Shown piece after piece: positions 1 through 64,000 of a stretch of 64,000 nt of DNA. The notes beneath the pieces were generated by a model. The model was not told the origin of the DNA, did not search any database, and worked only from the letters and a program-made list of their open reading frames with translations. Both the position numbers and the translations under genes were made by a program. Position 1 is the first letter of the stretch, and each line of letters begins with the position of its first letter. Source of the stretch: a virus (lineage: Duplodnaviria; Caudoviricetes); IMG/VR virus record IMGVR_UViG_3300021255_002694, one strand, 5' to 3'.

Positions 1-105
1 ACAAATGATCTTGCATCTCACGATTATCGCGGTTCATACGGTATTGCTTGGGGACCAACATCTGGTTCTAATTCAACACTATATGTAAAATCTGTTGACC
101 TATAA
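1..105 (+). CDS. 3' end of a gene entering the window (...GSNSTLYVKSVDL*)
   Basis: Frame 1 open from base 1 to TAA at 103-105, followed by an RBS-like GGGTG and the next ATG at 118. Confidence 0.6.
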   Translation, partial: TNDLASHDYRGSYGIAWGPTSGSNSTLYVKSVDL

Positions 106-117
106 GGGTGATATAAA

Positions 118-726
118 ATGTCAAATATATTAGAAATAGGATATATAGAGTATTCAGATCAAGCAAAAAGGGTTAATTGGAATCAACTGCTCCGTGCAAG
201 GGCAGATAATCCAAATCTCAGAATTTATGTTCAACCTTACAATGATACTGATTCTACTGGCGCACAAGATACATTTATTGCGACAAAGATCATGATTGTT
301 GACTACAATACAAATGATGTTTATTTTACTGTGTTTGCAGAAATATTGCAAACATCAGAATCAATGATTCCTGTTTCTGCATCTCCGGATGCAGACAGGA
401 TTATTGATATGATAAATTCATACGGATTTAATGTAAGATTATCTGAGCCTACTCCGATAACAGACAGAGTTCTAACAATCCTAAGAGGTCTATATGCTTC
501 TGGATATCTTTATGTATATAGAGACTATATTAACACAAGAACAACTAGAACAACATCTGTAATCTATGCATCAGATCAGATAAAATTAAGAAAAACAGGA
601 TTCAATATAACCAAAACTCCGGATTTTGTTGAAGATGATTGGGATTGGTGTAAACCAAATTATGCTTATCCAATAAAAGACTTGATTGAAAATGGAACTG
701 TGAATAATGGACAGCCTATTACTTGA
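118..726 (+). CDS. hypothetical phage protein
   Basis: 202-aa ORF with RBS; no recognised motif. Confidence 0.75.
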   Translation: MSNILEIGYIEYSDQAKRVNWNQLLRARADNPNLRIYVQPYNDTDSTGAQDTFIATKIMIVDYNTNDVYFTVFAEILQTSESMIPVSASPDADRIIDMINSYGFNVRLSEPTPITDRVLTILRGLYASGYLYVYRDYINTRTTRTTSVIYASDQIKLRKTGFNITKTPDFVEDDWDWCKPNYAYPIKDLIENGTVNNGQPIT

Positions 727-1087
727 TTCAAGTATTTCCGGAATAGAAAATGGTTATTATATATCTTGTTACTATGTAATTGATAATCACTTACGGTACA
801 TATCTTTATGTGACGCGAATTTATTTTATTTGCACTATGCTGATTCAGACTGTGTTGGAGAGAAGATAAAACAATCTTCAAATGAACACGAATTTGATGC
901 ATACGTTTATAATCAAAATAAGCCAATATTCAGTATGTGCAGTAACTATGAGAACATTGACAATAAAAATATTCGCATTGTTAGCATAAAGACAAGTACA
1001 GGTAATCCGATTACTAGAAAACCTAAAACACCAGAAAATGTAAACATATTAACAAGGTATTCAAATAATAACAAAAAATTATTTTGA
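707..1087 (+). CDS. hypothetical protein with C-terminal KKLF tail
   Basis: 126-aa ORF filling the gap between 118..726 and phoH; ends NNNKKLF*, the same tail as the MTases. Confidence 0.7.
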   Translation: MDSLLLDSSISGIENGYYISCYYVIDNHLRYISLCDANLFYLHYADSDCVGEKIKQSSNEHEFDAYVYNQNKPIFSMCSNYENIDNKNIRIVSIKTSTGNPITRKPKTPENVNILTRYSNNNKKLF

Positions 1088-1102
1088 AAGGATTGATGCC
1101 TT

Positions 1103-1843
1103 GTGGCTAGACAATCTAAGAAAGTAGCAGAATCGCAATTCAACACAACTGATGCACCTGAAACACTACATGAACATCCATTTTACGGATTTCAACTTGA
1201 TGCGGATCAACGATACTATGTTGACAGTATTTGGGACAAATCAAAGCTGCTGATATTCAGTAACAGTTGTGCTGGTACTGGAAAAACAACGCTTGCTTTT
1301 GCTACTGCAAACCTACTTTATCAACATGGATTTTATAAGAACATAATATATGTTGTAAGTCCATACGGAGAGAGTAAGCAAGGATTTCTCCCTGGCGACA
1401 TTACAGAGAAATCAGAGGTTTATTTTGAACCGATCTATCAGGCGATAATTAAATGTGGATTGATGCCTGAAAGAGTTATATATAATGAATCACTTACAGC
1501 AAAATCTGATAAAACAGAGGGCTGTGGATATGTTAAATGTTTAACACATACATATCTACGTGGAACTAATTTTGATGAGTCAGTAGTGATACTAGATGAA
1601 AGTCAGAATTATAGTTTTGATGATCTACAGAAAACACTTACAAGAGCAAACGATACATGTAAGATAATTGTCGTAGGTCATACGGGACAGCGTGACACGA
1701 ACGATCAATCTTGTGGATTTGAAAAGTATTTAGAGTATTACAAACAAATGGCAGATGATGGAGAAGAACGTGTTGCAATATGCCCACTTACAAAGAACTA
1801 TCGCGGTTGGATCAGTAGCACCGCAGATAGATTGAAGCCTTAA
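1103..1843 (+). CDS. phoH: PhoH-family ATPase
   Basis: Walker A AGTGKT; GFLPGDITEK; YLRGTNF..SVVILDESQN; IIVVGHTGQRD. Confidence 0.92.
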   Translation: MARQSKKVAESQFNTTDAPETLHEHPFYGFQLDADQRYYVDSIWDKSKLLIFSNSCAGTGKTTLAFATANLLYQHGFYKNIIYVVSPYGESKQGFLPGDITEKSEVYFEPIYQAIIKCGLMPERVIYNESLTAKSDKTEGCGYVKCLTHTYLRGTNFDESVVILDESQNYSFDDLQKTLTRANDTCKIIVVGHTGQRDTNDQSCGFEKYLEYYKQMADDGEERVAICPLTKNYRGWISSTADRLKP

Positions 1844-1850
1844 TGTAATT

Positions 1851-1891
1851 AAAAATGTGTGTCTGCTAAACAATGTAGACACACATTTTTT
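1851..1891 (+). terminator. intrinsic terminator
   Basis: AAAAATGTGTGTCTGC / GTAGACACACATTTTT inverted repeat ending in a T-run, just after phoH. Confidence 0.8.
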
Positions 1892-1923
1892 ATATTGTTT
1901 AACATAAAAATATTTGAAATCAC

Positions 1924-1952
1924 TTGACATTTTTATCTGATTATGATATAAT
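1924..1952 (+). promoter_or_regulatory. sigma70/sigmaA-type promoter
   Basis: TTGACA-17bp-TATAAT with TG extension. Confidence 0.85.
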
Positions 1953-1991
1953 AAAATAGAGCGGATTTTTCATAAATGTGTGGTGATTTAA

Positions 1992-4154
1992 TTGGAACAA
2001 AAATATTCAGAATTTTTTGATATTCTTCCGAAACATGCTCTTTTACCTATAATCAGACTTGTTCCATCAAAGTTTACTAAGATTACATCTGATCTACTTG
2101 CGTATGTGTTCATACAGCAAGGTGTCGTAAAAAAGATTGTTCTTGATAATCTAAAAGAATCAGCGAACAGGATAGTCAAACAACAATTAAATCCAGTTGG
2201 TAAATCTGATGATAGTTCAGATATTATGTCAATGGATGTTTCAGATGAATGTAAGATACTGCTTGATAGTTTTCTGTATTTTAAGTCACGCTATGAATCA
2301 ACAATAACATCCGATATACTTACGGCATACGTAACTTATATAATGATTTCAGATCAGAGAATAAGTTGTTCTCGCTTTTTCAAAGACTGTTTATATGTTA
2401 AAGAGTATACAAATGTGATAAACTCTTTATATAGTCAACTATCTGAATTTGTTGGAGTTACGAGATCGGATGTTCTTATTGACTACGGGGAGTATTTAAC
2501 TGATCCACTCATATATAAGCACTATGACTACTACGGCAGAGATAGTATTGTTGAGGAATGTATTGACGTTTTATGTAGGTACAGTAAGGCTAATCTTGCT
2601 CTTGTCGGAAATGCCGGAGTTGGAAAAACAAGTATAGTGTATGAAATTTGTAATGTCATTTCATCTGATGCATGTCCAGATCAACTGAAAGCATATAATG
2701 TATTTGCATTAGATGTTACAAAATTGACAAGTGGAACAACATTTAGGGGCGATCTTGAAAAGAGACTTGATACAGTAATATCTGAACTTAAAGATCATAA
2801 AAACATAATATTGTTTGTCGATGAGATGCAGTATATAGTAGGAAAAGACTCAGACTCTAAAACATTGCAAGGTGCATTGAAACCATATTTATCTGAAAGT
2901 TCAAAAGTAATAGGATGTACAACAGAGGAAGAATATAAATCTATTGAATCAGATCATGCATTTGAACGGAGATTTACAAAAGTAGTTGTTCCGGAAATGA
3001 CAGTAGATGAAACAATAGATGTACTTATGAATAAGTTAAATACTTATATAAAACACCACGATGCATATATAGACGATGAACTTGTAAAATACCTTGTAAT
3101 GAAGTGTGATCTGTGCATAAGAAATAGGTATTTTCCAGATAAGGCGTTTGATATACTTGATAAGGCTCTTGTGATGTGTTCGCATAGAGATAATAGAATT
3201 GTGACAAAAGATGACATTGATCTTACAATAAATCAGTTCTGCAATACGAGAAGCGCGAATGACATTGAGTATGTGAATAATGCAGAAAAAGAGATAAAAT
3301 CTTTATTGTTCGGTCAAGATCATATAATAAAAAGTGTGTGCAACTATCTAAGAAGATATGCTTTACACGTAAATGATCATGAAAAACCTATAGCAAATCT
3401 GTTATTTGTAGGTCCAACTGGAACAGGAAAAACGGAACTATGTATTCAGATCGCAAAGAAGTTTTTTACTGACGAAAGTTTTATACGGTATGATATGTCG
3501 GAGTTTATGGAACCTCATTCTGTTTCAAAGATAGTAGGTTCTCCGCCAGGATATGTTGGATATGATCGCGGCGGATCACTAACTGAAAAGGTAAAACATA
3601 ATCCATATTCGATAGTGTTGTTTGATGAAATTGAAAAGGCGCATAAAGATGTTGTCAATATCTTATTGCAAATTATGGATGATGGCAGACTGACAGATTC
3701 TTTTGGAACAACAGTAGATTTTAGAAATTGCATCATTGTAATGACTTCTAATATTGGATGTAAAGAGTACATGAATAAAAATCCACTTGGATTTTCTGAC
3801 AACGTAAAAACGGATAAATCAATAATCCGCAAATCTTTAATGGATTTTTTCGCACCGGAATTTCTAAATAGATTAGATGATATAATGTACTTTAATCCAA
3901 TAACAAGCGATATATTTGATAGCATATTCAATAAAAATGTAAGATGTTTTATTGATCGCTATAAAAACGAGGGAATAACACTTGATATTGATGAAAACAC
4001 ACTCAGTTCACTGAAAACTTTATGTTTTAATGAGAAGAATGGTGTCAGATATATTAAAAATAAGATCGCACAAAAATTAGAACCGTATATATTTGATTCA
4101 ATAAGTTCTGGCAGTAAGTTCATAAAACTTAATAATCTTGATTTTAAGGAGTAA
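1992..4154 (+). CDS. Clp/Hsp100 ATPase (ClpA/ClpB/ClpC family, two AAA+ modules, no long middle coiled coil)
   Basis: GNAGVGKT, GTTFRGDLEKRL, LFVDE, FERRF, RYFPDKAFD; second module GPTGTGKT, DMSEFMEPHSVSKIVGSPPGYVGY, FDEIEKAH, FAPEFLNRLD. Confidence 0.93.
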   Translation: MEQKYSEFFDILPKHALLPIIRLVPSKFTKITSDLLAYVFIQQGVVKKIVLDNLKESANRIVKQQLNPVGKSDDSSDIMSMDVSDECKILLDSFLYFKSRYESTITSDILTAYVTYIMISDQRISCSRFFKDCLYVKEYTNVINSLYSQLSEFVGVTRSDVLIDYGEYLTDPLIYKHYDYYGRDSIVEECIDVLCRYSKANLALVGNAGVGKTSIVYEICNVISSDACPDQLKAYNVFALDVTKLTSGTTFRGDLEKRLDTVISELKDHKNIILFVDEMQYIVGKDSDSKTLQGALKPYLSESSKVIGCTTEEEYKSIESDHAFERRFTKVVVPEMTVDETIDVLMNKLNTYIKHHDAYIDDELVKYLVMKCDLCIRNRYFPDKAFDILDKALVMCSHRDNRIVTKDDIDLTINQFCNTRSANDIEYVNNAEKEIKSLLFGQDHIIKSVCNYLRRYALHVNDHEKPIANLLFVGPTGTGKTELCIQIAKKFFTDESFIRYDMSEFMEPHSVSKIVGSPPGYVGYDRGGSLTEKVKHNPYSIVLFDEIEKAHKDVVNILLQIMDDGRLTDSFGTTVDFRNCIIVMTSNIGCKEYMNKNPLGFSDNVKTDKSIIRKSLMDFFAPEFLNRLDDIMYFNPITSDIFDSIFNKNVRCFIDRYKNEGITLDIDENTLSSLKTLCFNEKNGVRYIKNKIAQKLEPYIFDSISSGSKFIKLNNLDFKE

Positions 4155-4158
4155 TTTT

Positions 4159-4452
4159 ATGAAATCACATGTAAGAGAAAATATTGAAAAAGCAGTGCTT
4201 TCATATCATATGAAAGAAACACCTGTAGACGGAGGAAAGCTAATAGAACCATCACACTATATAACTAATGATATACTTGCAAGAAGAACACCTAATATTG
4301 AATACAGTAATTGGTATATAGATGATAGTGGTGTATGGTTTGTGACAGTTAAACATAAACCGTCAGGAAAGGAACAAATCATTCAAGGTTCAGATATGAA
4401 TGACTGTGTTAAATTTGCTGAAAGTCTTTTTAGAAACGAACAGCCCGTTTAA
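4159..4452 (+). CDS. hypothetical protein
   Basis: AAGGAG RBS before ATG 4159. Confidence 0.7.
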   Translation: MKSHVRENIEKAVLSYHMKETPVDGGKLIEPSHYITNDILARRTPNIEYSNWYIDDSGVWFVTVKHKPSGKEQIIQGSDMNDCVKFAESLFRNEQPV

Positions 4453-4466
4453 GGAGTTGATTAAAA

Positions 4467-4865
4467 ATGACTGTTGATGAGTGTTCAAAAATGTTTAATT
4501 CTATACTTGATAGTAACATATCAACAGTCGGATTGATCTTACCTGTAACAGATGTTTATGGAAAAGATGAATCGGAATGTCTAAATGATCTTGCATACAG
4601 GCTTCAAATAGAATTTGGAAAAACTGTTGTTTTATTATCATATGATCACATTGAATCAGAACTTGATACATATACAAAATCAGATGATCCACATATATTT
4701 GTTCCAAAGTATGCTGATAGTAAATATGTTTTCATCTGTCTGTTCAAGTCTCCTTACTTTAAGCAAGATAATACATGGTATATTGAGACTGTTAATATGT
4801 TGACATACTATAGAAAACAATTTTTCGGATTCTCAACAAATGATACAAGACTATCTGTATTTTAA
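4467..4865 (+). CDS. hypothetical protein
   Basis: AAGGAG RBS, 132 aa. Confidence 0.7.
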   Translation: MTVDECSKMFNSILDSNISTVGLILPVTDVYGKDESECLNDLAYRLQIEFGKTVVLLSYDHIESELDTYTKSDDPHIFVPKYADSKYVFICLFKSPYFKQDNTWYIETVNMLTYYRKQFFGFSTNDTRLSVF

Positions 4866-4880
4866 CGAAAAATATTCTTA

Positions 4881-4955
4881 AAAAATAAACATACTATAAC
4901 TATAATTCGTGTCAAGAGACTGCTTTTGATACGAATTATATTTTTAATTGAAAGG
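4881..4955 (+). promoter_or_regulatory. putative late-gene leader 1 (A-tract, ACTATA, hairpin, T-run, GAAAGG)
   Basis: AAAAATAAAC-ATACTATAAC, then TATAATTCGTGTCAAGAG / CTTTTGATACGAATTATA hairpin (4901-4940), TTTTT, GAAAGG; the layout recurs about 7 times. Confidence 0.65.
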
Positions 4956-4965
4956 TTGATTATAT

Positions 4966-5898
4966 ATGATAAAATTAAACAGAAAGTTGAAAGAATCTTA
5001 TAATGGTAATGATGTTGTGATATTCTATCGTGGTAAGGAGATTTACAGGGGTTCATTTACAAGAGCATTAACGATCACAGTAAAGGATTACATTATTAGA
5101 GATCGAGCATTTAGATCAGATGTTGTAGATTATTGCAATTCTTTTGGTGATCCACTTGTAGATGAGCGTGATAGTGCTTTTGATATTGCAGATGCTTTCC
5201 ATCAGCTTATTTTTGCAGAGTTAAATGACTATAGTGATGATGGTTGTGTTGGAAACGAGTCAGGAACTATTGAAGTATGTACAGTAGATCAAATTGATGA
5301 AGCAACTCATAGAACACTTAATCCACAATATGATTCAAGAAAATCATTCTATGGAAAGGCTCATGTTGTTGATGATTCTGATGGTTCTCAGATTCTTTAT
5401 TCTTATGATACTCCTGTATGTAAGATAAATGATCGCGGAGAGGTTGAACTTTTAGCACAGTGGGATGCATCACAAACAACTCTAAGACATGTAAAAGAGT
5501 TCTTACAGCAGAACGGTTTTAAAGTTGGTTCTAAATCTCAAATTGCATCTATGTATGGAAAGAAAGTTGAGAGAGTTTCAAGAAAGAATCGTAAACTTGT
5601 GCGTGAAGCTGATTATTCTCCAAGTTATGATGATCTTGCAGATAGACCTTATATGGATTATGATGGACTTGATGATGCTGTGAATAATACGAAGGAACTT
5701 GTTTCTGTTCTTGCAGATTTCAAAGACTATGCAGATTCTATTGTAGCTGTGAAGTTTGAAGATTATAATGATGCAGTAGAAGCATTTAGTGGTCCGTCAG
5801 ATGCAGATGCTTATGCACGTAAGATTTCATCTTTAACAAAATCCGCTCGTAGACTTTCAGATGAATTTGAGGAAATTGTAAATAGATTTGATCTATAA
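4966..5898 (+). CDS. acidic protein, candidate internal head protein
   Basis: N-terminal MIKLNRKLKES; internal RKNRKLVREA; D/E-rich. Confidence 0.75.
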   Translation: MIKLNRKLKESYNGNDVVIFYRGKEIYRGSFTRALTITVKDYIIRDRAFRSDVVDYCNSFGDPLVDERDSAFDIADAFHQLIFAELNDYSDDGCVGNESGTIEVCTVDQIDEATHRTLNPQYDSRKSFYGKAHVVDDSDGSQILYSYDTPVCKINDRGEVELLAQWDASQTTLRHVKEFLQQNGFKVGSKSQIASMYGKKVERVSRKNRKLVREADYSPSYDDLADRPYMDYDGLDDAVNNTKELVSVLADFKDYADSIVAVKFEDYNDAVEAFSGPSDADAYARKISSLTKSARRLSDEFEEIVNRFDL

Positions 5899-5917
5899 TC
5901 TAATGAGGTGGGTACTT

Positions 5918-6991
5918 ATGAGGTATAAGCCATACAATGTAAAAACATACTATACTGGTGGTAATATTTGGGTATTTACAGGAAATGTTAGTAATGATAA
6001 ATGGTTTTCAACAGCAAATCCAGATTGGTTTATTGACATTTATGATGCTGATCCAGATACATATGATGAAGAGACTGATGATTTTCTAAGCTATGAGTGG
6101 CAAGAGGAACATAGAATTGACAGTCTTGAAGATGATGATTTTTGTATAGACGTTTTAAAACAAGCTATAAAAGTTGATCCTTATAATGATAGAGACTTTG
6201 AGTATTTACTAAGATATGATTTTAATGTTAATGAATCTGTTTCAAAAAACGTCATTAAAAAGAGAGGTAAATCAGATATGAAACTAAAAATTGTAGAGGG
6301 ACAACTTAACGAAGGTCCTGGTGCTGGATATACTATTCATGTTGACGGTCTGTCTAATTTTAATATAACATCTGCTAAAGTTACAGAGTATGTTGAAGAA
6401 TCCGGATGGTTTGTTGACGTTGACGGAACATGTACTATTGATAATCTTAATGCTGATTCATATTATTATGGTACTGGAATTATCCATGATGTAGATGCAA
6501 GAATAAAGAGAATTTGGGTGAATTGGTATTGGGTTGATGATTATGATGATCTTAGTACAATGAACGCTGATGAACTAGCTAGATTTATGACTGACTATGC
6601 TAAATACAGACTTGATGATACAGATTTTGAAACAGTTTATGGCGGAGGTTGGTTACATTCAACATACAACGGAACTATTGATGCTGTTGATGATGAACAC
6701 GGAGATGTTGATTTAGTTATAACAGATAAGCACGTTATTGATTATATTGATCTTGCTGTTCAAGGCGAAAATTGCAATAATGTATACTATGTGACTTCTG
6801 ATGTAGATGGAACACTTGAGGCTCTTGATGATGAAGATAAAGCAATAGAGGTTGCGAAGATGTATTTTGAAACAGGTGATTACGATACAATTACTGTTGA
6901 ACGTGATTTAGAATATTATGATATTGACGGTATGCCTATTGAAACATTTAACGATACTGAAGTAATCTGGAATTCAGATGATGAATATTAA
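5918..6991 (+). CDS. highly acidic protein, candidate internal head protein
   Basis: GAGGTG RBS before ATG 5918; internal VNES-basic-MKLKIVEGQLNEG segment; D/E/Y-rich. Confidence 0.75.
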   Translation: MRYKPYNVKTYYTGGNIWVFTGNVSNDKWFSTANPDWFIDIYDADPDTYDEETDDFLSYEWQEEHRIDSLEDDDFCIDVLKQAIKVDPYNDRDFEYLLRYDFNVNESVSKNVIKKRGKSDMKLKIVEGQLNEGPGAGYTIHVDGLSNFNITSAKVTEYVEESGWFVDVDGTCTIDNLNADSYYYGTGIIHDVDARIKRIWVNWYWVDDYDDLSTMNADELARFMTDYAKYRLDDTDFETVYGGGWLHSTYNGTIDAVDDEHGDVDLVITDKHVIDYIDLAVQGENCNNVYYVTSDVDGTLEALDDEDKAIEVAKMYFETGDYDTITVERDLEYYDIDGMPIETFNDTEVIWNSDDEY

Positions 6992-7005
6992 GAGGACTGA
7001 TTTAG

Positions 7006-7311
7006 ATGAAGTTACAAATAAATGAATCGTATGATTATAGATTATACGGAATTCCGTATAAGGATAGAAAGAAACTTGAATCTCTTGGATATGAAATGGA
7101 CGTAACCGCTGTCGCACATGAAGCAGATATTGGAGATACAGTAGAACTATATGATATTGTAACAGATGAAAGAGCAACTTATATAAAGAGAGAAGATATA
7201 AATGGTAAGTGGATTCTTGCTTATAGATCAGGATATATTGATTATCTTGGAAAATCTAATCTGTACGTTTATGGTTCTTTTCCAAATGGAATTGTAGCAA
7301 GAATACTTTAA
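7006..7311 (+). CDS. small protein with MKLQINES leader, candidate internal head protein
   Basis: GAGGA RBS; INES motif. Confidence 0.7.
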   Translation: MKLQINESYDYRLYGIPYKDRKKLESLGYEMDVTAVAHEADIGDTVELYDIVTDERATYIKREDINGKWILAYRSGYIDYLGKSNLYVYGSFPNGIVARIL

Positions 7312-7316
7312 TATAG

Positions 7317-7358
7317 AAATCACAATGTACTTGTAGTGTGCATTGTGATTTTTTTTTT
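7317..7358 (+). terminator. intrinsic terminator
   Basis: AAATCACAATGTAC / GTGCATTGTGATTT stem plus a long T-run. Confidence 0.85.
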
Positions 7359-7369
7359 ACTGTAAATAC

Positions 7370-7398
7370 TTGACAAATTGAGCGATTTGTGATATACT
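7370..7398 (+). promoter_or_regulatory. early sigmaA promoter of the lar-MTase operon
   Basis: TTGACA-17-TATACT with TGTG extension. Confidence 0.88.
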
Positions 7399-7436
7399 AT
7401 ATATGGATATTTATTTTGTATATGGTGGTGAAATAT

Positions 7437-7679
7437 ATGAGACTTGTTGCAAATTGCCCGTTCTGCGGTGGATATTCAAACCTTGTTCGGAAAAGTAAAA
7501 CGATCGTTCATGGTGAAACCAAACAAACAACATATGTGGAATGTAAGGTTTGTCATTGCAGAGGTCAGAGATTTCTGCTTGATGATTTCAAAACTTCAAC
7601 TGAAGCTAGGGATGCTGCCGTTGAATCTTGGAATAGACGTTTCGGTTCAACTATTTATTTAGGTGTTGATGACGTATGA
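7437..7679 (+). CDS. lar: Lar-family restriction alleviation protein
   Basis: CPFCGG ... YVECKVC ... AVESWNRR signature. Confidence 0.8.
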   Translation: MRLVANCPFCGGYSNLVRKSKTIVHGETKQTTYVECKVCHCRGQRFLLDDFKTSTEARDAAVESWNRRFGSTIYLGVDDV

Positions 7680-8461
7680 ATTACATGGGAAGTAAGGCAT
7701 CAATCTCTAATAGCATTGTACCTATTATACAGAAGTGCATTATGTTTAGCGGATATGATCATTATATTGAACCATTTGTAGGCGGAGCAAATATAATCGA
7801 ACATGTTAAATGTAATATAAGAGTTGGTGCTGATATAAACAGATATTTAATCTCTCTGCTTAGATATTCACAACAGCATGAAATTTCAGATTTTCCAGAA
7901 GATATAACATATGAAGAATACTGTTCCGTTCGTGATGCATTTAACATAAAATCTGAAAAATATGAAGATTGGTATGTCGGATGTGTTGGTTTTCTAGCGT
8001 CTTTTAACGGAAGATTCTTCGATGGCGGATTTGCAAAACCACATTATTCTGACGGTCAACATAGAGAACCATATAAAGAACATTTAAGAAATCTCATGAA
8101 ACAAAATCTATCCGGAATTGATTTTATATGTTGTGACTATAAATCATTTAGTAATATATCTAATCATGTTGTATATTGTGATCCGCCTTATGCGAATACA
8201 AAAGATTATAACGGGAACAGGGATTTTTATTCAGATGAATTTTGGGATTTTGCAAGAAAGTTGTCAAGTAGCAATATTGTATTGATTTCAGAGCAAATTG
8301 CCCCGAAAGATTTTATGGAAATATGGTCACAAGATGTAAAGAGACAGATCAACACTTCGGATGATAAATTCACAGTTTCAGAGAAATTATATGTACATGA
8401 GAAATCATTTGATGCCGTGAATGAGTACGTAAATAAGTTTAAGATTAAGAGGTTATTTTAA
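7676..8461 (+). CDS. Dam/D12-class N6-adenine DNA methyltransferase (ends KRLF)
   Basis: MNYMGSK, YIEPFVGGAN (motif I), VYCDPPY (motif IV). Confidence 0.9.
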   Translation: MNYMGSKASISNSIVPIIQKCIMFSGYDHYIEPFVGGANIIEHVKCNIRVGADINRYLISLLRYSQQHEISDFPEDITYEEYCSVRDAFNIKSEKYEDWYVGCVGFLASFNGRFFDGGFAKPHYSDGQHREPYKEHLRNLMKQNLSGIDFICCDYKSFSNISNHVVYCDPPYANTKDYNGNRDFYSDEFWDFARKLSSSNIVLISEQIAPKDFMEIWSQDVKRQINTSDDKFTVSEKLYVHEKSFDAVNEYVNKFKIKRLF

Positions 8462-9765
8462 TGAATATTGTATGTGAAACTAAATCAGGTAAAATAGTAC
8501 ACGGAGATAACTTAGATGTATTAAAAGATATTGAAGATTCATCTGTAGATTCATGTATTTCTGATTTCCCATATGCGATTGAATTTATGGGTAAGAATTG
8601 GGATTCTATGAAGTCGTGGCATGACGGAGATGGAAGTCACAGCGAATTCAAAGGAACAGGTTATTCCGGTAAACGCAGACCTAATTTTTATCTAAACAAC
8701 CGTAAGGATATGGAGAATTTCTATGATTGGTGCAAGTTAAGATCAGATGAACTTATGAGAGTTATGAAATCCGGAGCATATGTTGCTATATTTGGTTCAG
8801 TTAAAACTAACCATAGAATGAAGTGTGCATTTGAAGATTCTGGATTTATTATTGTTGAAGAGACAGATTGGATTTACTTATCTGGTATGCCGAAATCACA
8901 AGATATTGGTAAAATGTTTGATGTTTCTGGAAATCCCGATCTTGCAAAAGTATATAAAGATTGGAAAACAGCCGGACTAAAACCAGCACATGAAACAATA
9001 ACAATATTCCAAAAACCTCTTGATGGTACGTATATCCAAAATATTGAAAAATATGGTGTTGGAGCAATGAATATAGGTGCTTGCAGAGTACCGATATCTA
9101 AAGAAGATATTGATATGTTAAATGCAAAAGCATCTAAGAATCCCACAACAAATTATTCTGATAAAGATGATAAAATTTATGGTAAGTATGCTCTTGATAT
9201 GGCAGTTCCGGCAAATCCAGATGGTAGATTTCCACCTAATATCGTAATTGATGAAGAAATTTCAAAAGCCATTGATGCACAGACTGGAATTTCTAAATCT
9301 AGCGGAGGAAGTGGTGTGCTTAGTAGAGTTCATAGATGTAGAAATACATATGGTGCTTTTGATGAGGATACAAATTCTAATTATGTTAATGATTCTCTCG
9401 GCGGATATGGAGATGTTGGTGGTGGATCAAGACTATTTCCAATTTTCCAATACTGCCCGAAAGTAAGTCCATCAGAAAGACTGTTGAAAAATGGAGAAAG
9501 AAATCCGCACGTAACACTAAAACCAGTAGATTTGATTAAATGGCTAATAAAACTTATAACTCCTATAAATGGATTTACTATTGATATAACAGCCGGAAGT
9601 TGTACTCATGCCGTTGCCTGTGAAACACTAAATATTGAAAATGGATATGATCTAAAATATTTAGATATTGAACTTTGTAATGATGAAGAAAATCCATATT
9701 GTGATGTAGGTAAACAAAGAGTTGAAGATGTTGTTAATACTATAAGGAATAAGAAACTGTTTTGA
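8461..9765 (+). CDS. beta-class N6/N4 DNA methyltransferase with variant motifs (ends KKLF)
   Basis: HGDNLDVL, SDFPY, GMPKS, LKPAHE, GRFPPN, HVTLKP, DITAGSCT. Confidence 0.8.
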   Translation: MNIVCETKSGKIVHGDNLDVLKDIEDSSVDSCISDFPYAIEFMGKNWDSMKSWHDGDGSHSEFKGTGYSGKRRPNFYLNNRKDMENFYDWCKLRSDELMRVMKSGAYVAIFGSVKTNHRMKCAFEDSGFIIVEETDWIYLSGMPKSQDIGKMFDVSGNPDLAKVYKDWKTAGLKPAHETITIFQKPLDGTYIQNIEKYGVGAMNIGACRVPISKEDIDMLNAKASKNPTTNYSDKDDKIYGKYALDMAVPANPDGRFPPNIVIDEEISKAIDAQTGISKSSGGSGVLSRVHRCRNTYGAFDEDTNSNYVNDSLGGYGDVGGGSRLFPIFQYCPKVSPSERLLKNGERNPHVTLKPVDLIKWLIKLITPINGFTIDITAGSCTHAVACETLNIENGYDLKYLDIELCNDEENPYCDVGKQRVEDVVNTIRNKKLF

Positions 9766-9776
9766 GGTGAAGTATC

Positions 9777-10649
9777 TTGCTAGAACTCAATAAAATATAT
9801 TGCACAGATTGTGTAAGCGGTATGCGAAAACTTGATAATTGTTGTATTGACCTTATAGTAACATCTCCACCATATGACTCTTTAAGAACATACAATGGGT
9901 TTAATTTTGATGAATCCTATCAAATTCAAGTAATAAACCAAATATTCAGGGTATTAAAAGATGGCGGTGTTGCTGTTTGGGTTGTTGGTGATGGAACTGT
10001 TGATGGTAGCGAAACTGGAACATCGTTCAAGCAAGCGTTAAAATTTATGGACATTGGGTTTAAGTTACATGACACAATGATATATCAAAAACATAATCCA
10101 ACACCGAATACAGGAAACGGTATTAGGTATCAGCAGAGTTTTGAGTACATGTTTGTATTCTCAAAAGGAAAGCCGAAAACAGTTCACTTATTACAGGAGC
10201 CAAGGCGAAATGAATGCGGAGATAGAAGAACCGTTAGAATGATTCGTAGGCAGAGGAATGTTGACGGTGAATTTGAGGAAGAACGTAAGTATGAGATAAA
10301 ACAAGTTGTTCCAAGATCAAATATATGGAATTACAAGGTTGGACTATATAACACAACATGTGATAAAGTTGCATTTAAGCATCCGGCAATATTTCCAGAG
10401 CAACTTGCCATTGATCATATACTATCGTGGTCAGATGAAAATGATATTATTCTTGATCCATTCATGGGTAGTGGGACAGTAGCAAAAGCATGTATGGTAA
10501 CGAATAGAAACTACATTGGATTTGAAGTAAGTTCAGAATATTGTGATATAGCATCCGATAGATTAAAAAATTTTAGTGCAGAATCATATGGTATACATAT
10601 TGATGATAAATCAAACAATAGGTTTGATGGAATGACAAAGCTGTTCTGA
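9777..10649 (+). CDS. beta-class (SPPY) N4-C/N6-A DNA methyltransferase (ends TKLF)
   Basis: TSPPY, HPAIFP, LDPFMGSGT. Confidence 0.9.
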   Translation: MLELNKIYCTDCVSGMRKLDNCCIDLIVTSPPYDSLRTYNGFNFDESYQIQVINQIFRVLKDGGVAVWVVGDGTVDGSETGTSFKQALKFMDIGFKLHDTMIYQKHNPTPNTGNGIRYQQSFEYMFVFSKGKPKTVHLLQEPRRNECGDRRTVRMIRRQRNVDGEFEEERKYEIKQVVPRSNIWNYKVGLYNTTCDKVAFKHPAIFPEQLAIDHILSWSDENDIILDPFMGSGTVAKACMVTNRNYIGFEVSSEYCDIASDRLKNFSAESYGIHIDDKSNNRFDGMTKLF

Positions 10650-10695
10650 TATGTAATACTTTTGTGGAAAATATGTGAAAAAAGAGGTTGTTCTA

Positions 10696-11442
10696 ATGAA
10701 TATATTGATTGCGTGTGAAGAGTCGCAGAAAGTATGTTCTGAATTCAGAAAACTAGGACATGTAGCATATTCGTGTGATATTCAAGAACCATCGGGAGGA
10801 CATCCAGAGTGGCATATATTGGGAGATGCATTAGAAATTTTGAACACAACAACCGATGGAGTTGTATTTAATACAATGGACGGGAAATCACACCATATTC
10901 CGAAATGGGATTTGTTGATTGCGCATCCACCGTGTACATATCTCTCGAACGCAGGAGCTTGTCGGCTTTATCCACACAAAGGAGAGTTGAATCTGGAGCG
11001 GTATGAAAAGGGACTTAATGCAAAGGAATTCTTTATGAAATTCTACAATGCAGACATTGAACACATTGCGGTTGAGAATCCTATCCCATCAAAAGTGTTT
11101 GAACTGCCAAACTGTACGCAAATTATTCAGCCTTATGAGTACGGTCATCCGTATACAAAGAAAACGTGCTTATGGTTGAAGGGACTTCCGAAACTTAAAC
11201 CGACAGATATTGTGGAGCCAATAGGTCCGTGGGTATGCGGCAATGTACAGATTTGGAAAAAGCAAGCTGCAAAAGGTACAGTAATTGGCAAGGAAAAGGA
11301 TGCAAAACATAGATCAAAGACATTTGATGGGATTGCCAAAGCAATGGCTACTCAATGGTCGAATTTTTGTGAATTATCAAAAGATCAGCAGAAGCAAATT
11401 TTATGTAAAATATATAATAACAATTATAAAAGATTGTTCTGA
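10696..11442 (+). CDS. phage-type C5 cytosine DNA methyltransferase (ends KRLF)
   Basis: NILIACEESQ, SCDI, WDLLIAHPPCTYLS, IAVENP, RSKTFDGIAKAMATQW. Confidence 0.8.
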   Translation: MNILIACEESQKVCSEFRKLGHVAYSCDIQEPSGGHPEWHILGDALEILNTTTDGVVFNTMDGKSHHIPKWDLLIAHPPCTYLSNAGACRLYPHKGELNLERYEKGLNAKEFFMKFYNADIEHIAVENPIPSKVFELPNCTQIIQPYEYGHPYTKKTCLWLKGLPKLKPTDIVEPIGPWVCGNVQIWKKQAAKGTVIGKEKDAKHRSKTFDGIAKAMATQWSNFCELSKDQQKQILCKIYNNNYKRLF

Positions 11443-11452
11443 GGTGTAAAGA

Positions 11453-12211
11453 ATGTCAAATCTATACAATATTGATTGCGTTGATTTCATGTCTGATGCA
11501 TTAGATAGGCATGTGAAATATGATTACTGTATTACATCTCCACCATATAATATGAATTTAAGGGTTCGTGATGGTAAGTATATTTCAAGATCACCTATGC
11601 AAACAAACTATAATGAGTTTTCAAAGAAGTATAATAATTATGGTGATGATTTGACAATGGAAGAATACTTCAACTTCTTGGATTTGGTTATAGAGAAATT
11701 GTTAAAACTGTGTAAAATAACATTTTTCAATATACAGATGATAACAGGTAATAAGATTGCACTTATGCAAATACTCGGAAAATATGCAGATAATATAAAA
11801 GATATTATTATATGGGATAAATGCACCGCGCAACCAGCAATGCATGAAAATATACTGAATAGTCAGTTTGAGTTTATTATCGTATTTGATTCAGAGAAAC
11901 CTTATAACAGAGCATTTGATTACTCAAATTTTGATCGCGGTACAGAAACAAATGTGTGGAGAATACAAAGACAGACGAATAAATATAACAAAGCATCTTT
12001 TCCGGAAGAACTTGTTTTAAGGATAATTAAAGATTTTACCAAAGATGGCGAAACTGTATTTGATCCATTTATGGGTTCAGGAACAACCGGAATTGTTTGT
12101 TCAAAGATGAATAGAAATTTTGTCGGATGCGAACTTGATACAAATATGTTTGAAATTGCAAAGAATAGAATAGAGAATCAAGAAAAAATTAGTAAGTCGA
12201 GGTTATTCTAA
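11453..12211 (+). CDS. beta-class (SPPY) DNA methyltransferase (ends SRLF)
   Basis: ITSPPYN, FDPFMGSGTTG. Confidence 0.9.
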   Translation: MSNLYNIDCVDFMSDALDRHVKYDYCITSPPYNMNLRVRDGKYISRSPMQTNYNEFSKKYNNYGDDLTMEEYFNFLDLVIEKLLKLCKITFFNIQMITGNKIALMQILGKYADNIKDIIIWDKCTAQPAMHENILNSQFEFIIVFDSEKPYNRAFDYSNFDRGTETNVWRIQRQTNKYNKASFPEELVLRIIKDFTKDGETVFDPFMGSGTTGIVCSKMNRNFVGCELDTNMFEIAKNRIENQEKISKSRLF

Positions 12212-12212
12212 A

Positions 12213-13028
12213 ATGAGTGTTCAGCTATACAATGATGATTGTATAAACGTACTTAGAAACATGGATGGCTGTACAGTAGACTTGACAGTTACATCACCAC
12301 CGTATGATAATTTAAGAGAATATAACGGAAACATAAGTAACTGGAATTTTGATAAGTTTAAGTTGGTTGCCAATGAACTTTATAGAGTTACGCGAAATGG
12401 CGGAGTTGTTGTCTGGATAATCTCTGATGCAACTATAGATGGAACAGAAACAGGAACTTCATTTAATCATGCTCTGTATTTTAAGAGTATTGGTTTTAAT
12501 CTACATGATACAATGATCTGGCACAAACCAAATCCAATGCCGAGAGATACAAGAATACCTAGATACTGGCAGTCGTTTGAGTACATGTTTATATTGTCAA
12601 AAGGCAAACCTGATCATTTTACATTTCTAATGGAAGATTCAAAACATGCCGGAAAATCATCTGTATTTCATCAAAGAAATCCAGACGGTAGCATGAGAGA
12701 TGATAGGAAAATAGTTACATCTAATAATGTGTGCAAGGAAAAGAAGCCACTTGGAAATGTTTGGTCTATAAACACAATAGCGTCAAATAGCGAGAAAACA
12801 GGGCATCCTGCACAATTTCCGGTACAACTAGCGCAAGATCATGTTGTATCTTGGTCTTATGAAAATGATGTTGTTTTGGATTGTTTTATGGGTTCTGGAA
12901 CAACAGGTGTTGCTTGTGTAAAAACAAAAAGAAATTTCATTGGAATTGAACTAGATGAATCATATTTTAATATAGCAAAGGATAGAATATGTCAAGAGGA
13001 AAAACAGCTAAAGTCAAAATTATTTTGA
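12213..13028 (+). CDS. beta-class (SPPY) DNA methyltransferase, paralog of 9777..10649 (ends SKLF)
   Basis: TSPPY, ETGTSF, HPAQFP, LDCFMGSGTTG. Confidence 0.9.
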   Translation: MSVQLYNDDCINVLRNMDGCTVDLTVTSPPYDNLREYNGNISNWNFDKFKLVANELYRVTRNGGVVVWIISDATIDGTETGTSFNHALYFKSIGFNLHDTMIWHKPNPMPRDTRIPRYWQSFEYMFILSKGKPDHFTFLMEDSKHAGKSSVFHQRNPDGSMRDDRKIVTSNNVCKEKKPLGNVWSINTIASNSEKTGHPAQFPVQLAQDHVVSWSYENDVVLDCFMGSGTTGVACVKTKRNFIGIELDESYFNIAKDRICQEEKQLKSKLF

Positions 13029-13042
13029 GGTGAATTATATAA

Positions 13043-14644
13043 ATGTTTAAAATTATAAATGGAAATATGCTAGAAGAATTAGATAAAATGGAAGAAAATA
13101 GCGTTGGTAGTATTGTAACTGATCCACCATATGAAATCAATTTTATGAATAATGGTTGGGATAATGCCGGAGTTGCATTTTCTGCTGAGACATGGAAGAA
13201 GTGTCTAAGAGTTCTAAAGCCTGGTGGTTATCTTTTATCATTTGCCGCAGCAAGAACTCAGCATAGAATCGCATGTGCTATTGAAGATGCTGGATTTGAG
13301 ATAAGAGATACTATTATGTGGCTTTATGGTAGTGGGTTTCCTAAATCAATGGATATATCTAAACAGCTAGATAAGCGTGGAGCAAATAATACAAGCACAA
13401 TATGCGATATTATTCATAACAGACGAGTTGAATTAGGTTTAACTCTAAAAGACATTGACGAGTATGTTGGAACAAATGGTATGGCATTGCATTGGGAAAA
13501 CGGTAGAAGGGGTATAACTCCTGAAAATTTTAATAAGCTAATCAAATTATTGAAAATAGATGCTGATGAAGCATTTAGTGCTTGCAGAGATATAGTAGGA
13601 CAAGTAGAAAAAACTGAGAGTTACCGATACAAAAACAACAATGTGTATCAAACAAACGGTAATGAGGACAAGGTGTTGTTAGATATAACAGTGCCAAAGA
13701 CAGACTTAGCAAAACATTGGGAAGGATATGGAACATCTTTAAAGCCTGCGTATGAACCTATTATAGTAGCAAGAAAACCTCTGTGCGGTACAGTTGCAGA
13801 TAATGTTATGACATACGGTGTTGGTGGAATTAACATTGATGAATGTCGTATCCCGTTTGAAACAACTCCGAATCCGGCAACTAATCCTCTATATCGTTTG
13901 CAGAATGGATACAAGACAACAGCAAATGCGAACACAGGAGATGGTGTTGTGTCTTTTGGAACAAGCCATAATGAAACAAACCCATCTGGAAGATTTCCTG
14001 CAAATGTAATTCTTACCTATGATGATTCTGATTTTGATGAGGTTTGCGGTGGTTTTCCAGACACAAAAAGCGGAAAGGCTGTTCGTCATAATTCTGGTGG
14101 ATGTACTTTCGGCGGAGATAAGAAGAAACCGCCAATGGAAGATTTAGGCTACGATGACGGTGGAGGATCTGCCGCAAGATATTTTTATTGTGCAAAGGCA
14201 TCTAAGCGTGATCGTGATGAGGGGTTAGATGATCTACCTACAAAGCAAGCTGTAGGTGGTGGCGGTGGAATTGGTGATTATGTAGATGATGTAAACAGTT
14301 GTTCTGGAAAATTTGGAAGTGAAAAAGCACCACATAAAAACTTTCATCCAACCGTAAAACCAACGTCTCTTGTTCAGTATTTAGTGCGTCTTGTAACTCC
14401 AAAAGGTGAAACTGTGCTTGATCCTTTTATGGGTAGCGGATCAACTGGAAAAGCTGTTGCGTATGAGAACAATGATCGTAATGCAGATTATAGCTTTATC
14501 GGAATAGAATTGAATCCTGAATACTGTGATATTGCACAAAGACGAATTGAGTTTGCTGAAAAAGATAAGACACATCTAACAGAACCTAAACAAAAGAAAT
14601 CTAAACCTGATGAAACAGTAAAGAAACAGAGCAAGTTATTTTGA
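13043..14644 (+). CDS. beta-class (DPPY) DNA methyltransferase with inserted XRE-type HTH (ends SKLF)
   Basis: VTDPPY, GFPKS, RRVELGLTLKDIDEYVG..LHWENG (HTH), HPTVKP, LDPFMGSGSTG. Confidence 0.9.
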   Translation: MFKIINGNMLEELDKMEENSVGSIVTDPPYEINFMNNGWDNAGVAFSAETWKKCLRVLKPGGYLLSFAAARTQHRIACAIEDAGFEIRDTIMWLYGSGFPKSMDISKQLDKRGANNTSTICDIIHNRRVELGLTLKDIDEYVGTNGMALHWENGRRGITPENFNKLIKLLKIDADEAFSACRDIVGQVEKTESYRYKNNNVYQTNGNEDKVLLDITVPKTDLAKHWEGYGTSLKPAYEPIIVARKPLCGTVADNVMTYGVGGINIDECRIPFETTPNPATNPLYRLQNGYKTTANANTGDGVVSFGTSHNETNPSGRFPANVILTYDDSDFDEVCGGFPDTKSGKAVRHNSGGCTFGGDKKKPPMEDLGYDDGGGSAARYFYCAKASKRDRDEGLDDLPTKQAVGGGGGIGDYVDDVNSCSGKFGSEKAPHKNFHPTVKPTSLVQYLVRLVTPKGETVLDPFMGSGSTGKAVAYENNDRNADYSFIGIELNPEYCDIAQRRIEFAEKDKTHLTEPKQKKSKPDETVKKQSKLF

Positions 14645-14655
14645 GGTGATCTGAA

Positions 14656-15549
14656 ATGGACTACATAAGAAGTCCCATGAACTATACCGGAGGTAAGTAT
14701 AAACTGTTAAATACAATTATTCCAGCTTTTCCAGAAAAGATTGATAATTTTGTTGATCTTTTCTGCGGCGGATTAAACGTAGGGATAAATGTAAATGCTA
14801 ATACAATATATGCAAATGATCAAATAAATTATATAATTGATCTATATAAGTATTTTAAACAAACAGATACTAAAGAACTTATTGATCTGATATGTAATAG
14901 AATAAAACAGTTTAACTTGTCACCGGATAATAAAGATGCATATTTGCAGTTAAGAGATCACTACAATAAAGATAAAGATATACTTGATCTTTTTATCTTA
15001 ACATGTTTCTCATATAATCATCAAATAAGGTTTAACAGTAAGCATGAGTTTAATACTTCATTTGGAATGAGAAGCTATAATGACCAGATTGAACAAAATC
15101 TGATTGAATTCTGCAATGCGCTGAGATCGAAAAATTTTGTATTTTCAACAAATGATTTTAGAGACTTTGATTTTTCAGTTTTGCATTCAGGCGATCTTGT
15201 TTACTGTGATCCGCCGTATTCAATATCAACAGCCGCATATAATGATGGTAAACGTGGGTTTAACGGATGGTCTGAAAAAGATGACATTGATTTGTTTGAT
15301 ATTCTTGATTCACTATCTGCAAAAGGAATATTGTTTGCATTATCAGATGTAACAAAGCATAAAGGAATGACAAACGAATCTCTTGTGAAATGGGCGGAAA
15401 AATATAATACGGTTTATATTTATACAGACTACTCAGGAGCAAGTTGTAATCTGAAAGATAGATATTGTGATACACAAGAAGTTCTAATTACAAACTATGC
15501 TGTTTCTGTTTTTAATGATGATACTGTTAGATCAAAGAAATTGTTTTGA
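14656..15549 (+). CDS. Dam/D12-class N6-adenine DNA methyltransferase (ends KKLF)
   Basis: SPMNYTGGKYKL, FVDLFCGG, VYCDPPY, EVLITNY. Confidence 0.92.
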   Translation: MDYIRSPMNYTGGKYKLLNTIIPAFPEKIDNFVDLFCGGLNVGINVNANTIYANDQINYIIDLYKYFKQTDTKELIDLICNRIKQFNLSPDNKDAYLQLRDHYNKDKDILDLFILTCFSYNHQIRFNSKHEFNTSFGMRSYNDQIEQNLIEFCNALRSKNFVFSTNDFRDFDFSVLHSGDLVYCDPPYSISTAAYNDGKRGFNGWSEKDDIDLFDILDSLSAKGILFALSDVTKHKGMTNESLVKWAEKYNTVYIYTDYSGASCNLKDRYCDTQEVLITNYAVSVFNDDTVRSKKLF

Positions 15550-15561
15550 GGTGGTAAACAA

Positions 15562-16179
15562 ATGTTGTTTGAATTAAACAATTTATATAATATAGATTGC
15601 ATGGTTGCCTTAAAAGATTTTCCAGATAACTATTTTGATATTGCTATTGTTGATCCGCCTTATGGACTTCCAGAAGAATCTACACATCACAGAGGATTCT
15701 TAAAAGATCGGATATTAAACGCAGATGATATACATGAGTGGGATGTTGCTCCAACAAAAGAATATTTTGATGAATTATTTAGAGTTAGTAAGAATCAGAT
15801 AATTTGGGGCGGTCAGCATTTTGATCTTCCGCCTACAAGATGTGTTGTATGTTGGGATAAATGTCAGCCTTGGGAAAACTTCTCTCAGGTTGAAATTGCA
15901 TGGACTTCATACAATAAACCTGAGAAGTTGTTTCGATTTGATAACAGAACAACGAAGAAAGTTCATCCGACACAGAAGCCTGTTGAATTATATGCATATC
16001 TTCTAAACACATTTGCGAAAAAAGGAATGAAGATACTTGATACACATGTTGGAAGTGGATCAAGTATCATTGCATGTAAGCAATTTGGGTGTGATTTTAT
16101 TGGATTTGAGATCAATAAAAAATACTTCAATATAGCTATGGATAGAATATCTAAATCTATAGAGAAGAAATTGTTTTGA
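15562..16179 (+). CDS. small beta-class (DPPY) DNA methyltransferase (ends KKLF)
   Basis: IVDPPYG, VSKNQIIWGG, HPTQKPVELY, LDTHVGSGS. Confidence 0.9.
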   Translation: MLFELNNLYNIDCMVALKDFPDNYFDIAIVDPPYGLPEESTHHRGFLKDRILNADDIHEWDVAPTKEYFDELFRVSKNQIIWGGQHFDLPPTRCVVCWDKCQPWENFSQVEIAWTSYNKPEKLFRFDNRTTKKVHPTQKPVELYAYLLNTFAKKGMKILDTHVGSGSSIIACKQFGCDFIGFEINKKYFNIAMDRISKSIEKKLF

Positions 16180-16189
16180 GGTGTACGGA

Positions 16190-17080
16190 ATGAATAAATG
16201 TCTTGTAAAATGGTCAGGATCAAAAAGAATACAAGCAAGCAGAATAGTTGATCTATTTCCAGATGAAATTGATACATATTACGAACCGTTTATGGGTGGA
16301 GCTTCAGTTCTAATTGAATTACTATTAAGATCAGATAAAGCAGTAAATAATTACATTGCATCTGATTTGAATGCTCATGTTGTTAGTCTGTTCAACCTTA
16401 TTAAATATAATCCGAGCAAATTGATTGAATCATATGAGGAAAATTGGAAGTATATGAACAGTGAACAAGATGGTAAAAATGACAGATACCTTGAAATACG
16501 TGATAGATTCAACGAAAACTTTTCACCAGAAGATTTCTACTTTTTAACAAAAACATGCTATACAGGTCTAATTAGATTTAACAGAAAAGGTCAATTTAAT
16601 GTTGGTTATCATTTCGGGCGAAGCGGCGAAAAACCGGATAGTGTTTCTGAATCAGTGCGTTTTTATTCTGATCTATTAAATAGGAAAAATGTTATTTTTA
16701 AGTGTAAAAGTTACAGTGAGATAAATCCGAATGTTGATGATTTTGTTTATTTCGATCCACCATACGATAATACAAAACAAACAATGTATCTAGGTGGATT
16801 TGAAAAAGATAAGTTCTTTGATTTCTGTAGATCACTTAGCTGTAAGTATGCAATTTCATATGATGGTGGAGTAGTTGGAGAATCAGCAAGTGCATCAATA
16901 CCGAGTGACATATTTAAAGAAGCTGTTGCTATTGATGCAATGAGAAATATGCGTCAAACTTTTAAGAGTGATAAATATAAAACAGAAATAACAAGCAAAA
17001 CTCTACAAAGATTTGAAATGCTTTATCTTAACTATGAACCACATAATACAGCAAAGCTAGTCTCACATAAATTATTTTAA
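16190..17080 (+). CDS. Dam/D12-class N6-adenine DNA methyltransferase (ends HKLF)
   Basis: KWSGSKR, YYEPFMGGASV, RFNRKGQFNV, YFDPPY; GAGGTG RBS overlaps the previous stop. Confidence 0.9.
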   Translation: MNKCLVKWSGSKRIQASRIVDLFPDEIDTYYEPFMGGASVLIELLLRSDKAVNNYIASDLNAHVVSLFNLIKYNPSKLIESYEENWKYMNSEQDGKNDRYLEIRDRFNENFSPEDFYFLTKTCYTGLIRFNRKGQFNVGYHFGRSGEKPDSVSESVRFYSDLLNRKNVIFKCKSYSEINPNVDDFVYFDPPYDNTKQTMYLGGFEKDKFFDFCRSLSCKYAISYDGGVVGESASASIPSDIFKEAVAIDAMRNMRQTFKSDKYKTEITSKTLQRFEMLYLNYEPHNTAKLVSHKLF

Positions 17081-17134
17081 TGTTCTTTACAGATATGGAT
17101 TTTATAAACATATAAACATAAAAAGAATAATAAT

Positions 17135-17204
17135 AAAAACTATAATTCATGTGATCAGCTTATTGCTGAGTTTACGTGAATTATAGTTTTTATATTAGAA
17201 AGGA
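17135..17204 (+). promoter_or_regulatory. putative late-gene leader 2
   Basis: AAAAACTATAATTCATGTGA..TCAGC/GCTGA..TTTACGTGAATTATAGTTTTT hairpin, then GAAAGGA. Confidence 0.65.
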
Positions 17205-17215
17205 CTTGATTGTAT

Positions 17216-17506
17216 ATGGTAAAGAAATTAAATAATATTAGAAGATCAAGCAAGAGATCAATTAAAGAGAATTTGTCTGAGAAAGATCAGTTAGACAATC
17301 TTCAATATGTATTTGATCATCTATTAGAAGCATGGGGTGAGTTTTCTGACGTTGTGTTGAGTGCAGATATTGATAATGATTTGCTTGACGAAATTATAAC
17401 TGAAGATTATCCGTTTGATCGTAGCTTTGAAGAAGTTGATATTGATGTGTATAACTGGCTTGATGATTGCGCAAGTAGAATTCGTAATAAAAAGTGGAAC
17501 CTATAA
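17216..17506 (+). CDS. acidic protein with basic leader ending IKEN, candidate internal head protein
   Basis: MVKKLNNIRRSSKRSIKENL followed by a D/E-rich body. Confidence 0.75.
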   Translation: MVKKLNNIRRSSKRSIKENLSEKDQLDNLQYVFDHLLEAWGEFSDVVLSADIDNDLLDEIITEDYPFDRSFEEVDIDVYNWLDDCASRIRNKKWNL

Positions 17507-17560
17507 TATGTTAAGTCCAGTATACTGTTAAAAATACAGAAAATAATACTTGATTTATTC

Positions 17561-17646
17561 AAAAGAAAAACAACACCATTTCACTATATACGTGTAATCA
17601 ACATAACGATTACACGTATATATAATATAGTTTTATTAAGAAAGGA
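17561..17646 (+). promoter_or_regulatory. putative late-gene leader 3
   Basis: A-tract, ACTATA, perfect 15-bp inverted repeat TATATACGTGTAATC / GATTACACGTATATA, TTTT, GAAAGGA. Confidence 0.65.
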
Positions 17647-17657
17647 TGCTATAAATT

Positions 17658-18089
17658 ATGGTTAGAAGATTAAGAGAAAGTCGTGGAGACTTTGAAGATT
17701 ATAAGTTGCTTGTAAACGGAATGGGTTGGGCTACAGTTTATGTTGATGATTATGAGCAAGGCAAAGGTAAATTTGTACATGATTGGGATTTCGATGTAAG
17801 AGGTACATATGATTCCATAGAAAGTCTTATTGCAGAAGTATCATCTACATGTGGATGTGGCTCTACAGATGTTAAAGACTGGGGTTTAATGGTCGATAAT
17901 GGAACAATAACTACTAACTGTTTAGTTGATGAAGATGATCTTGAAGCTGATCAAAGACAAATAGAGAAGTGGAAACGTGGCGAATATACTCTTTATATTT
18001 GTGATATAATGGTTCCAATTCAAATTGTTACCGATCCTAGAGATGTAACAGAAGAAGATGCAAATTTGATTGGCATTCAAGTTTGGTAA
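17658..18089 (+). CDS. acidic protein with MVRRLRES leader, candidate internal head protein
   Basis: LRES motif; acidic body. Confidence 0.75.
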   Translation: MVRRLRESRGDFEDYKLLVNGMGWATVYVDDYEQGKGKFVHDWDFDVRGTYDSIESLIAEVSSTCGCGSTDVKDWGLMVDNGTITTNCLVDEDDLEADQRQIEKWKRGEYTLYICDIMVPIQIVTDPRDVTEEDANLIGIQVW

Positions 18090-18117
18090 TTTACAAATTT
18101 TATTACGCTTTGATATC

Positions 18118-18193
18118 AAAAAAAAACACAACTTCACTATATTCATGTAATCGTTAGATTGGTTACATGGATATAGTTTTTTTGTAGAAAGGA
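18118..18193 (+). promoter_or_regulatory. putative late-gene leader 4
   Basis: A-tract, ACTATATTCATGTAATCG / TGGTTACATGGATATAGT hairpin (18136-18177), T-run, GAAAGGA. Confidence 0.65.
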
Positions 18194-18203
18194 TGATATT
18201 ATT

Positions 18204-18638
18204 ATGACTAGAGAAGAAAGATTAGAAGAGTGGCTAAATAATCTATCTGATGGTGATTTAATTGCTATTTGGAATGAATTTATGTATGATGATTCAATAT
18301 GGAGTAATGATGATTACACATTAAATGAATTTTTTAGTGAGTATGAACCATATGAAATTCTATGTAGAACTTTTTATGGAGAGTATAATCTAAGTCATGA
18401 TTGGTTCTATGTAAATGCATACGGAAACCTTGTTAGTTTTAATAATCCAAAGAGCGATATATCTCCAATTTATATACCGGAACTTGCAGAGCAGATTATT
18501 GATAGTGACAACGATAATGGCTATGATGAAATAAGAGATATTCTTGATAGTGAAGATGATTTTGGTGAATCCATAAATAGAAGAAATAGACGCAGATCAA
18601 GAAGATCGGAGTCCATTAGAAGAAATAGAAGAAAGTAA
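18204..18638 (+). CDS. acidic protein with Arg-rich C-terminal tail
   Basis: Acidic body, then FGESINRRNRRRSRRSESIRRNRRK*. Confidence 0.75.
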   Translation: MTREERLEEWLNNLSDGDLIAIWNEFMYDDSIWSNDDYTLNEFFSEYEPYEILCRTFYGEYNLSHDWFYVNAYGNLVSFNNPKSDISPIYIPELAEQIIDSDNDNGYDEIRDILDSEDDFGESINRRNRRRSRRSESIRRNRRK

Positions 18639-18660
18639 TCAATCATTGTTAATATTTCAC

Positions 18661-18691
18661 AAAAACCACTCAATATATTTGGGTGGTTTTT
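18661..18691 (+). terminator. intrinsic terminator
   Basis: AAAAACCACTCAA / TTGGGTGGTTTTT. Confidence 0.8.
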
Positions 18692-18705
18692 GTTTACCAA
18701 AACAC

Positions 18706-18743
18706 TTGACAAACTAATATAAATATGGTATACTATATTTACA
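18706..18743 (+). promoter_or_regulatory. early promoter
   Basis: TTGACA-17-TATACT followed by ATATTTACA. Confidence 0.88.
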
Positions 18744-18778
18744 AGATAAGTTATTCGATCCGAAGTGAGGTAATTACT

Positions 18779-19150
18779 ATGACAAAGCCGTTTATTCTTG
18801 AAATCGAATGGAAATCTGGTCATGTAAAGAGAATCAACTATTCTACTGCTGAAAATGCAAAGAAAGCATATCACAAGATTCTCAATAGATATTCCTCTAA
18901 TAAGTCTAATATCAGACGTTATACTATTTATGATAAAGACAACAATGTAGTTGACAGCGGCTTGAATAGAGATTATTTTGAATCTTGTCTGAATATGTAT
19001 CCAAGAAAAATCTTTTACAGATGCACATTCACTGATCCTCTCGGTAGAACACACGAAAGAATGGATGTGTATGTCGCCGGAGATGAAGAAGATTATGAAA
19101 AGGCAATTAAAGCACTTTCTGTTCCGGAAGTTGAAGTTCTGAAAGGATAA
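18779..19150 (+). CDS. hypothetical protein
   Basis: GTGAGGT RBS before ATG 18779. Confidence 0.7.
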   Translation: MTKPFILEIEWKSGHVKRINYSTAENAKKAYHKILNRYSSNKSNIRRYTIYDKDNNVVDSGLNRDYFESCLNMYPRKIFYRCTFTDPLGRTHERMDVYVAGDEEDYEKAIKALSVPEVEVLKG

Positions 19151-19154
19151 TATT

Positions 19155-19463
19155 ATGAATAACTACTATATCTGGCTTGACGATGATGATACCAGAAAAC
19201 AACCAGAGTTTGATCATATTCATTTCCACAGCGTAAATGAAACAAAAAATTTCATTGAGAACAATAAAGGAATTTATACTCTTGACCTCGATCACGATTT
19301 AGGCGAGTATGCAACTGACGGTGGAGATGCTATTAAGTTGATTTACTGGTTGATTGAGAATGGGTATAATGAGAATACATATTATACTTTTATATTCAAT
19401 CTTCATACGATGAATCCTGTAGGTCGGGAGAATATGAAAGCAATGATCGAAAGATATTTCTGA
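19155..19463 (+). CDS. stand-alone phage receiver-like protein (cyclic-phosphate-processing receiver type)
   Basis: IWLDD ... LDLDHDLG ... HTMNPVGRENM motif pattern. Confidence 0.7.
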   Translation: MNNYYIWLDDDDTRKQPEFDHIHFHSVNETKNFIENNKGIYTLDLDHDLGEYATDGGDAIKLIYWLIENGYNENTYYTFIFNLHTMNPVGRENMKAMIERYF

Positions 19464-19478
19464 AAGTGAGGTACATAT

Positions 19479-19727
19479 ATGAACGGCAATTTTGAAATTT
19501 CAAAGGATGAGGTTCTTGAAATCCTCACAAAGACTGGTCGGTATGATACAGATGGTGTGAAGCATCTTCTTATCAATAAAGGTCTTGCTAGCACCTTGTC
19601 TGATATTATGGACGATCTTTCCTCTCTGGAAGAGCGTGTAAAGAAGTATGAGGAAGCATATAAGAATGTCGAAGATAGATATTTCGATCTTCTTAGAAGA
19701 ATGTACGATGAAGATGATGATGAGTGA
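19479..19727 (+). CDS. hypothetical coiled-coil protein
   Basis: GTGAGGT RBS, 82 aa. Confidence 0.65.
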   Translation: MNGNFEISKDEVLEILTKTGRYDTDGVKHLLINKGLASTLSDIMDDLSSLEERVKKYEEAYKNVEDRYFDLLRRMYDEDDDE

Positions 19728-19738
19728 GGTGATTCTCA

Positions 19739-19990
19739 ATGACAAAACAGAATATTGAAGATTTACTTAGAATTAGAAAAAGTGAAAACTACACTCAATC
19801 TGATATTGAATGCTACTGCGATGATCACGGAATTGACTATGATGCAGCATTTGAGATGCTGTGTATTGCAGAAGTGTTGCCTGAATGCTGTGTTGGGTGC
19901 AAGCATTCTGCATTCTATAGCAAACTCTCTACAATGTATCCTTGCAATCAGTGTGCAAGAATTATGAAGGATATGTATGAAAGTGAGTAA
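19739..19990 (+). CDS. hypothetical Cys-rich protein
   Basis: GAGGTG RBS; CxxCxH...CxxC. Confidence 0.65.
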   Translation: MTKQNIEDLLRIRKSENYTQSDIECYCDDHGIDYDAAFEMLCIAEVLPECCVGCKHSAFYSKLSTMYPCNQCARIMKDMYESE

Positions 19991-20042
19991 AATATCAAAA
20001 ATATTTTACTTTATATACAAAATTACTGTTTTGGGTGATTAT

Positions 20043-20816
20043 ATGAAACTGATGATTCTTGAAACATTCGGAGAGTCAAAAGCAAAGACTCCATTTGCCA
20101 ATCCGGAAAAGTCAAAAAAGATTAAGACATTTGCCATATTCACAGCAGAGAATAGAGATAAAAGAACAGATTATGATGCAGATGAAAACAGGGTGCTGAA
20201 TAGAAACCTTAAAATTGATCTTGCATATGATAAAGATGCTCAAAGAGCAAGATATTCAAAAGATAAAACAGATAAAGCTGTATCAAAACTTGCATCTAAT
20301 GGTATTTCGGCTAATGCTTTTGAAAAGAATTTACGTGCAGGACATTACCACTACTATAAAGTAAAAGGCAAATACGGTAACATTGAGCATAGTTTCATTG
20401 TATATAATATTACATTAGATGATGCAAAGAAGTTCTGTGAAAGATATGGGCAACAAGCATTTATCTATGGGTATAGTAATGACGGAAATTTGAAGTTTGA
20501 GATGTGGGCAAATAGAAGTAAAAGTGAATACTCTTTTTACAAGATTGATGAAAAAGATATATTCAATGTTGTAGATTCTGATGCAGAGGATTTCTATACT
20601 CAAATATCTCGTGATTATAAGATCAATATTCCATTTGAGGAATTTGAATTTGCACCTGATGACATGATCGAATCTATTGATCGTGTAAAAGAGGATCGCG
20701 GTTACTCTGATGAATCTGTAATGCACTTTATTGATGAATCTGTTGATGAGTCTATTTCTGGTAAGTATAGATACTTTGCAAGGGCAACACTTAATCATTA
20801 TTTCGATAATGAATAA
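20043..20816 (+). CDS. hypothetical protein with MKLMILE..GES leader
   Basis: GGGTGA RBS before ATG 20043; IFTAEN, KGKYGNIEHSF and YGQQAFIY segments. Confidence 0.7.
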   Translation: MKLMILETFGESKAKTPFANPEKSKKIKTFAIFTAENRDKRTDYDADENRVLNRNLKIDLAYDKDAQRARYSKDKTDKAVSKLASNGISANAFEKNLRAGHYHYYKVKGKYGNIEHSFIVYNITLDDAKKFCERYGQQAFIYGYSNDGNLKFEMWANRSKSEYSFYKIDEKDIFNVVDSDAEDFYTQISRDYKINIPFEEFEFAPDDMIESIDRVKEDRGYSDESVMHFIDESVDESISGKYRYFARATLNHYFDNE

Positions 20817-20897
20817 AAAAAATAAACTCTTTTATACTATAATGAATGTGCATATAGCACATAAAGCCGATAAAAAGAATATTTTAATTTGAAAGGA
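20813..20897 (+). promoter_or_regulatory. putative late-gene leader 5 (short hairpin)
   Basis: A-tract AAAAAATAAAC, TACTATAAT, ATGTGC/GCACAT hairpin, GAAAGGA. Confidence 0.55.
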
Positions 20898-20908
20898 AGT
20901 TTTATATT

Positions 20909-21742
20909 ATGATTACATATGATGAGTTTGTTGATAGACTTCGTGATGAAAATGATGCAACAGATATTGAACTTGCACTCATGCTGTTCTGTATTGAAGA
21001 TGAGTATGGAACTAATGATCTCGGTGAACCTGATTATGTAGCTGCTCTTGAAAACGAGGGTTACGATGAAGATGACGAGGAAGATACTCTTGATGGTGCA
21101 ATCGCAGAGGTTGCAACTGCTTTTCAAGTTGAAGCACAATCTTGGTCAAATAACTATTTTGAATGTAATGACTCAGAGTATTATGTTTTTGATAATTACG
21201 ATGATGCCGAAGAAGAAGCAAAGCAAGATGTTATCAACCTCATTGATGATATCGGATATTCTGGAATCAATGGTTGGGAAGATTATGTTGATGAAGATTG
21301 GTTTGAGGAAGCAATGCGTGAGTCTTATGAAGCCTATGCAGAGGACATTGAGAACGAATCTGATGATACATATGGGAATCGTCTTGTTCAGGAGTGTTAT
21401 GATGCCGATGTAATTGATGATGATGATTTTGAAACTGACGAAGATGGAGAACCAGACTACGAAAAATGTGTTCTTGATACAGATGAACTTATTGACAGAC
21501 TCGCAACCTATATTTGCGATGATAACATGAAGTATTATGGGTGTGCTTCTGCTTGGTATAGATCGGATTTCGGTGATGAGCAGTTTAGTGATGTTGTAAA
21601 GGCATATGATCTTGTAGATGTTGATAAGTATTCTGAATATTGTGTTGATGTTGATGGTGTTGCAAATTCTCTTGCACGATATGATGGAGAAGAGAATACA
21701 TTTGAGTTTGACGGAACTACATATTATATCTACAGAGCATAA
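20909..21742 (+). CDS. extremely acidic protein
   Basis: 277 aa dominated by D/E/Y, with almost no K/R. Confidence 0.8.
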   Translation: MITYDEFVDRLRDENDATDIELALMLFCIEDEYGTNDLGEPDYVAALENEGYDEDDEEDTLDGAIAEVATAFQVEAQSWSNNYFECNDSEYYVFDNYDDAEEEAKQDVINLIDDIGYSGINGWEDYVDEDWFEEAMRESYEAYAEDIENESDDTYGNRLVQECYDADVIDDDDFETDEDGEPDYEKCVLDTDELIDRLATYICDDNMKYYGCASAWYRSDFGDEQFSDVVKAYDLVDVDKYSEYCVDVDGVANSLARYDGEENTFEFDGTTYYIYRA

Positions 21743-21748
21743 AAAATT

Positions 21749-21792
21749 ATACACGATTCAGTTCAAGTAACTGGATCGTGTATTTTTTTTTT
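21749..21792 (+). terminator. intrinsic terminator
   Basis: ATACACGATTCAGTT / AACTGGATCGTGTAT plus a long T-run. Confidence 0.85.
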
Positions 21793-21803
21793 GCCGTCAA
21801 CAC

Positions 21804-21832
21804 TTGACATTTACATCTGTTTATGCTATACT
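21804..21832 (+). promoter_or_regulatory. early promoter
   Basis: TTGACA-17-TATACT with TG extension. Confidence 0.88.
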
Positions 21833-21872
21833 ATATATGAGGTTTTATTTTCAACATGAAAGGAGTATAGTG

Positions 21873-22496
21873 ATGATCATAAACATTGATATTGACAACA
21901 CGGTGAATGACTTTATTGAAAAATTTGTTTTTTATCTTAATGGTGTTCAGTCAAGATTAGAGCCTATAAGTTATACATTCTATAACCCAAGTCCTGAAAT
22001 TAACACAGAAGATATTACAAACTATAGGTTGAAGATTTCGACAGGCGTTAGCGATGAAGTTCTTGAAACATTATTTTTCAGAAATAATGCTTTTTATGAA
22101 ACACTAGAGCCGCTAGAAAATGCTGTTGAAACAATAAAGGAATTAGTTGAGTGTGGTAACACTGTTCGATTTGTAACAGCAATAAGATATGATGTTGTTC
22201 AAGCCAGAATAGACTTCATTAAAAAATACTTCCCGTTTATTGATCCTGATACTCAACTAATTGTAACAAATAACAAAGAAGCTATCTATGCTGATATTGT
22301 AATTGATGACTGTCTTGATAATTTGAAAAATGTAAATAAGGATTGTCGGTATATTGTTTTCAGTCAGCCTTGGAATAAAAATGTACATGAACTTCCGGCT
22401 GTAGGATATCCAATAGCATTAAGGTGTTCAAATTGGTATGAAGTACATTCTACTTTACGACGTTTATATGCTTTTAGAGGTGTTGAAAATGAATGA
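21873..22496 (+). CDS. 5'(3')-deoxyribonucleotidase, HAD superfamily
   Basis: IDIDNTV (DxDxT), FVTA, ADIVIDD, SQPWN. Confidence 0.8.
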   Translation: MIINIDIDNTVNDFIEKFVFYLNGVQSRLEPISYTFYNPSPEINTEDITNYRLKISTGVSDEVLETLFFRNNAFYETLEPLENAVETIKELVECGNTVRFVTAIRYDVVQARIDFIKKYFPFIDPDTQLIVTNNKEAIYADIVIDDCLDNLKNVNKDCRYIVFSQPWNKNVHELPAVGYPIALRCSNWYEVHSTLRRLYAFRGVENE

Positions 22497-22791
22497 TTCA
22501 ATATCTAAGAGACTTGTTTTAGATCATTCAAATATGAGACTTCGTGTTGGAGATGTTGTAAAACATTTCAAGCGCGAGAATTTGAATGAATATGATGATC
22601 AGCTAAAATATCTTTACAAGATTCTATACTGCGGATTTGATACAACAAATCATGTAGAGATTGTTGTATATGTTCCTCTGTATGATACCGAGTATGATGT
22701 ATTTGTAAGATCAGCAGATGAATTTTTTGCAAAGGTTGATAAGAAGAAATATCCGGAAATAAAGCAAGAATATGTGTTTGAAAAGGTGTGA
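22489..22791 (+). CDS. DUF1653-family protein
   Basis: VKHFKR..YLYKI..VVY..LY..FVRS..EF..VDKKKYP..KQEY.FE. Confidence 0.75.
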   Translation: MNDSISKRLVLDHSNMRLRVGDVVKHFKRENLNEYDDQLKYLYKILYCGFDTTNHVEIVVYVPLYDTEYDVFVRSADEFFAKVDKKKYPEIKQEYVFEKV

Positions 22792-23404
22792 TCTTAATGT
22801 TAAGCAATCCTAAAGGTGAGAAAGAGAATAGTGCAGATCAAGATGTAAATATATCAAGCGATAAGATATATAATGCAATGCTTGAAAATCTTGATGTAAA
22901 AGAGATATTTAAGCTGTGTAGGCAAGTAACAGAGAAATATCCTGATACAGATAAAGAACTGTATAATTGGTTTCATGACGAATCCAATATAGGTGGTGAA
23001 AAGAACATTGACAAGTTATGATAGTTCTAAACGCATAGAACCTATGATCACAGTAGATGATACACATTATTTTGATATAGATTACATTGTTCGTCTACTG
23101 CGAGATATGCAAAGCGGCAGATATTCTACAGTTGAGTGTGAAAAAGAATATATCTGTATTGAAAATATAATTCAATGCTTGCGTACACAGGAACAATTCT
23201 TATCCAGAAATTATTGGATTGGCGGTGGTGATCATGATGACACTTGATGAAGCTATTGAGCATCTTGAAGAAACCTTGATGAACAGTGATCATAAATGGT
23301 CATGTGCCGAATGTAAATCGGAACACGAGCAGCTTTTGAAGTGGCTGATTGAATTGAAACAAAGGAGATCGAAAGATGATAAAACCAGCACAGCTATATC
23401 GTGA
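22788..23404 (+). CDS. three small overlapping hypothetical ORFs (about 22788..23021, 22993..23247, 23219..23404)
   Basis: Tightly packed + strand ORFs with RBSs; exact starts uncertain. Confidence 0.55.
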
Positions 23405-23933
23405 TGAAATATCAAGAAAAATGATAGATACGTGGTATGACGAAAAGTACATGTACTATTATGACACATCTGGAAAGCATGAAAATACTATTCCAGATAA
23501 CTGTAACTATCAGAGACATTTTGCATCTATTGATAAGAATGGAAATTTGATAGGATATATCGGCTATTCTTTCGATGATTATAGTGGATATGCTAAATGG
23601 TTTGGAATACTTAGTTTTACAGATGAACCGAACCATGAATTCGGACTTGATGTTCTGCGTGTATTTGATGATATTTTTTACAAATTTAGTATGAATAGAA
23701 TTGAGTTTTCTGCTTTTGCAGATAATCCGGCAATAAAGTCATACAGATCATTTATAAAGAGATATGGCGGTAAAGAGGTTTGTACACTACGGGAGACAAA
23801 CAGACTTATGGATGGACGAATGCATGATTCGGTCATTTTTGAAATACTCTACCAAGACTTAGTATGGCTTGATTCAGAGGGAATTTCTAAAATGCATCAT
23901 GATCGTGAACATTTCGATAACTTAAAGGAGTAA
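23376..23933 (+). CDS. GNAT (RimJ/RimL-like) acetyltransferase
   Basis: GNLIGYIG, MNRIEF, DNPAIKSY..F..YG, DG..HDSVIFEIL. Confidence 0.65.
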   Translation: MIKPAQLYRDEISRKMIDTWYDEKYMYYYDTSGKHENTIPDNCNYQRHFASIDKNGNLIGYIGYSFDDYSGYAKWFGILSFTDEPNHEFGLDVLRVFDDIFYKFSMNRIEFSAFADNPAIKSYRSFIKRYGGKEVCTLRETNRLMDGRMHDSVIFEILYQDLVWLDSEGISKMHHDREHFDNLKE

Positions 23934-23938
23934 CTTAT

Positions 23939-24592
23939 ATGCTTAGTGTTGGAGATATTAAAGACATTGAAAGAATTGCATCAAACAGAGGTTCTATTCT
24001 ATGCGATAAAACAATTAAAGGGATGATTAGAACTGGTAAACTTGTTAAGACTGATGCTGTTGACATGAAAGAAGTATTCTCTTATTCCGGAATAGAATTA
24101 TCAGATATTCCATGTGAACTGAACGATAGCATTCAGCCAGCAAGTTTTGATATTAAAATCGGAAGATCGTTTACAGTTGTATCAAATGTCACAAACAACG
24201 GAGTTATCGAATTTGATACACCGATTGAATATAAGACTATGGAATGTGATTCTTATTTACTCTTGCCGAAACAGTTTGTTCTTGCTACAACTCAGGAGTA
24301 TTTTATTCTACCTGACAATATTACTGCGTTTGTTGAGGGTAGATCATCAATCGGCAGACTTGGACTATTTATTCAAAACGCCGGATGGGTTGATCCTGGA
24401 TTTGAGGGGCAGATTACACTTGAACTTTTTAATGCAAGTAATTTTGCAATCAATATTAAATCCGGTTCAAGAGTAGGTCAGTTAGTATTTGCAAGAATGG
24501 ATCATGCTGCTGAAAATCCATATAGAGGTAAATATCAAGGTCAGACTGGTGCAACTGGTTCGATGATCTATAAAGATTTTGAGAAAGGTTGA
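23939..24592 (+). CDS. dcd: dCTP deaminase
   Basis: IQPASFDI, EGRSSIGRLGL, AGWVDPGFEGQITLEL, YRGKYQGQ. Confidence 0.92.
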   Translation: MLSVGDIKDIERIASNRGSILCDKTIKGMIRTGKLVKTDAVDMKEVFSYSGIELSDIPCELNDSIQPASFDIKIGRSFTVVSNVTNNGVIEFDTPIEYKTMECDSYLLLPKQFVLATTQEYFILPDNITAFVEGRSSIGRLGLFIQNAGWVDPGFEGQITLELFNASNFAINIKSGSRVGQLVFARMDHAAENPYRGKYQGQTGATGSMIYKDFEKG

Positions 24593-24599
24593 TTTTTTT

Positions 24600-25610
24600 A
24601 TGAGTAACGATATTAAACATGATGATAAGTGCTGTGAAACATGCCTAAATAGAGCATCTTTTTCTAATGGTAAGCAAATGTGCTGTAAAGATTGCTATGA
24701 AGATTTAAGAACATATGACATTCCAAAAGAACTTCCAGATGAACATGTATGTGATAAGTATTCTCCTGACATTGCAAATAATCCAAATCTTAGAGAACCT
24801 AAACCAGACACAGAGATTTCAGGATTCATGAGTATTTTTCATGAAATAGAAAATACAGATGATATTCCATGTAAAGACGGATGCACTTGTCATGAATGCG
24901 ATTATTTTACTAAAGAAGATAATAGATTTATGATTGACGGAGTGTGCGGTTACTACGGAATTTATCTATATGATTTCGCAAAGAACTCTGCTTGTCAGCA
25001 CTTCAAACAAAATTGTTGTGATGATAACAGTAGTGATGATACAAACAGCACAGCAGAGCCTTATGATTCCTATTTCAAATCATTTGAGGCTATAAATTCT
25101 GATAGAACAGACGAAGAACTTGCAGATCATTATGATAGCATTGATGCAATGTTTAAGAAAGATGTTAAATTAGATAATCCTGATTATAGTGAAGCATGTC
25201 AGCACTATGTTGGGAGAGATAAGGTGCATGAGGAAAAGCATTTTTGTTCTGAGTGTATTTTCTGTGCAGGGATAGAACCTGATGAAAATGATCAAAAAAC
25301 AATGTATTGGGCTTATACGTGGAAGTGTCTTAAAACAAATCTAACACTTCATAGTCCAGACGAATGTGAAGTCTGTGATAAGTTTGTTTCAAAAGAAGAT
25401 GCTGAATACAATAATTACTTGAAAGCAATCGAGAAACCTCCGCTTGGTATTAAGCCACCATATGTTTTTGCATCCGAAAGAATTTCAGATATCTGTGAAG
25501 CAATTTTAAGACTGAATAAAGAGTCAGTTGTTGCTGATACAGATACTATTAGATCATATGCATCTGAACTCTGCGCAATTAGTGATTATCTTGATGCATG
25601 TTTGAGGTGA
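24600..25610 (+). CDS. Cys-rich hypothetical protein with repeated CxxC..C modules
   Basis: Several CxxCxxF...C...CxxF units; C-terminal KPPLGIKP. Confidence 0.7.
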   Translation: MSNDIKHDDKCCETCLNRASFSNGKQMCCKDCYEDLRTYDIPKELPDEHVCDKYSPDIANNPNLREPKPDTEISGFMSIFHEIENTDDIPCKDGCTCHECDYFTKEDNRFMIDGVCGYYGIYLYDFAKNSACQHFKQNCCDDNSSDDTNSTAEPYDSYFKSFEAINSDRTDEELADHYDSIDAMFKKDVKLDNPDYSEACQHYVGRDKVHEEKHFCSECIFCAGIEPDENDQKTMYWAYTWKCLKTNLTLHSPDECEVCDKFVSKEDAEYNNYLKAIEKPPLGIKPPYVFASERISDICEAILRLNKESVVADTDTIRSYASELCAISDYLDACLR

Positions 25611-25620
25611 GGTGTTTTAC

Positions 25621-26352
25621 ATGTTATATGATGAAGAAGATTACGGTTTCTTTAATGATGATTCAGAACTTTATGAACTTGATAAGTTAATTTATGATTT
25701 CAAGCAGTCATTAAAGGAATCTGTTAAGGATGAAATTAAAGAAAAAATTAAGTCGCTAGAAAACGAACTTGCTGAATTAAAAGAGTTTAGAGACATGAAA
25801 GATAGTTATGATCGTGATATGCAAGAACTAAAGTTTCAACTTGATCAAACGAAAAAGTCTATCGAAGAACGTGCGGCACGTATGCGTATATCTGATGTGC
25901 TACTAACATTGAAAAAGGAAACATGGGTTCCAGACTGCAAGTGGAAATATATAAAGAAGAAGTGTGATAAGTGTGATGATAGCAGAACGCTTCGATTCAA
26001 GTCTCCACTTGGAAAAGAACTTAGCGAGAGATGTTCGTGTTCTGTTCAGATTCCGGTGCATTTTCCGGCTCAAGCATTTTTAATTGAAATTGACAATGAT
26101 GATTTTTACAAGAATATGCAGTCTGAACTTCCAAGCACAAAACTTAGTTACATCTCTGTTTTTGACATTGATCATGATTCAGATGGAAATTACCGTTTTA
26201 AGCATTGCACTCTGTATAACGGTGAGGATTTTAGTAAGTTGCCATCATCAAGCATATACTTTAGAGATCGTGAAGATTGTGAACGATACTGCAAGTGGCT
26301 TAACGATAAGTACATCAGAGAGAATAAAATTGAGGTTGAGGTGGAATTATGA
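25621..26352 (+). CDS. hypothetical coiled-coil/Zn-finger phage protein
   Basis: Coiled coil, then KCDKCD..R...SPLG...E.C.C. Confidence 0.7.
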   Translation: MLYDEEDYGFFNDDSELYELDKLIYDFKQSLKESVKDEIKEKIKSLENELAELKEFRDMKDSYDRDMQELKFQLDQTKKSIEERAARMRISDVLLTLKKETWVPDCKWKYIKKKCDKCDDSRTLRFKSPLGKELSERCSCSVQIPVHFPAQAFLIEIDNDDFYKNMQSELPSTKLSYISVFDIDHDSDGNYRFKHCTLYNGEDFSKLPSSSIYFRDREDCERYCKWLNDKYIRENKIEVEVEL

Positions 26353-27557
26353 AAGGAACTATCATATTTGTATCAAATGAAACTAAACTAGAGAATTTGA
26401 ATGATGGTGTGTTGAAAGCTGTTGAAACATATTCTGGTAAGTGTGCCGGAATATGTTACATGAAAGATGAGTATTTTGGCACAAATGTTTCAGACGATAA
26501 AAAGGCATATAACCGATTTGTGTCAGTGTCTCCGACAGGACATCACAGTATTTCAGATCACAGTTTCGTTACAGTTTTATTTGAGAGAATACCAAAAATT
26601 ACCGCAATGCTCTTAAATAGTCTCGGATTTTATAACACATCTGAGAAAAGCGGCAGATATACTGTCATGAAAAGCGAAGGATATGAACGAAATTATATCT
26701 TGTATGGCGCATGGAGAGGTATTTTTTCAAACTTGATTAAAGAGAATTATCCTGATCTTGATGATAAACTCGTTGAAAAACTTTCACTTGAAAATGCAAG
26801 ATATATGCTAAGTGTATTTGCACCGAGTACCACTATGGCATACACAACTTCAATTAGAATGTGGAGTTATATTAGAACTGAGTGTGAAAGATACATTGAG
26901 TTGTGCAGTAATACACTAAATGATACACCATTCAATGAACAGTTGTTAAAGTGCGTTAAAGACCTACATGCAATACTTGATGATATGCATTTGTACTCTG
27001 ATTCCATTATTGAAAATAAGGGTAGAGAGTTTAATTTCCTTGCAAAGCAAACGTCATTTAATATTTGGGAAGCTGATGAATCATATTCAGAAGCATACCT
27101 TATCAGATATAAAGAATCATTTGGCGCACTTGCACAGGAACAGAGACATAGAACAATTCAATATTTCATGTGTTTTGACGGCTCTGGAACAATTAAATAC
27201 TATGTTCCTAAGATTTTGCGTGATACGACATATGAAAAAGAATGGATTTCTGATCTACATAGTGTTGGAGAATCTTTCCCAATCGCAACACTTGTTGATG
27301 TTGTTGAAACAGGTCTTATTACAGATTTCATGTATAAGTGTGATGAAAGACTTTGCGGCAGAGTACAGCTTGAAACAATGGATAATGTCAGAACCAATCT
27401 ATTGAAATTTGCTAGAAGTTGGCATAAGTCTCCGTTCTTCACAAACCAAATTCAGAAACATTTTAGAGATGGAAAAATTGTGATGAAGTGCGGAAATATT
27501 AAATGTCAAGAACCTTGTGTATGGGGCGCAATTAAGGCGCAAGAACGACTTATTTGA
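26349..27557 (+). CDS. thyX: flavin-dependent thymidylate synthase-like (long ThyX type)
   Basis: GHHSISDH, SEKSGRYT, ENARYML, AQEQRHRT, RLCGRVQLE. Confidence 0.75.
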   Translation: MKGTIIFVSNETKLENLNDGVLKAVETYSGKCAGICYMKDEYFGTNVSDDKKAYNRFVSVSPTGHHSISDHSFVTVLFERIPKITAMLLNSLGFYNTSEKSGRYTVMKSEGYERNYILYGAWRGIFSNLIKENYPDLDDKLVEKLSLENARYMLSVFAPSTTMAYTTSIRMWSYIRTECERYIELCSNTLNDTPFNEQLLKCVKDLHAILDDMHLYSDSIIENKGREFNFLAKQTSFNIWEADESYSEAYLIRYKESFGALAQEQRHRTIQYFMCFDGSGTIKYYVPKILRDTTYEKEWISDLHSVGESFPIATLVDVVETGLITDFMYKCDERLCGRVQLETMDNVRTNLLKFARSWHKSPFFTNQIQKHFRDGKIVMKCGNIKCQEPCVWGAIKAQERLI

Positions 27558-27589
27558 TAATAATACACAAAAATATAACATAAAATATG

Positions 27590-27625
27590 TAAGACCTCAC
27601 AAATTAAGCGTGAGGTCTTATTTTT
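27590..27625 (+). terminator. intrinsic terminator
   Basis: TAAGACCTCAC / GTGAGGTCTTA plus TTTTT. Confidence 0.82.
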
Positions 27626-27638
27626 ATTCCGAAACATA

Positions 27639-27667
27639 TTGACTTTATAATTTATTTATGATATACT
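27639..27667 (+). promoter_or_regulatory. early promoter
   Basis: TTGACT-17-TATACT with TG extension. Confidence 0.8.
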
Positions 27668-27718
27668 ATGAATAGGAACTTTTATTTTCGGCACTTACTA
27701 TTTGAGGTAATTGTTTAT

Positions 27719-28159
27719 ATGAAAGATTTTTTCAAGACTTTGTGGAATACTGATGCTGGTAAAGCATTTCGCAAATATCATGACTATAGATACAAACAGC
27801 CAGATCATTATATAGAATGCCCATATTGCGGAATTAGTCAGGATGTCAGAAGAGTTTTTTCAGAAGATGGATCGACCTTCGATGAGATTGTATTTCCAAC
27901 AATGCTTGTTGGTAATGTAATATTCTACATATCGAATATTGACAAATACGCTATGTGGTGCAAATGCTTAAACAGCGAGTGCAATGCTCATTTTTATATA
28001 GTATATGACAATGGCTGTTTATATCTTGTCGATTCGAGTGATGTTAATTATCATTTTCTGTATACATCTCAAAACGGATTCTTTATAAAAGTAAAGGATA
28101 GGTGTTTGTTAGAGGGCATATCAAATGGACGTAAATATCGAAATGGAGAGATAGAATGA
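27719..28159 (+). CDS. hypothetical Zn-ribbon protein
   Basis: GAGGT RBS; CPYCG...C.C....C. Confidence 0.65.
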   Translation: MKDFFKTLWNTDAGKAFRKYHDYRYKQPDHYIECPYCGISQDVRRVFSEDGSTFDEIVFPTMLVGNVIFYISNIDKYAMWCKCLNSECNAHFYIVYDNGCLYLVDSSDVNYHFLYTSQNGFFIKVKDRCLLEGISNGRKYRNGEIE

Positions 28160-28254
28160 AATTAGACATTCTAAGCAATCAAAAGTAATATGTTTGTCAT
28201 AGATACAGACTAGATATAATCTAGGAATAAGATTGTTAAGTTTGGGGTTAAATA

Positions 28255-28845
28255 ATGATGAAAGCAAAGGAAAAATTCGTTGAACTAGATTCAATGTATT
28301 TAGGTCTTATTGCATATATTAAAAAAGTATCAAATGCTTATATAAATAGATTTGGCAACAATTCAATAGCTGTTTATTCTGTAAAAGACCTAACCGATAA
28401 TTGCTCTAGTTTCAATATAATGAATTTTTGGAAATACGGAACAAAAATTAAAAAGTGTGATTCTCCGCCGCAGTATTTATTTGATTATATGAAGGAATAT
28501 AATATCCCAGATATAAATGATGTTATTTCATTTCTAAAAGAACATGATCCTAAATCATTATATAATCCATATTGTTTCAGTTGTAAGTATTTTGATATAT
28601 ACCCAAAAGTAAAATATAATAATAAATCGGTTCTATGCTTTTATCCCTCTTTTGTTGACGGAACAAGATTTAGTTGGACACCGCTAGGAAGCATTGTGAA
28701 AGATATGTTCGAGGAAGATAAATTAGACATTCAGTTAGAAGATGCTTATGCATTAAAAAGAGATGGGAAACTTTTACAGATTCAGGATAACATTTCTATG
28801 CTTTATGAAATGGAAAATTTGAGAGAAAGGATAGAGAGTATTTAA
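28255..28845 (+). CDS. hypothetical protein
   Basis: 196-aa ORF. Confidence 0.65.
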   Translation: MMKAKEKFVELDSMYLGLIAYIKKVSNAYINRFGNNSIAVYSVKDLTDNCSSFNIMNFWKYGTKIKKCDSPPQYLFDYMKEYNIPDINDVISFLKEHDPKSLYNPYCFSCKYFDIYPKVKYNNKSVLCFYPSFVDGTRFSWTPLGSIVKDMFEEDKLDIQLEDAYALKRDGKLLQIQDNISMLYEMENLRERIESI

Positions 28846-28933
28846 AAATGATTAAGTTGACATATGAGGGACTATCAATAGAAAATGATAAAGTTGTATA
28901 CAATACAGATGCAGATAGTCCTAATGACGTAAT

Positions 28934-29497
28934 GTGAAATTTATATTTTTACTCTTATTGGTAAGGAGTGAGTTTGAAGTGGTAACTCTGTCAGAAGCAT
29001 TTAGAGACTACATGAACAGTGGTAGACAAATTATAGGCGGCGGAGTAAATATGTTTGGAGAAGAATATATAATGAGAAGAGGTACACCAGATACCCACAA
29101 AAGAATCAAAGAATATTTTGATAATAAAACAGGAGATGATAATATGTTTGGAGAAGAGTATGCAAACGGAATCCCGGTTACAGACAACGAAAAATTGAAT
29201 GATTTTCTGAAAGGAAAAGTAAAAGGAATTATCAATGCACCTATTTATGATAGAGAGTATTTCAAAGTAGGCGACGTAGTAAGAGTAACACCATCAGAAA
29301 AACTGCAATATAAAGTCAGCGGTTGGCAGTCAAGACCAGCTACACCATTCAATGCGATCATTATTGATGTTATTCCGGAAAAACTGATGATCGTTTATTA
29401 CTCACCAAGTACAAGAAAACTCTGCGGAAGATATGCGATTCCGGCAGAGTGGGTAAATGATGGTTTCATTAAAATTGATAAGATAATGGAGGCATGA
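28934..29497 (+). CDS. hypothetical protein with duplicated MFGEEY segment (true start probably downstream)
   Basis: ORF track; near-identical AATATGTTTGGAGAAGA at about 29049 and 29141. Confidence 0.6.
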   Translation: MKFIFLLLLVRSEFEVVTLSEAFRDYMNSGRQIIGGGVNMFGEEYIMRRGTPDTHKRIKEYFDNKTGDDNMFGEEYANGIPVTDNEKLNDFLKGKVKGIINAPIYDREYFKVGDVVRVTPSEKLQYKVSGWQSRPATPFNAIIIDVIPEKLMIVYYSPSTRKLCGRYAIPAEWVNDGFIKIDKIMEA

Positions 29498-30612
29498 CAA
29501 TGTTTAGATTTCCAAATCTGGAAAATAGTTTTGATAGTCAGCTTGACTTTATGTGTGATTGTGCGAATCGAGATGTGAATATATCAATTCTATCTGAGAT
29601 TTTGTCTGCAAAGACAGGAAATGATTATAGTTTTCTTTCAGAGAATGAACACCTTGGAGACATGATTTGTTTGATCGGTCTTGGTGGTTCTCATGCATAT
29701 GGAACTAATGTACCTGAATCTGATCTTGATATTAGAGGTATTGCTGTAAATCATCCGTATGATCTGCTTACAAATAATAATTTTGAACAAGTGTGTGATT
29801 CAACAACAGATACAACAATTTATTCTTTTAATAAGATGATTTCTTTGCTTTCTCAATGCAATCCAAATACGATTGAGATTCTTGGATTGAAACCAGATCA
29901 TTATTTGTATTTAGATGAGATTGGTCAAAAACTGCTTGATAATAAACACCTGTTTGTATCTAAAAAGTGTATCAATACTTTCGGCGGATATGCTTATGCA
30001 CAGCTTCGCAGACTTGATAATAAAGCAGCAAGAACTGTTGAACAGGATCGACAGGAAAGACATATTCTACATAGTATTGAAACAGCATCTACAACATTTC
30101 CTGAAAAGTATTTTTATTATGACGAAGATCAAATTAAATTGTATGTAGACGATTCAGATAGAGAAGACATGGATTCTGAAATCTATATGGATATCTGTCT
30201 AAAACATTACCCTCTACGCGATTGGAAAGGCATGTGGTCTGAGATGCATAATATTGTCAAAGATTATGCAAAACTTGGGCATCGGAATAAAAATGCGATT
30301 GCAAGAGGCAAACTTAGCAAACATATGATGCATCTAATACGCCTTTATGCAATGTGTATTGATATGCTTGAAACAGGAGAAATTATAACATTCCGCGAAA
30401 AAGATCATGATTTACTTATGAGCATTAGAAACGGAAAGTATCTTGATGAAAATGATCAGCCGACAAAAGAATTTGAAGAACTTGTAACAGAGTATCAGCA
30501 TAAAATGGACGAAGCTGCTGAAAATACAAAACTACCAGATAAACCTGATTACAAAGCTATTGCAAGACTTCAATATGATATCAACAAAGAAATTGTTGAA
30601 AAGTACGGATGA
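29494..30612 (+). CDS. predicted nucleotidyltransferase (Pol-beta superfamily, phage Nuc-transf type)
   Basis: GGSHAYGTNVPESDLDIRG, NPNTIEIL, FGGYAYAQL, KHMMHLIRL, LMSIRNG. Confidence 0.85.
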   Translation: MTMFRFPNLENSFDSQLDFMCDCANRDVNISILSEILSAKTGNDYSFLSENEHLGDMICLIGLGGSHAYGTNVPESDLDIRGIAVNHPYDLLTNNNFEQVCDSTTDTTIYSFNKMISLLSQCNPNTIEILGLKPDHYLYLDEIGQKLLDNKHLFVSKKCINTFGGYAYAQLRRLDNKAARTVEQDRQERHILHSIETASTTFPEKYFYYDEDQIKLYVDDSDREDMDSEIYMDICLKHYPLRDWKGMWSEMHNIVKDYAKLGHRNKNAIARGKLSKHMMHLIRLYAMCIDMLETGEIITFREKDHDLLMSIRNGKYLDENDQPTKEFEELVTEYQHKMDEAAENTKLPDKPDYKAIARLQYDINKEIVEKYG

Positions 30613-30630
30613 CATGAGAGGTATTGAAAA

Positions 30631-31686
30631 ATGGATTGCAGTTGGATTGTTCCTGATAAAATAACTATTGTTGAATCACATAACAATAGATTATACATAG
30701 ATGATGAATCAAGTATTCCTAAAGCATATGTTGTTTTTGGTGACAATAAAAAATCACTTGAAAATGCTCATTGGTGGGCTGGTGATGATGCAGTAGATCG
30801 AGAAATATCTGGCGATACAGAATTTACATTTGAGATTTTAGAGTGTGCAGGACATAGTTCGCAAGGCGGAAAACTCTCTTTCTGGAACTGCCGAATCAAA
30901 AATACAGAAGAAAACATTGATGTTTCTATAGGCGTAAACTCTGAAATACTTTGTATGCTTCTAAAGGAAACGACATTTATAGATGGTTTTTGTCGAGGAA
31001 ATGTAATACTTGCGAAATATAACGGTCAGCTTGGCGTTGTTTGTAAGGGAACTGAATCCTATAATGATGCTATTCAATCACAGAGAAACAAAAATGATCT
31101 TAAAATTGGAAAGACAACAAAGTGGGAAAAAGGTTTTGCATACAGAACACAAAATACATCTGATGTGTGGATAGGGGATGCCTATAAACCACTTATAATT
31201 AGTTCAGATTATTTTACTAAAATAACATATGATCTAAGAAATATAGGTAATAAATTTCATGTTATAATGGAATCATCTTGTATAAGCAGTAATCAAGATG
31301 AGGTAGATGTGGATAATTGGGTTTGGCAATGTCGCACAAAGTTTGTAAAATCTTTTCCATCAAGGCAAAAAGATGATACTATTCATTTTTCAGAACCGCA
31401 AACCGATAAACTACTTTGTGACGGTATTAAGTCTGGTGTAGAAAAAGCCCTTCATGACGGTTACTCCGAGTATATTGTGGACTGTTTAATCTCTATTGAC
31501 ATGAAAATAACAGATGAAATGATGTCAAATTTTCATAAAGCATTCAATAAGATGTTAGAGCGATACAATGAACTTTATTTCCGTAAACACATTGTAATCT
31601 GCAATGATGGTGAACATGTTTTTTCTGATCCTAATAGTGCCTATGATTTTATTGAGCAGACACTTAATGAATTTAGAAAAATTTGA
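30631..31686 (+). CDS. hypothetical phage protein
   Basis: 351-aa ORF, GAGAGG RBS. Confidence 0.75.
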   Translation: MDCSWIVPDKITIVESHNNRLYIDDESSIPKAYVVFGDNKKSLENAHWWAGDDAVDREISGDTEFTFEILECAGHSSQGGKLSFWNCRIKNTEENIDVSIGVNSEILCMLLKETTFIDGFCRGNVILAKYNGQLGVVCKGTESYNDAIQSQRNKNDLKIGKTTKWEKGFAYRTQNTSDVWIGDAYKPLIISSDYFTKITYDLRNIGNKFHVIMESSCISSNQDEVDVDNWVWQCRTKFVKSFPSRQKDDTIHFSEPQTDKLLCDGIKSGVEKALHDGYSEYIVDCLISIDMKITDEMMSNFHKAFNKMLERYNELYFRKHIVICNDGEHVFSDPNSAYDFIEQTLNEFRKI

Positions 31687-31709
31687 ATAACTTGTGATGA
31701 TGTGATAAT

Positions 31710-31889
31710 ATGACAAATGCAGATAGAATAAGATCAATGGATAGTGAGCAACTTGCTGATTTTCTTAAAAATTATCACATGGAAGATATTTGCGTTCTAT
31801 TTTGTGATAAAGCAGATGATTGTACTAACTATAGTGATTCATGTGTAGATGTTGTACTTTCGTGGCTTGAATCCGAATATAAAGGCTAA
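31710..31889 (+). CDS. small phage protein (MTNADRIRSM..EQLADFL type), not in the ORF track
   Basis: 59-aa ORF read manually; ends CVDVVLSWLESEYKG*. Confidence 0.7.
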   Translation: MTNADRIRSMDSEQLADFLKNYHMEDICVLFCDKADDCTNYSDSCVDVVLSWLESEYKG

Positions 31890-31983
31890 TGCTTGAACCG
31901 TAATTAGTGTGATGCGATAAATATAATAACATTATACACAAATAAACAACAAGAATATAGTAAATTTATTTTATCTCATATTC

Positions 31984-32059
31984 AAAAAATAACCAATAAC
32001 TAACAATAAGTCATGTAATGGTTGTTAAGCCTGAACATGACTTATATTTTATGAAAGGA
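31984..32059 (+). promoter_or_regulatory. putative late-gene leader 6
   Basis: A-tract, ATAAGTCATGT / ACATGACTTAT hairpin (32006-32045), TTTT, GAAAGGA. Confidence 0.55.
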
Positions 32060-32069
32060 TTTGATCTAT

Positions 32070-32288
32070 ATGAGAAATAAAATATTAACAGAAAGTGGCG
32101 TCTATGGGCTGTCACTCACATATATTGCAAATAAGTTGAAAGACATTGCAAACGATTTAGACTATAATATTGATTCAGATGAAAATTTTTATTCCGATGA
32201 TTTAAGATCATATGCCGATTTTATTGAAAGATTTGCTGATGTTACAGAGCGGCGCATGGATGAAATTGATAAATATATAAATGGTTGA
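32070..32288 (+). CDS. small acidic protein with MRNKILTES leader
   Basis: LTES motif, behind a hairpin leader. Confidence 0.7.
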   Translation: MRNKILTESGVYGLSLTYIANKLKDIANDLDYNIDSDENFYSDDLRSYADFIERFADVTERRMDEIDKYING

Positions 32289-32300
32289 TGTATATATATA

Positions 32301-32347
32301 ATGCACAAATGTATACTTACTTTTATGTATACATTTGTGCGTTTTTT
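32301..32347 (+). terminator. intrinsic terminator
   Basis: ATGCACAAATGTATAC / GTATACATTTGTGCGT plus a T-run. Confidence 0.82.
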
Positions 32348-32361
32348 ATTCTCAAAAACAC

Positions 32362-32390
32362 TTGACATGTGAAATAAAATGTGGTATACT
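32362..32390 (+). promoter_or_regulatory. early promoter
   Basis: TTGACA-17-TATACT with TGTG extension. Confidence 0.88.
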
Positions 32391-32437
32391 ATATTTGTAA
32401 GTACGAAAATCGTGATTTGAAAGTGAGGTATTATATT

Positions 32438-32950
32438 ATGGCAAGATTTGATGAAATTACACCGTTTACTGTTGGAACTTATGAGGTAGACATTCATGTT
32501 AGATATCTGCTTGATGAGTTAAAAAGTTATGATCAGGACTATATTCTTGAACTTAATCCTGATTTTCAGCGCGGAAATGTTTGGACCGAAGAACAACAGA
32601 TTGCGTACCTTGAATTCTTTTTCAAGGGTGGTAGATCGGCTAGAGTTATTTACTTCAATATCGGTGAGTGGAGTCTTGATCCTAATACGGATATTCCCCA
32701 TATGGTATGTGTTGACGGGTTACAGAGATTAACTGCATTCATCCGTTTTCTCAATAATGAGATTCCTGTTTTCGGGGCGTACTACAGAGAATATGAGGAT
32801 AAGACAAGAGATACAATTAAGTTCAACATCAATAATCTTGCATATAAGAAAGATGTTCTTAAATGGTATCTTGAAATGAACTCTGGCGGAACTGTACACT
32901 CTGATTCTGAACTCAATCGTGTTCGGGAAATGATTAAGGAATATGAGTAA
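32438..32950 (+). CDS. stand-alone DUF262 (ParB-like/GmrS N-terminal) domain protein
   Basis: LNPDFQRGNVW ... VDGLQRLT ... MNSGG. Confidence 0.82.
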   Translation: MARFDEITPFTVGTYEVDIHVRYLLDELKSYDQDYILELNPDFQRGNVWTEEQQIAYLEFFFKGGRSARVIYFNIGEWSLDPNTDIPHMVCVDGLQRLTAFIRFLNNEIPVFGAYYREYEDKTRDTIKFNINNLAYKKDVLKWYLEMNSGGTVHSDSELNRVREMIKEYE

Positions 32951-32965
32951 TGGGGGTTTTGGATC

Positions 32966-33295
32966 ATGAAGAAAGTTTTTGATTTGAAAGATGGATCGGT
33001 TTTGAAGATTGATTATAATTCAGAACGGACTACAATGGGATGTCCTACTTGTGGTTACGGTGCTAAATATATCGACTGGATTATACTAGAACTTACTCAT
33101 TACACAATTAAATATGCAACTGATAACAGCGAAGGAAAATTGTCTGATTTTGACCTCATTCAGCTTTTCGGAGATGTTAGCAATGATATGACTGAGTTTG
33201 AATTTTTGCACCATGTTATTGATCACATGGGTGATTTTGAAGAATTTACAATTTCAATCACTAAGAATGATTTTGATGGAGTAACGCATGACTGA
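32966..33295 (+). CDS. hypothetical protein
   Basis: GCPTCGYG motif. Confidence 0.65.
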   Translation: MKKVFDLKDGSVLKIDYNSERTTMGCPTCGYGAKYIDWIILELTHYTIKYATDNSEGKLSDFDLIQLFGDVSNDMTEFEFLHHVIDHMGDFEEFTISITKNDFDGVTHD

Positions 33296-33315
33296 ATAAT
33301 GCAAAAGGAGATTTT

Positions 33316-34320
33316 ATGAAAGCATATAAAGGTTTCGACAAAGATTTTAAGTGTAGAGATTTTCAGTATGAAGTTGGTCGGCTTTATACCTTTGACGGAA
33401 AAACATCAATCTGTCATGCTGGATTTCATGCTTGTGTTGAACCGATTGATGTTCTAAGATTTTACTGTGATCCTGATTCAAGATATGGAGTTGTAGATGT
33501 TGAGCAAACAGCAGATATTTCTTATCTGGAAACGGAATTTAGAAAAAAGCATTTGAAAAATAATTCTAAAATTGTCGGTGATCGAATTTCAATCGAGAAA
33601 GAGATCACGATTGACGATCTAATTAAGGAACAGATTAAAAGAGTTGCAGAACATAATACAACAAGAGATATCGTTGTTACAGATTGGGCAAATATTGTTG
33701 CATCTGATAATGATATGTACAAATCAGAACCAGCAACATCTATTTCAACAACCAGAAAGAACGCAATTTCATGTTCCGCATCATTAGATAATGCTATTGC
33801 TGTCTCAACAGGAGACAGGTCTATTTCAGCAAGTAATTCTGCATATGCAAAGTCAATTACACTCGGAGATCAATCAATCGCTGCTTCTCCCCGTATGAAT
33901 TCAAGATCAACATGTTTAGGTGATGTGTCTATTGCATCTGCAACGGGAAGCTACTCTTGCTCAAAGACATACGGAGAATATTCTGTTGCTTCATCTGTCG
34001 GTTATCAAGTAAATTCAGCGGCATATGGAGATAAATCGGTTGCTGTTTCTGTTGGTGATGCTCCATATGCTATTGCAGATGGTAAAGATTCTATCGCAGT
34101 TGCATACGGGAATAGAGCATATGCACAAGGTTCACTCGGATCGTACCTTGTGATCGCATATGTAGATAAAGAAACAGGAGAATTTGTTGTAAAGTCGGCA
34201 TTTGTTGACGGAGAGAAAATTAAAGCAGATACAATATATTCTATCCGCAACGGAGAGTTTGTTGAAATGGTTGTTGATGATCGTGGTGTATTGGTGGTAA
34301 AAGATGGAAAAAGTAATTGA
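33316..34320 (+). CDS. conserved phage protein with Ser/Ala/Gly beta-repeat region
   Basis: KAYKGFDKDFKCRDFQYEVG, CHAGFHAC, xGDxSIA repeats, VDGEKIKADTIY. Confidence 0.78.
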   Translation: MKAYKGFDKDFKCRDFQYEVGRLYTFDGKTSICHAGFHACVEPIDVLRFYCDPDSRYGVVDVEQTADISYLETEFRKKHLKNNSKIVGDRISIEKEITIDDLIKEQIKRVAEHNTTRDIVVTDWANIVASDNDMYKSEPATSISTTRKNAISCSASLDNAIAVSTGDRSISASNSAYAKSITLGDQSIAASPRMNSRSTCLGDVSIASATGSYSCSKTYGEYSVASSVGYQVNSAAYGDKSVAVSVGDAPYAIADGKDSIAVAYGNRAYAQGSLGSYLVIAYVDKETGEFVVKSAFVDGEKIKADTIYSIRNGEFVEMVVDDRGVLVVKDGKSN

Positions 34321-35526
34321 ATTGTTAAAAGGCGAGAGAAAAAAGCTAAAAAGTTCAATTAGGTTCTATAAAGAAGAAATTGAACAAGATAAGAAGGGTA
34401 TACAGGAGTTACAAAGCGACTTGTTTATTGAAAAGCATAAGGACGCTTCATGTTGGTCTGATGATTGGACAATTCATGATTATATCAAAGTGAATGTTGA
34501 ATCAAGAAACAGAGCCATTGATGATTTTTCAAAAAGGCTTGAAGAAGCAGAGGAATATCTTTCTCAGATTGAGAAAGCATTGAAGATTTTGAAAGGTGGT
34601 AAATGACATGAGTCTGACAGAAAAGATTGCTTTCTTGGAACGGTTCTATAATAAGTTTGGTGATTTTGTAAGGAACGCTGATCAGTCCGATCCGATTCTA
34701 TATAAGCTGTCTGAACTTAAACAGTCTTACGATGCTTTGAAGTGTTCCGAATATTATTCAAGAGAGCTTGTTCCGCACAATCCATATAATGATATCATGA
34801 GGGATCACATTTTAGAGGTATCATATTGTCTTGCGGATGAGTGGTGTCGTGTTTTCGGACATGATTTATCTGCAAAGGAGTGATATTTGAATGAATTATG
34901 ATCTATCTATAAAACTTCTAAATGAAGAAAAACATAGACTTACTGGTGAACTATCATGGTTAAAAGCAGAGATTAAAAGAGCATCTAATATAGCAAATGA
35001 TTTTGATAATTATGATAAACACTCATTGGATGCTATATATCACAACTACAGAGAACCAAGTGAACCAGCATCTATTGATAAGATTTTAAGTCTTATTGAG
35101 AAGTACGAGAATAGAGTAAATGAACTAGAAACGGAAATTGAAGAACTAGGATCAGCAATAAGCATTCTATCAAAGAAATTGACATGACTATTAAAACTTT
35201 GAATGGTGGTGAGAACGATGTTTGAAGATGTAAAAAGGATACTTACCGAAGGAAAAGATGGATATTTAGATCATAAAAAATATTCAGAAAAAGAGATTAA
35301 AAGAATCACAGAAGTTTTGGATGATTTTGAAAACTATTACAAGTTTTCTATCGAAGCACTTTTTAGTGGATGGAGAGAACCTACAGAAGAAGTAACGGAG
35401 GATGGTCTGCTGTCATGTTTGGAAAGGCATAAGAATTATGTAAAGTCTGATCAGGATAGAATTGACGAAATTGACCTTGCTTTAAGTGTTTTACAAGAAT
35501 ACGAAGCACTTAGACAGAAAGAATAA
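34304..35526 (+). CDS. four small helical ORFs (34304..34606, about 34608..34883, 34891..35187, about 35218..35526)
   Basis: Contiguous + ORFs; three share a coiled-coil pattern ending (E/D)xAL/IxxL. Confidence 0.65.
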
Positions 35527-35545
35527 AAAAAAACAAATAGTCAGT

Positions 35546-35620
35546 AAAAAATAAACAATCGTATACTATATGTGATAGGTTCATCTGTGAGCCGTTTATA
35601 TATTGTTTATGAAAGAAAGG
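35546..35620 (+). promoter_or_regulatory. putative late-gene leader 7
   Basis: AAAAAATAAAC, TACTATA, ATATGTGATAGGTTCA / TGAGCCGTTTATATAT imperfect hairpin, GAAAGG. Confidence 0.55.
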
Positions 35621-35630
35621 TTGATTTAAT

Positions 35631-36152
35631 ATGATTACTCTTAGAAATGAGTCATTTGATGCAGATGATTTTGATTTTGGTTCTCTTAGAAATGCTGATG
35701 AATTGAGAGATGAATTTATCGAAATTCTAAAACAGTTCGACAAAGACCTTAACGAGTACCAGACAGACGTTTATTTGTATGTTGATGAAAACAACAACGG
35801 AGAGTGGTATCTGTTTACAAATGTAGGCGGAAACTCTTGGTTGGACGATGATCACATCACTGTGTATTCAGATAAGCCTCATTATAACGATATTTTTGAT
35901 TATTTTGACGATGAGAGTTATATCGCAGATGTTCTTGGAATGTCTCTATCTGATCTCATTGCAGAGGTATATGCATCTGCTGATCATGATTGGTATGATA
36001 TTGATGATATCGGCTATGGTGAAATCGTTGATTACATTAAATCGAATGATGTTTACTTTGATAAGTTGCAAGATGAGTATAACAGAGTAATTGATGATGA
36101 ACTTAATTCTGAATATGCTGAACAGGCTGATAGCATTCTCTATGGATATTGA
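35631..36152 (+). CDS. highly acidic protein with MITLRNES leader
   Basis: NES motif; D/E-rich body. Confidence 0.75.
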   Translation: MITLRNESFDADDFDFGSLRNADELRDEFIEILKQFDKDLNEYQTDVYLYVDENNNGEWYLFTNVGGNSWLDDDHITVYSDKPHYNDIFDYFDDESYIADVLGMSLSDLIAEVYASADHDWYDIDDIGYGEIVDYIKSNDVYFDKLQDEYNRVIDDELNSEYAEQADSILYGY

Positions 36153-36174
36153 TAAACGCTTGTTAGTGTTGAAC

Positions 36175-36206
36175 AAAAATCCGCGCAATTATTTGTGCGG
36201 ATTTTT
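36175..36206 (+). terminator. intrinsic terminator
   Basis: AAAAATCCGCGCAA / TTGTGCGGATTTTT. Confidence 0.82.
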
Positions 36207-36228
36207 CTTATTTATTTTCAAAAACCTC

Positions 36229-36266
36229 TTGACAAATGAACTATAATATGTTATACTATATTTACA
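36229..36266 (+). promoter_or_regulatory. early promoter
   Basis: TTGACA-17-TATACT-ATATTTACA. Confidence 0.88.
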
Positions 36267-36282
36267 AGGTTAAGGTGATATA

Positions 36283-36850
36283 ATGACAACGAAGCAGAGA
36301 GATTCAGTAAAGAAATTAAAATCAGATGTGTTTGATTTTAGATATGATATGGATAATGGGTATTCAGTTGATGGATTTAACATTGTTGATTCTATAAATG
36401 GACTACGTGTTGAAATTCATCTAACTTCACCAATAGCAACTCATATTATTGATCTTAAAATCTCAAACAGCGGCAAAATCTATTTCCCGTACAGAGATAA
36501 TAATGTTTCAAGATATGAGAAGTATACAAATATGAAAGAAACTGTGAGTAAAATGTTTGGAGGTATTGATTATGAAAATTGTTGCAATGTATGATCTGGA
36601 TGAATTTGCAAAAATTACAGGTATTATCACTATAAGTGTTCAGACAGCTCTTTTCTACCCTGGTTACAATGACGTAATTTATGTGGATGATGAATACATT
36701 GAAAGTTTGCATGAGCGCTATAATAGAGATGCTTCAAGATGCTCTGATATAACAAAAGAAATTTTGAGAGACAGAAAAAATACTCTTGATGAAATCTTAC
36801 TTAAAATGGACTCTGGTGTTATTCCGAGACAGTTTATTCTGAGAGCATGA
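36283..36850 (+). CDS. two small hypothetical ORFs (36283..36594, about 36572..36850)
   Basis: RBS-preceded ORFs behind the early promoter. Confidence 0.6.
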
Positions 36851-36878
36851 TTTGTTTAATTTGAAAGTGTGGTAAATT

Positions 36879-37493
36879 ATGGGTTGGACATCATACAATG
36901 CTAAATATTACACAAGAAAAGGTACAGTAGACAGAAAAAGAGAATGTGATGCATACTGGCTTGAAGGTCTTAATTCAGGTCATTTCAATGTTATTCGATC
37001 TACTATGATAGGTTCTACTTACTATGCGGCTGTTCAGCCGATTCAGAGAAAAATTGGTGAAGATGAATCTGGAAATTCTATTTATGAGGACATTCCGGAT
37101 GATCAGCGTGAAACATTCGGTGTTGTAATGCTGACAAAGACTGACATGAAAGATTATTTCAACTTTTACTACAAAGAAATGACAGAAGATGTTGGACCGT
37201 ATGAATCCAAGTGTCCGAAGTCTATTATTGATATTCTATCTCCAACAGATTCAGAATATGCTCTTGCATGGCGACAGAGATGTATTGACTATGCAAAGAC
37301 AAAATGTGTGAGAAATCTCCCTATCGGAACTGTCATCGAGTTTGAAAAGTATGACGGAACAACTGTACGCCTTATCAAATGCTCTCCGCAGTATCAGTTC
37401 AAAACGGCTTGGTGGAAGTTTGTAAACGAGAGAAAATACTTCCAGAAGAAAGATATTCCGTGGGATAAAGTAAGAATCATTGAAAATATTTAA
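36879..37493 (+). CDS. DUF6927-like conserved mobile-element protein
   Basis: MGWT, GSTYYAAV, FYYKEMTEDVGP...CPKSI...LSPTDSEYALAWRQRC. Confidence 0.65.
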   Translation: MGWTSYNAKYYTRKGTVDRKRECDAYWLEGLNSGHFNVIRSTMIGSTYYAAVQPIQRKIGEDESGNSIYEDIPDDQRETFGVVMLTKTDMKDYFNFYYKEMTEDVGPYESKCPKSIIDILSPTDSEYALAWRQRCIDYAKTKCVRNLPIGTVIEFEKYDGTTVRLIKCSPQYQFKTAWWKFVNERKYFQKKDIPWDKVRIIENI

Positions 37494-37737
37494 TGAGAAA
37501 GGATGTTATACTGTGAACGATTTTCCGAAACCTTATGTAATCGAATCCTTGAAAAAGAGATACCCCGTAGGATGCACAGTTGAACTTGTGCAGATGAATG
37601 ATCGTCATGCTCCGCCTGTAGGAACTCGTGGAAAAGTAATCGCTGTTGATGATATTGGAACAATCCATGTTAAATGGGATAACGGCAGTTCGCTTGGAGT
37701 TGCTTACGGTGAAGATTTCTGTAAGGTAGTTGAATAA
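37480..37737 (+). CDS. DUF4314-family protein
   Basis: YPVG..VELVQMND..APPVGTRG.V..VDDIGTIHVKWDNGSSLG..YGED. Confidence 0.85.
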   Translation: MKIFNEKGCYTVNDFPKPYVIESLKKRYPVGCTVELVQMNDRHAPPVGTRGKVIAVDDIGTIHVKWDNGSSLGVAYGEDFCKVVE

Positions 37738-37761
37738 AGTTTAGAAAGTGAGGTAACTGTT

Positions 37762-38770
37762 ATGACACCTGAAATGAATGGACTTATTTATCTGATTATG
37801 TGGATCATTCTTGTGCTGTGTGATATCTTTCTTGGGAAGTATTATATCAATGACTATTTTGATGCAGATGATGTACAGTATAAGAAAAAGTGCATCAAAA
37901 ATTTGTTTGAGGTCATTGTATCTGTTATCGCCGGAAGCGCATTCTTCGTAATGATGATTCTCAAATCTCTTATGAAAGTAGGGTAATTAAGTATGTTTGA
38001 ATCTTATGAACTCTATACAAAGAACTCTGAGAGGAACAGAGGTAAATATAATTTGCCGATCATTGATAAGGAGTTTATTCTTGCCATTAAAGCGACACGG
38101 GATTTTATTGATGATTATATCAGAGAAATTAACTATCGCGGTTTTGAACTTGATGATCTTCTATACAGCTTGACAAATGAATCCATTGTAGACAGTTCTT
38201 CATATGCTGATCCGGAAAGAGACTTTGCATCTATTCCGGCATCTGATGTTGAAGCTACGCTTATTCTCTGCTCAGATCAAATGACAGATTTTGAAGAACT
38301 GATTGAATGGCTTAATTATAGACTTGTTGACTAATTTTTAACAGATAGGAGTGTGTATAATATGAGAAAAAGAGTTGAACATTCTGCAACTGGAAAAGTT
38401 GTAGATTTGGAATTACACGATAAACTGTGTTCCTATGCAAAAGAGGTTGCAGATAAGGTCTGCAATGAAATTGCACCTGAATATGATATTATTGATATTG
38501 AGGGGCTTTTTAAAAGTGCGCTTGGATATCCATTCGCATATCAACTCATGAAATATTCTGCCAAATGTGATAAGGAGTGAGTTTATGTCTGTATCTATCT
38601 GTATCTGTGGTGCTGTAATTATTTCGTGTTTGATCATTGGAGATGCTTTAGCAGAAAGACTTATTAAAGCAGACTCAGTAGAAAAGAAAATAAAGTACAA
38701 AGATTCTATTTTTGCACTTATATTCATTTGCTTCATGTCTCTTTTAATCATGCTTATGTTCTTTATATAA
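37762..38770 (+). CDS. four small ORFs including two membrane proteins (37762..37986, 37993..38334, 38353..38580, 38567..38770)
   Basis: ORF track; hydrophobic two-TM pattern in the first and last. Confidence 0.6.
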
Positions 38771-38781
38771 TTTAATGTGTG

Positions 38782-38818
38782 TTGCGGAGATTGTGCATAT
38801 TTAACATAATCTCCGCAA
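38782..38818 (+). terminator. stem-loop, probable terminator
   Basis: TTGCGGAGATTGTG / CATAATCTCCGCAA. Confidence 0.6.
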
Positions 38819-38849
38819 TATGTTTGTGCAACATTTATTCGATAAACTA

Positions 38850-38887
38850 TTGACAAATGAAGATAAATATGATATACTATATTTACA
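38850..38887 (+). promoter_or_regulatory. early promoter
   Basis: TTGACA-17-TATACT-ATATTTACA. Confidence 0.88.
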
Positions 38888-38918
38888 AGGACAGAAACCT
38901 GATGGATAAGGAGAAAAT

Positions 38919-41900
38919 TATGGATTTCACGAAGCTCATGATGATTACTGGAATGACTATGAAAGAACTTCACCAGATTCCGAAGGTTGCAATTTATAAC
39001 ATCATTAAGGTAATCAATGATCGTCTTGAAAATACATATGTAAGAAAAGATCAGAGAGATGAACTTGATTATCAGATCAAGTGCTATGAAGAACTTATGT
39101 TGACTGCAAAATAAAATAAGGAGTGATTAGATATGAAGGCATATACTGTTCATTATAGAATGTATCTCGCCGCAGATACGAAGTCGATTTCTTTCCTTGC
39201 AAAGAACAAACAGGACGCATATGATAAGGCAGTGTATGAGATCATTCCGAAGATGGAACACGAACCGCCGTATGAAGCATATGTGTATTCTGTAACTTAT
39301 CAGAACGGAAACCAGAAGATTTTTTAAGTGAGGTGTAATAATTATGACCAATGAAGAGAATATTTATCGTTGGATTAATGGTCATCTTAAAAGAGCAATG
39401 AAAGAGGCAGACTGGATTTGGTTTGACCATGTTAGTACCTGGAATCCTAATCACCATACAATCAAGGTCATTGTTGATAAGGAAAGAAATACTATTACGG
39501 TAATTAACACAGAAAATCCGAAAAGATTTGGCAAATCTAAATGCCGACCGGATGACAAATTTGACTATAAGTTCGGCGTGGCTCTTGCTTATGCAAGATA
39601 TTCCAAAGAGACAATTCCAGATTATATTTTAGATATGTGAGGTGTTAGCTATGCTTACATATGAAGAATGGCTTGAGGAAACAGGGAGAGAAGCTAATGA
39701 AGATTCTTACTGGGAGTATCTTGGTTACGTTGAAAATGCAGAAGAATCTTAATCATAGAGGAATGGAGTGCAATCATGAACACATATTACCCGATGGCAA
39801 CATATGATGGAAAGACTGATAATTTCCATACACTAACAACATATGATTCCCTTGATAGTGAGAGTGCTTGCATTGATGTGATCAGCAAGTGGATTTCTAT
39901 GGGATATAAGATTGATAGGTGTTGGATTCAAGAATATCTTGATTGTGTTGATGGTCCTATTGATATTGATGTAAAAATTTCTCCTAAAGGAACACCATAT
40001 ATTGTAACTGGTTGAATTGAGGTGTTATGAATGAATCTCGGCTATTTATCTCCATCTGGTAAGATGTATACATGTAGTTCCTATGGTCACATGGAACTCG
40101 CAACTAGGATTTGTAATACATATGAGAAACCAGTTTTTGAATTAAAAAATTCTTTAGATTGTGAATTGTATCTGCTTGATATTGGATATGTGTGTATAAG
40201 ATCGCGGTCTGTTGAGTATAGTGCATTCACAACTAGAAAATTCGGAAAATATTTTGGAGCAAAGGTATGTGTAAATCTACTAACTGACGCACAAAAAGAT
40301 TTCATTAAAAATCTTTTTGGAACAGACAGTTGGTACAACACAGATCAAATGGATGCCACACAAATGATTCTTGATTACGATGATCTTCTTAGAGATACAG
40401 AGTTTAGCGATGGAGAATTGATGAATCCACTAAATAGAAAGGAGTAATACAATGAAAACTGTGTGGGCTGTAGAAGAACTTGTAGACAAGAACACTCCAA
40501 TTCTTGTTGAACTATATCCAAGTAAATATGCAGCACTTAAAATGTTGCAGAAAGATTACTGTGGATTCCTTGAACGTAATGACGGTATTGTTACATTCAA
40601 TAAGGGAACTATGGATAGTCACTATGGCGTATTTAGACTTAGAGAAGTTCCTGTTATTGGATTAAATTAAAAAGGAGTTAATTATTATGAGAGTATATCT
40701 TAGAGATTTCAAGGTAGTCGAAGCTGCTGATATCTACATTAAAAATGTGTATAATGACAGAAACAGTACACCTACAGCAGTTCCAAAGTCTGTTGATGTT
40801 TATATAACATATTACGATCATTTCAGTAAGAATTACAATAGTTTGAAAATTGGTTCTTTCAGCGTGAACGAAGATAGAGATACATATGTAGATGTCATGA
40901 AGAAATACAAAGAAATGATCCTTGCTCCGATGCTTAGAAATGGTTATTGTGAATTTAATTTTCTTGGTAAGTATTGGACTGGTTACTGCGTTTAATTAGA
41001 TTTTTGATAATCGTGGTTGATTATATTCCTGAAAGTGAGGTTAAAACTATGGATATTAAAAATATGAATGAAGAAGAATTGATTGATGTGATGACTCAGA
41101 TTAAGGAAATCTGTAAGGAAGCACCTGACTGTGATGAATGTATTTTCTATAAACTTTATTATAACAACCCGACACAGGTTTGTCCTTTTAACCATGCACC
41201 TTTCCGGTGGAACTTTGAAGGCGGTGAAACATCATGACCAATTATGAAACTATTATGAAAATGACACCTGATGAACTTGCTTTGTTTCTTGGTAAGGTAT
41301 TTTGTCAGGGAGAGATTTACGGTGAACTTTTGAGATCAGATTATTACGGTAATAAGTTGATCACAGAAGATGAGTTGCACGAACAAACAGTTAAAGCACA
41401 TGCAAAAAATTATGTTAAGTTTCTTAAACAGGAGAATGAGTCTGATACTGTGAGAGTTCCTGATGTTAAGTATTGAATGAGGTTTGCTATGAATCATAAG
41501 AGTAATGAAAAATTAGATTCAATACTTTATCATATTTGTATGGCTTTGACTGTATTATCAGCCGTTCCGATCTTATATGGTGTTTTTGCAGATAACACAA
41601 AGATATTTTTTATTGGCATTGGTATATTTTCTATATGTGCGATATGTGCAGCGATAAATGATCCGCCATATTATTACGATGATAAAGGAGATTAAAATGG
41701 ATATTATCAAATTAAAAGATTGTACCGTAACAAATATTGATTCGGACATTACAAAATATGAAGCAAGATATTATTATGAAGTAGATGAGACAATTCAGCG
41801 CATTACTATGACATTTAGCGATGGAGAATCAGTTGATTTTGATTTTTATGAATATAAGGGAGTTTTTGGAAACGTGATCGGATTCTTCTATGGAAAAGAT

Positions 41901-44900
41901 TTCTCCAATATCACGAAAGAGAGATTTATTCAGATGTTTGTGAAAGAGTTTCAGTGTGAATGCTCATTGTACGATACAAATGATTGGGCTAGAGCGGTTT
42001 CCGGAGGTTGGAATGAAAATGAATAACAACTATATAATTACAACACAGAAAGAACTTGATGAAATAAATTCTCTTACAGAAGAAATTAAACAGAAAAAAC
42101 TGAAAGTAAGAGAAATGAACGAGAAGATTGTTGAAAACATCAATGAGATTCTTTTCCACACATTCAAACCAGATCACAAAAAGCCGGATATTGATGGTAT
42201 TAAAACAACTAGACGGTTTTCTGATGTAGGTACATTCTACTTCACAAGAAATAAGTTGTTTGAACGTCATAAGAAATTATATGATCTTTTTGTATCTTGG
42301 AATGGAGAAGATGAAAAACTATATACAACACACGATGATGTAGATGAACCCAATCCGGTATACAGAGAGAATAAGTATATTCCGCTGTATGTATCTGTGG
42401 ATGTAAACTATGCTGAACGAACAAATGAAATAACTATTCAGGTTAGTGCGGAACTTGGTGATGTGAGAGATTGGTTTGCATTTACTCTTGTTTCCGAAAA
42501 CACATTTAGTATGCTTGATGGTCGTGATTGGGAACATGTGGACGGTAAGTACACAATGTCAGATGTAATTGATTTTATCAGATGGTATATTGATAATTCT
42601 GTTGAGGTGTAATTATGAGTATCATAACACTTGGAGAAGTTGAAAAACTGAAATTATATAGAGATATTGAACAGGAGTACAGAGCTAAACGCCGAGACAT
42701 GCAACATCACATTTTACAGAAAATGGAAGGAACATTTGTATACGGTATCGGATTTGACAATATTGAGCGATTAGATGTTGAGGATGACTGCGTAGAATCA
42801 TCATTTGATCTCGGTAAAAAATACTATAACAAAAATGATTTCATGAAAGATCACAATGATCTTTACGAACTATTTATGTGTGCAGAATATGCTGATGGTG
42901 CTGTAAATCCGTTTCTTTCTGACGGCAATTTGATTGAAATTTCCGTTAAGATCAAACTATATTTCTATTCAGCAACAGCAGGACCACAAGTACATGTATA
43001 TCTTGGTTTCGATAATGTTGGAGAACTACTTTTAAAATTTACTATCTGCGAAGATAGTCAAAACAAGTCTGAAACAGAGACATTTGATACATGTAGCGAA
43101 GAACATGTTGAAGATTTTATAAAGTGGTTCTGCGAACATGACGTTTTTAAGCTGTAATTTTATACGGGGTGAGTTACATGGGTAGATACTATCTTTGTTG
43201 GATTGATCTAAGAAACGGTAAACACATAAAACAGAGCTTTGATACAATGTACGAGCGGTGGAGAACGGACAAATGGTTGCGCGAAAAACATTATGGTACA
43301 CATATTGTTTACTATGATGCTGAGACTGGGAAATACGGATTCGATTATTCGGAACACACCGATGAACTTTTACAAGAACGAAAAGAATTCTTTGAACGCA
43401 GAAATGCGGCTAAGAATGAAGAAGAAAGTCATAAAGAAGAAACATAACTTGATCATTACAAGGAGGAATAAATATGAAAGAATATTCGCAAATCGCTAAC
43501 CTGCTTGGTGGAAGTGGTGTTGACATTAAAAAGAGAAAAGAGATTCTTCAAATTGTAAAGAATCTTTGCGAGATGTGTGATCATGCTGACAAGTATTGGA
43601 CACAAGCTGTAGAGGAAAATCAGAAACTTATAGAGAGAAACAATGAACTTGAAAAGAAACTTGCAGAAGCAGTAACAGGAAAACCTGATTTCGGTAAATA
43701 TGCTTATCTTGTAGAATCTGAAAGCTATAAGAAACTTGAAAAGATCAGGGAGATTCTTGAACCTGATTCTGATTCATATGATTATGAAGATTGGGGAGAG
43801 GATAGGTGATAGTATATGACTCAATTTCTACCTAATGAAGCTAATCAAGCATTTGAAGCAACAAATGGTGATCCTACTGTAGTACAGACACTTGTTGCAT
43901 TACTTTATTCCATTGATAGACTTACAAAATATGAGTGGGAAGCACTGTTTTATCTTCTTAGAAGTACATACGGACTAAGCGAAAAGATGTTTGCAAAGAT
44001 TTTCTTACATATTTCACTAGATCAAGATTATTCTGATTTAGAGAATATTTCACAAAGTAATTAAAAAATATTTAATATAGAGGTATTGAAGATGGATAAT
44101 AGATGTGATGAATGTGTAAATAAAAATGCATGTGATGAATGCAGAGAAAATCCTAAGTGGGCAAATGTTCCTAAGTTTTCTCAATTTATGGCTTATATTC
44201 CAACTTGTCCTAGAGGATATGTGGACTGTGTTCGTGATCCGGCATATACTAAATATCATAATCCTGAATGGTACGCAAAAATCTATGGTAATAAAACACC
44301 GGAAGAAGCATCTAAGACAGGAAGTTGTCAAGAGGCATTTGAGAATGATCCAGATGAAGAATACTATTGCTATGATGATGAGGACAAATAAGCATGAAAA
44401 TTTTAACAGAAAAAGGAATTAGAGAAATTATCAGCATTAGTCTTGATGATAGCAATGATGATAAGTTTCTTATTGTTGCAGAGTGGTTTGAATATACTGC
44501 AAACGGTTGTTTTACAGCGAGAAAAGAACCTATTGCATATTTCCCTATTCGATCTGAATGGGGAGATGATGATAAACATAGAGCGCGTGATACTTTTGAT
44601 GAAATTTGTGCTGATATTATTGAAAAAGATATCGCAAAAATTTTTGAATATTATACAAACTGTCACTCAATTCTAGTTAAGTGAGGTATTCATATGGAAA
44701 CGAAAACAGTTAGAAGATATATAGCAAAGAGTAGCTTACCTGATGGTGATTGGATGACACAAGCTGCAAAGGGGTATAGTAATATTCCAGAGGGTGAAGA
44801 GGTTAAATTTGTAAGGGAATTCAGTAATTTCTATGGTTGGTGGGTTGATGTTGCTTGGGGCGGCAGAAGATATGATGTAAGGCATAGTGATTTAATTGTA

Positions 44901-46550
44901 AGAGAAGAAACAAGAAATATTCTTGATGCTCCGGAACCAAACTGCATTGCTGATTTCAATAAATCAAAGATAAAAATGATCGGAAAACTCGCACTTATTG
45001 ATAATAATAACAGCAGTATTGATTCCGGCATTTGGCTTGCAAAAACAAATGATAACAGTATTATTTATGTTGATCAAGCTGATTGTTCACAATTTTATAT
45101 TGTTGTTTCTTCTGAGGATAAACCATTTCAGCATAATGCAAATTCATATTGGTAATGTAAAACGGTTGTCTTATTTAATTGTGTAGATTGGTATGATTAA
45201 ATAAAAAGGAGTTAATAATTATGGGTTTTGTTTCTGAAAAACAAACTTATTATATCGTAGATCGTCTAAAAGATATTCTTAATTCATATCAACTATTTAC
45301 TGAAAAGAGTGAGTATGAAGAACTTAGTGATGATGATAAAGAACTTATTAGTTTAACAAAAGACCTTCTTGCAATTCAATCCGGCATTATCTCAAAAGAA
45401 CTTGAACAGATTGCTCCACTAGAAGTGCTTTGTGATGAAACATACTTTGATGTCGAAAAAAGCATCTTTAATGCATATCAGAGATTGACAAAGATTTTAA
45501 TTTTTGGTAAAATACTTAAAAGGAATGATGTAAAATGACTATTAAAGAACTTATTGATATTTTGAAAGAAAATGACATTGATCTTAATTGTACAGTTGAG
45601 TGTGATACTGCTTGGGAATGTGGCGCAGTAAGTGTTGATGATATTTTCTATGACAATAGTAAGAAAATCATTTATCTTGCACAAAAATATACAAATCTTG
45701 AACACTTTGTAGGGTGCATTCATTTATATGGTGATCATGTAGAGCAAACAGGATATAGATATGATTTCTATGTTGATCCTGAATCAAAGATTGTTCTACA
45801 AGGTGAAGATAAGTTTCCTGAAAAGAGTACAGAAATTCCGTCTATATTCTTTGGATAAAATAAGGTGATATTGTGAATTTGTATTGATGGAGTGCTTTTG
45901 AGATGAAAAAGAGTTGTGATTCTGAGTACATCAGATTGAAAAAGAAAATTTCCGATCTTAAAAATAAAATGCATATTTCACATTCAAGATCACAGTTTAA
46001 GAAATTACAAGATGAATTAACATTAGCAGAGAATAAATTAAGAGAATATCAGAAAGGTGCGATTGTGGTTGAAAAAGCTGATTAAAGGTGATGCAAAAAT
46101 GAATTATTTAGGATGTACTGAACAGTACAAGTGCAATGATTGCAATAATTCTTTTGAGTTTACATGGAATTCCGCTGTTAGTCCTATTCCGGAAAATGTA
46201 ACATGTCCAAAATGTAATTCAAAGAATGTAGTAAAAACAAGCAACATTTGATTTTATGGATTGAATTTAGGTGAATTAGAATGAAGAAAATTATTTTATC
46301 TTTTATCGCGGTAGTAGCTATTCTTTCCCTTACAGGATGTGGGAATGATTATAGTTTTGAACCGTGCTATGCAGAAGTGAACGGAAAATTATATGAGATC
46401 ACATCTTATGTTAAAAGTTCAGTCGGAACAGTTACGCTATATCTAAAGGATGGTTACACTTTCACAACGAGTGATGGTAGTGTTGTAACGTCTCATACTA
46501 TTTCTACATCCTGTGTAAATGTTATTATCTATACTGATTGCGAAAATTAG
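38919..46550 (+). other. early operon of about 25 small hypothetical genes (incl. a 33-aa ORF at 39651..39752, tandem paralogs 42019..42612 and 42615..43157, Zn-ribbon ORF near 46099..46251, lipoprotein-like 46281..46550)
   Basis: Contiguous + ORFs, each with a GAGGTG/AAGGAG RBS; lipobox LSLTGC in the last gene; no other recognisable domains. Confidence 0.7.
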
Positions 46551-46602
46551 TAGATAGTAGAAATCACGGTAGATATGTTTTCTTATAAGTTATGAAAAAT
46601 GC

Positions 46603-46631
46603 TTGACAAAAACAAATAAATGTGGTATACT
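46603..46631 (+). promoter_or_regulatory. early promoter
   Basis: TTGACA-17-TATACT with TGTG extension. Confidence 0.88.
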
Positions 46632-46696
46632 ATATGTACGTAAAGTTGATTGATTGAAACTAATGAAGTGCATCAAATTATTTGAGGTGATTATAA

Positions 46697-47122
46697 TTGA
46701 GAATGTCAGAACATGTTGAAATTAAAGAACATGGTAATACTTATGAAGATATCACATTTTGTCCTGAGTGCGGTTGCAGAAAAAGCACGATAATTAAAAA
46801 AGACACATATGTAGATGATAAGCCTTTTCTACTTATCTTTAATAGATATGGTGATGGTAAGACATATAGGTGCAATGAGTGCGGATGTAAATATGTAGTT
46901 TGTAATCTTGATAAAGTAGAATTGAGAAAAGCTAAAGGTTTCGCAAGTGTTGTATGTGTATGTTTTGCGTGTATTTTAGTCATAGTTGCACTGGTCATAC
47001 TATTCTGCATGTTTGGTGATCTCATTTCATCAAAAGGGATGCTTGAATTTTTTAAACATACAGTTTTATGTGTACTATCAACTATATCAAGTGCTTTCTT
47101 CTTTTACATTGGGCTTGATTAA
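46697..47122 (+). CDS. Zn-ribbon plus two-TM membrane protein
   Basis: CPECG..CNECG followed by two hydrophobic segments. Confidence 0.65.
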   Translation: MRMSEHVEIKEHGNTYEDITFCPECGCRKSTIIKKDTYVDDKPFLLIFNRYGDGKTYRCNECGCKYVVCNLDKVELRKAKGFASVVCVCFACILVIVALVILFCMFGDLISSKGMLEFFKHTVLCVLSTISSAFFFYIGLD

Positions 47123-47251
47123 AGTATCAGCAACTCTTTCAAGTGTAGCTTTATTCGTTCAACACTTTGAATAGGATAACATACTGTCAGGTCTTTCGTT
47201 TATTTGTACAAATCTGTTATTTTTATAACATAAAAATAAAGGAGAAAAATC

Positions 47252-47896
47252 ATGGATAAATTTTTTCTGAGTGATAAAACAAAAGAACTTTTTAGAAAAG
47301 TGTTCATGCTCCGAAAGTATCTGACAGCAGATATTGATACTGGTGGAGAACTCATAAACCTTTTAGAGTCAAGTACATGGTCTATTGAAATACCAGATGA
47401 CAAGTTCACAGGCAAGGACTTCAACGCATGTCGATGGATGAAATTTGGAAATATTGCGATCAATTTTTGGGAAATGAAACTTAGAACAAACAGCGGAGAT
47501 CATTGGTACAGAGTTGATTGCGGTTGGAGTGGCGGTGACATTGCCAGAGCTATTCAGGATGAAAGAGAGGGTTTTGAGAAGTGGAGAACGGAATTCATGA
47601 AGAATATCCACGAAATCAAGCCCGAGATTATAAATGACAAATACATTGTTCCGGTCATGGTAGACGAAAAGAAATGCATTTGTCCTAAGTGTAACAAAGT
47701 TCTATCAAAAGTCCGCACAAGACATCCATCTAATGTTTACTGGTGGGGCGAAGATGAGGCATATGGTTTTAATTACGGATTCCTCTGCCAGAACTGCGGT
47801 TTTGAGAATACAGTCGAAGTTGATCCATATGATGATAAGTACAGGACAAGAGAACATTTTTGGCAGAGTCTTGAAGTAAAGTTGCTTGCAAAGTAA
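47252..47896 (+). CDS. hypothetical protein with Zn ribbon
   Basis: AAGGAG RBS; CPKC..CQNC. Confidence 0.7.
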   Translation: MDKFFLSDKTKELFRKVFMLRKYLTADIDTGGELINLLESSTWSIEIPDDKFTGKDFNACRWMKFGNIAINFWEMKLRTNSGDHWYRVDCGWSGGDIARAIQDEREGFEKWRTEFMKNIHEIKPEIINDKYIVPVMVDEKKCICPKCNKVLSKVRTRHPSNVYWWGEDEAYGFNYGFLCQNCGFENTVEVDPYDDKYRTREHFWQSLEVKLLAK

Positions 47897-47955
47897 TATG
47901 TATAAAATGCGACACAGTATGTGTAATAGATAATATAAAGTGGGTGTGAATGTAT

Positions 47956-48423
47956 ATGAAAAAGACAGCAGATATTTTCGCAGAAGAAAATGCATATCTT
48001 CTTGATAAGAAATATATTGATTGTTTGGAACGTAACTATCATCTTTGCAGTTTAAGCGAAAGATCGGTGAAAACATCATGTGGATGCATGGTGCTTCATT
48101 TAATGACAGTTGGATGCTGGCATCATGATCCGTATGATTACGGTTTGCATGAATACGAAAAACATTTTCCGGAAGAAGACCTAAGTGCCTGTAAAACTTA
48201 TATTAAAGCATTTTTCGATGCCCCTGATTTTAACTACTATGTAGCAAGCAAATTTCCGGCAACAGAAGAAGGCTTTGAGTCGGCTTGTCATTGGCTTGAC
48301 AATAAACGTGAAATGCTCATGGAAAGGATCACAGACTGGTTTGATACTCCTAAAATTGTGCGTGAATATTCAGATACCGGAAAAGAATCTGTAATAAGTG
48401 TAACAAAGTCAAGCACTCTGTAA
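47956..48423 (+). CDS. hypothetical protein
   Basis: GGGTG RBS. Confidence 0.65.
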   Translation: MKKTADIFAEENAYLLDKKYIDCLERNYHLCSLSERSVKTSCGCMVLHLMTVGCWHHDPYDYGLHEYEKHFPEEDLSACKTYIKAFFDAPDFNYYVASKFPATEEGFESACHWLDNKREMLMERITDWFDTPKIVREYSDTGKESVISVTKSSTL

Positions 48424-48457
48424 AATTCAATTTGATGTGATATTGTTCAATATAAAC

Positions 48458-48488
48458 AAAAACCTCACATATTATTTGTGAGGTTTTT
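48458..48488 (+). terminator. intrinsic terminator
   Basis: AAAAACCTCACA / TGTGAGGTTTTT. Confidence 0.82.
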
Positions 48489-48511
48489 CTATGAAAAATA
48501 TCGAAATATGC

Positions 48512-48549
48512 TTGACAAATCAGAATAAATATGATATACTATATTTACA
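48512..48549 (+). promoter_or_regulatory. early promoter upstream of the R-M/CRISPR island
   Basis: TTGACA-17-TATACT-ATATTTACA. Confidence 0.88.
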
Positions 48550-48582
48550 AGGTTAATGGAAAGCATGTGAAAGGAGAATAAT

Positions 48583-49639
48583 ATGACTAATACGAATAAT
48601 TTTAATGTTGGAGATATCGTGAAAGAATATAATGCCTATGGCGAATGCTATGGCTTTCGCAAGGTAGTCCGCATTCGTCTTGATAATGGTGGATTTTATA
48701 AGGCAGATGGAACATCGGTTGCTACAACGCCTGGTTACGGCAACGGTTGGATTGTGAAGGTTGAACAGGAAAACGAAAAGTGAGGTAAATTACCATGACA
48801 ATTACACAGATTAAGATTCTTGGAATCCTTGATTATTGTAATGATGATCTCATGACGCACATTGTACATTATGTTGATGATACTATCAACAAGGAATTCA
48901 AGATTGAGATTGTTCCGAAGGATGGAGTTACATTTTTCCGGATTATTGTAGACGGAGAGTTTGTCAAACGAACTGTTAGCAATATAATCAATCTGATCAA
49001 TAATCTTATCGGAAATTCAAACTATGACGCAGTACAGGTCATCCTTACTTTTGACGGCGGAGAAAAGAAGAAGTATAATGTTGAGGGAGATCATGATATC
49101 GTTATCTGATCTATACTGAAAGTGAGGTAAAAGAAATGTCTAAGATCATTAAATTCTATAACACTCTTCACTGGTTTGCATATGGCGAAAATAGTGAAGT
49201 CAACCTTGATTCAAGACAGTTTGAATTTTATGGTGATCTCTATGATGCACTTGAAGCTGACGATACAGACCTTGCTTCGTATGCAGACAGCTATCATGGT
49301 GATACATATTATGAAAAGCTGATCTCCACAAAAATCACATGTGAAAAAATCAACAATACTATTTTCGGCGTTGCTGAATGTGAAGTATCTGATGACTGGA
49401 CAGACGATGATACTGAACAGTTGAAAGAATACCTCTCCGGACAGTATAGTGATGGTTGGGGTGAGGGCTTTGAACAGCGCGAAATCGCATCCTATGAAGA
49501 AGAAGATGAATTTTGGGATGACGAAGATGAAGAATACTACTATGATACCACAACATATTATGTTTACGTGTCTTTCTGGCAGTGTATCGGTTTCAAAATC
49601 ATGACAGAAGATGAACTGAAAGAATATATTGGAAAGTGA
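48583..49639 (+). CDS. three small genes (48583..48783, 48795..49109, 49136..49639); the last carries the GQYSDGWGEGFEQ motif seen in Firmicutes mobile-element proteins
   Basis: RBS-preceded ORFs. Confidence 0.65.
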
Positions 49640-49650
49640 GGTAATGTAAC

Positions 49651-51717
49651 ATGTTCGATCTTTATGAGAAGAAAGAAACAAAGTCTAAAGCAACTAATGG
49701 TAATTTGCATAAAGCAAAAGTAAATAAAAACGATGAATTCTATACACAGCTTACAGATATTGAAAAAGAACTTATGCACTATAAAGAACATTTCAAGGAT
49801 AAGATCGTATACTGTAACTGTGATGATCCGGAGTGGAGTAATTTCTGGAAGTATTTTCACCTTAATTTTGCACACCTCGGCTTGAAGAAATTGATCGCAA
49901 CATTTTATCATATCGGAGCATCCGTATATAAAATGGAATATACTGGTGGAGATGATAATAATATTTCTGCCGGAGTTAAGATTCCTCTTACTGGAAATGG
50001 TGATTTCAGATCGGAAGAATGTGTTGAAACTTTGAAAGAGTCTGATATTGTGGTTACTAATCCACCGTTTAGCTGTTACTCTAGCGATACTGAGGTCATG
50101 ACAAATAACGGCTGGAAACTGATTAAGGATGTTGACATCTCAACTGATTTAATTATGTCTCTGAATCCAGATACACATGAAATTGAATTTGTAAAAGCAG
50201 TTGACTTTATAACAAGCCCTGTAAATGGAGAACTTTATCACTATCAGTCAAGAAACATGGATTTCTGTGTTACTGGAAATCATAATATGTATGCTTATTA
50301 TAAAGATTGTCATGATGTTCCTAGAAGCATTCCTCTTGTAGAAGCTAGTTCCGTCAAGAAATCTTACATGCTTCCCATTACTGGCTTTTCATGGAGTGGT
50401 AACGATCAGGAATATTTTGTATTGCCAGAAACAAAGCAACTTGAACAATATACAAGAAAAGAAATCACTGTTCCGGAAAAGATGATCCCGATGGAAGATT
50501 GGCTTGAATTTTTCGGATTTTATCTTGCAGATGGATGTTATAGAGATCATATAAATTCACTCGGAAAAAGAGACTATACAATTTCAATTAAGCAAAATGT
50601 AAGCAATGAAGATTACGTGATTGATCTTATCCGGAGAATTGGATTTGATGCAAGAATCAGTGCAGGAAGTTCTGATTCCAATAAGAATTATAGTATCTAC
50701 TCAAAACAGCTTTGGGAATACTTGATGCAGTTTGGAAGAAGCCAGGATAAATATATTCCAAGAGAATTTCTCGATCTTGATGTAAAGTATCTCAAAGCAC
50801 TGTATAAAGGGTATACAAATGGCGATAGTTCTTTGTGTGCAGACGGTCATATTCACTTTTCAACTGTATCTGAAAAATTGATTTCAAACATTCAGGAACT
50901 TATCTTGAAAATTTTTGGACGCATTACACAAGTTAGAAAGTCTGTGCGTAAACACTCCTATGATGATAATTATGGAACATGTTACAGTATTAACGTAAAA
51001 CTAGATAAAAATAGAGATAACTTTAGTAAATATGTAACACCAAAAATGATTCCATATAATGACAATGTGTACTGTCTTACACTTGAAAAGAATCATATTA
51101 TGCTTGTTAGACATAATGGTATTATCGGGTGGTGTGGAAACTGTTTTAGAGATTATGTTGCACAGTTGATGAAGTATGAGAAGAAGTTTCTGATTATTGG
51201 AAATGTGAGTGCAATCACATATAAAGAGTTCTTCCCTTTAATTAAAAATGGAATGGTGTGGATTGGTCAATCAATTCACTCTGGAGATAGAAAATTTTAT
51301 GTTCCAGACTCGTATCCATTAAATGCATCTGGTTGTGGAATTGATGAAAATGGAAAAAGATACATACGAGTTAAGGGTGTTCGTTGGTACACTAATATGG
51401 ATTATGCTAAAAGGCACGAAAAACTTGTATTGTATAAAAAGTATGATTCGCAACATTACAGTAAATATGATAATTATGATGCAATCAACGTAGATAAGGT
51501 TATAGATATTCCTGTTGACTATGACGGAGTTATGGGTGTTCCTATCACTTTTTTGGATAAATACTGTCCTGAACAATTTGACATAGTGGATATAAACCCA
51601 CACTTTTTTAGCATTATTGAGCAGGGGCTACCTAAACCGAAGCAGCTAACTTTGCATAGTGTAGGAAAAAAAGATCCTTATGCCCGTATTCTTATACGCA
51701 AGAAAGTAGGTGCTTGA
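49651..51717 (+). CDS. EcoRI-family adenine-specific DNA methyltransferase, intein-containing
   Basis: NLHKAK..KNDEFYT, VYCNCDDP, GNGDFRS.EC, IVVTNPPFS|intein|CFRDY..QL, KFLIIGN, YDNYDAINV, MGVPITFLDKY. Confidence 0.9.
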   Translation: MFDLYEKKETKSKATNGNLHKAKVNKNDEFYTQLTDIEKELMHYKEHFKDKIVYCNCDDPEWSNFWKYFHLNFAHLGLKKLIATFYHIGASVYKMEYTGGDDNNISAGVKIPLTGNGDFRSEECVETLKESDIVVTNPPFSCYSSDTEVMTNNGWKLIKDVDISTDLIMSLNPDTHEIEFVKAVDFITSPVNGELYHYQSRNMDFCVTGNHNMYAYYKDCHDVPRSIPLVEASSVKKSYMLPITGFSWSGNDQEYFVLPETKQLEQYTRKEITVPEKMIPMEDWLEFFGFYLADGCYRDHINSLGKRDYTISIKQNVSNEDYVIDLIRRIGFDARISAGSSDSNKNYSIYSKQLWEYLMQFGRSQDKYIPREFLDLDVKYLKALYKGYTNGDSSLCADGHIHFSTVSEKLISNIQELILKIFGRITQVRKSVRKHSYDDNYGTCYSINVKLDKNRDNFSKYVTPKMIPYNDNVYCLTLEKNHIMLVRHNGIIGWCGNCFRDYVAQLMKYEKKFLIIGNVSAITYKEFFPLIKNGMVWIGQSIHSGDRKFYVPDSYPLNASGCGIDENGKRYIRVKGVRWYTNMDYAKRHEKLVLYKKYDSQHYSKYDNYDAINVDKVIDIPVDYDGVMGVPITFLDKYCPEQFDIVDINPHFFSIIEQGLPKPKQLTLHSVGKKDPYARILIRKKVGA
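50074..51141 (+). mobile_element. intein with LAGLIDADG homing endonuclease (356 aa)
   Basis: Block A CYSSDTEVMTNNGWK; block B VTGNH; FFGFYLADG and LYKGYTNGD blocks; C-terminal VYCLT..NH.MLVRHNG..GWCGN followed by Cys+1. Confidence 0.9.
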
Positions 51718-51756
51718 TACGCATGTGGATAATAAAATATTTGAAAGGAGTAAATT

Positions 51757-52893
51757 ATGAAAATCACAAAAACACAAGTAAAAGTATCTGATCTTGTAAA
51801 AGATTATCAAGATAAAGATGATCTTGGTGTTACAGGATTTGGTGGAAAACTGCAAATTAGACCTAATTACCAGCGAGAATTTGTATATTCTGATGCTAAA
51901 AGAAATGCTGTTATTGATACAGTAATTAAAGGATTTCCTCTTAATACAATGTACTGGAATGATCGTGGAGATGGTGAATATGAAGTTCTTGACGGTCAGC
52001 AACGTACAATTTCTATTTGCAGATATGTTTCCGGTGATTTCTCTATGAATATCGGCGGAGTCGCACAGTTCTTCCACAATCTTGATGATGAAATTAAGAA
52101 TAAGATTCTTAACTATGAACTTGAAGTATATATTTGTACCGGAACACAAGCCGAACGGCTTGAGTGGTTCAAAGTAATCAATATCGGCGGAGAGACATTG
52201 ACAGATCAAGAACTTCTTAATGCAACATATGCAGGTACATGGCTTAGTGATGCAAAACTGTATTTTTCTAAGCGTGGATGTTCTGCACAGAAAATGTCTG
52301 ATGGTTACTTAAAGGGAAATCCAATTAGACAGGAGATTCTTGAAAAAGCATTAAAGTGGATTTCTGATAGAGATGGATATAAGTCCATTGATATGTATAT
52401 GGCAAAACATCAGCATGATCCTGATGCAAATGATCTCTGGCAGTATTTTCAACAAGTAATCGCATGGGCAAAGATGATTTTCCCGAAAGCACGAAAAGGT
52501 ATTACAGACTGTCAGGAATGGGGAATTCTATACAATAAGTATCATTCTAATTCTTATAATACAAATACTATTGAAACAGATATTCAAAGACTTATTGCAG
52601 ATGATGATGTTACAAAGAAATCTGGAATCGTTCAATATCTTCTTTCTCCTAGAACAGAATTTGATGAAAAGTATCTTTCTATTCGCGCATTTACACAAAC
52701 ACAGAAACTTCGTGCTTATGAAGCGCAAAATCATAAATGCCCAATTTGTATGAGAAGCGGAATTGAGGTTGAATATACCATTGATGAAATGCAAGCAGAT
52801 CACATCATTCCGTGGTCTAAAGGTGGAAGAACTGTTGACGATAACTTGCAAATGCTTTGTAAGAAGTGTAATAGTGAAAAAAGTAATAAATAA
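51757..52893 (+). CDS. DUF262 + HNH endonuclease (GmrSD-like; probable restriction partner of the MTase)
   Basis: IRPNYQREFVY, EVLDGQQRT, WFKVINIGG; C-terminal CPIC...ADHIIPWSKGGRT..NLQMLCKKCN..K. Confidence 0.88.
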   Translation: MKITKTQVKVSDLVKDYQDKDDLGVTGFGGKLQIRPNYQREFVYSDAKRNAVIDTVIKGFPLNTMYWNDRGDGEYEVLDGQQRTISICRYVSGDFSMNIGGVAQFFHNLDDEIKNKILNYELEVYICTGTQAERLEWFKVINIGGETLTDQELLNATYAGTWLSDAKLYFSKRGCSAQKMSDGYLKGNPIRQEILEKALKWISDRDGYKSIDMYMAKHQHDPDANDLWQYFQQVIAWAKMIFPKARKGITDCQEWGILYNKYHSNSYNTNTIETDIQRLIADDDVTKKSGIVQYLLSPRTEFDEKYLSIRAFTQTQKLRAYEAQNHKCPICMRSGIEVEYTIDEMQADHIIPWSKGGRTVDDNLQMLCKKCNSEKSNK

Positions 52894-52915
52894 AAGTTGA
52901 AAGAGATGGAACGGT

Positions 52916-54466
52916 ATGACATATAATCTAATTGATGAACCTTGGATTAAGGTGAAATACCTTGACGGAACAACTACAGAAGTTGGAATTAGAAAATGTT
53001 TTGAAGATGCTGAAATCATTGATGATATTCTTGCTCCTAGTTTTCGCAGAGATACAATGCATATTTATTATATTCCAACACTAAGACTTCTAACAACTAT
53101 TGTTATGGCTGCGTATTTCAAGCCGGAACAGGACTTCACATCAAGAAATTTCAAGTATTTGCGTAAATTTGAAACCGGAATTTATACAGATGTTATTAAA
53201 GAATATCTTGATAAATTCCATGATCGGTTTGATGTTCTTTCTGTCGATTATCCTTTCTTGCAGAATAAAGACATTCTTGGAAAAGTTGAAGAAAACAAAA
53301 ACTGTGTTACATGGAACCCATTTATTCCGAGTGCGAATAACAAAGTTTTTGGTAAAAACAGATCACAAGATATGCAAGCAAATGATATTCTATCTCAATA
53401 TGAAATGACCGTAAAAGAATATGTATACTATCTTCTTTACACAGCAGTCATGGGTGTATATCCGTCAACGAAAGTTTCAAAGGAGACTGCACTTGAAGCA
53501 AAAGCAATGATTTATATTTCACTGAAAGGTAAAAATCTTTTGCAGACAATTTGTAATAATGTTTTCAAACTTAATAAAAGCAATGATTCAGACAATGATT
53601 ATGACAGACCTATTTGGGAACTTGAAAGAGTTGCAGATGTAGAAACATTGTTTCCTGTTAATTGTGATATACCTAGACAGAACAATAAGCTGATCTGTAG
53701 TTTCTATCCTGGCATCTCAATAATGAACACCGGAGCATCTGGATCAATGATTTCTGGATTTGTTAGAACAGGAACAGAAACGCTTGAAAACACAACAATC
53801 AATCAGGATGAGACAGCGGCTCTAGCTGATCCAAACGTATATTGTTGTGATTCTGCTGTATCAAAATCAGACAAAGACGGTAATAAGTCATATAAGGAAT
53901 TTAGTATTGATTCTGGTTTCGCAAGTTCAATCTGTATCGCGGCAACATCTCACATTGGAGATAACATGGCTTGCAATATCCTGAGTAATAACCGAGATTT
54001 TTCAGATTGTTCAGTAAGAATCTTTTTCAGAATGTTCGATGGCATGAAAGTTAGTCTTTTTCAATGTGGTGAAATTTCTGGAAATAATGCTAAGACATGG
54101 GAAATTTTACAGAATACTGATAAACATAACATAGCAGTTAAGTATAGCGAAACATATTATAAGATTAGAAAATGCTTAACAGGCTGTATTGCTGATATGT
54201 TCTCAGGAAAGAAAGTATCAGACAGTTTTATTAAAAAAGCTGTCAAGAATTTTTCTGATTTCATGGAACATGATTTCTTCAATGATTTCACAGTTGATCT
54301 TATAGAAGATGCAGAGAATGCTATTTATAAATTTGTTGAAAGATCGAGTGATGTTACGAAACAGATAGTCTCTGAAATTGTATGTTTCTCGGATAACATG
54401 ATCGGAAGTGCTAACGCTGTTTCAAAATTTAATAAGAACATGAAAAAATTGATTGAGGGGTGTTAA
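52916..54466 (+). CDS. cas8e: type I-E Cascade large subunit Cas8e/Cse1
   Basis: N-terminal YNLIDEPWIKV, FDV...PFLQ, GKNLLQTI..N, RPIWE; first gene of the cas operon. Confidence 0.85.
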   Translation: MTYNLIDEPWIKVKYLDGTTTEVGIRKCFEDAEIIDDILAPSFRRDTMHIYYIPTLRLLTTIVMAAYFKPEQDFTSRNFKYLRKFETGIYTDVIKEYLDKFHDRFDVLSVDYPFLQNKDILGKVEENKNCVTWNPFIPSANNKVFGKNRSQDMQANDILSQYEMTVKEYVYYLLYTAVMGVYPSTKVSKETALEAKAMIYISLKGKNLLQTICNNVFKLNKSNDSDNDYDRPIWELERVADVETLFPVNCDIPRQNNKLICSFYPGISIMNTGASGSMISGFVRTGTETLENTTINQDETAALADPNVYCCDSAVSKSDKDGNKSYKEFSIDSGFASSICIAATSHIGDNMACNILSNNRDFSDCSVRIFFRMFDGMKVSLFQCGEISGNNAKTWEILQNTDKHNIAVKYSETYYKIRKCLTGCIADMFSGKKVSDSFIKKAVKNFSDFMEHDFFNDFTVDLIEDAENAIYKFVERSSDVTKQIVSEIVCFSDNMIGSANAVSKFNKNMKKLIEGC

Positions 54467-54467
54467 T

Positions 54468-54995
54468 ATGAGTACAAGTTCCGAGTTTGTTAAAAGTCTA
54501 TGGGCTAATCTATATGCTAAGTCTGGAAGCATCTATTGCTTGAAACGCGCATTTGGAAACTCTGTGAGCAGTTCCGATATCAACACATATATGTCTTTTT
54601 TAGATGTGTCAGGTAACACTTTTCCGGATAAACAGAAAGAGGTATACTTCCTTGTAGCAACAATGTTCTACAACTTTGAAAGACCTAATCAGGCAGAGAA
54701 AGATAACAGAACATTTGTGACATTCGAGAGACTTATTTCAAGAATCTACGGTAAGTCTAAATCTACAGACAAGATGATCCGGAATTTCATTGACAGTGAT
54801 TTTGACTCAAACGGTATTTTTGTCAATAGACTTGTAAGGCTGTCTAACAGATGTAAAAAAGAACTTCACAGCGGAGAGCATCTTGATTTCAACTCACTGA
54901 TCAATGATCTTGTTAGATGGAATGACGAATCCAAGTCTGTTAAGTTTAAGTGGGCATCTCAGATTGTGTCAAAATACACAAAAAATGACAAGTAA
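54468..54995 (+). CDS. cse2: type I-E small subunit Cas11/Cse2
   Basis: Position and size; LKRAFG, YFLVATMF, LDFNSLINDLVRW....VKFKWA. Confidence 0.78.
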   Translation: MSTSSEFVKSLWANLYAKSGSIYCLKRAFGNSVSSSDINTYMSFLDVSGNTFPDKQKEVYFLVATMFYNFERPNQAEKDNRTFVTFERLISRIYGKSKSTDKMIRNFIDSDFDSNGIFVNRLVRLSNRCKKELHSGEHLDFNSLINDLVRWNDESKSVKFKWASQIVSKYTKNDK

Positions 54996-55023
54996 CATTG
55001 TGACACTTTATATTCAAAAACAC

Positions 55024-55061
55024 TTGACAGGATATAATATTTATAGTATACTATATTTACA
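55024..55061 (+). promoter_or_regulatory. phage early promoter inside the cas operon, upstream of cas7
   Basis: TTGACA-17-TATACT-ATATTTACA, same consensus as the other early promoters. Confidence 0.85.
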
Positions 55062-55103
55062 GCAAAAGGCTGTAAACAGTAATTATTAAAAGGAGTAAAA
55101 ATT

Positions 55104-56321
55104 ATGGGAAAATTCGTAAGTCTGTCTATGTTGAAGAATTATTCTCCATCACTTGTGAACAGAGATGATTCCGGTGATGCAAAACAGGTTGTTGTTGGTG
55201 GAGTAAACCGTGCTAGAATTTCAAGCCAATGCTTGAAGAGGGCTGTGCGAGAGGAAATCGGAAACAGAGGTATTACAACCGCACATCTTGAAGACCTTGT
55301 TGAGCAGATTCTTTCCGATGAGTGTGTAAAAGGAACTATCTCTGAATCTGATATTGAAACTATTGGAAAAGCCGTTTGCTGTGAAGATGTACTCAACTGT
55401 GATTGGTCTAAGAGAGCATCAAAGACTGGTGAGAAGAAAGATGATGACGGAAAAGGCAGAACAGTCAATCAGGTTAATATGGTTGAGATCGGAACTGTAA
55501 TTAGGGTTGCAATCGAAAACAAGGACGCAAATCAGAAGGAACTTGTTAAAGCGATTAGAAATGCTCTTAATGATGTAAGAATTTCTGTAGATAAAGCAAT
55601 GTTTGGAACAATGGCAACATCCGGTTTGATTGAGACTGTTGATGGTGCTGTTCAGGTTGCACAGACATTCAGCATTGATGAGTACATCCCCGAAGATGAT
55701 TTTATCGTAGCAAAATTCTCTGCTGAAAATACAGATGACTTTGATCCGTTTTTCGGTAGTTACAAGAAATTTGAGAATGACAACATGAGAAAAACAGGAA
55801 GTGAAACACTTGCAAGTTCATGTCTGCACTCTAACACAATGCTTACATGCACATCCGTGAATGTTACAGAACTTAAAAGAAATCTATCTAGCAGTATTCA
55901 GCATACAGCGATTGATGTTGAAAATATTGATTCTGATGTTGCAAAAAGTGTATGTGACTATATCGAAACTGTAATCACAGCAGAACCGTCCGCAAAACAG
56001 AATGCCATGTCTGCACACTCTGTTCCGGCAGTTGTATATATTGAAGTTATTGAAGATGGTGCTGTTAAGTATCCGCAAGGTTCTTTTGAAAAGATCGTAA
56101 GGAGAACGGAATCCGATTCTGTATCTGAAATCGGAATTAAGCGAATTTCAGAATTTGCTGCCGATGATACTTTCAGAACAGGTAACATTAAGAAGTATGT
56201 CATGCTTTCTGCACCGTATAAGCGTCTTGAAGATATGTTTACAGATTCCGGAGTTACTGTAATTAAGAATCTAAGTAATCTTAGAGAAATTCTTGGTTCG
56301 GATATTCTTGGCATGATTTAA
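55104..56321 (+). CDS. cas7: type I-E Cas7/Cse4
   Basis: PSLVNRDDSGDAK..VGGVNRARISSQCLKRAVR, VDKAMFG.M, VDGAVQVAQ, KQNAMSAH. Confidence 0.92.
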   Translation: MGKFVSLSMLKNYSPSLVNRDDSGDAKQVVVGGVNRARISSQCLKRAVREEIGNRGITTAHLEDLVEQILSDECVKGTISESDIETIGKAVCCEDVLNCDWSKRASKTGEKKDDDGKGRTVNQVNMVEIGTVIRVAIENKDANQKELVKAIRNALNDVRISVDKAMFGTMATSGLIETVDGAVQVAQTFSIDEYIPEDDFIVAKFSAENTDDFDPFFGSYKKFENDNMRKTGSETLASSCLHSNTMLTCTSVNVTELKRNLSSSIQHTAIDVENIDSDVAKSVCDYIETVITAEPSAKQNAMSAHSVPAVVYIEVIEDGAVKYPQGSFEKIVRRTESDSVSEIGIKRISEFAADDTFRTGNIKKYVMLSAPYKRLEDMFTDSGVTVIKNLSNLREILGSDILGMI

Positions 56322-56392
56322 ATGTACCGTGCATGGATTGAAGCTAAATAATTTTGTGTGACATGCATATCGAAATCCACGTATTTCATAGT

Positions 56393-57148
56393 CTTTTTCC
56401 CACGCACATGGGGGTTATCCTATGCAGGTTTCCATGCACCTGATTTTCTTCCACTTTTTCCCACGCACATGGGGGTTATCCTCAAGCAAAAGGTCCTGAT
56501 TACTTTGAAGATATCTTTTTCCCACGCACATGGGGGTTATCCTGCCATCTTACTGGTTTCATAAAATCAAATCCTCTTTTTCCCACGCACATGGGGGTTA
56601 TCCCATCTTTCAATTCCTCCTCTGGAATTAGTTTGACTTTTTCCCACTCACACGGGGGTTATCTCAAAATCAAGATATTCCTGCTGCTGCAATTCGGATT
56701 TTTCCAACTCATACGGGTGGTTATCCTTTTCCAGTGATCGGATCAAAACCATCCTTTAACTTTTTCCTACTTTCGTGGAGTTATCCCTATTACAGGACTT
56801 GCACAATCAATACCTGAACCTTTTTCCACTCGCGTGGTGGTTATCCGCATTCGAGTCTTTCAGTCTGTGTTCCAGTACAGCTTTTCCCACCTGCATGGGG
56901 GTTATCCTTACTAGAAGAATTCCTTTCATAATATGTCTCATTTTCCCACTCGAATTGGGTTATCCAGATATTCCACAGGTATTGGTCCAAATCCAAGTCT
57001 TTTTCTCCACACACATGGGGTTATCCTTGATTTGTCAGAGTTCCTGGTGTACAAGCACACTTTTTCCCATGCAAGTTGGGGGTTATCCTACTCTGCTGTT
57101 TTGATAATTGCATCCGTTGTCCTTTTCCCGTGCAAACGGGGGTTATCC
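56393..57148 (+). CRISPR. type I-E CRISPR array 1: 13 repeats, 12 spacers of about 33 nt
   Basis: Repeat CTTTTTCCCACGCACATGGGGGTTATCC; copies 1-4 identical (56393, 56454, 56515, 56576), later copies divergent; about 61-bp period. Confidence 0.95.
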
Positions 57149-57170
57149 TTAAAAGAGAGGGGTTTACTTT

Positions 57171-57692
57171 ATGAAATATATTAAGCTAATGTTTAAAGGT
57201 GTATTGCAGCATTACGCACCACCTAAATATGTTGTTATTGCACCATCAAGCACATATTATAGAACAGAGAGATGTCCAACAAAATCATCTATTGTAGGTC
57301 TTATTGGAGCATCTTCCGGATATGATAGAGATGATATTAGACTTATAGAATTAAAAAATAAAATTGACTGTAAGTATTCTATTATTAGAAATGGAACAGT
57401 TATTGTTGATTTTCAAACTGTAAGACCAATCGGTGATGAAAAATTCAGAAAAGTTGATGGTGGACTATCAACTGGTGCAATCATTAAGAAAGTTGAGTAT
57501 CTTCAAAATTATTCTTTTAATGTATATGTTGGTGCAGACGATGGAACTTTGAAACAGATTTACGATGCGCTTAGAAATCCTGTTTACCACCAATATTTTG
57601 GAAAAAGAAGTTGTGTTCCATCAGAACCTATTGTTACAGATTTTAATGTTGTTGATTTGGGGGTGCTTGAAAATGTATATGACTGTCCTTAA
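57171..57692 (+). CDS. cas5: type I-E Cas5
   Basis: LMFKGVLQHY, RTERCPTKSSIVGLIGASSG, EYL, ALRNP....YFGKRSCVPSEP. Confidence 0.9.
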   Translation: MKYIKLMFKGVLQHYAPPKYVVIAPSSTYYRTERCPTKSSIVGLIGASSGYDRDDIRLIELKNKIDCKYSIIRNGTVIVDFQTVRPIGDEKFRKVDGGLSTGAIIKKVEYLQNYSFNVYVGADDGTLKQIYDALRNPVYHQYFGKRSCVPSEPIVTDFNVVDLGVLENVYDCP

Positions 57693-58248
57693 AATTGATT
57701 TTGATTCACTTCAAACAAGATCATATCTTATGAAGATTGATGATGGTGATTTCATGCATAGATGGCTTACATCACAGATGGATTGTGAAAGAGTAGATCA
57801 GCATATTCTATACAGGGTTGACAAGTTTACAGACTCAATCTATATTTATATTCAATCTGACTCTGCATTCAATCTTAAAAATGTGCAGAAGTCTGGAATG
57901 AGTGTTGTTAAGCAGTTTGAAATTAACTGTGTCGGAGATAAAATCGCATTTGCTGTAAGATGTTTCCCGACTCACAGAGTAGGAGATAAAAGACTTTACA
58001 TCCTTAATACAGATGATCGCATGAACTATGTTAAAAGAATTTTATCGAGATATATTGATGTTGAGTCACTGACAGAAAATAGGTCTGCAATGTATTCAGT
58101 TAAAGGGAACGTAAAGTTGACATTTTGTGATTTCTCCGGTGTTGGAACTGTGAAGAACATGGGTAATTTTATGAATATTGTTAGGAATGGTATTGGAAAA
58201 TGCAAATGCTATGGCGCTGGAATGCTTCTTTTTAAGGGTGTGAATTGA
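57673..58248 (+). CDS. cas6e: type I-E Cas6e/Cse3
   Basis: MYMTVL, MHRWL, ILYRVD, IYIQS; C-terminal Gly loop GIGKCKCYGAGML. Confidence 0.85.
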   Translation: MYMTVLKIDFDSLQTRSYLMKIDDGDFMHRWLTSQMDCERVDQHILYRVDKFTDSIYIYIQSDSAFNLKNVQKSGMSVVKQFEINCVGDKIAFAVRCFPTHRVGDKRLYILNTDDRMNYVKRILSRYIDVESLTENRSAMYSVKGNVKLTFCDFSGVGTVKNMGNFMNIVRNGIGKCKCYGAGMLLFKGVN

Positions 58249-60981
58249 GTGAAAAAATCTTGGTGTGTACTTGCATATGTGAATCCAACAAATGAAGTAA
58301 GAGGAAAAACAAGAAGATACCTCTATGAGGTCAAGCCAAATGTGTTTGTCGGTACTGTATCTACTTTAGTCAGAGAAACACTCTGGAATAAGATTAAAGA
58401 AACAAATACACTTGCTTCTATTATCTATTCAGCTAATACTGAACAGGGATTTAAGTCTGAAAGTACATACGGAGATGCAATGTTTTCGGATTTCGATGGA
58501 GTTATTCTTCCGACTTTTGAAAAAAGCATTCTGTCTGTAAAAGACATTTATGCAAAATCTGACGGCAAGAAACTGATTGATCATCTATTTGAAGCCGGAT
58601 ATATTGCACATGCACTTCTTACATATGGTAGAGGAAAGAATGCGATTCAACACATTGCAAAGTTGCTCAATGTAGATGTAGATAAACTAATTGATCTTAC
58701 TTGTTTTCTTATTGGAACGCATGATATCGGTAAAGCACATCCAACTTTTCAATTAAATCTAAATGATTCCAATACGTGCTGTGATGAAATTCATGACACA
58801 GTAATTAAACTCTTTCTCAGTGGATCATTCGATGTTACCGATAGCGGAGAAATGCGACATGAAAGATATTCAAGAGATATTTTATATGACTATTTTAATG
58901 ATCTTGGATTAGATGAATATTCATATGAATACCTTGCAGATATTATTGCATTTCACCATCAAGGCAAACTTGGAGATGCCGAAGAACTGACTGTATGTTA
59001 TGGATCAGAGACAGAAGATCGCTGGAAAGAGTGGAGAAATGTTCAGAGGCAGATGATTGAAAAAGTGCGATCAATCTGGAATATTGACACAGACTTCATC
59101 AAAAGCCTTGAGGATAAAAAATATACAAACGGTCTTTGTTACTTTATTCTTTCTGTAATGGTAACATCTGATTGGATTGTATCTGGAAAACATTTTGTGC
59201 AAACACTCAGTAATTGTAAAGGTGATATTGAAAAAGCCGCAAAAAGTTTTATCTGTACAAATCATTTAGATTGTTCTTCTATCAAGGATTCTTTGAAAAA
59301 TATATCTTGGGGTTCAGTATTTTCATTTGATAAGAATGCACTACAGACTTTTGTAACATCTGAAAAAGTTTCAGTAGATACTGATGAATGTCCGATGTAT
59401 GTTATCGAATATCCATGTGGCTATGGAAAGACCGAAGCCGCTCTTGCACTTGCGTTAAAAATCGGCGCAGATAAGAGTGGAATTTATCTCGCTGCACCTA
59501 CAATGTCTACAGCAAAAGGTCTTGCTAATAGATGCCGAGATATTGCAAAAAATGCCGGAATTGAAATGAACATTCCAGAGTTCGACAGCAGTATGATCTG
59601 GGAAGATAATGAGATGGAGAAAATTCCAAGAGAACTGTGGACGAGTAAGACAAGACATCAAATGCTTTATCCATTTGCTGTAGGAACTATTGACCAAGTT
59701 CTTAAATCTGTGATCAAGTATAGGTACTCATGTATCGGTATGCTCGGACTTTCAGATAAGGTCGTTATTATTGATGAAGTTCATGCCTATGATGCTTATA
59801 TGCTGACAGAACTTAAAACGCTGATTAGGTGGTGTAAGTTTCTAGGAGTTCCGATTATTCTTCTGTCTGCAACACTTCCAACTGAAACAAAACAGCAGTT
59901 GTTCTCTGCATCTGGAATAGCGACAGACATTAAAGAGTACAGCAATGAGTATCCACTTATCACATATGCATATAATGGAAAACTTATTCAGGAGCATATT
60001 GATTGTGTTGGAAAAGATGTGAACATTAAAACAGTTGAATCGAATGATATCATTGTGTCAATGCTGAATTCAGCAATGTCTGTTGAATCTGGATGTATTG
60101 CACTTATTGCACCGACAGTTGATGATGCTTTTGCACTGTATGATATGTTGAATGAAGAAGTGACTGATTGTGATGTTATTCTGTATCATGGAAGAATGTC
60201 AGTTTCGGATAAATCTGATAAGGTAAAAGAATTACTAAGACTTTTTGGAAAAGATAGATCAAATAGACCGAAGAAAGCCATTGTTGTTGCGACATCTATC
60301 ATCGAACAATCTCTTGATGTTGATTTTGACTATATGTTCACTGCGCTTGCTCCTATTGATCTTCTTATTCAAAGACTCGGCAGAGTTCACAGACATTCGG
60401 ATAAGGGAACTATTAGAGAGTTTACAAAAATCGACAGTCCTTTTACAGTAGTTATTCCAAGATCATATGATAATCTTGCAAGAATTTATGATTCGGAAAT
60501 TCTAAATAGAACTAAAACAGAACTATCTAAGATTAAAAAATTGAATACCGTTGATGACGTTCGGAGTATTATTGACAGTGCATATAATGGCTATTCTCCA
60601 CAGAGAGATAATATTTCTAGGATCAGAGCAAATTCTGTAACTTTGAATGATCCTGTAAAAAGAGATGCCATTGAAACATCTCCTGAAAATTATAGATCAT
60701 TCGATCCGGTTCTTCCAATAACAAGAGAAGAAAGATATCCTACAACTGATGTAATCATCATTCGTGAAATCAAAGATGAATATAGTTTTGCAGAAATTCG
60801 TGATATCATGTTGAATAACTGTATTAGCGTTGCTTCATACAAACTTAATCCGTTCCATGAACTTGCAATTACGGATTTTGAATTTTTTAGAGATGCAGAA
60901 ATATATGTCAGCGATAGCATGTTCATCACTTCCGGAGAGCATATTATGACACTTACAGGAGATGGGTTGAGGATTGAATGA
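58249..60981 (+). CDS. cas3: Cas2(I-E)-Cas3 fusion (HD nuclease + SF2 helicase)
   Basis: First about 90 aa are I-E Cas2 (RGKTRRYLYEVKPNVFVGTVSTLVRETLW, NTEQGF, DFDGVIL); then YAKS..L.DH, HDIGKA, RHE, FHHQG, SDWI.S; PCGYGKTEAAL, IIDEVHAYD, LLSATLP, EQSLDVDFD, QRLGRVHRH. Confidence 0.92.
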   Translation: MKKSWCVLAYVNPTNEVRGKTRRYLYEVKPNVFVGTVSTLVRETLWNKIKETNTLASIIYSANTEQGFKSESTYGDAMFSDFDGVILPTFEKSILSVKDIYAKSDGKKLIDHLFEAGYIAHALLTYGRGKNAIQHIAKLLNVDVDKLIDLTCFLIGTHDIGKAHPTFQLNLNDSNTCCDEIHDTVIKLFLSGSFDVTDSGEMRHERYSRDILYDYFNDLGLDEYSYEYLADIIAFHHQGKLGDAEELTVCYGSETEDRWKEWRNVQRQMIEKVRSIWNIDTDFIKSLEDKKYTNGLCYFILSVMVTSDWIVSGKHFVQTLSNCKGDIEKAAKSFICTNHLDCSSIKDSLKNISWGSVFSFDKNALQTFVTSEKVSVDTDECPMYVIEYPCGYGKTEAALALALKIGADKSGIYLAAPTMSTAKGLANRCRDIAKNAGIEMNIPEFDSSMIWEDNEMEKIPRELWTSKTRHQMLYPFAVGTIDQVLKSVIKYRYSCIGMLGLSDKVVIIDEVHAYDAYMLTELKTLIRWCKFLGVPIILLSATLPTETKQQLFSASGIATDIKEYSNEYPLITYAYNGKLIQEHIDCVGKDVNIKTVESNDIIVSMLNSAMSVESGCIALIAPTVDDAFALYDMLNEEVTDCDVILYHGRMSVSDKSDKVKELLRLFGKDRSNRPKKAIVVATSIIEQSLDVDFDYMFTALAPIDLLIQRLGRVHRHSDKGTIREFTKIDSPFTVVIPRSYDNLARIYDSEILNRTKTELSKIKKLNTVDDVRSIIDSAYNGYSPQRDNISRIRANSVTLNDPVKRDAIETSPENYRSFDPVLPITREERYPTTDVIIIREIKDEYSFAEIRDIMLNNCISVASYKLNPFHELAITDFEFFRDAEIYVSDSMFITSGEHIMTLTGDGLRIE

Positions 60982-60982
60982 T

Positions 60983-61942
60983 GCTTTTCCTCACTTCACG
61001 GGGGTTATCCTACTGCCGCAACCTTGACTACAAGTTCAATGCACTTTTCCACACTGCATGTGGGTTATCCTATTAAGTTGCAAGTCAAGGAATTGAATTA
61101 CGTCTTTTTCCAACACACGGTGGTTATCCACCATGAGAACGATCCTGCGATACAGCGGTTGACTTTTCAAACGCACACGATGTGGGGGGGGGTATCCAAA
61201 ATCATGCACTGATCGAGTCAAACGGACATACCTTTTCCAACGCACACATGGGGGTTATCCTGGCTACCCTGTAAAATTACACTACTTTCAAATCTTTTCC
61301 CCATACATAGGGGGTTATCCTCTGCCAGTCGTGTCGTTTTCATACTCGTTTCAGTCTTTTCCATACATATTGGGGTTATCCAAAGTATTTATTGCTGTTG
61401 ACAAAAGAGCAAATCTTTTTCCACTTATATGGTGGTTATCCTGCCGAAGCTGGCAATGCACTAGGAAAAGGTCACTTTTCCCATTACACTGGGGTTATCC
61501 GTTGTCATTGTGATCTCTTGACCAAATCTATACTTTCCCATACACACATGGGTTATCCTGACATTACAGATAAGACAATGATTACTGCAATCTTTTTCTC
61601 ACACATACGAGTGGGGGTTATCCTGAAAGAATGGATATAAATGGGCAGAACGACAGTCCCACCCCCCCCAATACACATTGGGGGAGGGGGCTTATCCATT
61701 GTTTACTGATAGCGCAGTTTGAACTAATGACTTTTCACGTATACATGTGGGAGTTATCCTTCATTACAAAGTTCGTATGAGTTTGACTTAAACTTTTCCA
61801 CACACATAGGGGTGGTTATCCTCGATATTCGGTTTAGATATCAACCGATCAAGCATTTTCCCCATATACACGGGGGTTATCCGGAGATTGCCGATATTTA
61901 CATTGAAGCAACAAACTTTTCCCAATCACACAGGGGTTATAA
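60983..61942 (+). CRISPR. type I-E CRISPR array 2: 16 degenerate repeats, 15 spacers
   Basis: CTTTT(T)CC...GG(T)TATCC units at about 60-bp period, starting immediately after the cas3 stop; every repeat differs. Confidence 0.9.
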
Positions 61943-61976
61943 TTATTACAATTTGGTTACAGATGTAAATAGACCA

Positions 61977-62005
61977 TTGACTTTTTATCCGTGCTGTGTT
62001 ATAAT
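61977..62005 (+). promoter_or_regulatory. sigmaA promoter
   Basis: TTGACT-17-TATAAT with TGTG extension. Confidence 0.82.
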
Positions 62006-62011
62006 ATGATC

Positions 62012-62262
62012 ATAGGTTAAGCGTGTAAATGTTCATTATATGCAACATACTTTTCTTTATAGTGAATAAAAGTCATGAACATTTACTATGTGTTGCAAAA
62101 TAGCTTGACCGTTTCTTTGTTGATAAGCGTTACTGGTACTTTATGTGACATACTTTTAATAGTCTTTTTTGGAAGAGATAACAGTCTGTATCAGTATATT
62201 CGTCACAAAGTAGCTTATCAATACACAGAGCGGTTTGACAGATCATCAAGCCGCTCTATATT
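62012..62262 (+). ncRNA. putative structured RNA / long structured 5' leader
   Basis: Several complementary pairs: 62025-36/62075-86, 62120-28/62213-21, 62227-38/62246-57 and others. Confidence 0.5.
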
Positions 62263-62283
62263 TATGTTTGGAGGTATTAAAAA

Positions 62284-64000
62284 ATGAAAATATCGTTGAA
62301 CAATTTGCTTTTATCAGAACTCCGTGCATTTCCTGTAACCATGATTCCAGATAATGACGTTACAGATTCAACTCTAACAGCCGCGATTACTGCAAATGAA
62401 GAATTACTTAATCTAGGCTATACTTTATCAGCAGAAGATGTTGTTAATCTTGCAAAGTGTGGTGAACTGTATTCATTTGTAGAGATGTTCAAAGATGCTC
62501 TCTCGGATGTAAAAGCAAAACCAATGTATCCAAATTTCCCGAATCAAGTTATGGATATGGATGAAGCAACATTCAGATTTCATCAGATGATGCATTATTT
62601 TTCAACATATGGTGCAGAACTGTTTTTCGGTCTAAATGTATCTAAAGGATGGCTACCGAATGTAGAAGATACTCCTAAGATCAATGATGATAATACTTTG
62701 CTAAAAGCAAAGGTAATTACTCTTATTGATTCATATGACATTCCAGAATACGTTTATTCAAGAATTATGTCTAAATGCGAGAGATTGACAGATAAGGATC
62801 AGATGCTCCTTGACTATGTTCTTCCGAACATTGATGCAAGCACTATAAAGAGTGTTCAAATTCCGTTTAAGGAAAATATCATGCCTGTATTTTACAGTAT
62901 TGTCAATTCAACTGCAATTTCGCAAGAAGATAAACTTTGTTTTCTTAACTGTATTTGCAAGCATACCGGAGATGTTTTCAAGTGCATTGATTACACTCTT
63001 ACAAGATGCAAGTATCATTTCAAGACTTCTCAAAAAAGACTTTTCACAAAGTTGCTTGAAACATACAGTAACAGTGACTTTGAGGAAAATATAATTATCT
63101 CAGACAAGCGATCAAACAGAACAGAACTCTTGCTTAGATATATTGACTTTAACACATATTCACGTATTCCTGTATTCAAAACTATTGTCAATGAACTTCG
63201 ATCTGGTGAACTGCACTCTTGGATGTCTAAGGTCGAAGCAAAGTTGAAAACAAGAGATGTTGATGCTCTTAAGATGCTATCGAAAAGACCTGGCATCATG
63301 CTTAGAATGTTGACAAGACTTTTAAGACTCGGTTACAATCCTACAGATATTCTTGTATATCTGTATCCACATGCACCAGAACTTAGAACGCAGACACTTG
63401 TATCTATTCTAAACGCATTCAATGCTAAATTGGATGATCTTGAAAATAGTGATCAAAGTGAACTTAGTAGAGCAACAAGATCAGAGGTACAAAATGTGAT
63501 TACAATTTGTGCTGGATTACTTAGAGATAATCTTCACTCCAAAGATTCTCCGTTCAAAGGCAAAAGAGTTTATATTGATCACGGAGAGTACAATTTTGCA
63601 CGATCTATCATTGAAACAAACGGCAAATCTGATGAGGGCGGATATGTAAGATCAGGACTTTCATATAATATTCCAGATAATGTCAGTAGACTTAGATTCT
63701 TTGTTTACTGGAATCACAAGTATCGTGCAGATGTTGATTTGCACTCAAGACTTGTAGACTTCTGTGGCTGCACACAGGATATTGGATGGAATGCTAGTTT
63801 TAAAGAACCTGTTGCTGTATTTAGTGGAGACATTACACATTCAGATGCCGCAGAATATATTGACATTGATCTCGATGCAGCTAGAAATAACAATATCGAG
63901 TATGCAACAACATCAATTAAACTATATTCATCTGAGGATATAACAAACGGTCTTGGTGATCTTGATGAGTGTTATGTTGGATGCATGGCTGTTTCATCGC
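62284..64000 (+). CDS. large protein with C-terminal TerD-like domain (partial, runs off the window)
   Basis: GGAGGT RBS; KPMYPNFPNQVM..FHQMMHYFSTYG, KRPGIMLR.L.RLLR, RFFVYWN...DVDLHS, FSGDITHSDAAEYIDIDL; no stop seen before 64000. Confidence 0.75.
   Translation, partial: MKISLNNLLLSELRAFPVTMIPDNDVTDSTLTAAITANEELLNLGYTLSAEDVVNLAKCGELYSFVEMFKDALSDVKAKPMYPNFPNQVMDMDEATFRFHQMMHYFSTYGAELFFGLNVSKGWLPNVEDTPKINDDNTLLKAKVITLIDSYDIPEYVYSRIMSKCERLTDKDQMLLDYVLPNIDASTIKSVQIPFKENIMPVFYSIVNSTAISQEDKLCFLNCICKHTGDVFKCIDYTLTRCKYHFKTSQKRLFTKLLETYSNSDFEENIIISDKRSNRTELLLRYIDFNTYSRIPVFKTIVNELRSGELHSWMSKVEAKLKTRDVDALKMLSKRPGIMLRMLTRLLRLGYNPTDILVYLYPHAPELRTQTLVSILNAFNAKLDDLENSDQSELSRATRSEVQNVITICAGLLRDNLHSKDSPFKGKRVYIDHGEYNFARSIIETNGKSDEGGYVRSGLSYNIPDNVSRLRFFVYWNHKYRADVDLHSRLVDFCGCTQDIGWNASFKEPVAVFSGDITHSDAAEYIDIDLDAARNNNIEYATTSIKLYSSEDITNGLGDLDECYVGCMAVSS

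Follow-up and report, generated by a model that had tools for sequence, protein, structure and literature searches.

Ten consecutive DNA methyltransferase (MTase) genes of a rumen phage, on the + strand at 7676-17080, encode proteins that share the C-terminal ending [K/R]LF. The best-supported reading of this tail, which we consider rather probable, is that it is a docking motif for a sliding clamp. In array order, the ORF translations end in KRLF, KKLF, TKLF, KRLF, SRLF, SKLF, SKLF, KKLF, KKLF and HKLF. Positions are those of the window, the whole stretch of 64,000 nucleotides analysed, which belongs to the 323.5 kb scaffold representing the phage genome (ERZ28612978, scaffold_7); about 101 kb of this scaffold was covered through exact-protein look-ups. 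The phage collection held no DNA near-identical to the window, and neither two protein queries nor an exact 41-mer retrieved relatives from viral_contigs. The features of the window that bear on the tail are as follows.

707..1087, + strand: 126-aa protein, the sole non-MTase with the tail (NNNKKLF; ORF translation)
1992..4154, + strand: ClpA/ClpC-like double AAA+ ATPase (AAA and AAA_2 domains)
7315..7353, + strand: terminator-like hairpin closing the upstream unit (16-pair stem, then a T run)
7370..7398, + strand: sigma-70-type promoter-like site before lar and the MTase array (TTGACA-17-TATACT with TG, 11/12 matches; consensus match only)
7389..7679, + strand: Lar-family restriction-alleviation gene, first of the unit (PF14354 E 2e-10)
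7676..8461, + strand: MTase 1, D12, tail KIKRLF (PF02086 E 7e-18)
8461..9765, + strand: MTase 2, N6_N4, tail RNKKLF (PF01555 E 4e-18)
9777..10649, + strand: MTase 3, N6_N4 (SPPY), tail GMTKLF (PF01555 E 9e-44)
10675..11442, + strand: MTase 4, tail NYKRLF (phrog_757 'DNA methyltransferase' E 7e-57; no Pfam match)
11453..12211, + strand: MTase 5, N6_N4 (SPPY), tail SKSRLF (PF01555 E 4e-36)
12213..13028, + strand: MTase 6, N6_N4 (SPPY), tail LKSKLF (PF01555 E 2e-48)
13043..14644, + strand: MTase 7, N6_N4 with an inserted HTH_3, tail KQSKLF (PF01555 E 2e-31; PF01381 E 1e-6)
14656..15549, + strand: MTase 8, D12, tail RSKKLF, residues 282-297 (PF02086 E 2e-34)
15562..16179, + strand: MTase 9, N6_N4, tail IEKKLF (PF01555 E 3e-17)
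16181..17080, + strand: MTase 10, D12, tail VSHKLF (PF02086 E 3e-36)
49651..51717, + strand: EcoRI-methylase-like MTase without the tail (ends RKKVGA), adjoining an HNH nuclease; contrast case

An earlier note on this DNA had listed the ten endings, a single further tailed ORF in the window and an MTase at 49651 devoid of the tail. All ten endings were reproduced, ORF 707-1087 (ending KKLF) proved to be the only other one, and ORF 49651-51717 ends in KKVGA; its orthologue in a relative likewise lacks the tail. Apart from the 126-aa protein, the [K/R]LF ending is confined to MTases in the part of the genome covered. Within 91.6 kb of genome it is carried by 10 of 11 MTases versus 1 of 133 other ORFs (Fisher p = 1.6e-13), and the 11 occurrences among 144 ORFs compare with 0.06 expected from composition, which led us to reject a chance origin of the shared ending.

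Nine of the ten array ORFs matched a Pfam DNA methyltransferase family (D12, PF02086, or N6_N4, PF01555) above the gathering threshold, and the array spans at least three families, with three D12 members, six N6_N4 members and one member of PHROG 757. The description of these enzymes as unrelated was overstated: MTases 3 and 6 are paralogues of each other (phmmer E 1e-75), as are MTases 2 and 7 (phmmer E 1e-43). The proposed class split stood for the D12 and N6_N4 enzymes, but not for the single C5 enzyme: MTase 4 (10675-11442) gave no match to PF00145, another Pfam family, NCBIfam or the PDB, where a solved C5 MTase could have been matched, and is recognised by phrog_757 only. Since phage homologues of MTase 4 align to its residues 8-230 only, its last 25 residues are an add-on. 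Two related phages (L001/L003 and L013) encode about 19 further tailed MTases, which include genes outside the array and two PF00145 enzymes, so that true C5 MTases bearing the tail are present in a relative.

The ending could also have been a DNA-level feature, either a stop-plus-RBS joint (..TTYTGAGGTG) or a gene-cassette recombination joint, with the peptide as a by-product. Six of the ten window junctions do read TGA then GGTG, the ribosome-binding site of the next gene. This explanation was rejected and is hardly credible: across a set of 21 tails (window plus a relative), Leu is encoded by TTA, TTG, CTG or CTA, Phe by TTT or TTC, and Lys/Arg by AAA, AAG, AGA or AGG, the variation thus being synonymous or limited to K/R, and the information content falls to 0.1-0.8 bits just 3' of the stop, where the sequence differs in relatives. 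Moreover, tailed MTases outside arrays keep the tail without a downstream RBS and are followed by unrelated sequence, and LF is kept in orthologues despite diverged linker DNA. Selection targets the peptide and not the DNA, in agreement with what the earlier note had concluded from the synonymous codons.

The attachment of the tail was analysed in MTase 8. In 15 orthologues, a linker of 12-16 residues varies in sequence and length, and L296 and F297 are invariant. In the structural model, the last strand (273-279) precedes the tail, and residues 287-297 have a pLDDT below 50. Clamp clients carry their motif terminally or within a disordered stretch, a placement that the MTase 8 tail is predicted to share. 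Orthologue comparison and model together give the tail the signature of a short linear motif. The basic tail of MTase 7 is longer, at about 30 residues.

Dalrymple et al. (listed in PMC9690074) are said to have defined the beta-clamp-binding motifs in 2001, as a QL[S/D]LF pentapeptide and a QLxLxL hexapeptide. Such canonical motifs (QLSLF, QLTLF, QMTLML) occupy the tail position in homologues of two array MTases. Of the MTase 8 homologues, the best 120 comprise 89 with Q[LM]x[LM]x[LF]-type ends (EQMTLML, EQLTLTL, QQLTLF, CQLSLTF) and 14 with [KR]LF, versus 0 of 150 control proteins with a Q[LM]x[LM]x[LF]-type end; the ends of MTase 6 homologues include QAQLSLF, QAQLTLF and RQLKLF. The earlier note had expected the closest bacterial homologues to have no tail or a QLSLF-like one, and the closest homologues outside jumbo phages indeed carry QLxLF or QxxLxL at this position. 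Temperate phages and bacterial islands also have MTases with canonical clamp motifs. A catalytic-domain tree separates the two types of tail at a single split (support 0.96). When a very distant outgroup is included (branch length 5.7), [KR]LF sequences do not form a single clade, and we therefore state no direction for the tail switch.

None of the ten array tails has the canonical QLxLF or QLxLxL form with Gln first. They read x-[K/S/T/H]-[K/R]-L-F and overlap the consensus by the terminal LF alone; Gln is found in the MTase 7 tail only (KKQSKLF), one place nearer the end than the Gln of QLxLF. The lack of the Q and first L of QL[SD]LF counts against docking on the clamp.

A cognate DnaN-type clamp, as a clamp client requires, is available. 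The phage-encoded clamp postulated earlier was found at L009:1709-2800, on the scaffold of the window and 25.9 kb ahead of it, and the phage also encodes a DnaX/HolB/HolA-like clamp loader. This three-domain DnaN-type protein (phrog_947 E 1e-28; model pLDDT 96.5) superimposes on bacterial beta clamps with TM-scores of 0.80-0.86, and the matched structures include E. coli clamps with bound peptides and with the Ac-Leu-Phe dipeptide (4k3l). The profile alignment of the phage clamp to solved clamps stops short of the C-terminal strand.

The co-fold of the tail with the phage clamp that the earlier note had called for was carried out with the clamp dimer and residues 266-297 of MTase 8. It scored 0.64 (best of three controls, 0.08), a mark that 58 of 80 solved complexes attained, as did 2 of 110 mismatched pairs; contact agreement between runs was at least 48% and partner pLDDT at least 39. 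In the predicted interface, residues 287-297 of the tail face clamp residues 171-176, 236-243, 270-277, 316-319, 340-341 and 352-359, with the lowest error at L296 and F297. The model seats these last 11 residues in the canonical pocket, which the clamp forms between its domains II and III; this placement could reflect recall of solved complexes. The co-fold supports binding of the tail to the clamp and does not show it. Acidic residues (D172, D274, D318 and D357) surround the pocket.

Within the 101 kb covered, neither [KR]LF nor QLxLF was found on replication and repair proteins, namely PolA, a DnaB-like helicase, a primase, a helicase loader, RecA-like and UvrD-like proteins, a protein with a weak Cas4-family match (E 0.02) and three clamp-loader subunits. 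The spread of [KR]LF to polymerase, primase, helicase and repair enzymes, which had been anticipated, was therefore not observed (0 cases). [K/R]LF is accordingly an MTase tag rather than a general replisome tag, and the clamp has no internal reference client, an observation that counts against clamp docking. In the earlier proposal of an address tag for a clamp or replisome, the clamp part is supported by the peptide-level tag across MTase classes, the phage clamp, the homologue motifs and the co-fold, but the tag does not extend to the replisome proteins within the 101 kb.

Such a restricted distribution, limited to MTases and one 126-aa protein and sparing the replisome, would equally suit a tail that addresses the MTases to another shared partner or place, whether a phage hub protein, a replication compartment or the virion. 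We consider this unlikely, as the analysis turned up no candidate partner, the packaging of ten MTases would be without precedent, and both the clamp motifs of the homologues and the pocket specificity of the co-fold favour the clamp.

The tail might instead act as a C-terminal degron or adaptor signal for the phage ClpA/ClpC-like ATPase working with a ClpP, which would restrict the MTases to an early window or set their level. C-terminal degrons of ClpXP and ClpAP are known from the ssrA tag and the MuA C-terminus, and the MuA-type ClpX signal consists of basic residues followed by hydrophobic C-terminal residues. The phage tails resemble this signal in being short and C-terminal, with terminal hydrophobic residues preceded by basic ones, and a Clp-type ATPase gene is nearby, 3.5 kb upstream at 1992-4154. 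The ATPase gives one collinear match to ClpA 189-717, without an M domain, and has an LGF at 598-601, presumably at the place of the ClpP-docking loop given the ClpA layout. Its synteny with the array in 3 of 3 relatives counts against clamp docking; since these relatives are close kin, however, the shared gene order is not independent evidence. No ClpP gene was found in the approximately 101 kb covered. A degron would also leave unexplained the canonical clamp motifs on homologues from unrelated elements, and, unlike for known degrons, the homologues of the phage MTases point to the clamp. Altogether, we regard a Clp signal as quite improbable.

If the tail docks on the clamp, [K/R]-L-F-COOH would be a short linear docking motif on a disordered variable linker, with which the jumbo-phage lineage has equipped captured MTases belonging to several structural classes. 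The terminal Leu-Phe would enter the hydrophobic II/III interdomain pocket of the beta-type clamp, and the basic residues before LF may run along the clamp C-terminal strand. The main partner would be the phage DnaN, loaded by the DnaX/HolB/HolA-like loader, and the host clamp may bind too. Clamps that stay behind on newly copied DNA would gather the MTase set on nascent unmethylated phage DNA, so that many host restriction specificities could be covered ahead of cleavage. What the analysis shows is the motif, its conservation as a peptide, its limitation to MTases, the existence of a phage clamp and the canonical clamp motifs of homologues; the binding and its effect on methylation are what we infer.

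A broader and more tentative possibility, which we find doubtful, is an orthogonal docking code in which the basic-LF tail is read by the divergent phage DnaN and reserved for DNA-modification enzymes, not the polymerase. About 15 residues could then make any captured MTase replication-coupled. Because temperate-phage and bacterial-island MTases bear canonical clamp motifs, clamp-tethered methylation might even be a general, so far unrecognised strategy of mobile elements.

Known clients of the beta-clamp motifs are Pol II, III, IV and V, MutS, MutL and Hda. Like these motifs, the phage tail is a short peptide at the C-terminus, attached through a disordered linker and with a Leu-Phe end predicted to bind the II/III pocket of a DnaN-type clamp, and homologous MTases bear the canonical form at the same position. 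It differs in lacking the Gln and first Leu, in having Lys/Arg before LF, and in that its clients are DNA methyltransferases, the phage polymerase being without the motif. The closest functional parallel is DNMT1, a maintenance methyltransferase tethered by a PIP box to PCNA, the eukaryotic clamp (PMC9690074). In both cases a methyltransferase is hooked, here by prediction, to a sliding clamp to methylate new DNA; clamp family, motif, enzyme family and purpose are distinct (epigenetic maintenance for DNMT1, anti-restriction for the phage), and in the phage the hook is common to ten or more enzymes. Clamps also serve as platforms for T4 gp33 and gp55 with gp45 and for Mu MuC with the host beta clamp (PMC9690074; bioRxiv 10.1101/2025.01.04.631326). 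These are likewise non-polymerase phage proteins with clamp-binding peptides, predicted in our case, whose function is coupled to replicated DNA. Unlike the MTases, they are transcription factors; T4 has a PCNA-like trimer as its clamp, and MuC uses a canonical motif and the host clamp. A T4-type gp45-binding tail was rejected for the array MTases, the phage clamp being a three-domain DnaN and PolA ending in DEDEEENY; the T4 analogy of the earlier note is loose only, because the clamp is a bacterial-type DnaN dimer.

A literature search found no published report of a bacterial or phage MTase-clamp link, and DNA methyltransferases are absent from the published beta-clamp client lists found. Phage DNA synthesis is faster than the protection that a diffusing orphan MTase might give. 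A portable clamp hook, if confirmed, would be a simple physical answer to how phages keep up and a prokaryotic parallel to DNMT1-PCNA, would explain how one phage fields ten or more specificities, and would make methyltransferases a further group of bacterial sliding-clamp clients. So many specificities suggest that the phage has a wide or changing set of hosts among rumen bacteria. The canonical motifs on bacterial-island MTases suggest that the principle extends past this phage, and the tail itself could become a tool for coupling methylation to replication.

With lar at its head, the array appears to form one early anti-restriction operon. After the promoter-like site at 7370..7398, no + strand terminator-like site was detected up to 17700, where the scan ended. 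The public gene call for lar (in L005) begins at 7437. The tailed 126-aa protein (ORF 707-1087) has no Pfam, PHROG or Atlas match, and its last 13 residues are identical in orthologues down to 71% identity.

Over 10.7 kb, with 0 mismatches, the window is identical to scaffold_7 of ENA ERZ28612978, which derives from a sheep-rumen metagenome and is 323,500 bp long; window position 1 corresponds to scaffold position 135,160. It has about 33% GC and carries nearly all its genes on the + strand, and its gene contents indicate a jumbo phage. No terminator-like site was found on the + strand between the promoter-like site that precedes the methyltransferase (MTase) array and position 17700, the end of the scan.

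Features of the array and of the region before the window
4.5-7.3 kb before the window: DnaX-, HolB- and HolA-like clamp-loader genes
7315-7398, + strand: terminator-like hairpin, then a strong sigma-70-like promoter
Downstream of this promoter-like site and ahead of the MTases, + strand: Lar-family restriction-alleviation gene (PF14354)
7676-17080, + strand: ten tightly packed genes, MTases 1-10
Genes 1, 8 and 10, + strand: D12-class MTases (Pfam)
Genes 2, 3, 5, 6, 7 and 9, + strand: N6_N4-class MTases (Pfam)

Nine of the ten array genes passed the Pfam thresholds for a DNA methyltransferase. Gene 4 (10675-11442) matched phrog_757 'DNA methyltransferase' (E 7e-57), and homologues of it from phages in GenBank carry an MTase annotation; the C5 label given to it in the earlier note was not confirmed, Pfam, NCBIfam and PDB yielding no match. 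The description of the ten enzymes as unrelated holds for at least three families but fails for genes 3 and 6 and for genes 2 and 7, which are clear paralogues. In MTase 7 (13043-14644), an HTH_3 domain (residues 125-176) splits the N6_N4 domain into two halves; this domain may serve as an internal regulator or contribute further DNA binding.

Translation of the ORFs bore out that all ten consecutive MTases terminate in [K/R]LF. To place this in context, the window and the upstream loci were joined into 91.6 kb of phage genome, where 10 of 11 MTases and 1 of 133 other ORFs end in this way (Fisher p = 1.6e-13), against 0.06 such termini expected from amino-acid composition. Both exceptions were those named in the earlier note: the restriction-modification-linked MTase at 49651-51717, an EcoRI-methylase-like enzyme adjoining an HNH nuclease, is the sole untailed MTase of this set, and ORF 707-1087 (126 aa) the sole tailed non-MTase. 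The last 13 residues of the latter are unchanged in orthologues down to 71% identity. The tails attach to different structural ends in the alpha-class and beta-class enzymes. Two further ORFs of the window end in LF with no K/R before it, 56775-57104 (...YPTLLF) and 63030-63299 (...VKSLF); the second, a minus-strand ORF amid a + strand genome, may not be a gene.

A 173.5-kb relative carries a syntenic array with ten MTases ending in xLF (KRLF, KKLF, SKLF, KSLF, RKLF, SKLF, NKLF, KKLF, QRLF and HKLF), and its EcoRI-like MTase is also untailed. Its D12 orthologue of MTase 8 (L001:13063-13860) ends in ...YRLFRCKL, apparently a tail that has been disrupted or put out of frame. In a further related phage (L013), two genuine PF00145 C5 MTases end in RRKLF and NRRLF; the same locus (10878-11584, 11594-14302) holds an N6_N4 MTase split into two ORFs, the last piece still ending in NKLF, and an intein-bearing C5 MTase without the tail. 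None of the neighbouring non-MTase genes in the loci of these two relatives has it.

Among 15 orthologues of MTase 8 (14656-15549; 59-93% identity), the catalytic domain is conserved through EVLITNY and is followed by a 12-16-residue linker variable in sequence and length, after which position -3 is K or R and L296 and F297 are invariant. In the AlphaFold model of this enzyme the last strand ends at residue 279, and residues 287-297 have a pLDDT below 50. The alignments of GenBank homologues to MTases 4 and 6 likewise end short of the tail. This pattern is typical of short linear motifs carried by disordered linkers.

When 21 tails from the window and one relative were aligned at their stop codons, four Leu, two Phe and four Lys/Arg codons were found, and nucleotides varied at third codon positions, at the first position of the Leu codon or at the second position of the K/R codon. 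Directly past the stop, the information content is down to 0.1-0.8 bits. Six window junctions read 'TGAGGTG', which is the ribosome-binding site of the following gene. In the relatives, the sequence downstream of the tail differs, and MTases beyond the array retain the tail with unrelated sequence after them. The alternative that the tail is a DNA-level cassette joint was rejected on these grounds. The earlier claim of selection on the peptide rather than on a DNA repeat thus stands, and we are nearly certain that the motif is genuine, particular to MTases and under selection as a peptide.

The strongest clue to the presumed binding partner comes from the tails of homologues, for which QLSLF-like endings had been anticipated and were found on relatives of MTases 6 and 8. 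For MTase 8, the best 120 database homologues include 14 with a [KR]LF end, which are the closest of full length, and 89 (about 60-65% identical) with Q[LM]x[LM]x[LF]-type ends such as EQMTLML, EQLTLTL, QQLTLF and CQLSLTF, which match the published hexapeptide and pentapeptide beta-clamp-binding motifs. For MTase 6, 13 of the best 120 homologues end in LF, including QAQLSLF, QAQLTLF and RQLKLF, the last from a small phage contig with an integrase. Such clamp-type endings occurred in 0 of 150 unrelated control proteins. In a tree of catalytic domains only, a clade with support 0.96 unites the Q-type sequences and leaves the [KR]LF sequences outside. The change of tail type thus falls on a single split, and the outgroup is too distant to orient it. 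One of the 89, P0144, has index entries in 312 collection blocks and lies in a bacterial mobile island with a serine recombinase, a Y-family polymerase and GmrSD. There (L010:6958-9883), it is the middle one of three tandem MTases and the only one with a clamp-type end (EQMTLML), beside GmrSD, a radical-SAM protein, the recombinase and a LexA/Y-family polymerase module.

The phage-encoded clamp that the earlier note had supposed was located 25.9 kb before the window (L009:1709-2800), adjoining a family-A polymerase split by an intein and an intron. This 363-aa protein is of DnaN type by its match to phrog_947 'processivity factor' (E 1e-28) and by its fold: a model built from 72 of its 871 library relatives (pLDDT 96.5) aligned with bacterial beta clamps at TM 0.80-0.86, its structural matches including E. 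coli clamp entries with bound peptides and with the Ac-Leu-Phe dipeptide (4k3l). The clamp dimer was co-folded with residues 266-297 of MTase 8, each given as an alignment. This pairing scored 0.64, whereas the best of three controls scored 0.08; among 80 solved complexes 58 reach that mark, and among 110 mismatched pairs 2 do. Runs had at least 48% contact agreement and a partner pLDDT of at least 39. Contacts involved only tail residues 287-297, on clamp residues 171-176, 236-243, 270-277, 316-319, 340-341 and 352-359, with the lowest expected error at L296 and F297. By E. coli beta, we take this surface to be the canonical peptide pocket between domains II and III. We read the model as showing that the tail resembles a clamp ligand and not that it binds; a pass of this kind can stem from solved clamp-peptide complexes already known to the predictor.

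The tail is probably a sliding-clamp docking peptide, which would couple an anti-restriction methylation set of many specificities to newly replicated phage DNA. The prediction that replisome proteins would share it failed: a [KR]LF end, QLxLF or [KR][KR]LF was absent from PolA, the DnaB-like helicase, the helicase loader, the Toprim primase, the RecA-like and UvrD-like proteins, a weak Cas4-family match (E 0.02) and the three clamp-loader subunits, and PolA has an acidic C-terminus (...DEDEEENY). The tail thus marks MTases and not the replisome in general, and the phage clamp has no internal reference client. The Gln and first Leu of the canonical clamp motif are missing from the [K/R]LF tails. 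That the tails address another shared partner seems unlikely to us.

A Clp degron would draw on the ClpA/C-like ATPase at 1992-4154, which aligns with ClpA in one piece, lacks an M domain and has an LGF presumably in the place of ClpA's ClpP-docking loop. Its gene accompanies the array in all three relatives, but the relatives are closely akin; the 101 kb read showed no ClpP gene, and a degron leaves the canonical clamp motifs of distant homologues unexplained, so that we give it little credence. The 180-residue N-terminal region of the ATPase is unique, with no database match.

Docking on the clamp is a highly testable reading. Full-text literature searches turned up no account of a clamp-binding motif on a DNA methyltransferase from bacteria or phages; the nearest published parallels are DNMT1-PCNA and T4 gp33 and gp55 with gp45 (PMC9690074), and MuC with the host clamp (bioRxiv 10.1101/2025.01.04.631326). 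The present case involves a DnaN-type clamp and a non-canonical basic motif common to ten or more enzymes, the polymerase excepted.

Immediately upstream of the clamp loader, a 110-aa protein of unassigned function (L005:2039-2371) has index entries in 109 public-collection blocks, so that either the gene itself or the phage lineage is common among sequenced samples. A 3.1-kb stretch some 14-17 kb before the window (L008:667-3824) contains no called genes. The family-A DNA polymerase (L009:1-1690 and L015:6508-11095, 26-30 kb before the window) is broken up by an intein and a GIY-YIG-bearing insert, and its last exon has a strongly acidic end, ...DMDEDEDEEENY, which recalls the acidic C-terminal tails known from T7 replication proteins.

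Follow-up and report, generated by a model that had tools for sequence, protein, structure and literature searches.

A Cas2-Cas3 fusion in the type I-E CRISPR-Cas locus of a jumbo phage, probably inherited and followed by loss of cas1

Why does a phage keep Cas2, one half of a spacer integrase, fused to its interference nuclease when no cas1 gene stands beside it? The question is raised by a locus in the window, by which we mean the whole stretch of 64,000 nucleotides that was analysed. The phage is a giant rumen phage. The locus has the order cse1-cse2-cas7-(array A)-cas5-cas6e, followed by cas2-3 (Table 1). Five of the five I-E Cascade genes, listed already in the initial annotation, were found with Pfam and NCBIfam profiles, the NCBIfam matches for the Cas7e/Cas5e/Cas6e set being TIGR01869, TIGR01868 and TIGR01907. 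Over its full length cas6e is 85% identical to the orthologue of the related locus L003. The promoter repeat D4/D5 in front of cas7 occurs in 6-8 copies over the window. The two CRISPR arrays, one inside the operon and one after cas2-3, had been omitted from the initial annotation. Their repeats are of the I-E kind (29 nt with a stem-loop and an 8-nt handle, spacers of ~32 nt). Repeats 1-4 of array A are identical (CTTTTTCCCACGCACATGGGGGTTATCCT) and the remaining ones degenerate; the usual leader end and the original first repeat have been removed by deletion, so that an old spacer (equal to L010_A_01) now adjoins the first repeat. Array B begins two bases past the cas2-3 stop codon, and its spacers are mostly common to L026, L003 and L010.

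Table 1. Features of the locus, with positions in the window.
Feature	Position	Strand	Evidence or remark
cse1/cas8e, large Cascade subunit	52916..54466	+	PF09481 E 4.8e-25; TIGR02547
cse2/cas11, small subunit	54453..54995	+	PF09485 E 1.7e-6
Phage promoter copy TTGACA-N17-TATACTATATTTAC, just 5' of cas7	55015..55060	+	direct-repeat families D4/D5
cas7e	55104..56321	+	PF09344 E 7e-46
CRISPR array A, in operon between cas7 and cas5	56393-57149	+	12 repeats, 61-nt period
cas5e, 173 aa	57171..57692	+	PF09704 E 5.7e-21
cas6e, 191 aa	57673..58248	+	PF08798
cas2-3 ORF	58249-60981	+	single open frame, 910 aa
Cas2e domain, ferredoxin-like fold	58249..58533 (aa 1-95)	+	PF09707 E 2.5e-14
Flexible linker (predicted), Cas2/HD	58534..58566	+	pLDDT 57-66 over aa 71-90 versus 90 overall
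Cas3 HD nuclease domain	58567..59196	+	PF18019; metal ligands intact
Cas3 SF2 helicase and C-terminal domain	59197..60981	+	PF00270, PF22590
cas1 deletion junction, GAATGATG/CTTTTCC	60976..60990	+	same junction in relatives
CRISPR array B	60983-61943	+	16 degenerate repeats, no leader

The cas2-3 gene starts with GTG one base past the cas6e stop, with an AAGGGTG ribosome-binding site upstream. As annotated initially, a Cas2e domain runs in frame into an intact Cas3. The Pfam families Cas_Cas2CT1978 (aa 12-87, E 2.5e-14, 53.6 bits versus a cut-off of 24.7), Cas3_HD (107-316), DEAD (385-547) and Cas3-like_C_2 (614-717) were all found within the one ORF. From its N-terminus the protein runs through Cas2e, a flexible linker, the HD nuclease and the DEVH helicase to a C-terminal domain, and no catalytic motif is impaired. 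The HD metal ligands (H112, H158, D159, H204, H236, H237, D308) lie in columns that are invariant among 79 homologues, and the helicase motifs (Walker A GYGKT, aa 391-395; DEVH, 509-512; motif VI QRLGRVHR) likewise occupy invariant columns. In the AF2 model (pLDDT 90.2 overall) the Cas2 domain is predicted to adopt the beta-alpha-beta-beta-alpha-beta order of the ferredoxin-like fold expected of Cas2e (strands 3-11, 26-29, 32-38 and 55-61, helices 15-22 and 39-51, pLDDT 84-93). Its top sequence matches among solved structures were E. coli Cas2 and Cas2-DEDDh (E about 1e-6 to 1e-7), while TIGR01873 scored just below its NCBIfam cut-off (30.6 versus 33.15). For the whole protein, the best Foldseek match was the I-E Cas3 of T. 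fusca (4QQZ, TM 0.72), compared with TM 0.41-0.45 for I-F Cas2/3. The top NCBIfam match was NF007248, the E. coli-type Cas3 (238 bits, under the equivalog cut-off of 569); the I-F model TIGR02562 reached only 37.7 bits versus a cut-off of 566. With both Cas2e and Cas3e of I-E type, the earlier proposal of a fusion independent of I-F was borne out. Judged from its gene content and motifs, the locus is probably an interference-competent type I-E system, carried by a jumbo phage with a genome of about 323 kb.

A database survey for I-E Cas2-3 fusions, suggested by the initial annotation, yielded no fewer than 38 clusters of proteins grouped at 50% identity, with identity down to 23%, and dozens of clusters at 36-92% identity. 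Ten sampled clusters were all (10/10) of Cas3e type with an N-terminal Cas2e. The database label for these proteins is simply Cas3, and no description of an I-E Cas2-Cas3 fusion was found in literature searches. GenBank phages gave no megablast match to the locus and, by tblastn, unfused Cas3 only (up to 29% identity); IMG/VR contained distant unfused relatives only. Using a contig profile scan with a 10-sequence Cas2-linker alignment, the fusion was found in the cultured rumen bacterium Lachnospiraceae NK4A144. Its locus has the order cse1-cse2-cas7-cas5-cas6-array-cas1-cas2-3-array, with cas1 just upstream of cas2-3, in a chromosome-like setting (MscS and TPM phosphatase nearby), and its repeat, CTTTTCCCCGTGTATACGGGGGTTATCCT, is near-identical to the phage repeat. 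NK4A144 spacers matched neither the window nor any fetched relative locus, and hence give no direct host link. Among 401 Lachnospiraceae genomes, Cas2e carriers of 291-324 aa, called Cas2-DEDDh-like by size alone, were found in 7 and Cas2-Cas3 in 1. In the sister phages L014 and L008 an intact cas1, overlapping the cas2-3 stop, stands at the very point of the window's junction; the Cas2-3 proteins of cas1-bearing sisters are 80-86% identical to that of the window. Eight further Cas2-3 clusters are putatively paired with Cas1 clusters, and in a more distant relative (L005) cas1 lies upstream of cse1. By these sequence comparisons the fusion is ancestral to a large family with an adjacent cognate cas1, and the locus most probably represents a Cas2-3 variant of type I-E that had not been classified before.

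In agreement with the initial annotation, no cas1 was found in the 64-kb window, which is part of the genome of about 323 kb (tblastn with two close Cas1 queries, best E-value >1). None of the close Cas1 clusters was assignable to the 326-kb sister contig. The window contains no separate cas1e and cas2e genes; Cas2 occurs solely as the N-terminal domain of Cas3. The remnant of cas1 consists of its first two codons (ATGATG), after which array B follows directly with its first repeat. The identical junction of GAATGATG and repeat was found in five assemblies from different samples (the window, L003, L004, L010 and L026). Elsewhere cas1 is truncated (L015, L025) or split (L011-13); the lesions seen in relatives are a cut after codon 11, a cut after codon 96 and a split by a 300-nt insert. 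In every cas1 deletion the endpoint falls precisely on the first repeat of the array that follows. As the 300-nt insert of L011 matched no Rfam family, intron or otherwise, it was treated as a disruption and its reading as a self-splicing intron was set aside.

These observations are in all likelihood best explained by an inherited I-E Cas2-3 that has lost its cas1, the window being a recent deletion derivative that marks one step on the way to losing the adaptation module. In the full variant, cas1 stands beside cas2-3, and Cas1 together with Cas2-3 presumably forms the spacer integrase. A clean deletion that starts at cas1 codon 3 and stops where the following array has its first repeat would then have left the window lineage with Cascade, two putatively co-transcribed arrays and a Cas2-3 whose HD and helicase motifs are intact. 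The Cas2 domain would be an inherited part, not an adaptation to recruit a foreign Cas1. The initial annotation had proposed a fusion that recruits the I-E Cas1 of the host for primed acquisition; since sister phages (L014, L008) and NK4A144 keep a matching cas1 beside it, an origin for that purpose is not sustained. Its other suggestion, that the fusion sequesters host Cas1 to block adaptation, found no support and was rejected, because in cas1-bearing siblings and the bacterium the fusion stands in an ordinary adaptation setting. The acidic metal ligand ending strand 1 (E9 in E. coli) is indeed missing from the Cas2 domain (VLAYVNP), as had been noted. However, it is missing in cas1-bearing sister phages too, so the motif is uninformative on cas1 loss and was rejected as a sign of a purely structural role. 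In NK4A144 the residue is present (VLEFYTP). This ligand is dispensable for integration.

Spacers of the window and of sibling arrays match sibling phages, including their cas genes, with a consistent 5'-AAY PAM; judged from these matches, the arrays appear to be aimed at siblings. The deletion itself may have arisen when a new leader-proximal spacer from the cas2-3/cas1 boundary recombined with its genomic copy ~1 kb upstream. In favour of this route, two of the three types of deletion junction have an AAC or AAT 31 nt upstream; against it, the third type (L015) failed the PAM test. All cas1 deletions have their endpoint where leader and repeat meet, and siblings target each other's cas loci; together these features point to a CRISPR-on-CRISPR conflict between related phages that dismantles the adaptation module.

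The Cas2 domain has a dN/dS of 0.02-0.15, and of 0.10-0.15 in the cas1-less genomes sharing the junction (dS about 0.15). No other segment of the operon is as well conserved in DNA sequence, and the domain has no sign of decay. As measured by these ratios it is still under purifying selection, which counts against a merely inherited Cas2 domain, since a pure relic should not be so well kept. In other lineages a later stage seems to follow, namely in-frame removal of the domain. Unfused sisters of about 800 aa have lost it by in-frame or partial deletions (e.g., MRKNL/LINELYAKPD), and many related, otherwise intact Cas3 proteins carry various such deletions, whole or partial. Since these lineages removed it in frame, Cas2 appears dispensable for a working Cas3. 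Together, the loci document a complete natural series: Cascade accompanied by Cas2-3 and Cas1, by Cas2-3 only or by Cas3 only, and a stand-alone Cas2::Cas1 fusion. The series amounts to a natural domain-deletion experiment on what interference needs, and the compact phage Cascade with Cas2-3 and its Cas2-less natural variants offers ready material for biochemistry.

What selection on the Cas2 domain maintains was considered in two ways. It could be kept because Cas2-3 pairs in trans with a Cas1, the donor being equally a co-infecting cas1-bearing sibling phage, itself a target, or a Lachnospiraceae host. We regard this reading as possible, on balance doubtful. If it were true, cas1-less phages would still gain spacers, by priming or otherwise, and would offer rival phages one target gene fewer, cas1 being deleted repeatedly by recombination between a fresh cas-locus spacer and the nearby genomic copy. 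The purifying selection within the shared-junction group speaks for this reading, as do L003 and L010: they have the window's junction and its cas1 deletion in common, but the spacer beside it is unique in each and differs between them, one matching a sibling phage at 32/32 positions with an AAT PAM. In the window and L026, both cas1-less, array A opens with four identical repeats and lineage-unique spacers. The host-type repeat of NK4A144 almost equals that of the phage, and a precedent exists in type IV-A3 plasmids, which use host I-E adaptation proteins (PMC11656645; bioRxiv 10.1101/2023.06.23.546257). However, recombination has made the locus a mosaic: the identity of its segments to any single relative ranges from 68% to 97%, cas5e of the window is an outlier (68-74% nucleotide identity to relatives that share 82-93% among themselves) and conservation is higher in array B than in the neighbouring coding sequence. 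Deletion allele and arrays may thus have separate histories, and as cas1 deletion is recurrent, the acquisitions could predate independent deletions. Moreover, L023 has 16 homogeneous repeats although its Cas2 domain is deleted and no cas1 or cas2 was found within 9 kb; if L023 is still acquiring spacers, Cas2 in cis is not needed for acquisition.

Alternatively, the domain could serve Cas3 only, in folding, dimerisation or nuclease control, with no link to Cas1. In type I-F, Cas2/3 dimerises through its Cas2 domain and has its nuclease modulated by Cas1. For phage ICP1, see bioRxiv 10.1101/2024.03.09.584257. This analogy and the low dN/dS without a cas1 in cis would fit such a role, but many otherwise intact Cas3 relatives did without all or part of Cas2, and the AF2 model predicts a flexible linker, with Cas2 not confidently packed on Cas3, which makes this explanation rather unlikely. 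An artefact of assembly, a caution raised in the initial annotation, or of gene calling is scarcely conceivable: the same fused ORF recurs in more than 70 independent clusters and an isolate genome, and the cas1-less junction in five assemblies. An inherited fusion stripped of cas1 is our preferred reading.

The locus represents a second, independent Cas2-Cas3 fusion, within subtype I-E, and suggests that the coupling of integrase and interference nuclease evolved more than once. This coupling is the presumed basis of primed adaptation in type I-F. The I-F Cas2/3 proteins (Pseudomonas aeruginosa; Vibrio phage ICP1; PDB 5B7I, 8FLJ, 8K22, 9P11) have the same domain order, their full form has an adjacent cas1 as in the full form of this variant, and the ICP1 example is also phage-borne. 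In contrast, sequence and fold in the window are of I-E type and Cascade is composed of Cse1/Cse2/Cas7e/Cas5e/Cas6e, not Csy1-4. As Cas3 family, fold and Cascade are all of I-E type, the fusion is convergent with that of I-F. Canonical I-E systems (E. coli K-12, Thermobifida fusca) share with the window the five Cascade subunits, a Cas3e with HD and helicase, 29-nt repeats, 32-nt spacers and a PAM 5' of the protospacer, which is AAY here and AAG in E. coli. They differ in that Cas2 is a separate gene downstream of cas1, whereas in the window it is fused to Cas3, an array lies inside the operon and cas1 is missing. In the I-E Cas2-DEDDh (DnaQ) fusions (PDB 8FYC/8FY9), the best PDB sequence match (E 2.4e-7), Cas2e is likewise N-terminal; its partner there is a prespacer-trimming 3'-5' exonuclease, here an interference nuclease-helicase. 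Type IV-A3 plasmids (bioRxiv 10.1101/2023.06.23.546257) likewise are a mobile-element system with adaptation proteins in trans, namely host I-E Cas1-Cas2. They carry neither Cas1 nor Cas2, and acquisition in trans was shown experimentally for them, whereas for the phages it is a possible reading. Finally, the systems of huge phages without adaptation genes (Al-Shayeb et al., 2020; PMC7162821) resemble the window in belonging to jumbo phages, in having no cas1 and in carrying spacers against competing phages. The window, in contrast, keeps the integrase half Cas2, and its close relatives keep every intermediate of the loss.

The cas2-3 gene of the phage was found to be one unbroken open reading frame, with a Cas2e domain in front of an HD nuclease and both helicase parts (see table). 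The top NCBIfam model was E. coli-type Cas3, while the I-F Cas3f model reached just 37.7 bits. These HMM results confirmed the initial annotation, which had read Cas2e, HD and helicase domains of type I-E in a single frame. HD ligands, Walker A, DEVH and motif VI all fall in family-invariant columns. An AlphaFold2 model based on 79 homologues (pLDDT 90.2, pTM 0.85) predicts a Cas2 domain with a ferredoxin-like fold, joined to the Cas3 body through a linker of low confidence (aa 71-90). Top solved structures for the modelled Cas3 body were those of T. fusca type I-E Cas3 (TM 0.72), far ahead of the I-F Cas2/3 structures (TM 0.41-0.45), and the top PDB sequence matches of the Cas2 domain were I-E Cas2-DEDDh and E. 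coli Cas2. The genes cse1, cse2, cas7e, cas5e and cas6e lie 5' of cas2-3. CRISPR arrays, both of 61-nt period, occur between cas7 and cas5 (array A) and two bases past the cas2-3 stop (array B). Using two closely related Cas1 proteins as tblastn queries, no cas1 was found within the 64-kb window, so that a complete I-E Cascade gene set lacking cas1 there was observed as initially described.

Coordinates of the features in the window phage and in related loci
Feature	Sequence	Position	Remarks
cas2-3	window	58249-60981, + strand	910 aa
Cas2e domain (PF09707)	Cas2-3	aa 12-87	Pfam E 2.5e-14, far over gathering score
Cas3_HD	Cas2-3	aa 107-316	Pfam
DEAD	Cas2-3	aa 385-547	Pfam
Cas3 C-terminal helicase lobe	Cas2-3	aa 614-717	Pfam
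Array A	window	56393-57149	
Array B	window	60983-61943	
cas5e	window	57171-57692	
Promoter copies	window	7361, 18697, 32353, 36220, 38841, 46594, 48503, 55015	TTGACA-N17-TATACTATATTTAC
EcoRI-type adenine methyltransferase	window	49651-51717	688 aa
Match to L008 spacer	window	63118-63149	perfect
Insert in cas1	L011	13153-13461	between codons 147 and 148, flanked by GGTATT duplication
Second short array	L017	12411-12642	~35-nt unrelated repeats (GTTTTAGACCCTTATAAAATAGCATGGGTATAAAA)
Array	L023	8040-8990	~16 virtually identical repeats
Cas2e::Cas1e fusion (P0152)	L024	2583-3785	

The window is AT-rich (33% GC), is transcribed in one direction and encodes many DNA methyltransferases and members of PHROG families; sister contigs extend up to 326 kb. 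A strong consensus promoter is repeated throughout in eight copies. One of them lies directly 5' of cas7 and may thus serve the operon as an internal phage promoter. Compared with its 349-358 aa counterparts in the relatives L003 and L011, the EcoRI-type adenine methyltransferase has an extra ~330 aa, which match LAGLIDADG_3 and an intein C-terminal splicing motif and are thus apparently an intein insertion, in the window phage only.

Among proteins clustered at 90% identity, dozens of clusters have the fused architecture (36-92% identity), with contigs as long as 533 kb. In a separate profile-free search, run exhaustively with residues 1-330 of Cas2-3, ~38 clusters at the 50% level, some as low as 23% identical, gave alignments that begin at the Cas2 N-terminus and cover the HD domain; 10 of 10 sampled clusters were Cas3e-type with Cas2e at the N-terminus. 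The fusion was also present in the cultured rumen isolate Lachnospiraceae bacterium NK4A144. These clusters and the isolate showed the initially annotated fusion to be real and no artefact. In NK4A144 the order is cse1-cse2-cas7-cas5-cas6-array-cas1-cas2-3-array, the repeat (CTTTTCCCCGTGTATACGGGGGTTATCCT) is almost the same as the phage repeat, and the surroundings look chromosomal (MscS and TPM-phosphatase genes, both strands used). This isolate was the only one of 401 sampled Lachnospiraceae genomes with the Cas2-Cas3 form; seven others carry Cas2e in ~300-aa frames, the size of the Cas2-DnaQ form. The fusion is therefore rare in sampled bacteria and common on large phage-like contigs.

The nearest relatives of the window display every stage of cas1 loss. 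In close relatives cas1 follows directly on cas2-3, the two overlapping at the cas2-3 stop codon (ATGA), while in the more distant L005 (Cas2-3 48% identical, 395-kb contig) it is found 5' of cse1. Intact cas1 occurs in L014 and L008, with Cas2-3 86% and 80% identical to that of the window, and eight further Cas2-3 clusters have Cas1 clusters on contigs of equal size. An AT-rich insert of ~300 nt splits cas1 in L011-13; it has no Rfam match and is possibly a small mobile element. In L015 cas1 is cut short after codon 96, with a Cas2-3 protein identical to that of cas1-bearing L014, and in L025 after about codon 11. In the window, L003, L004, L010 and L026, five assemblies each from a different sample, cas1 is wholly gone with one identical junction of GAATGATG to CTTTTCC. 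The window is thus a cas1-deleted derivative. The initial interpretation of the fusion as a device exploiting host Cas1, by recruitment or sequestration, was not borne out, as cas1 adjoins cas2-3 in L014, L008 and NK4A144.

The first repeat of array B marks the exact end of each of the three deletion types. At the main junction and in L025, AAC or AAT stands exactly 31 nt 5' of the repeat, so the retained sequence resembles a PAM-flanked protospacer; the main junction ends ATGATG as in L008-type phages, L014-type phages having ATGATT. A spacer acquired from the cas2-3/cas1 boundary of a sibling might have been inserted at the leader end of array B and then recombined with the homologous sequence ~1 kb upstream, which would have removed cas1, leader and first repeat. 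The L015 junction carries no PAM at the corresponding position, and this two-step origin is hence no more than suggestive (rough chance estimate ~0.04).

At the DNA level, no other segment of the operon is as well conserved as the Cas2 domain. Its dN/dS (Nei-Gojobori) of 0.02-0.15 is below that of the HD (0.10-0.20) and helicase (0.13-0.29) domains, and 0.10-0.15 was obtained among three cas1-less genomes (dS ~0.15). Spacers added after cas1 loss would need Cas1 in trans. The deletion junction is common to L003 and L010, but the spacer beside it differs between them and is unique in each, that of L003 matching a sibling nrdD region at 32/32 positions. Array A of the cas1-less window and L026, which have the same array B, opens with four identical repeats and private spacers, in the window located just 3' of an old spacer that is now a pseudo-leader after a small deletion. 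At face value both indicate acquisition after the loss. However, identity to any single relative varies from 68% to 97% by segment, and conservation is higher in array B than in adjoining coding DNA, so recombination could have joined the deletion allele to arrays from cas1-bearing genomes; we consider acquisition via Cas1 in trans rather doubtful.

Outside this group, sister Cas3 proteins of ~800 aa were rejected as primitively unfused, because their N-termini bear differing in-frame or partial Cas2-domain excisions. P0068 starts with MRKNL joined to LINELYAKPD (fused P0033: MRKNLTVLLL...DDLYAKPD), P0058 retains only ...EDFDGPILQT... of the domain, and P0066 begins within it. In P0149 and P0152 the Cas2 domain is joined directly to Cas1 and the Cas3 part is absent. 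The family is thus shedding or reshuffling its adaptation module piecemeal, the window being a stage with Cascade and Cas2-3 and without Cas1. The Cas2e::Cas1e fusions (397-400 aa, N-terminus as in Cas2-3) may be adaptation-only modules; on its available 4.2-kb contig P0152 lies away from Cascade genes and adjoins an ion-channel gene. At the phage-like locus L023, encoding Cas3 without the Cas2 domain, no cas1 or cas2 remnant was found within 9 kb; its repeats behind an AT-rich leader suggest recent spacer acquisition by proteins encoded elsewhere.

Sibling phages contain matches to spacers from the window and its relatives, the protospacers being consistently adjoined by 5'-AAY. In L008 and L011-13 the cas5 3' end is matched by window spacer A_04, and in L003 and L011 the GmrSD-HNH gene by A_07. 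In turn, a spacer of L014 and L015 matches the GmrSD-HNH gene of the window with one mismatch, one of L008 matches the window perfectly, and the first array B spacer of L010 matches the cas2-3 3' end of siblings. Because of these matches, which show targeting in terms of sequence, phage-against-phage interference is the best-supported role, with activity predicted from the intact motifs. Window cas5e is an outlier (68-74% nt identity to relatives, which share 82-93%) and has diverged far more than the genes next to it; import by recombination would fit, as would a cas gene escaping or avoiding CRISPR targeting. The PAM was derived from at least 10 spacer-target pairs (protospacers in L003, L008, L011, L014). 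In E. coli the last G of the I-E repeat is PAM-derived; here the last repeat base varies between T and C and may be PAM-derived, with mixed per-spacer correspondence. In the arrays of the window, L003, L010, L014 and L026, spacers as well as repeats diverge in the manner of ordinary DNA. Homologous spacers share 88-96% identity from one genome to another, and most repeats of a given array are unlike each other, frequently through loop indels, with the GGTTATCC handle kept. Spacer turnover is thus slow relative to point mutation. In contrast, the bacterial NK4A144 arrays are homogeneous. The second short array of L017, 3' of the I-E locus, hints at a second CRISPR type in phages like L005 and L017.

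To our knowledge, the current classification lists a Cas2-Cas3 fusion for I-F only, and searches of the literature gave no description of one within subtype I-E. The locus is a real, conserved, convergent Cas2-Cas3 fusion variant of I-E, apparently undescribed. Huge-phage CRISPR systems without adaptation genes are well known (PMC7162821, PMC13037316, PMC11656645), and use of host I-E adaptation proteins in trans is documented for type IV-A3 plasmids (bioRxiv 10.1101/2023.06.23.546257). Cas2-3 of the window has the same working architecture as I-F Cas2/3, but the system is placed outside I-F because the Cas3f and Csy tests both fail, and it agrees with type I-E in everything tested except the separate cas1/cas2 module.
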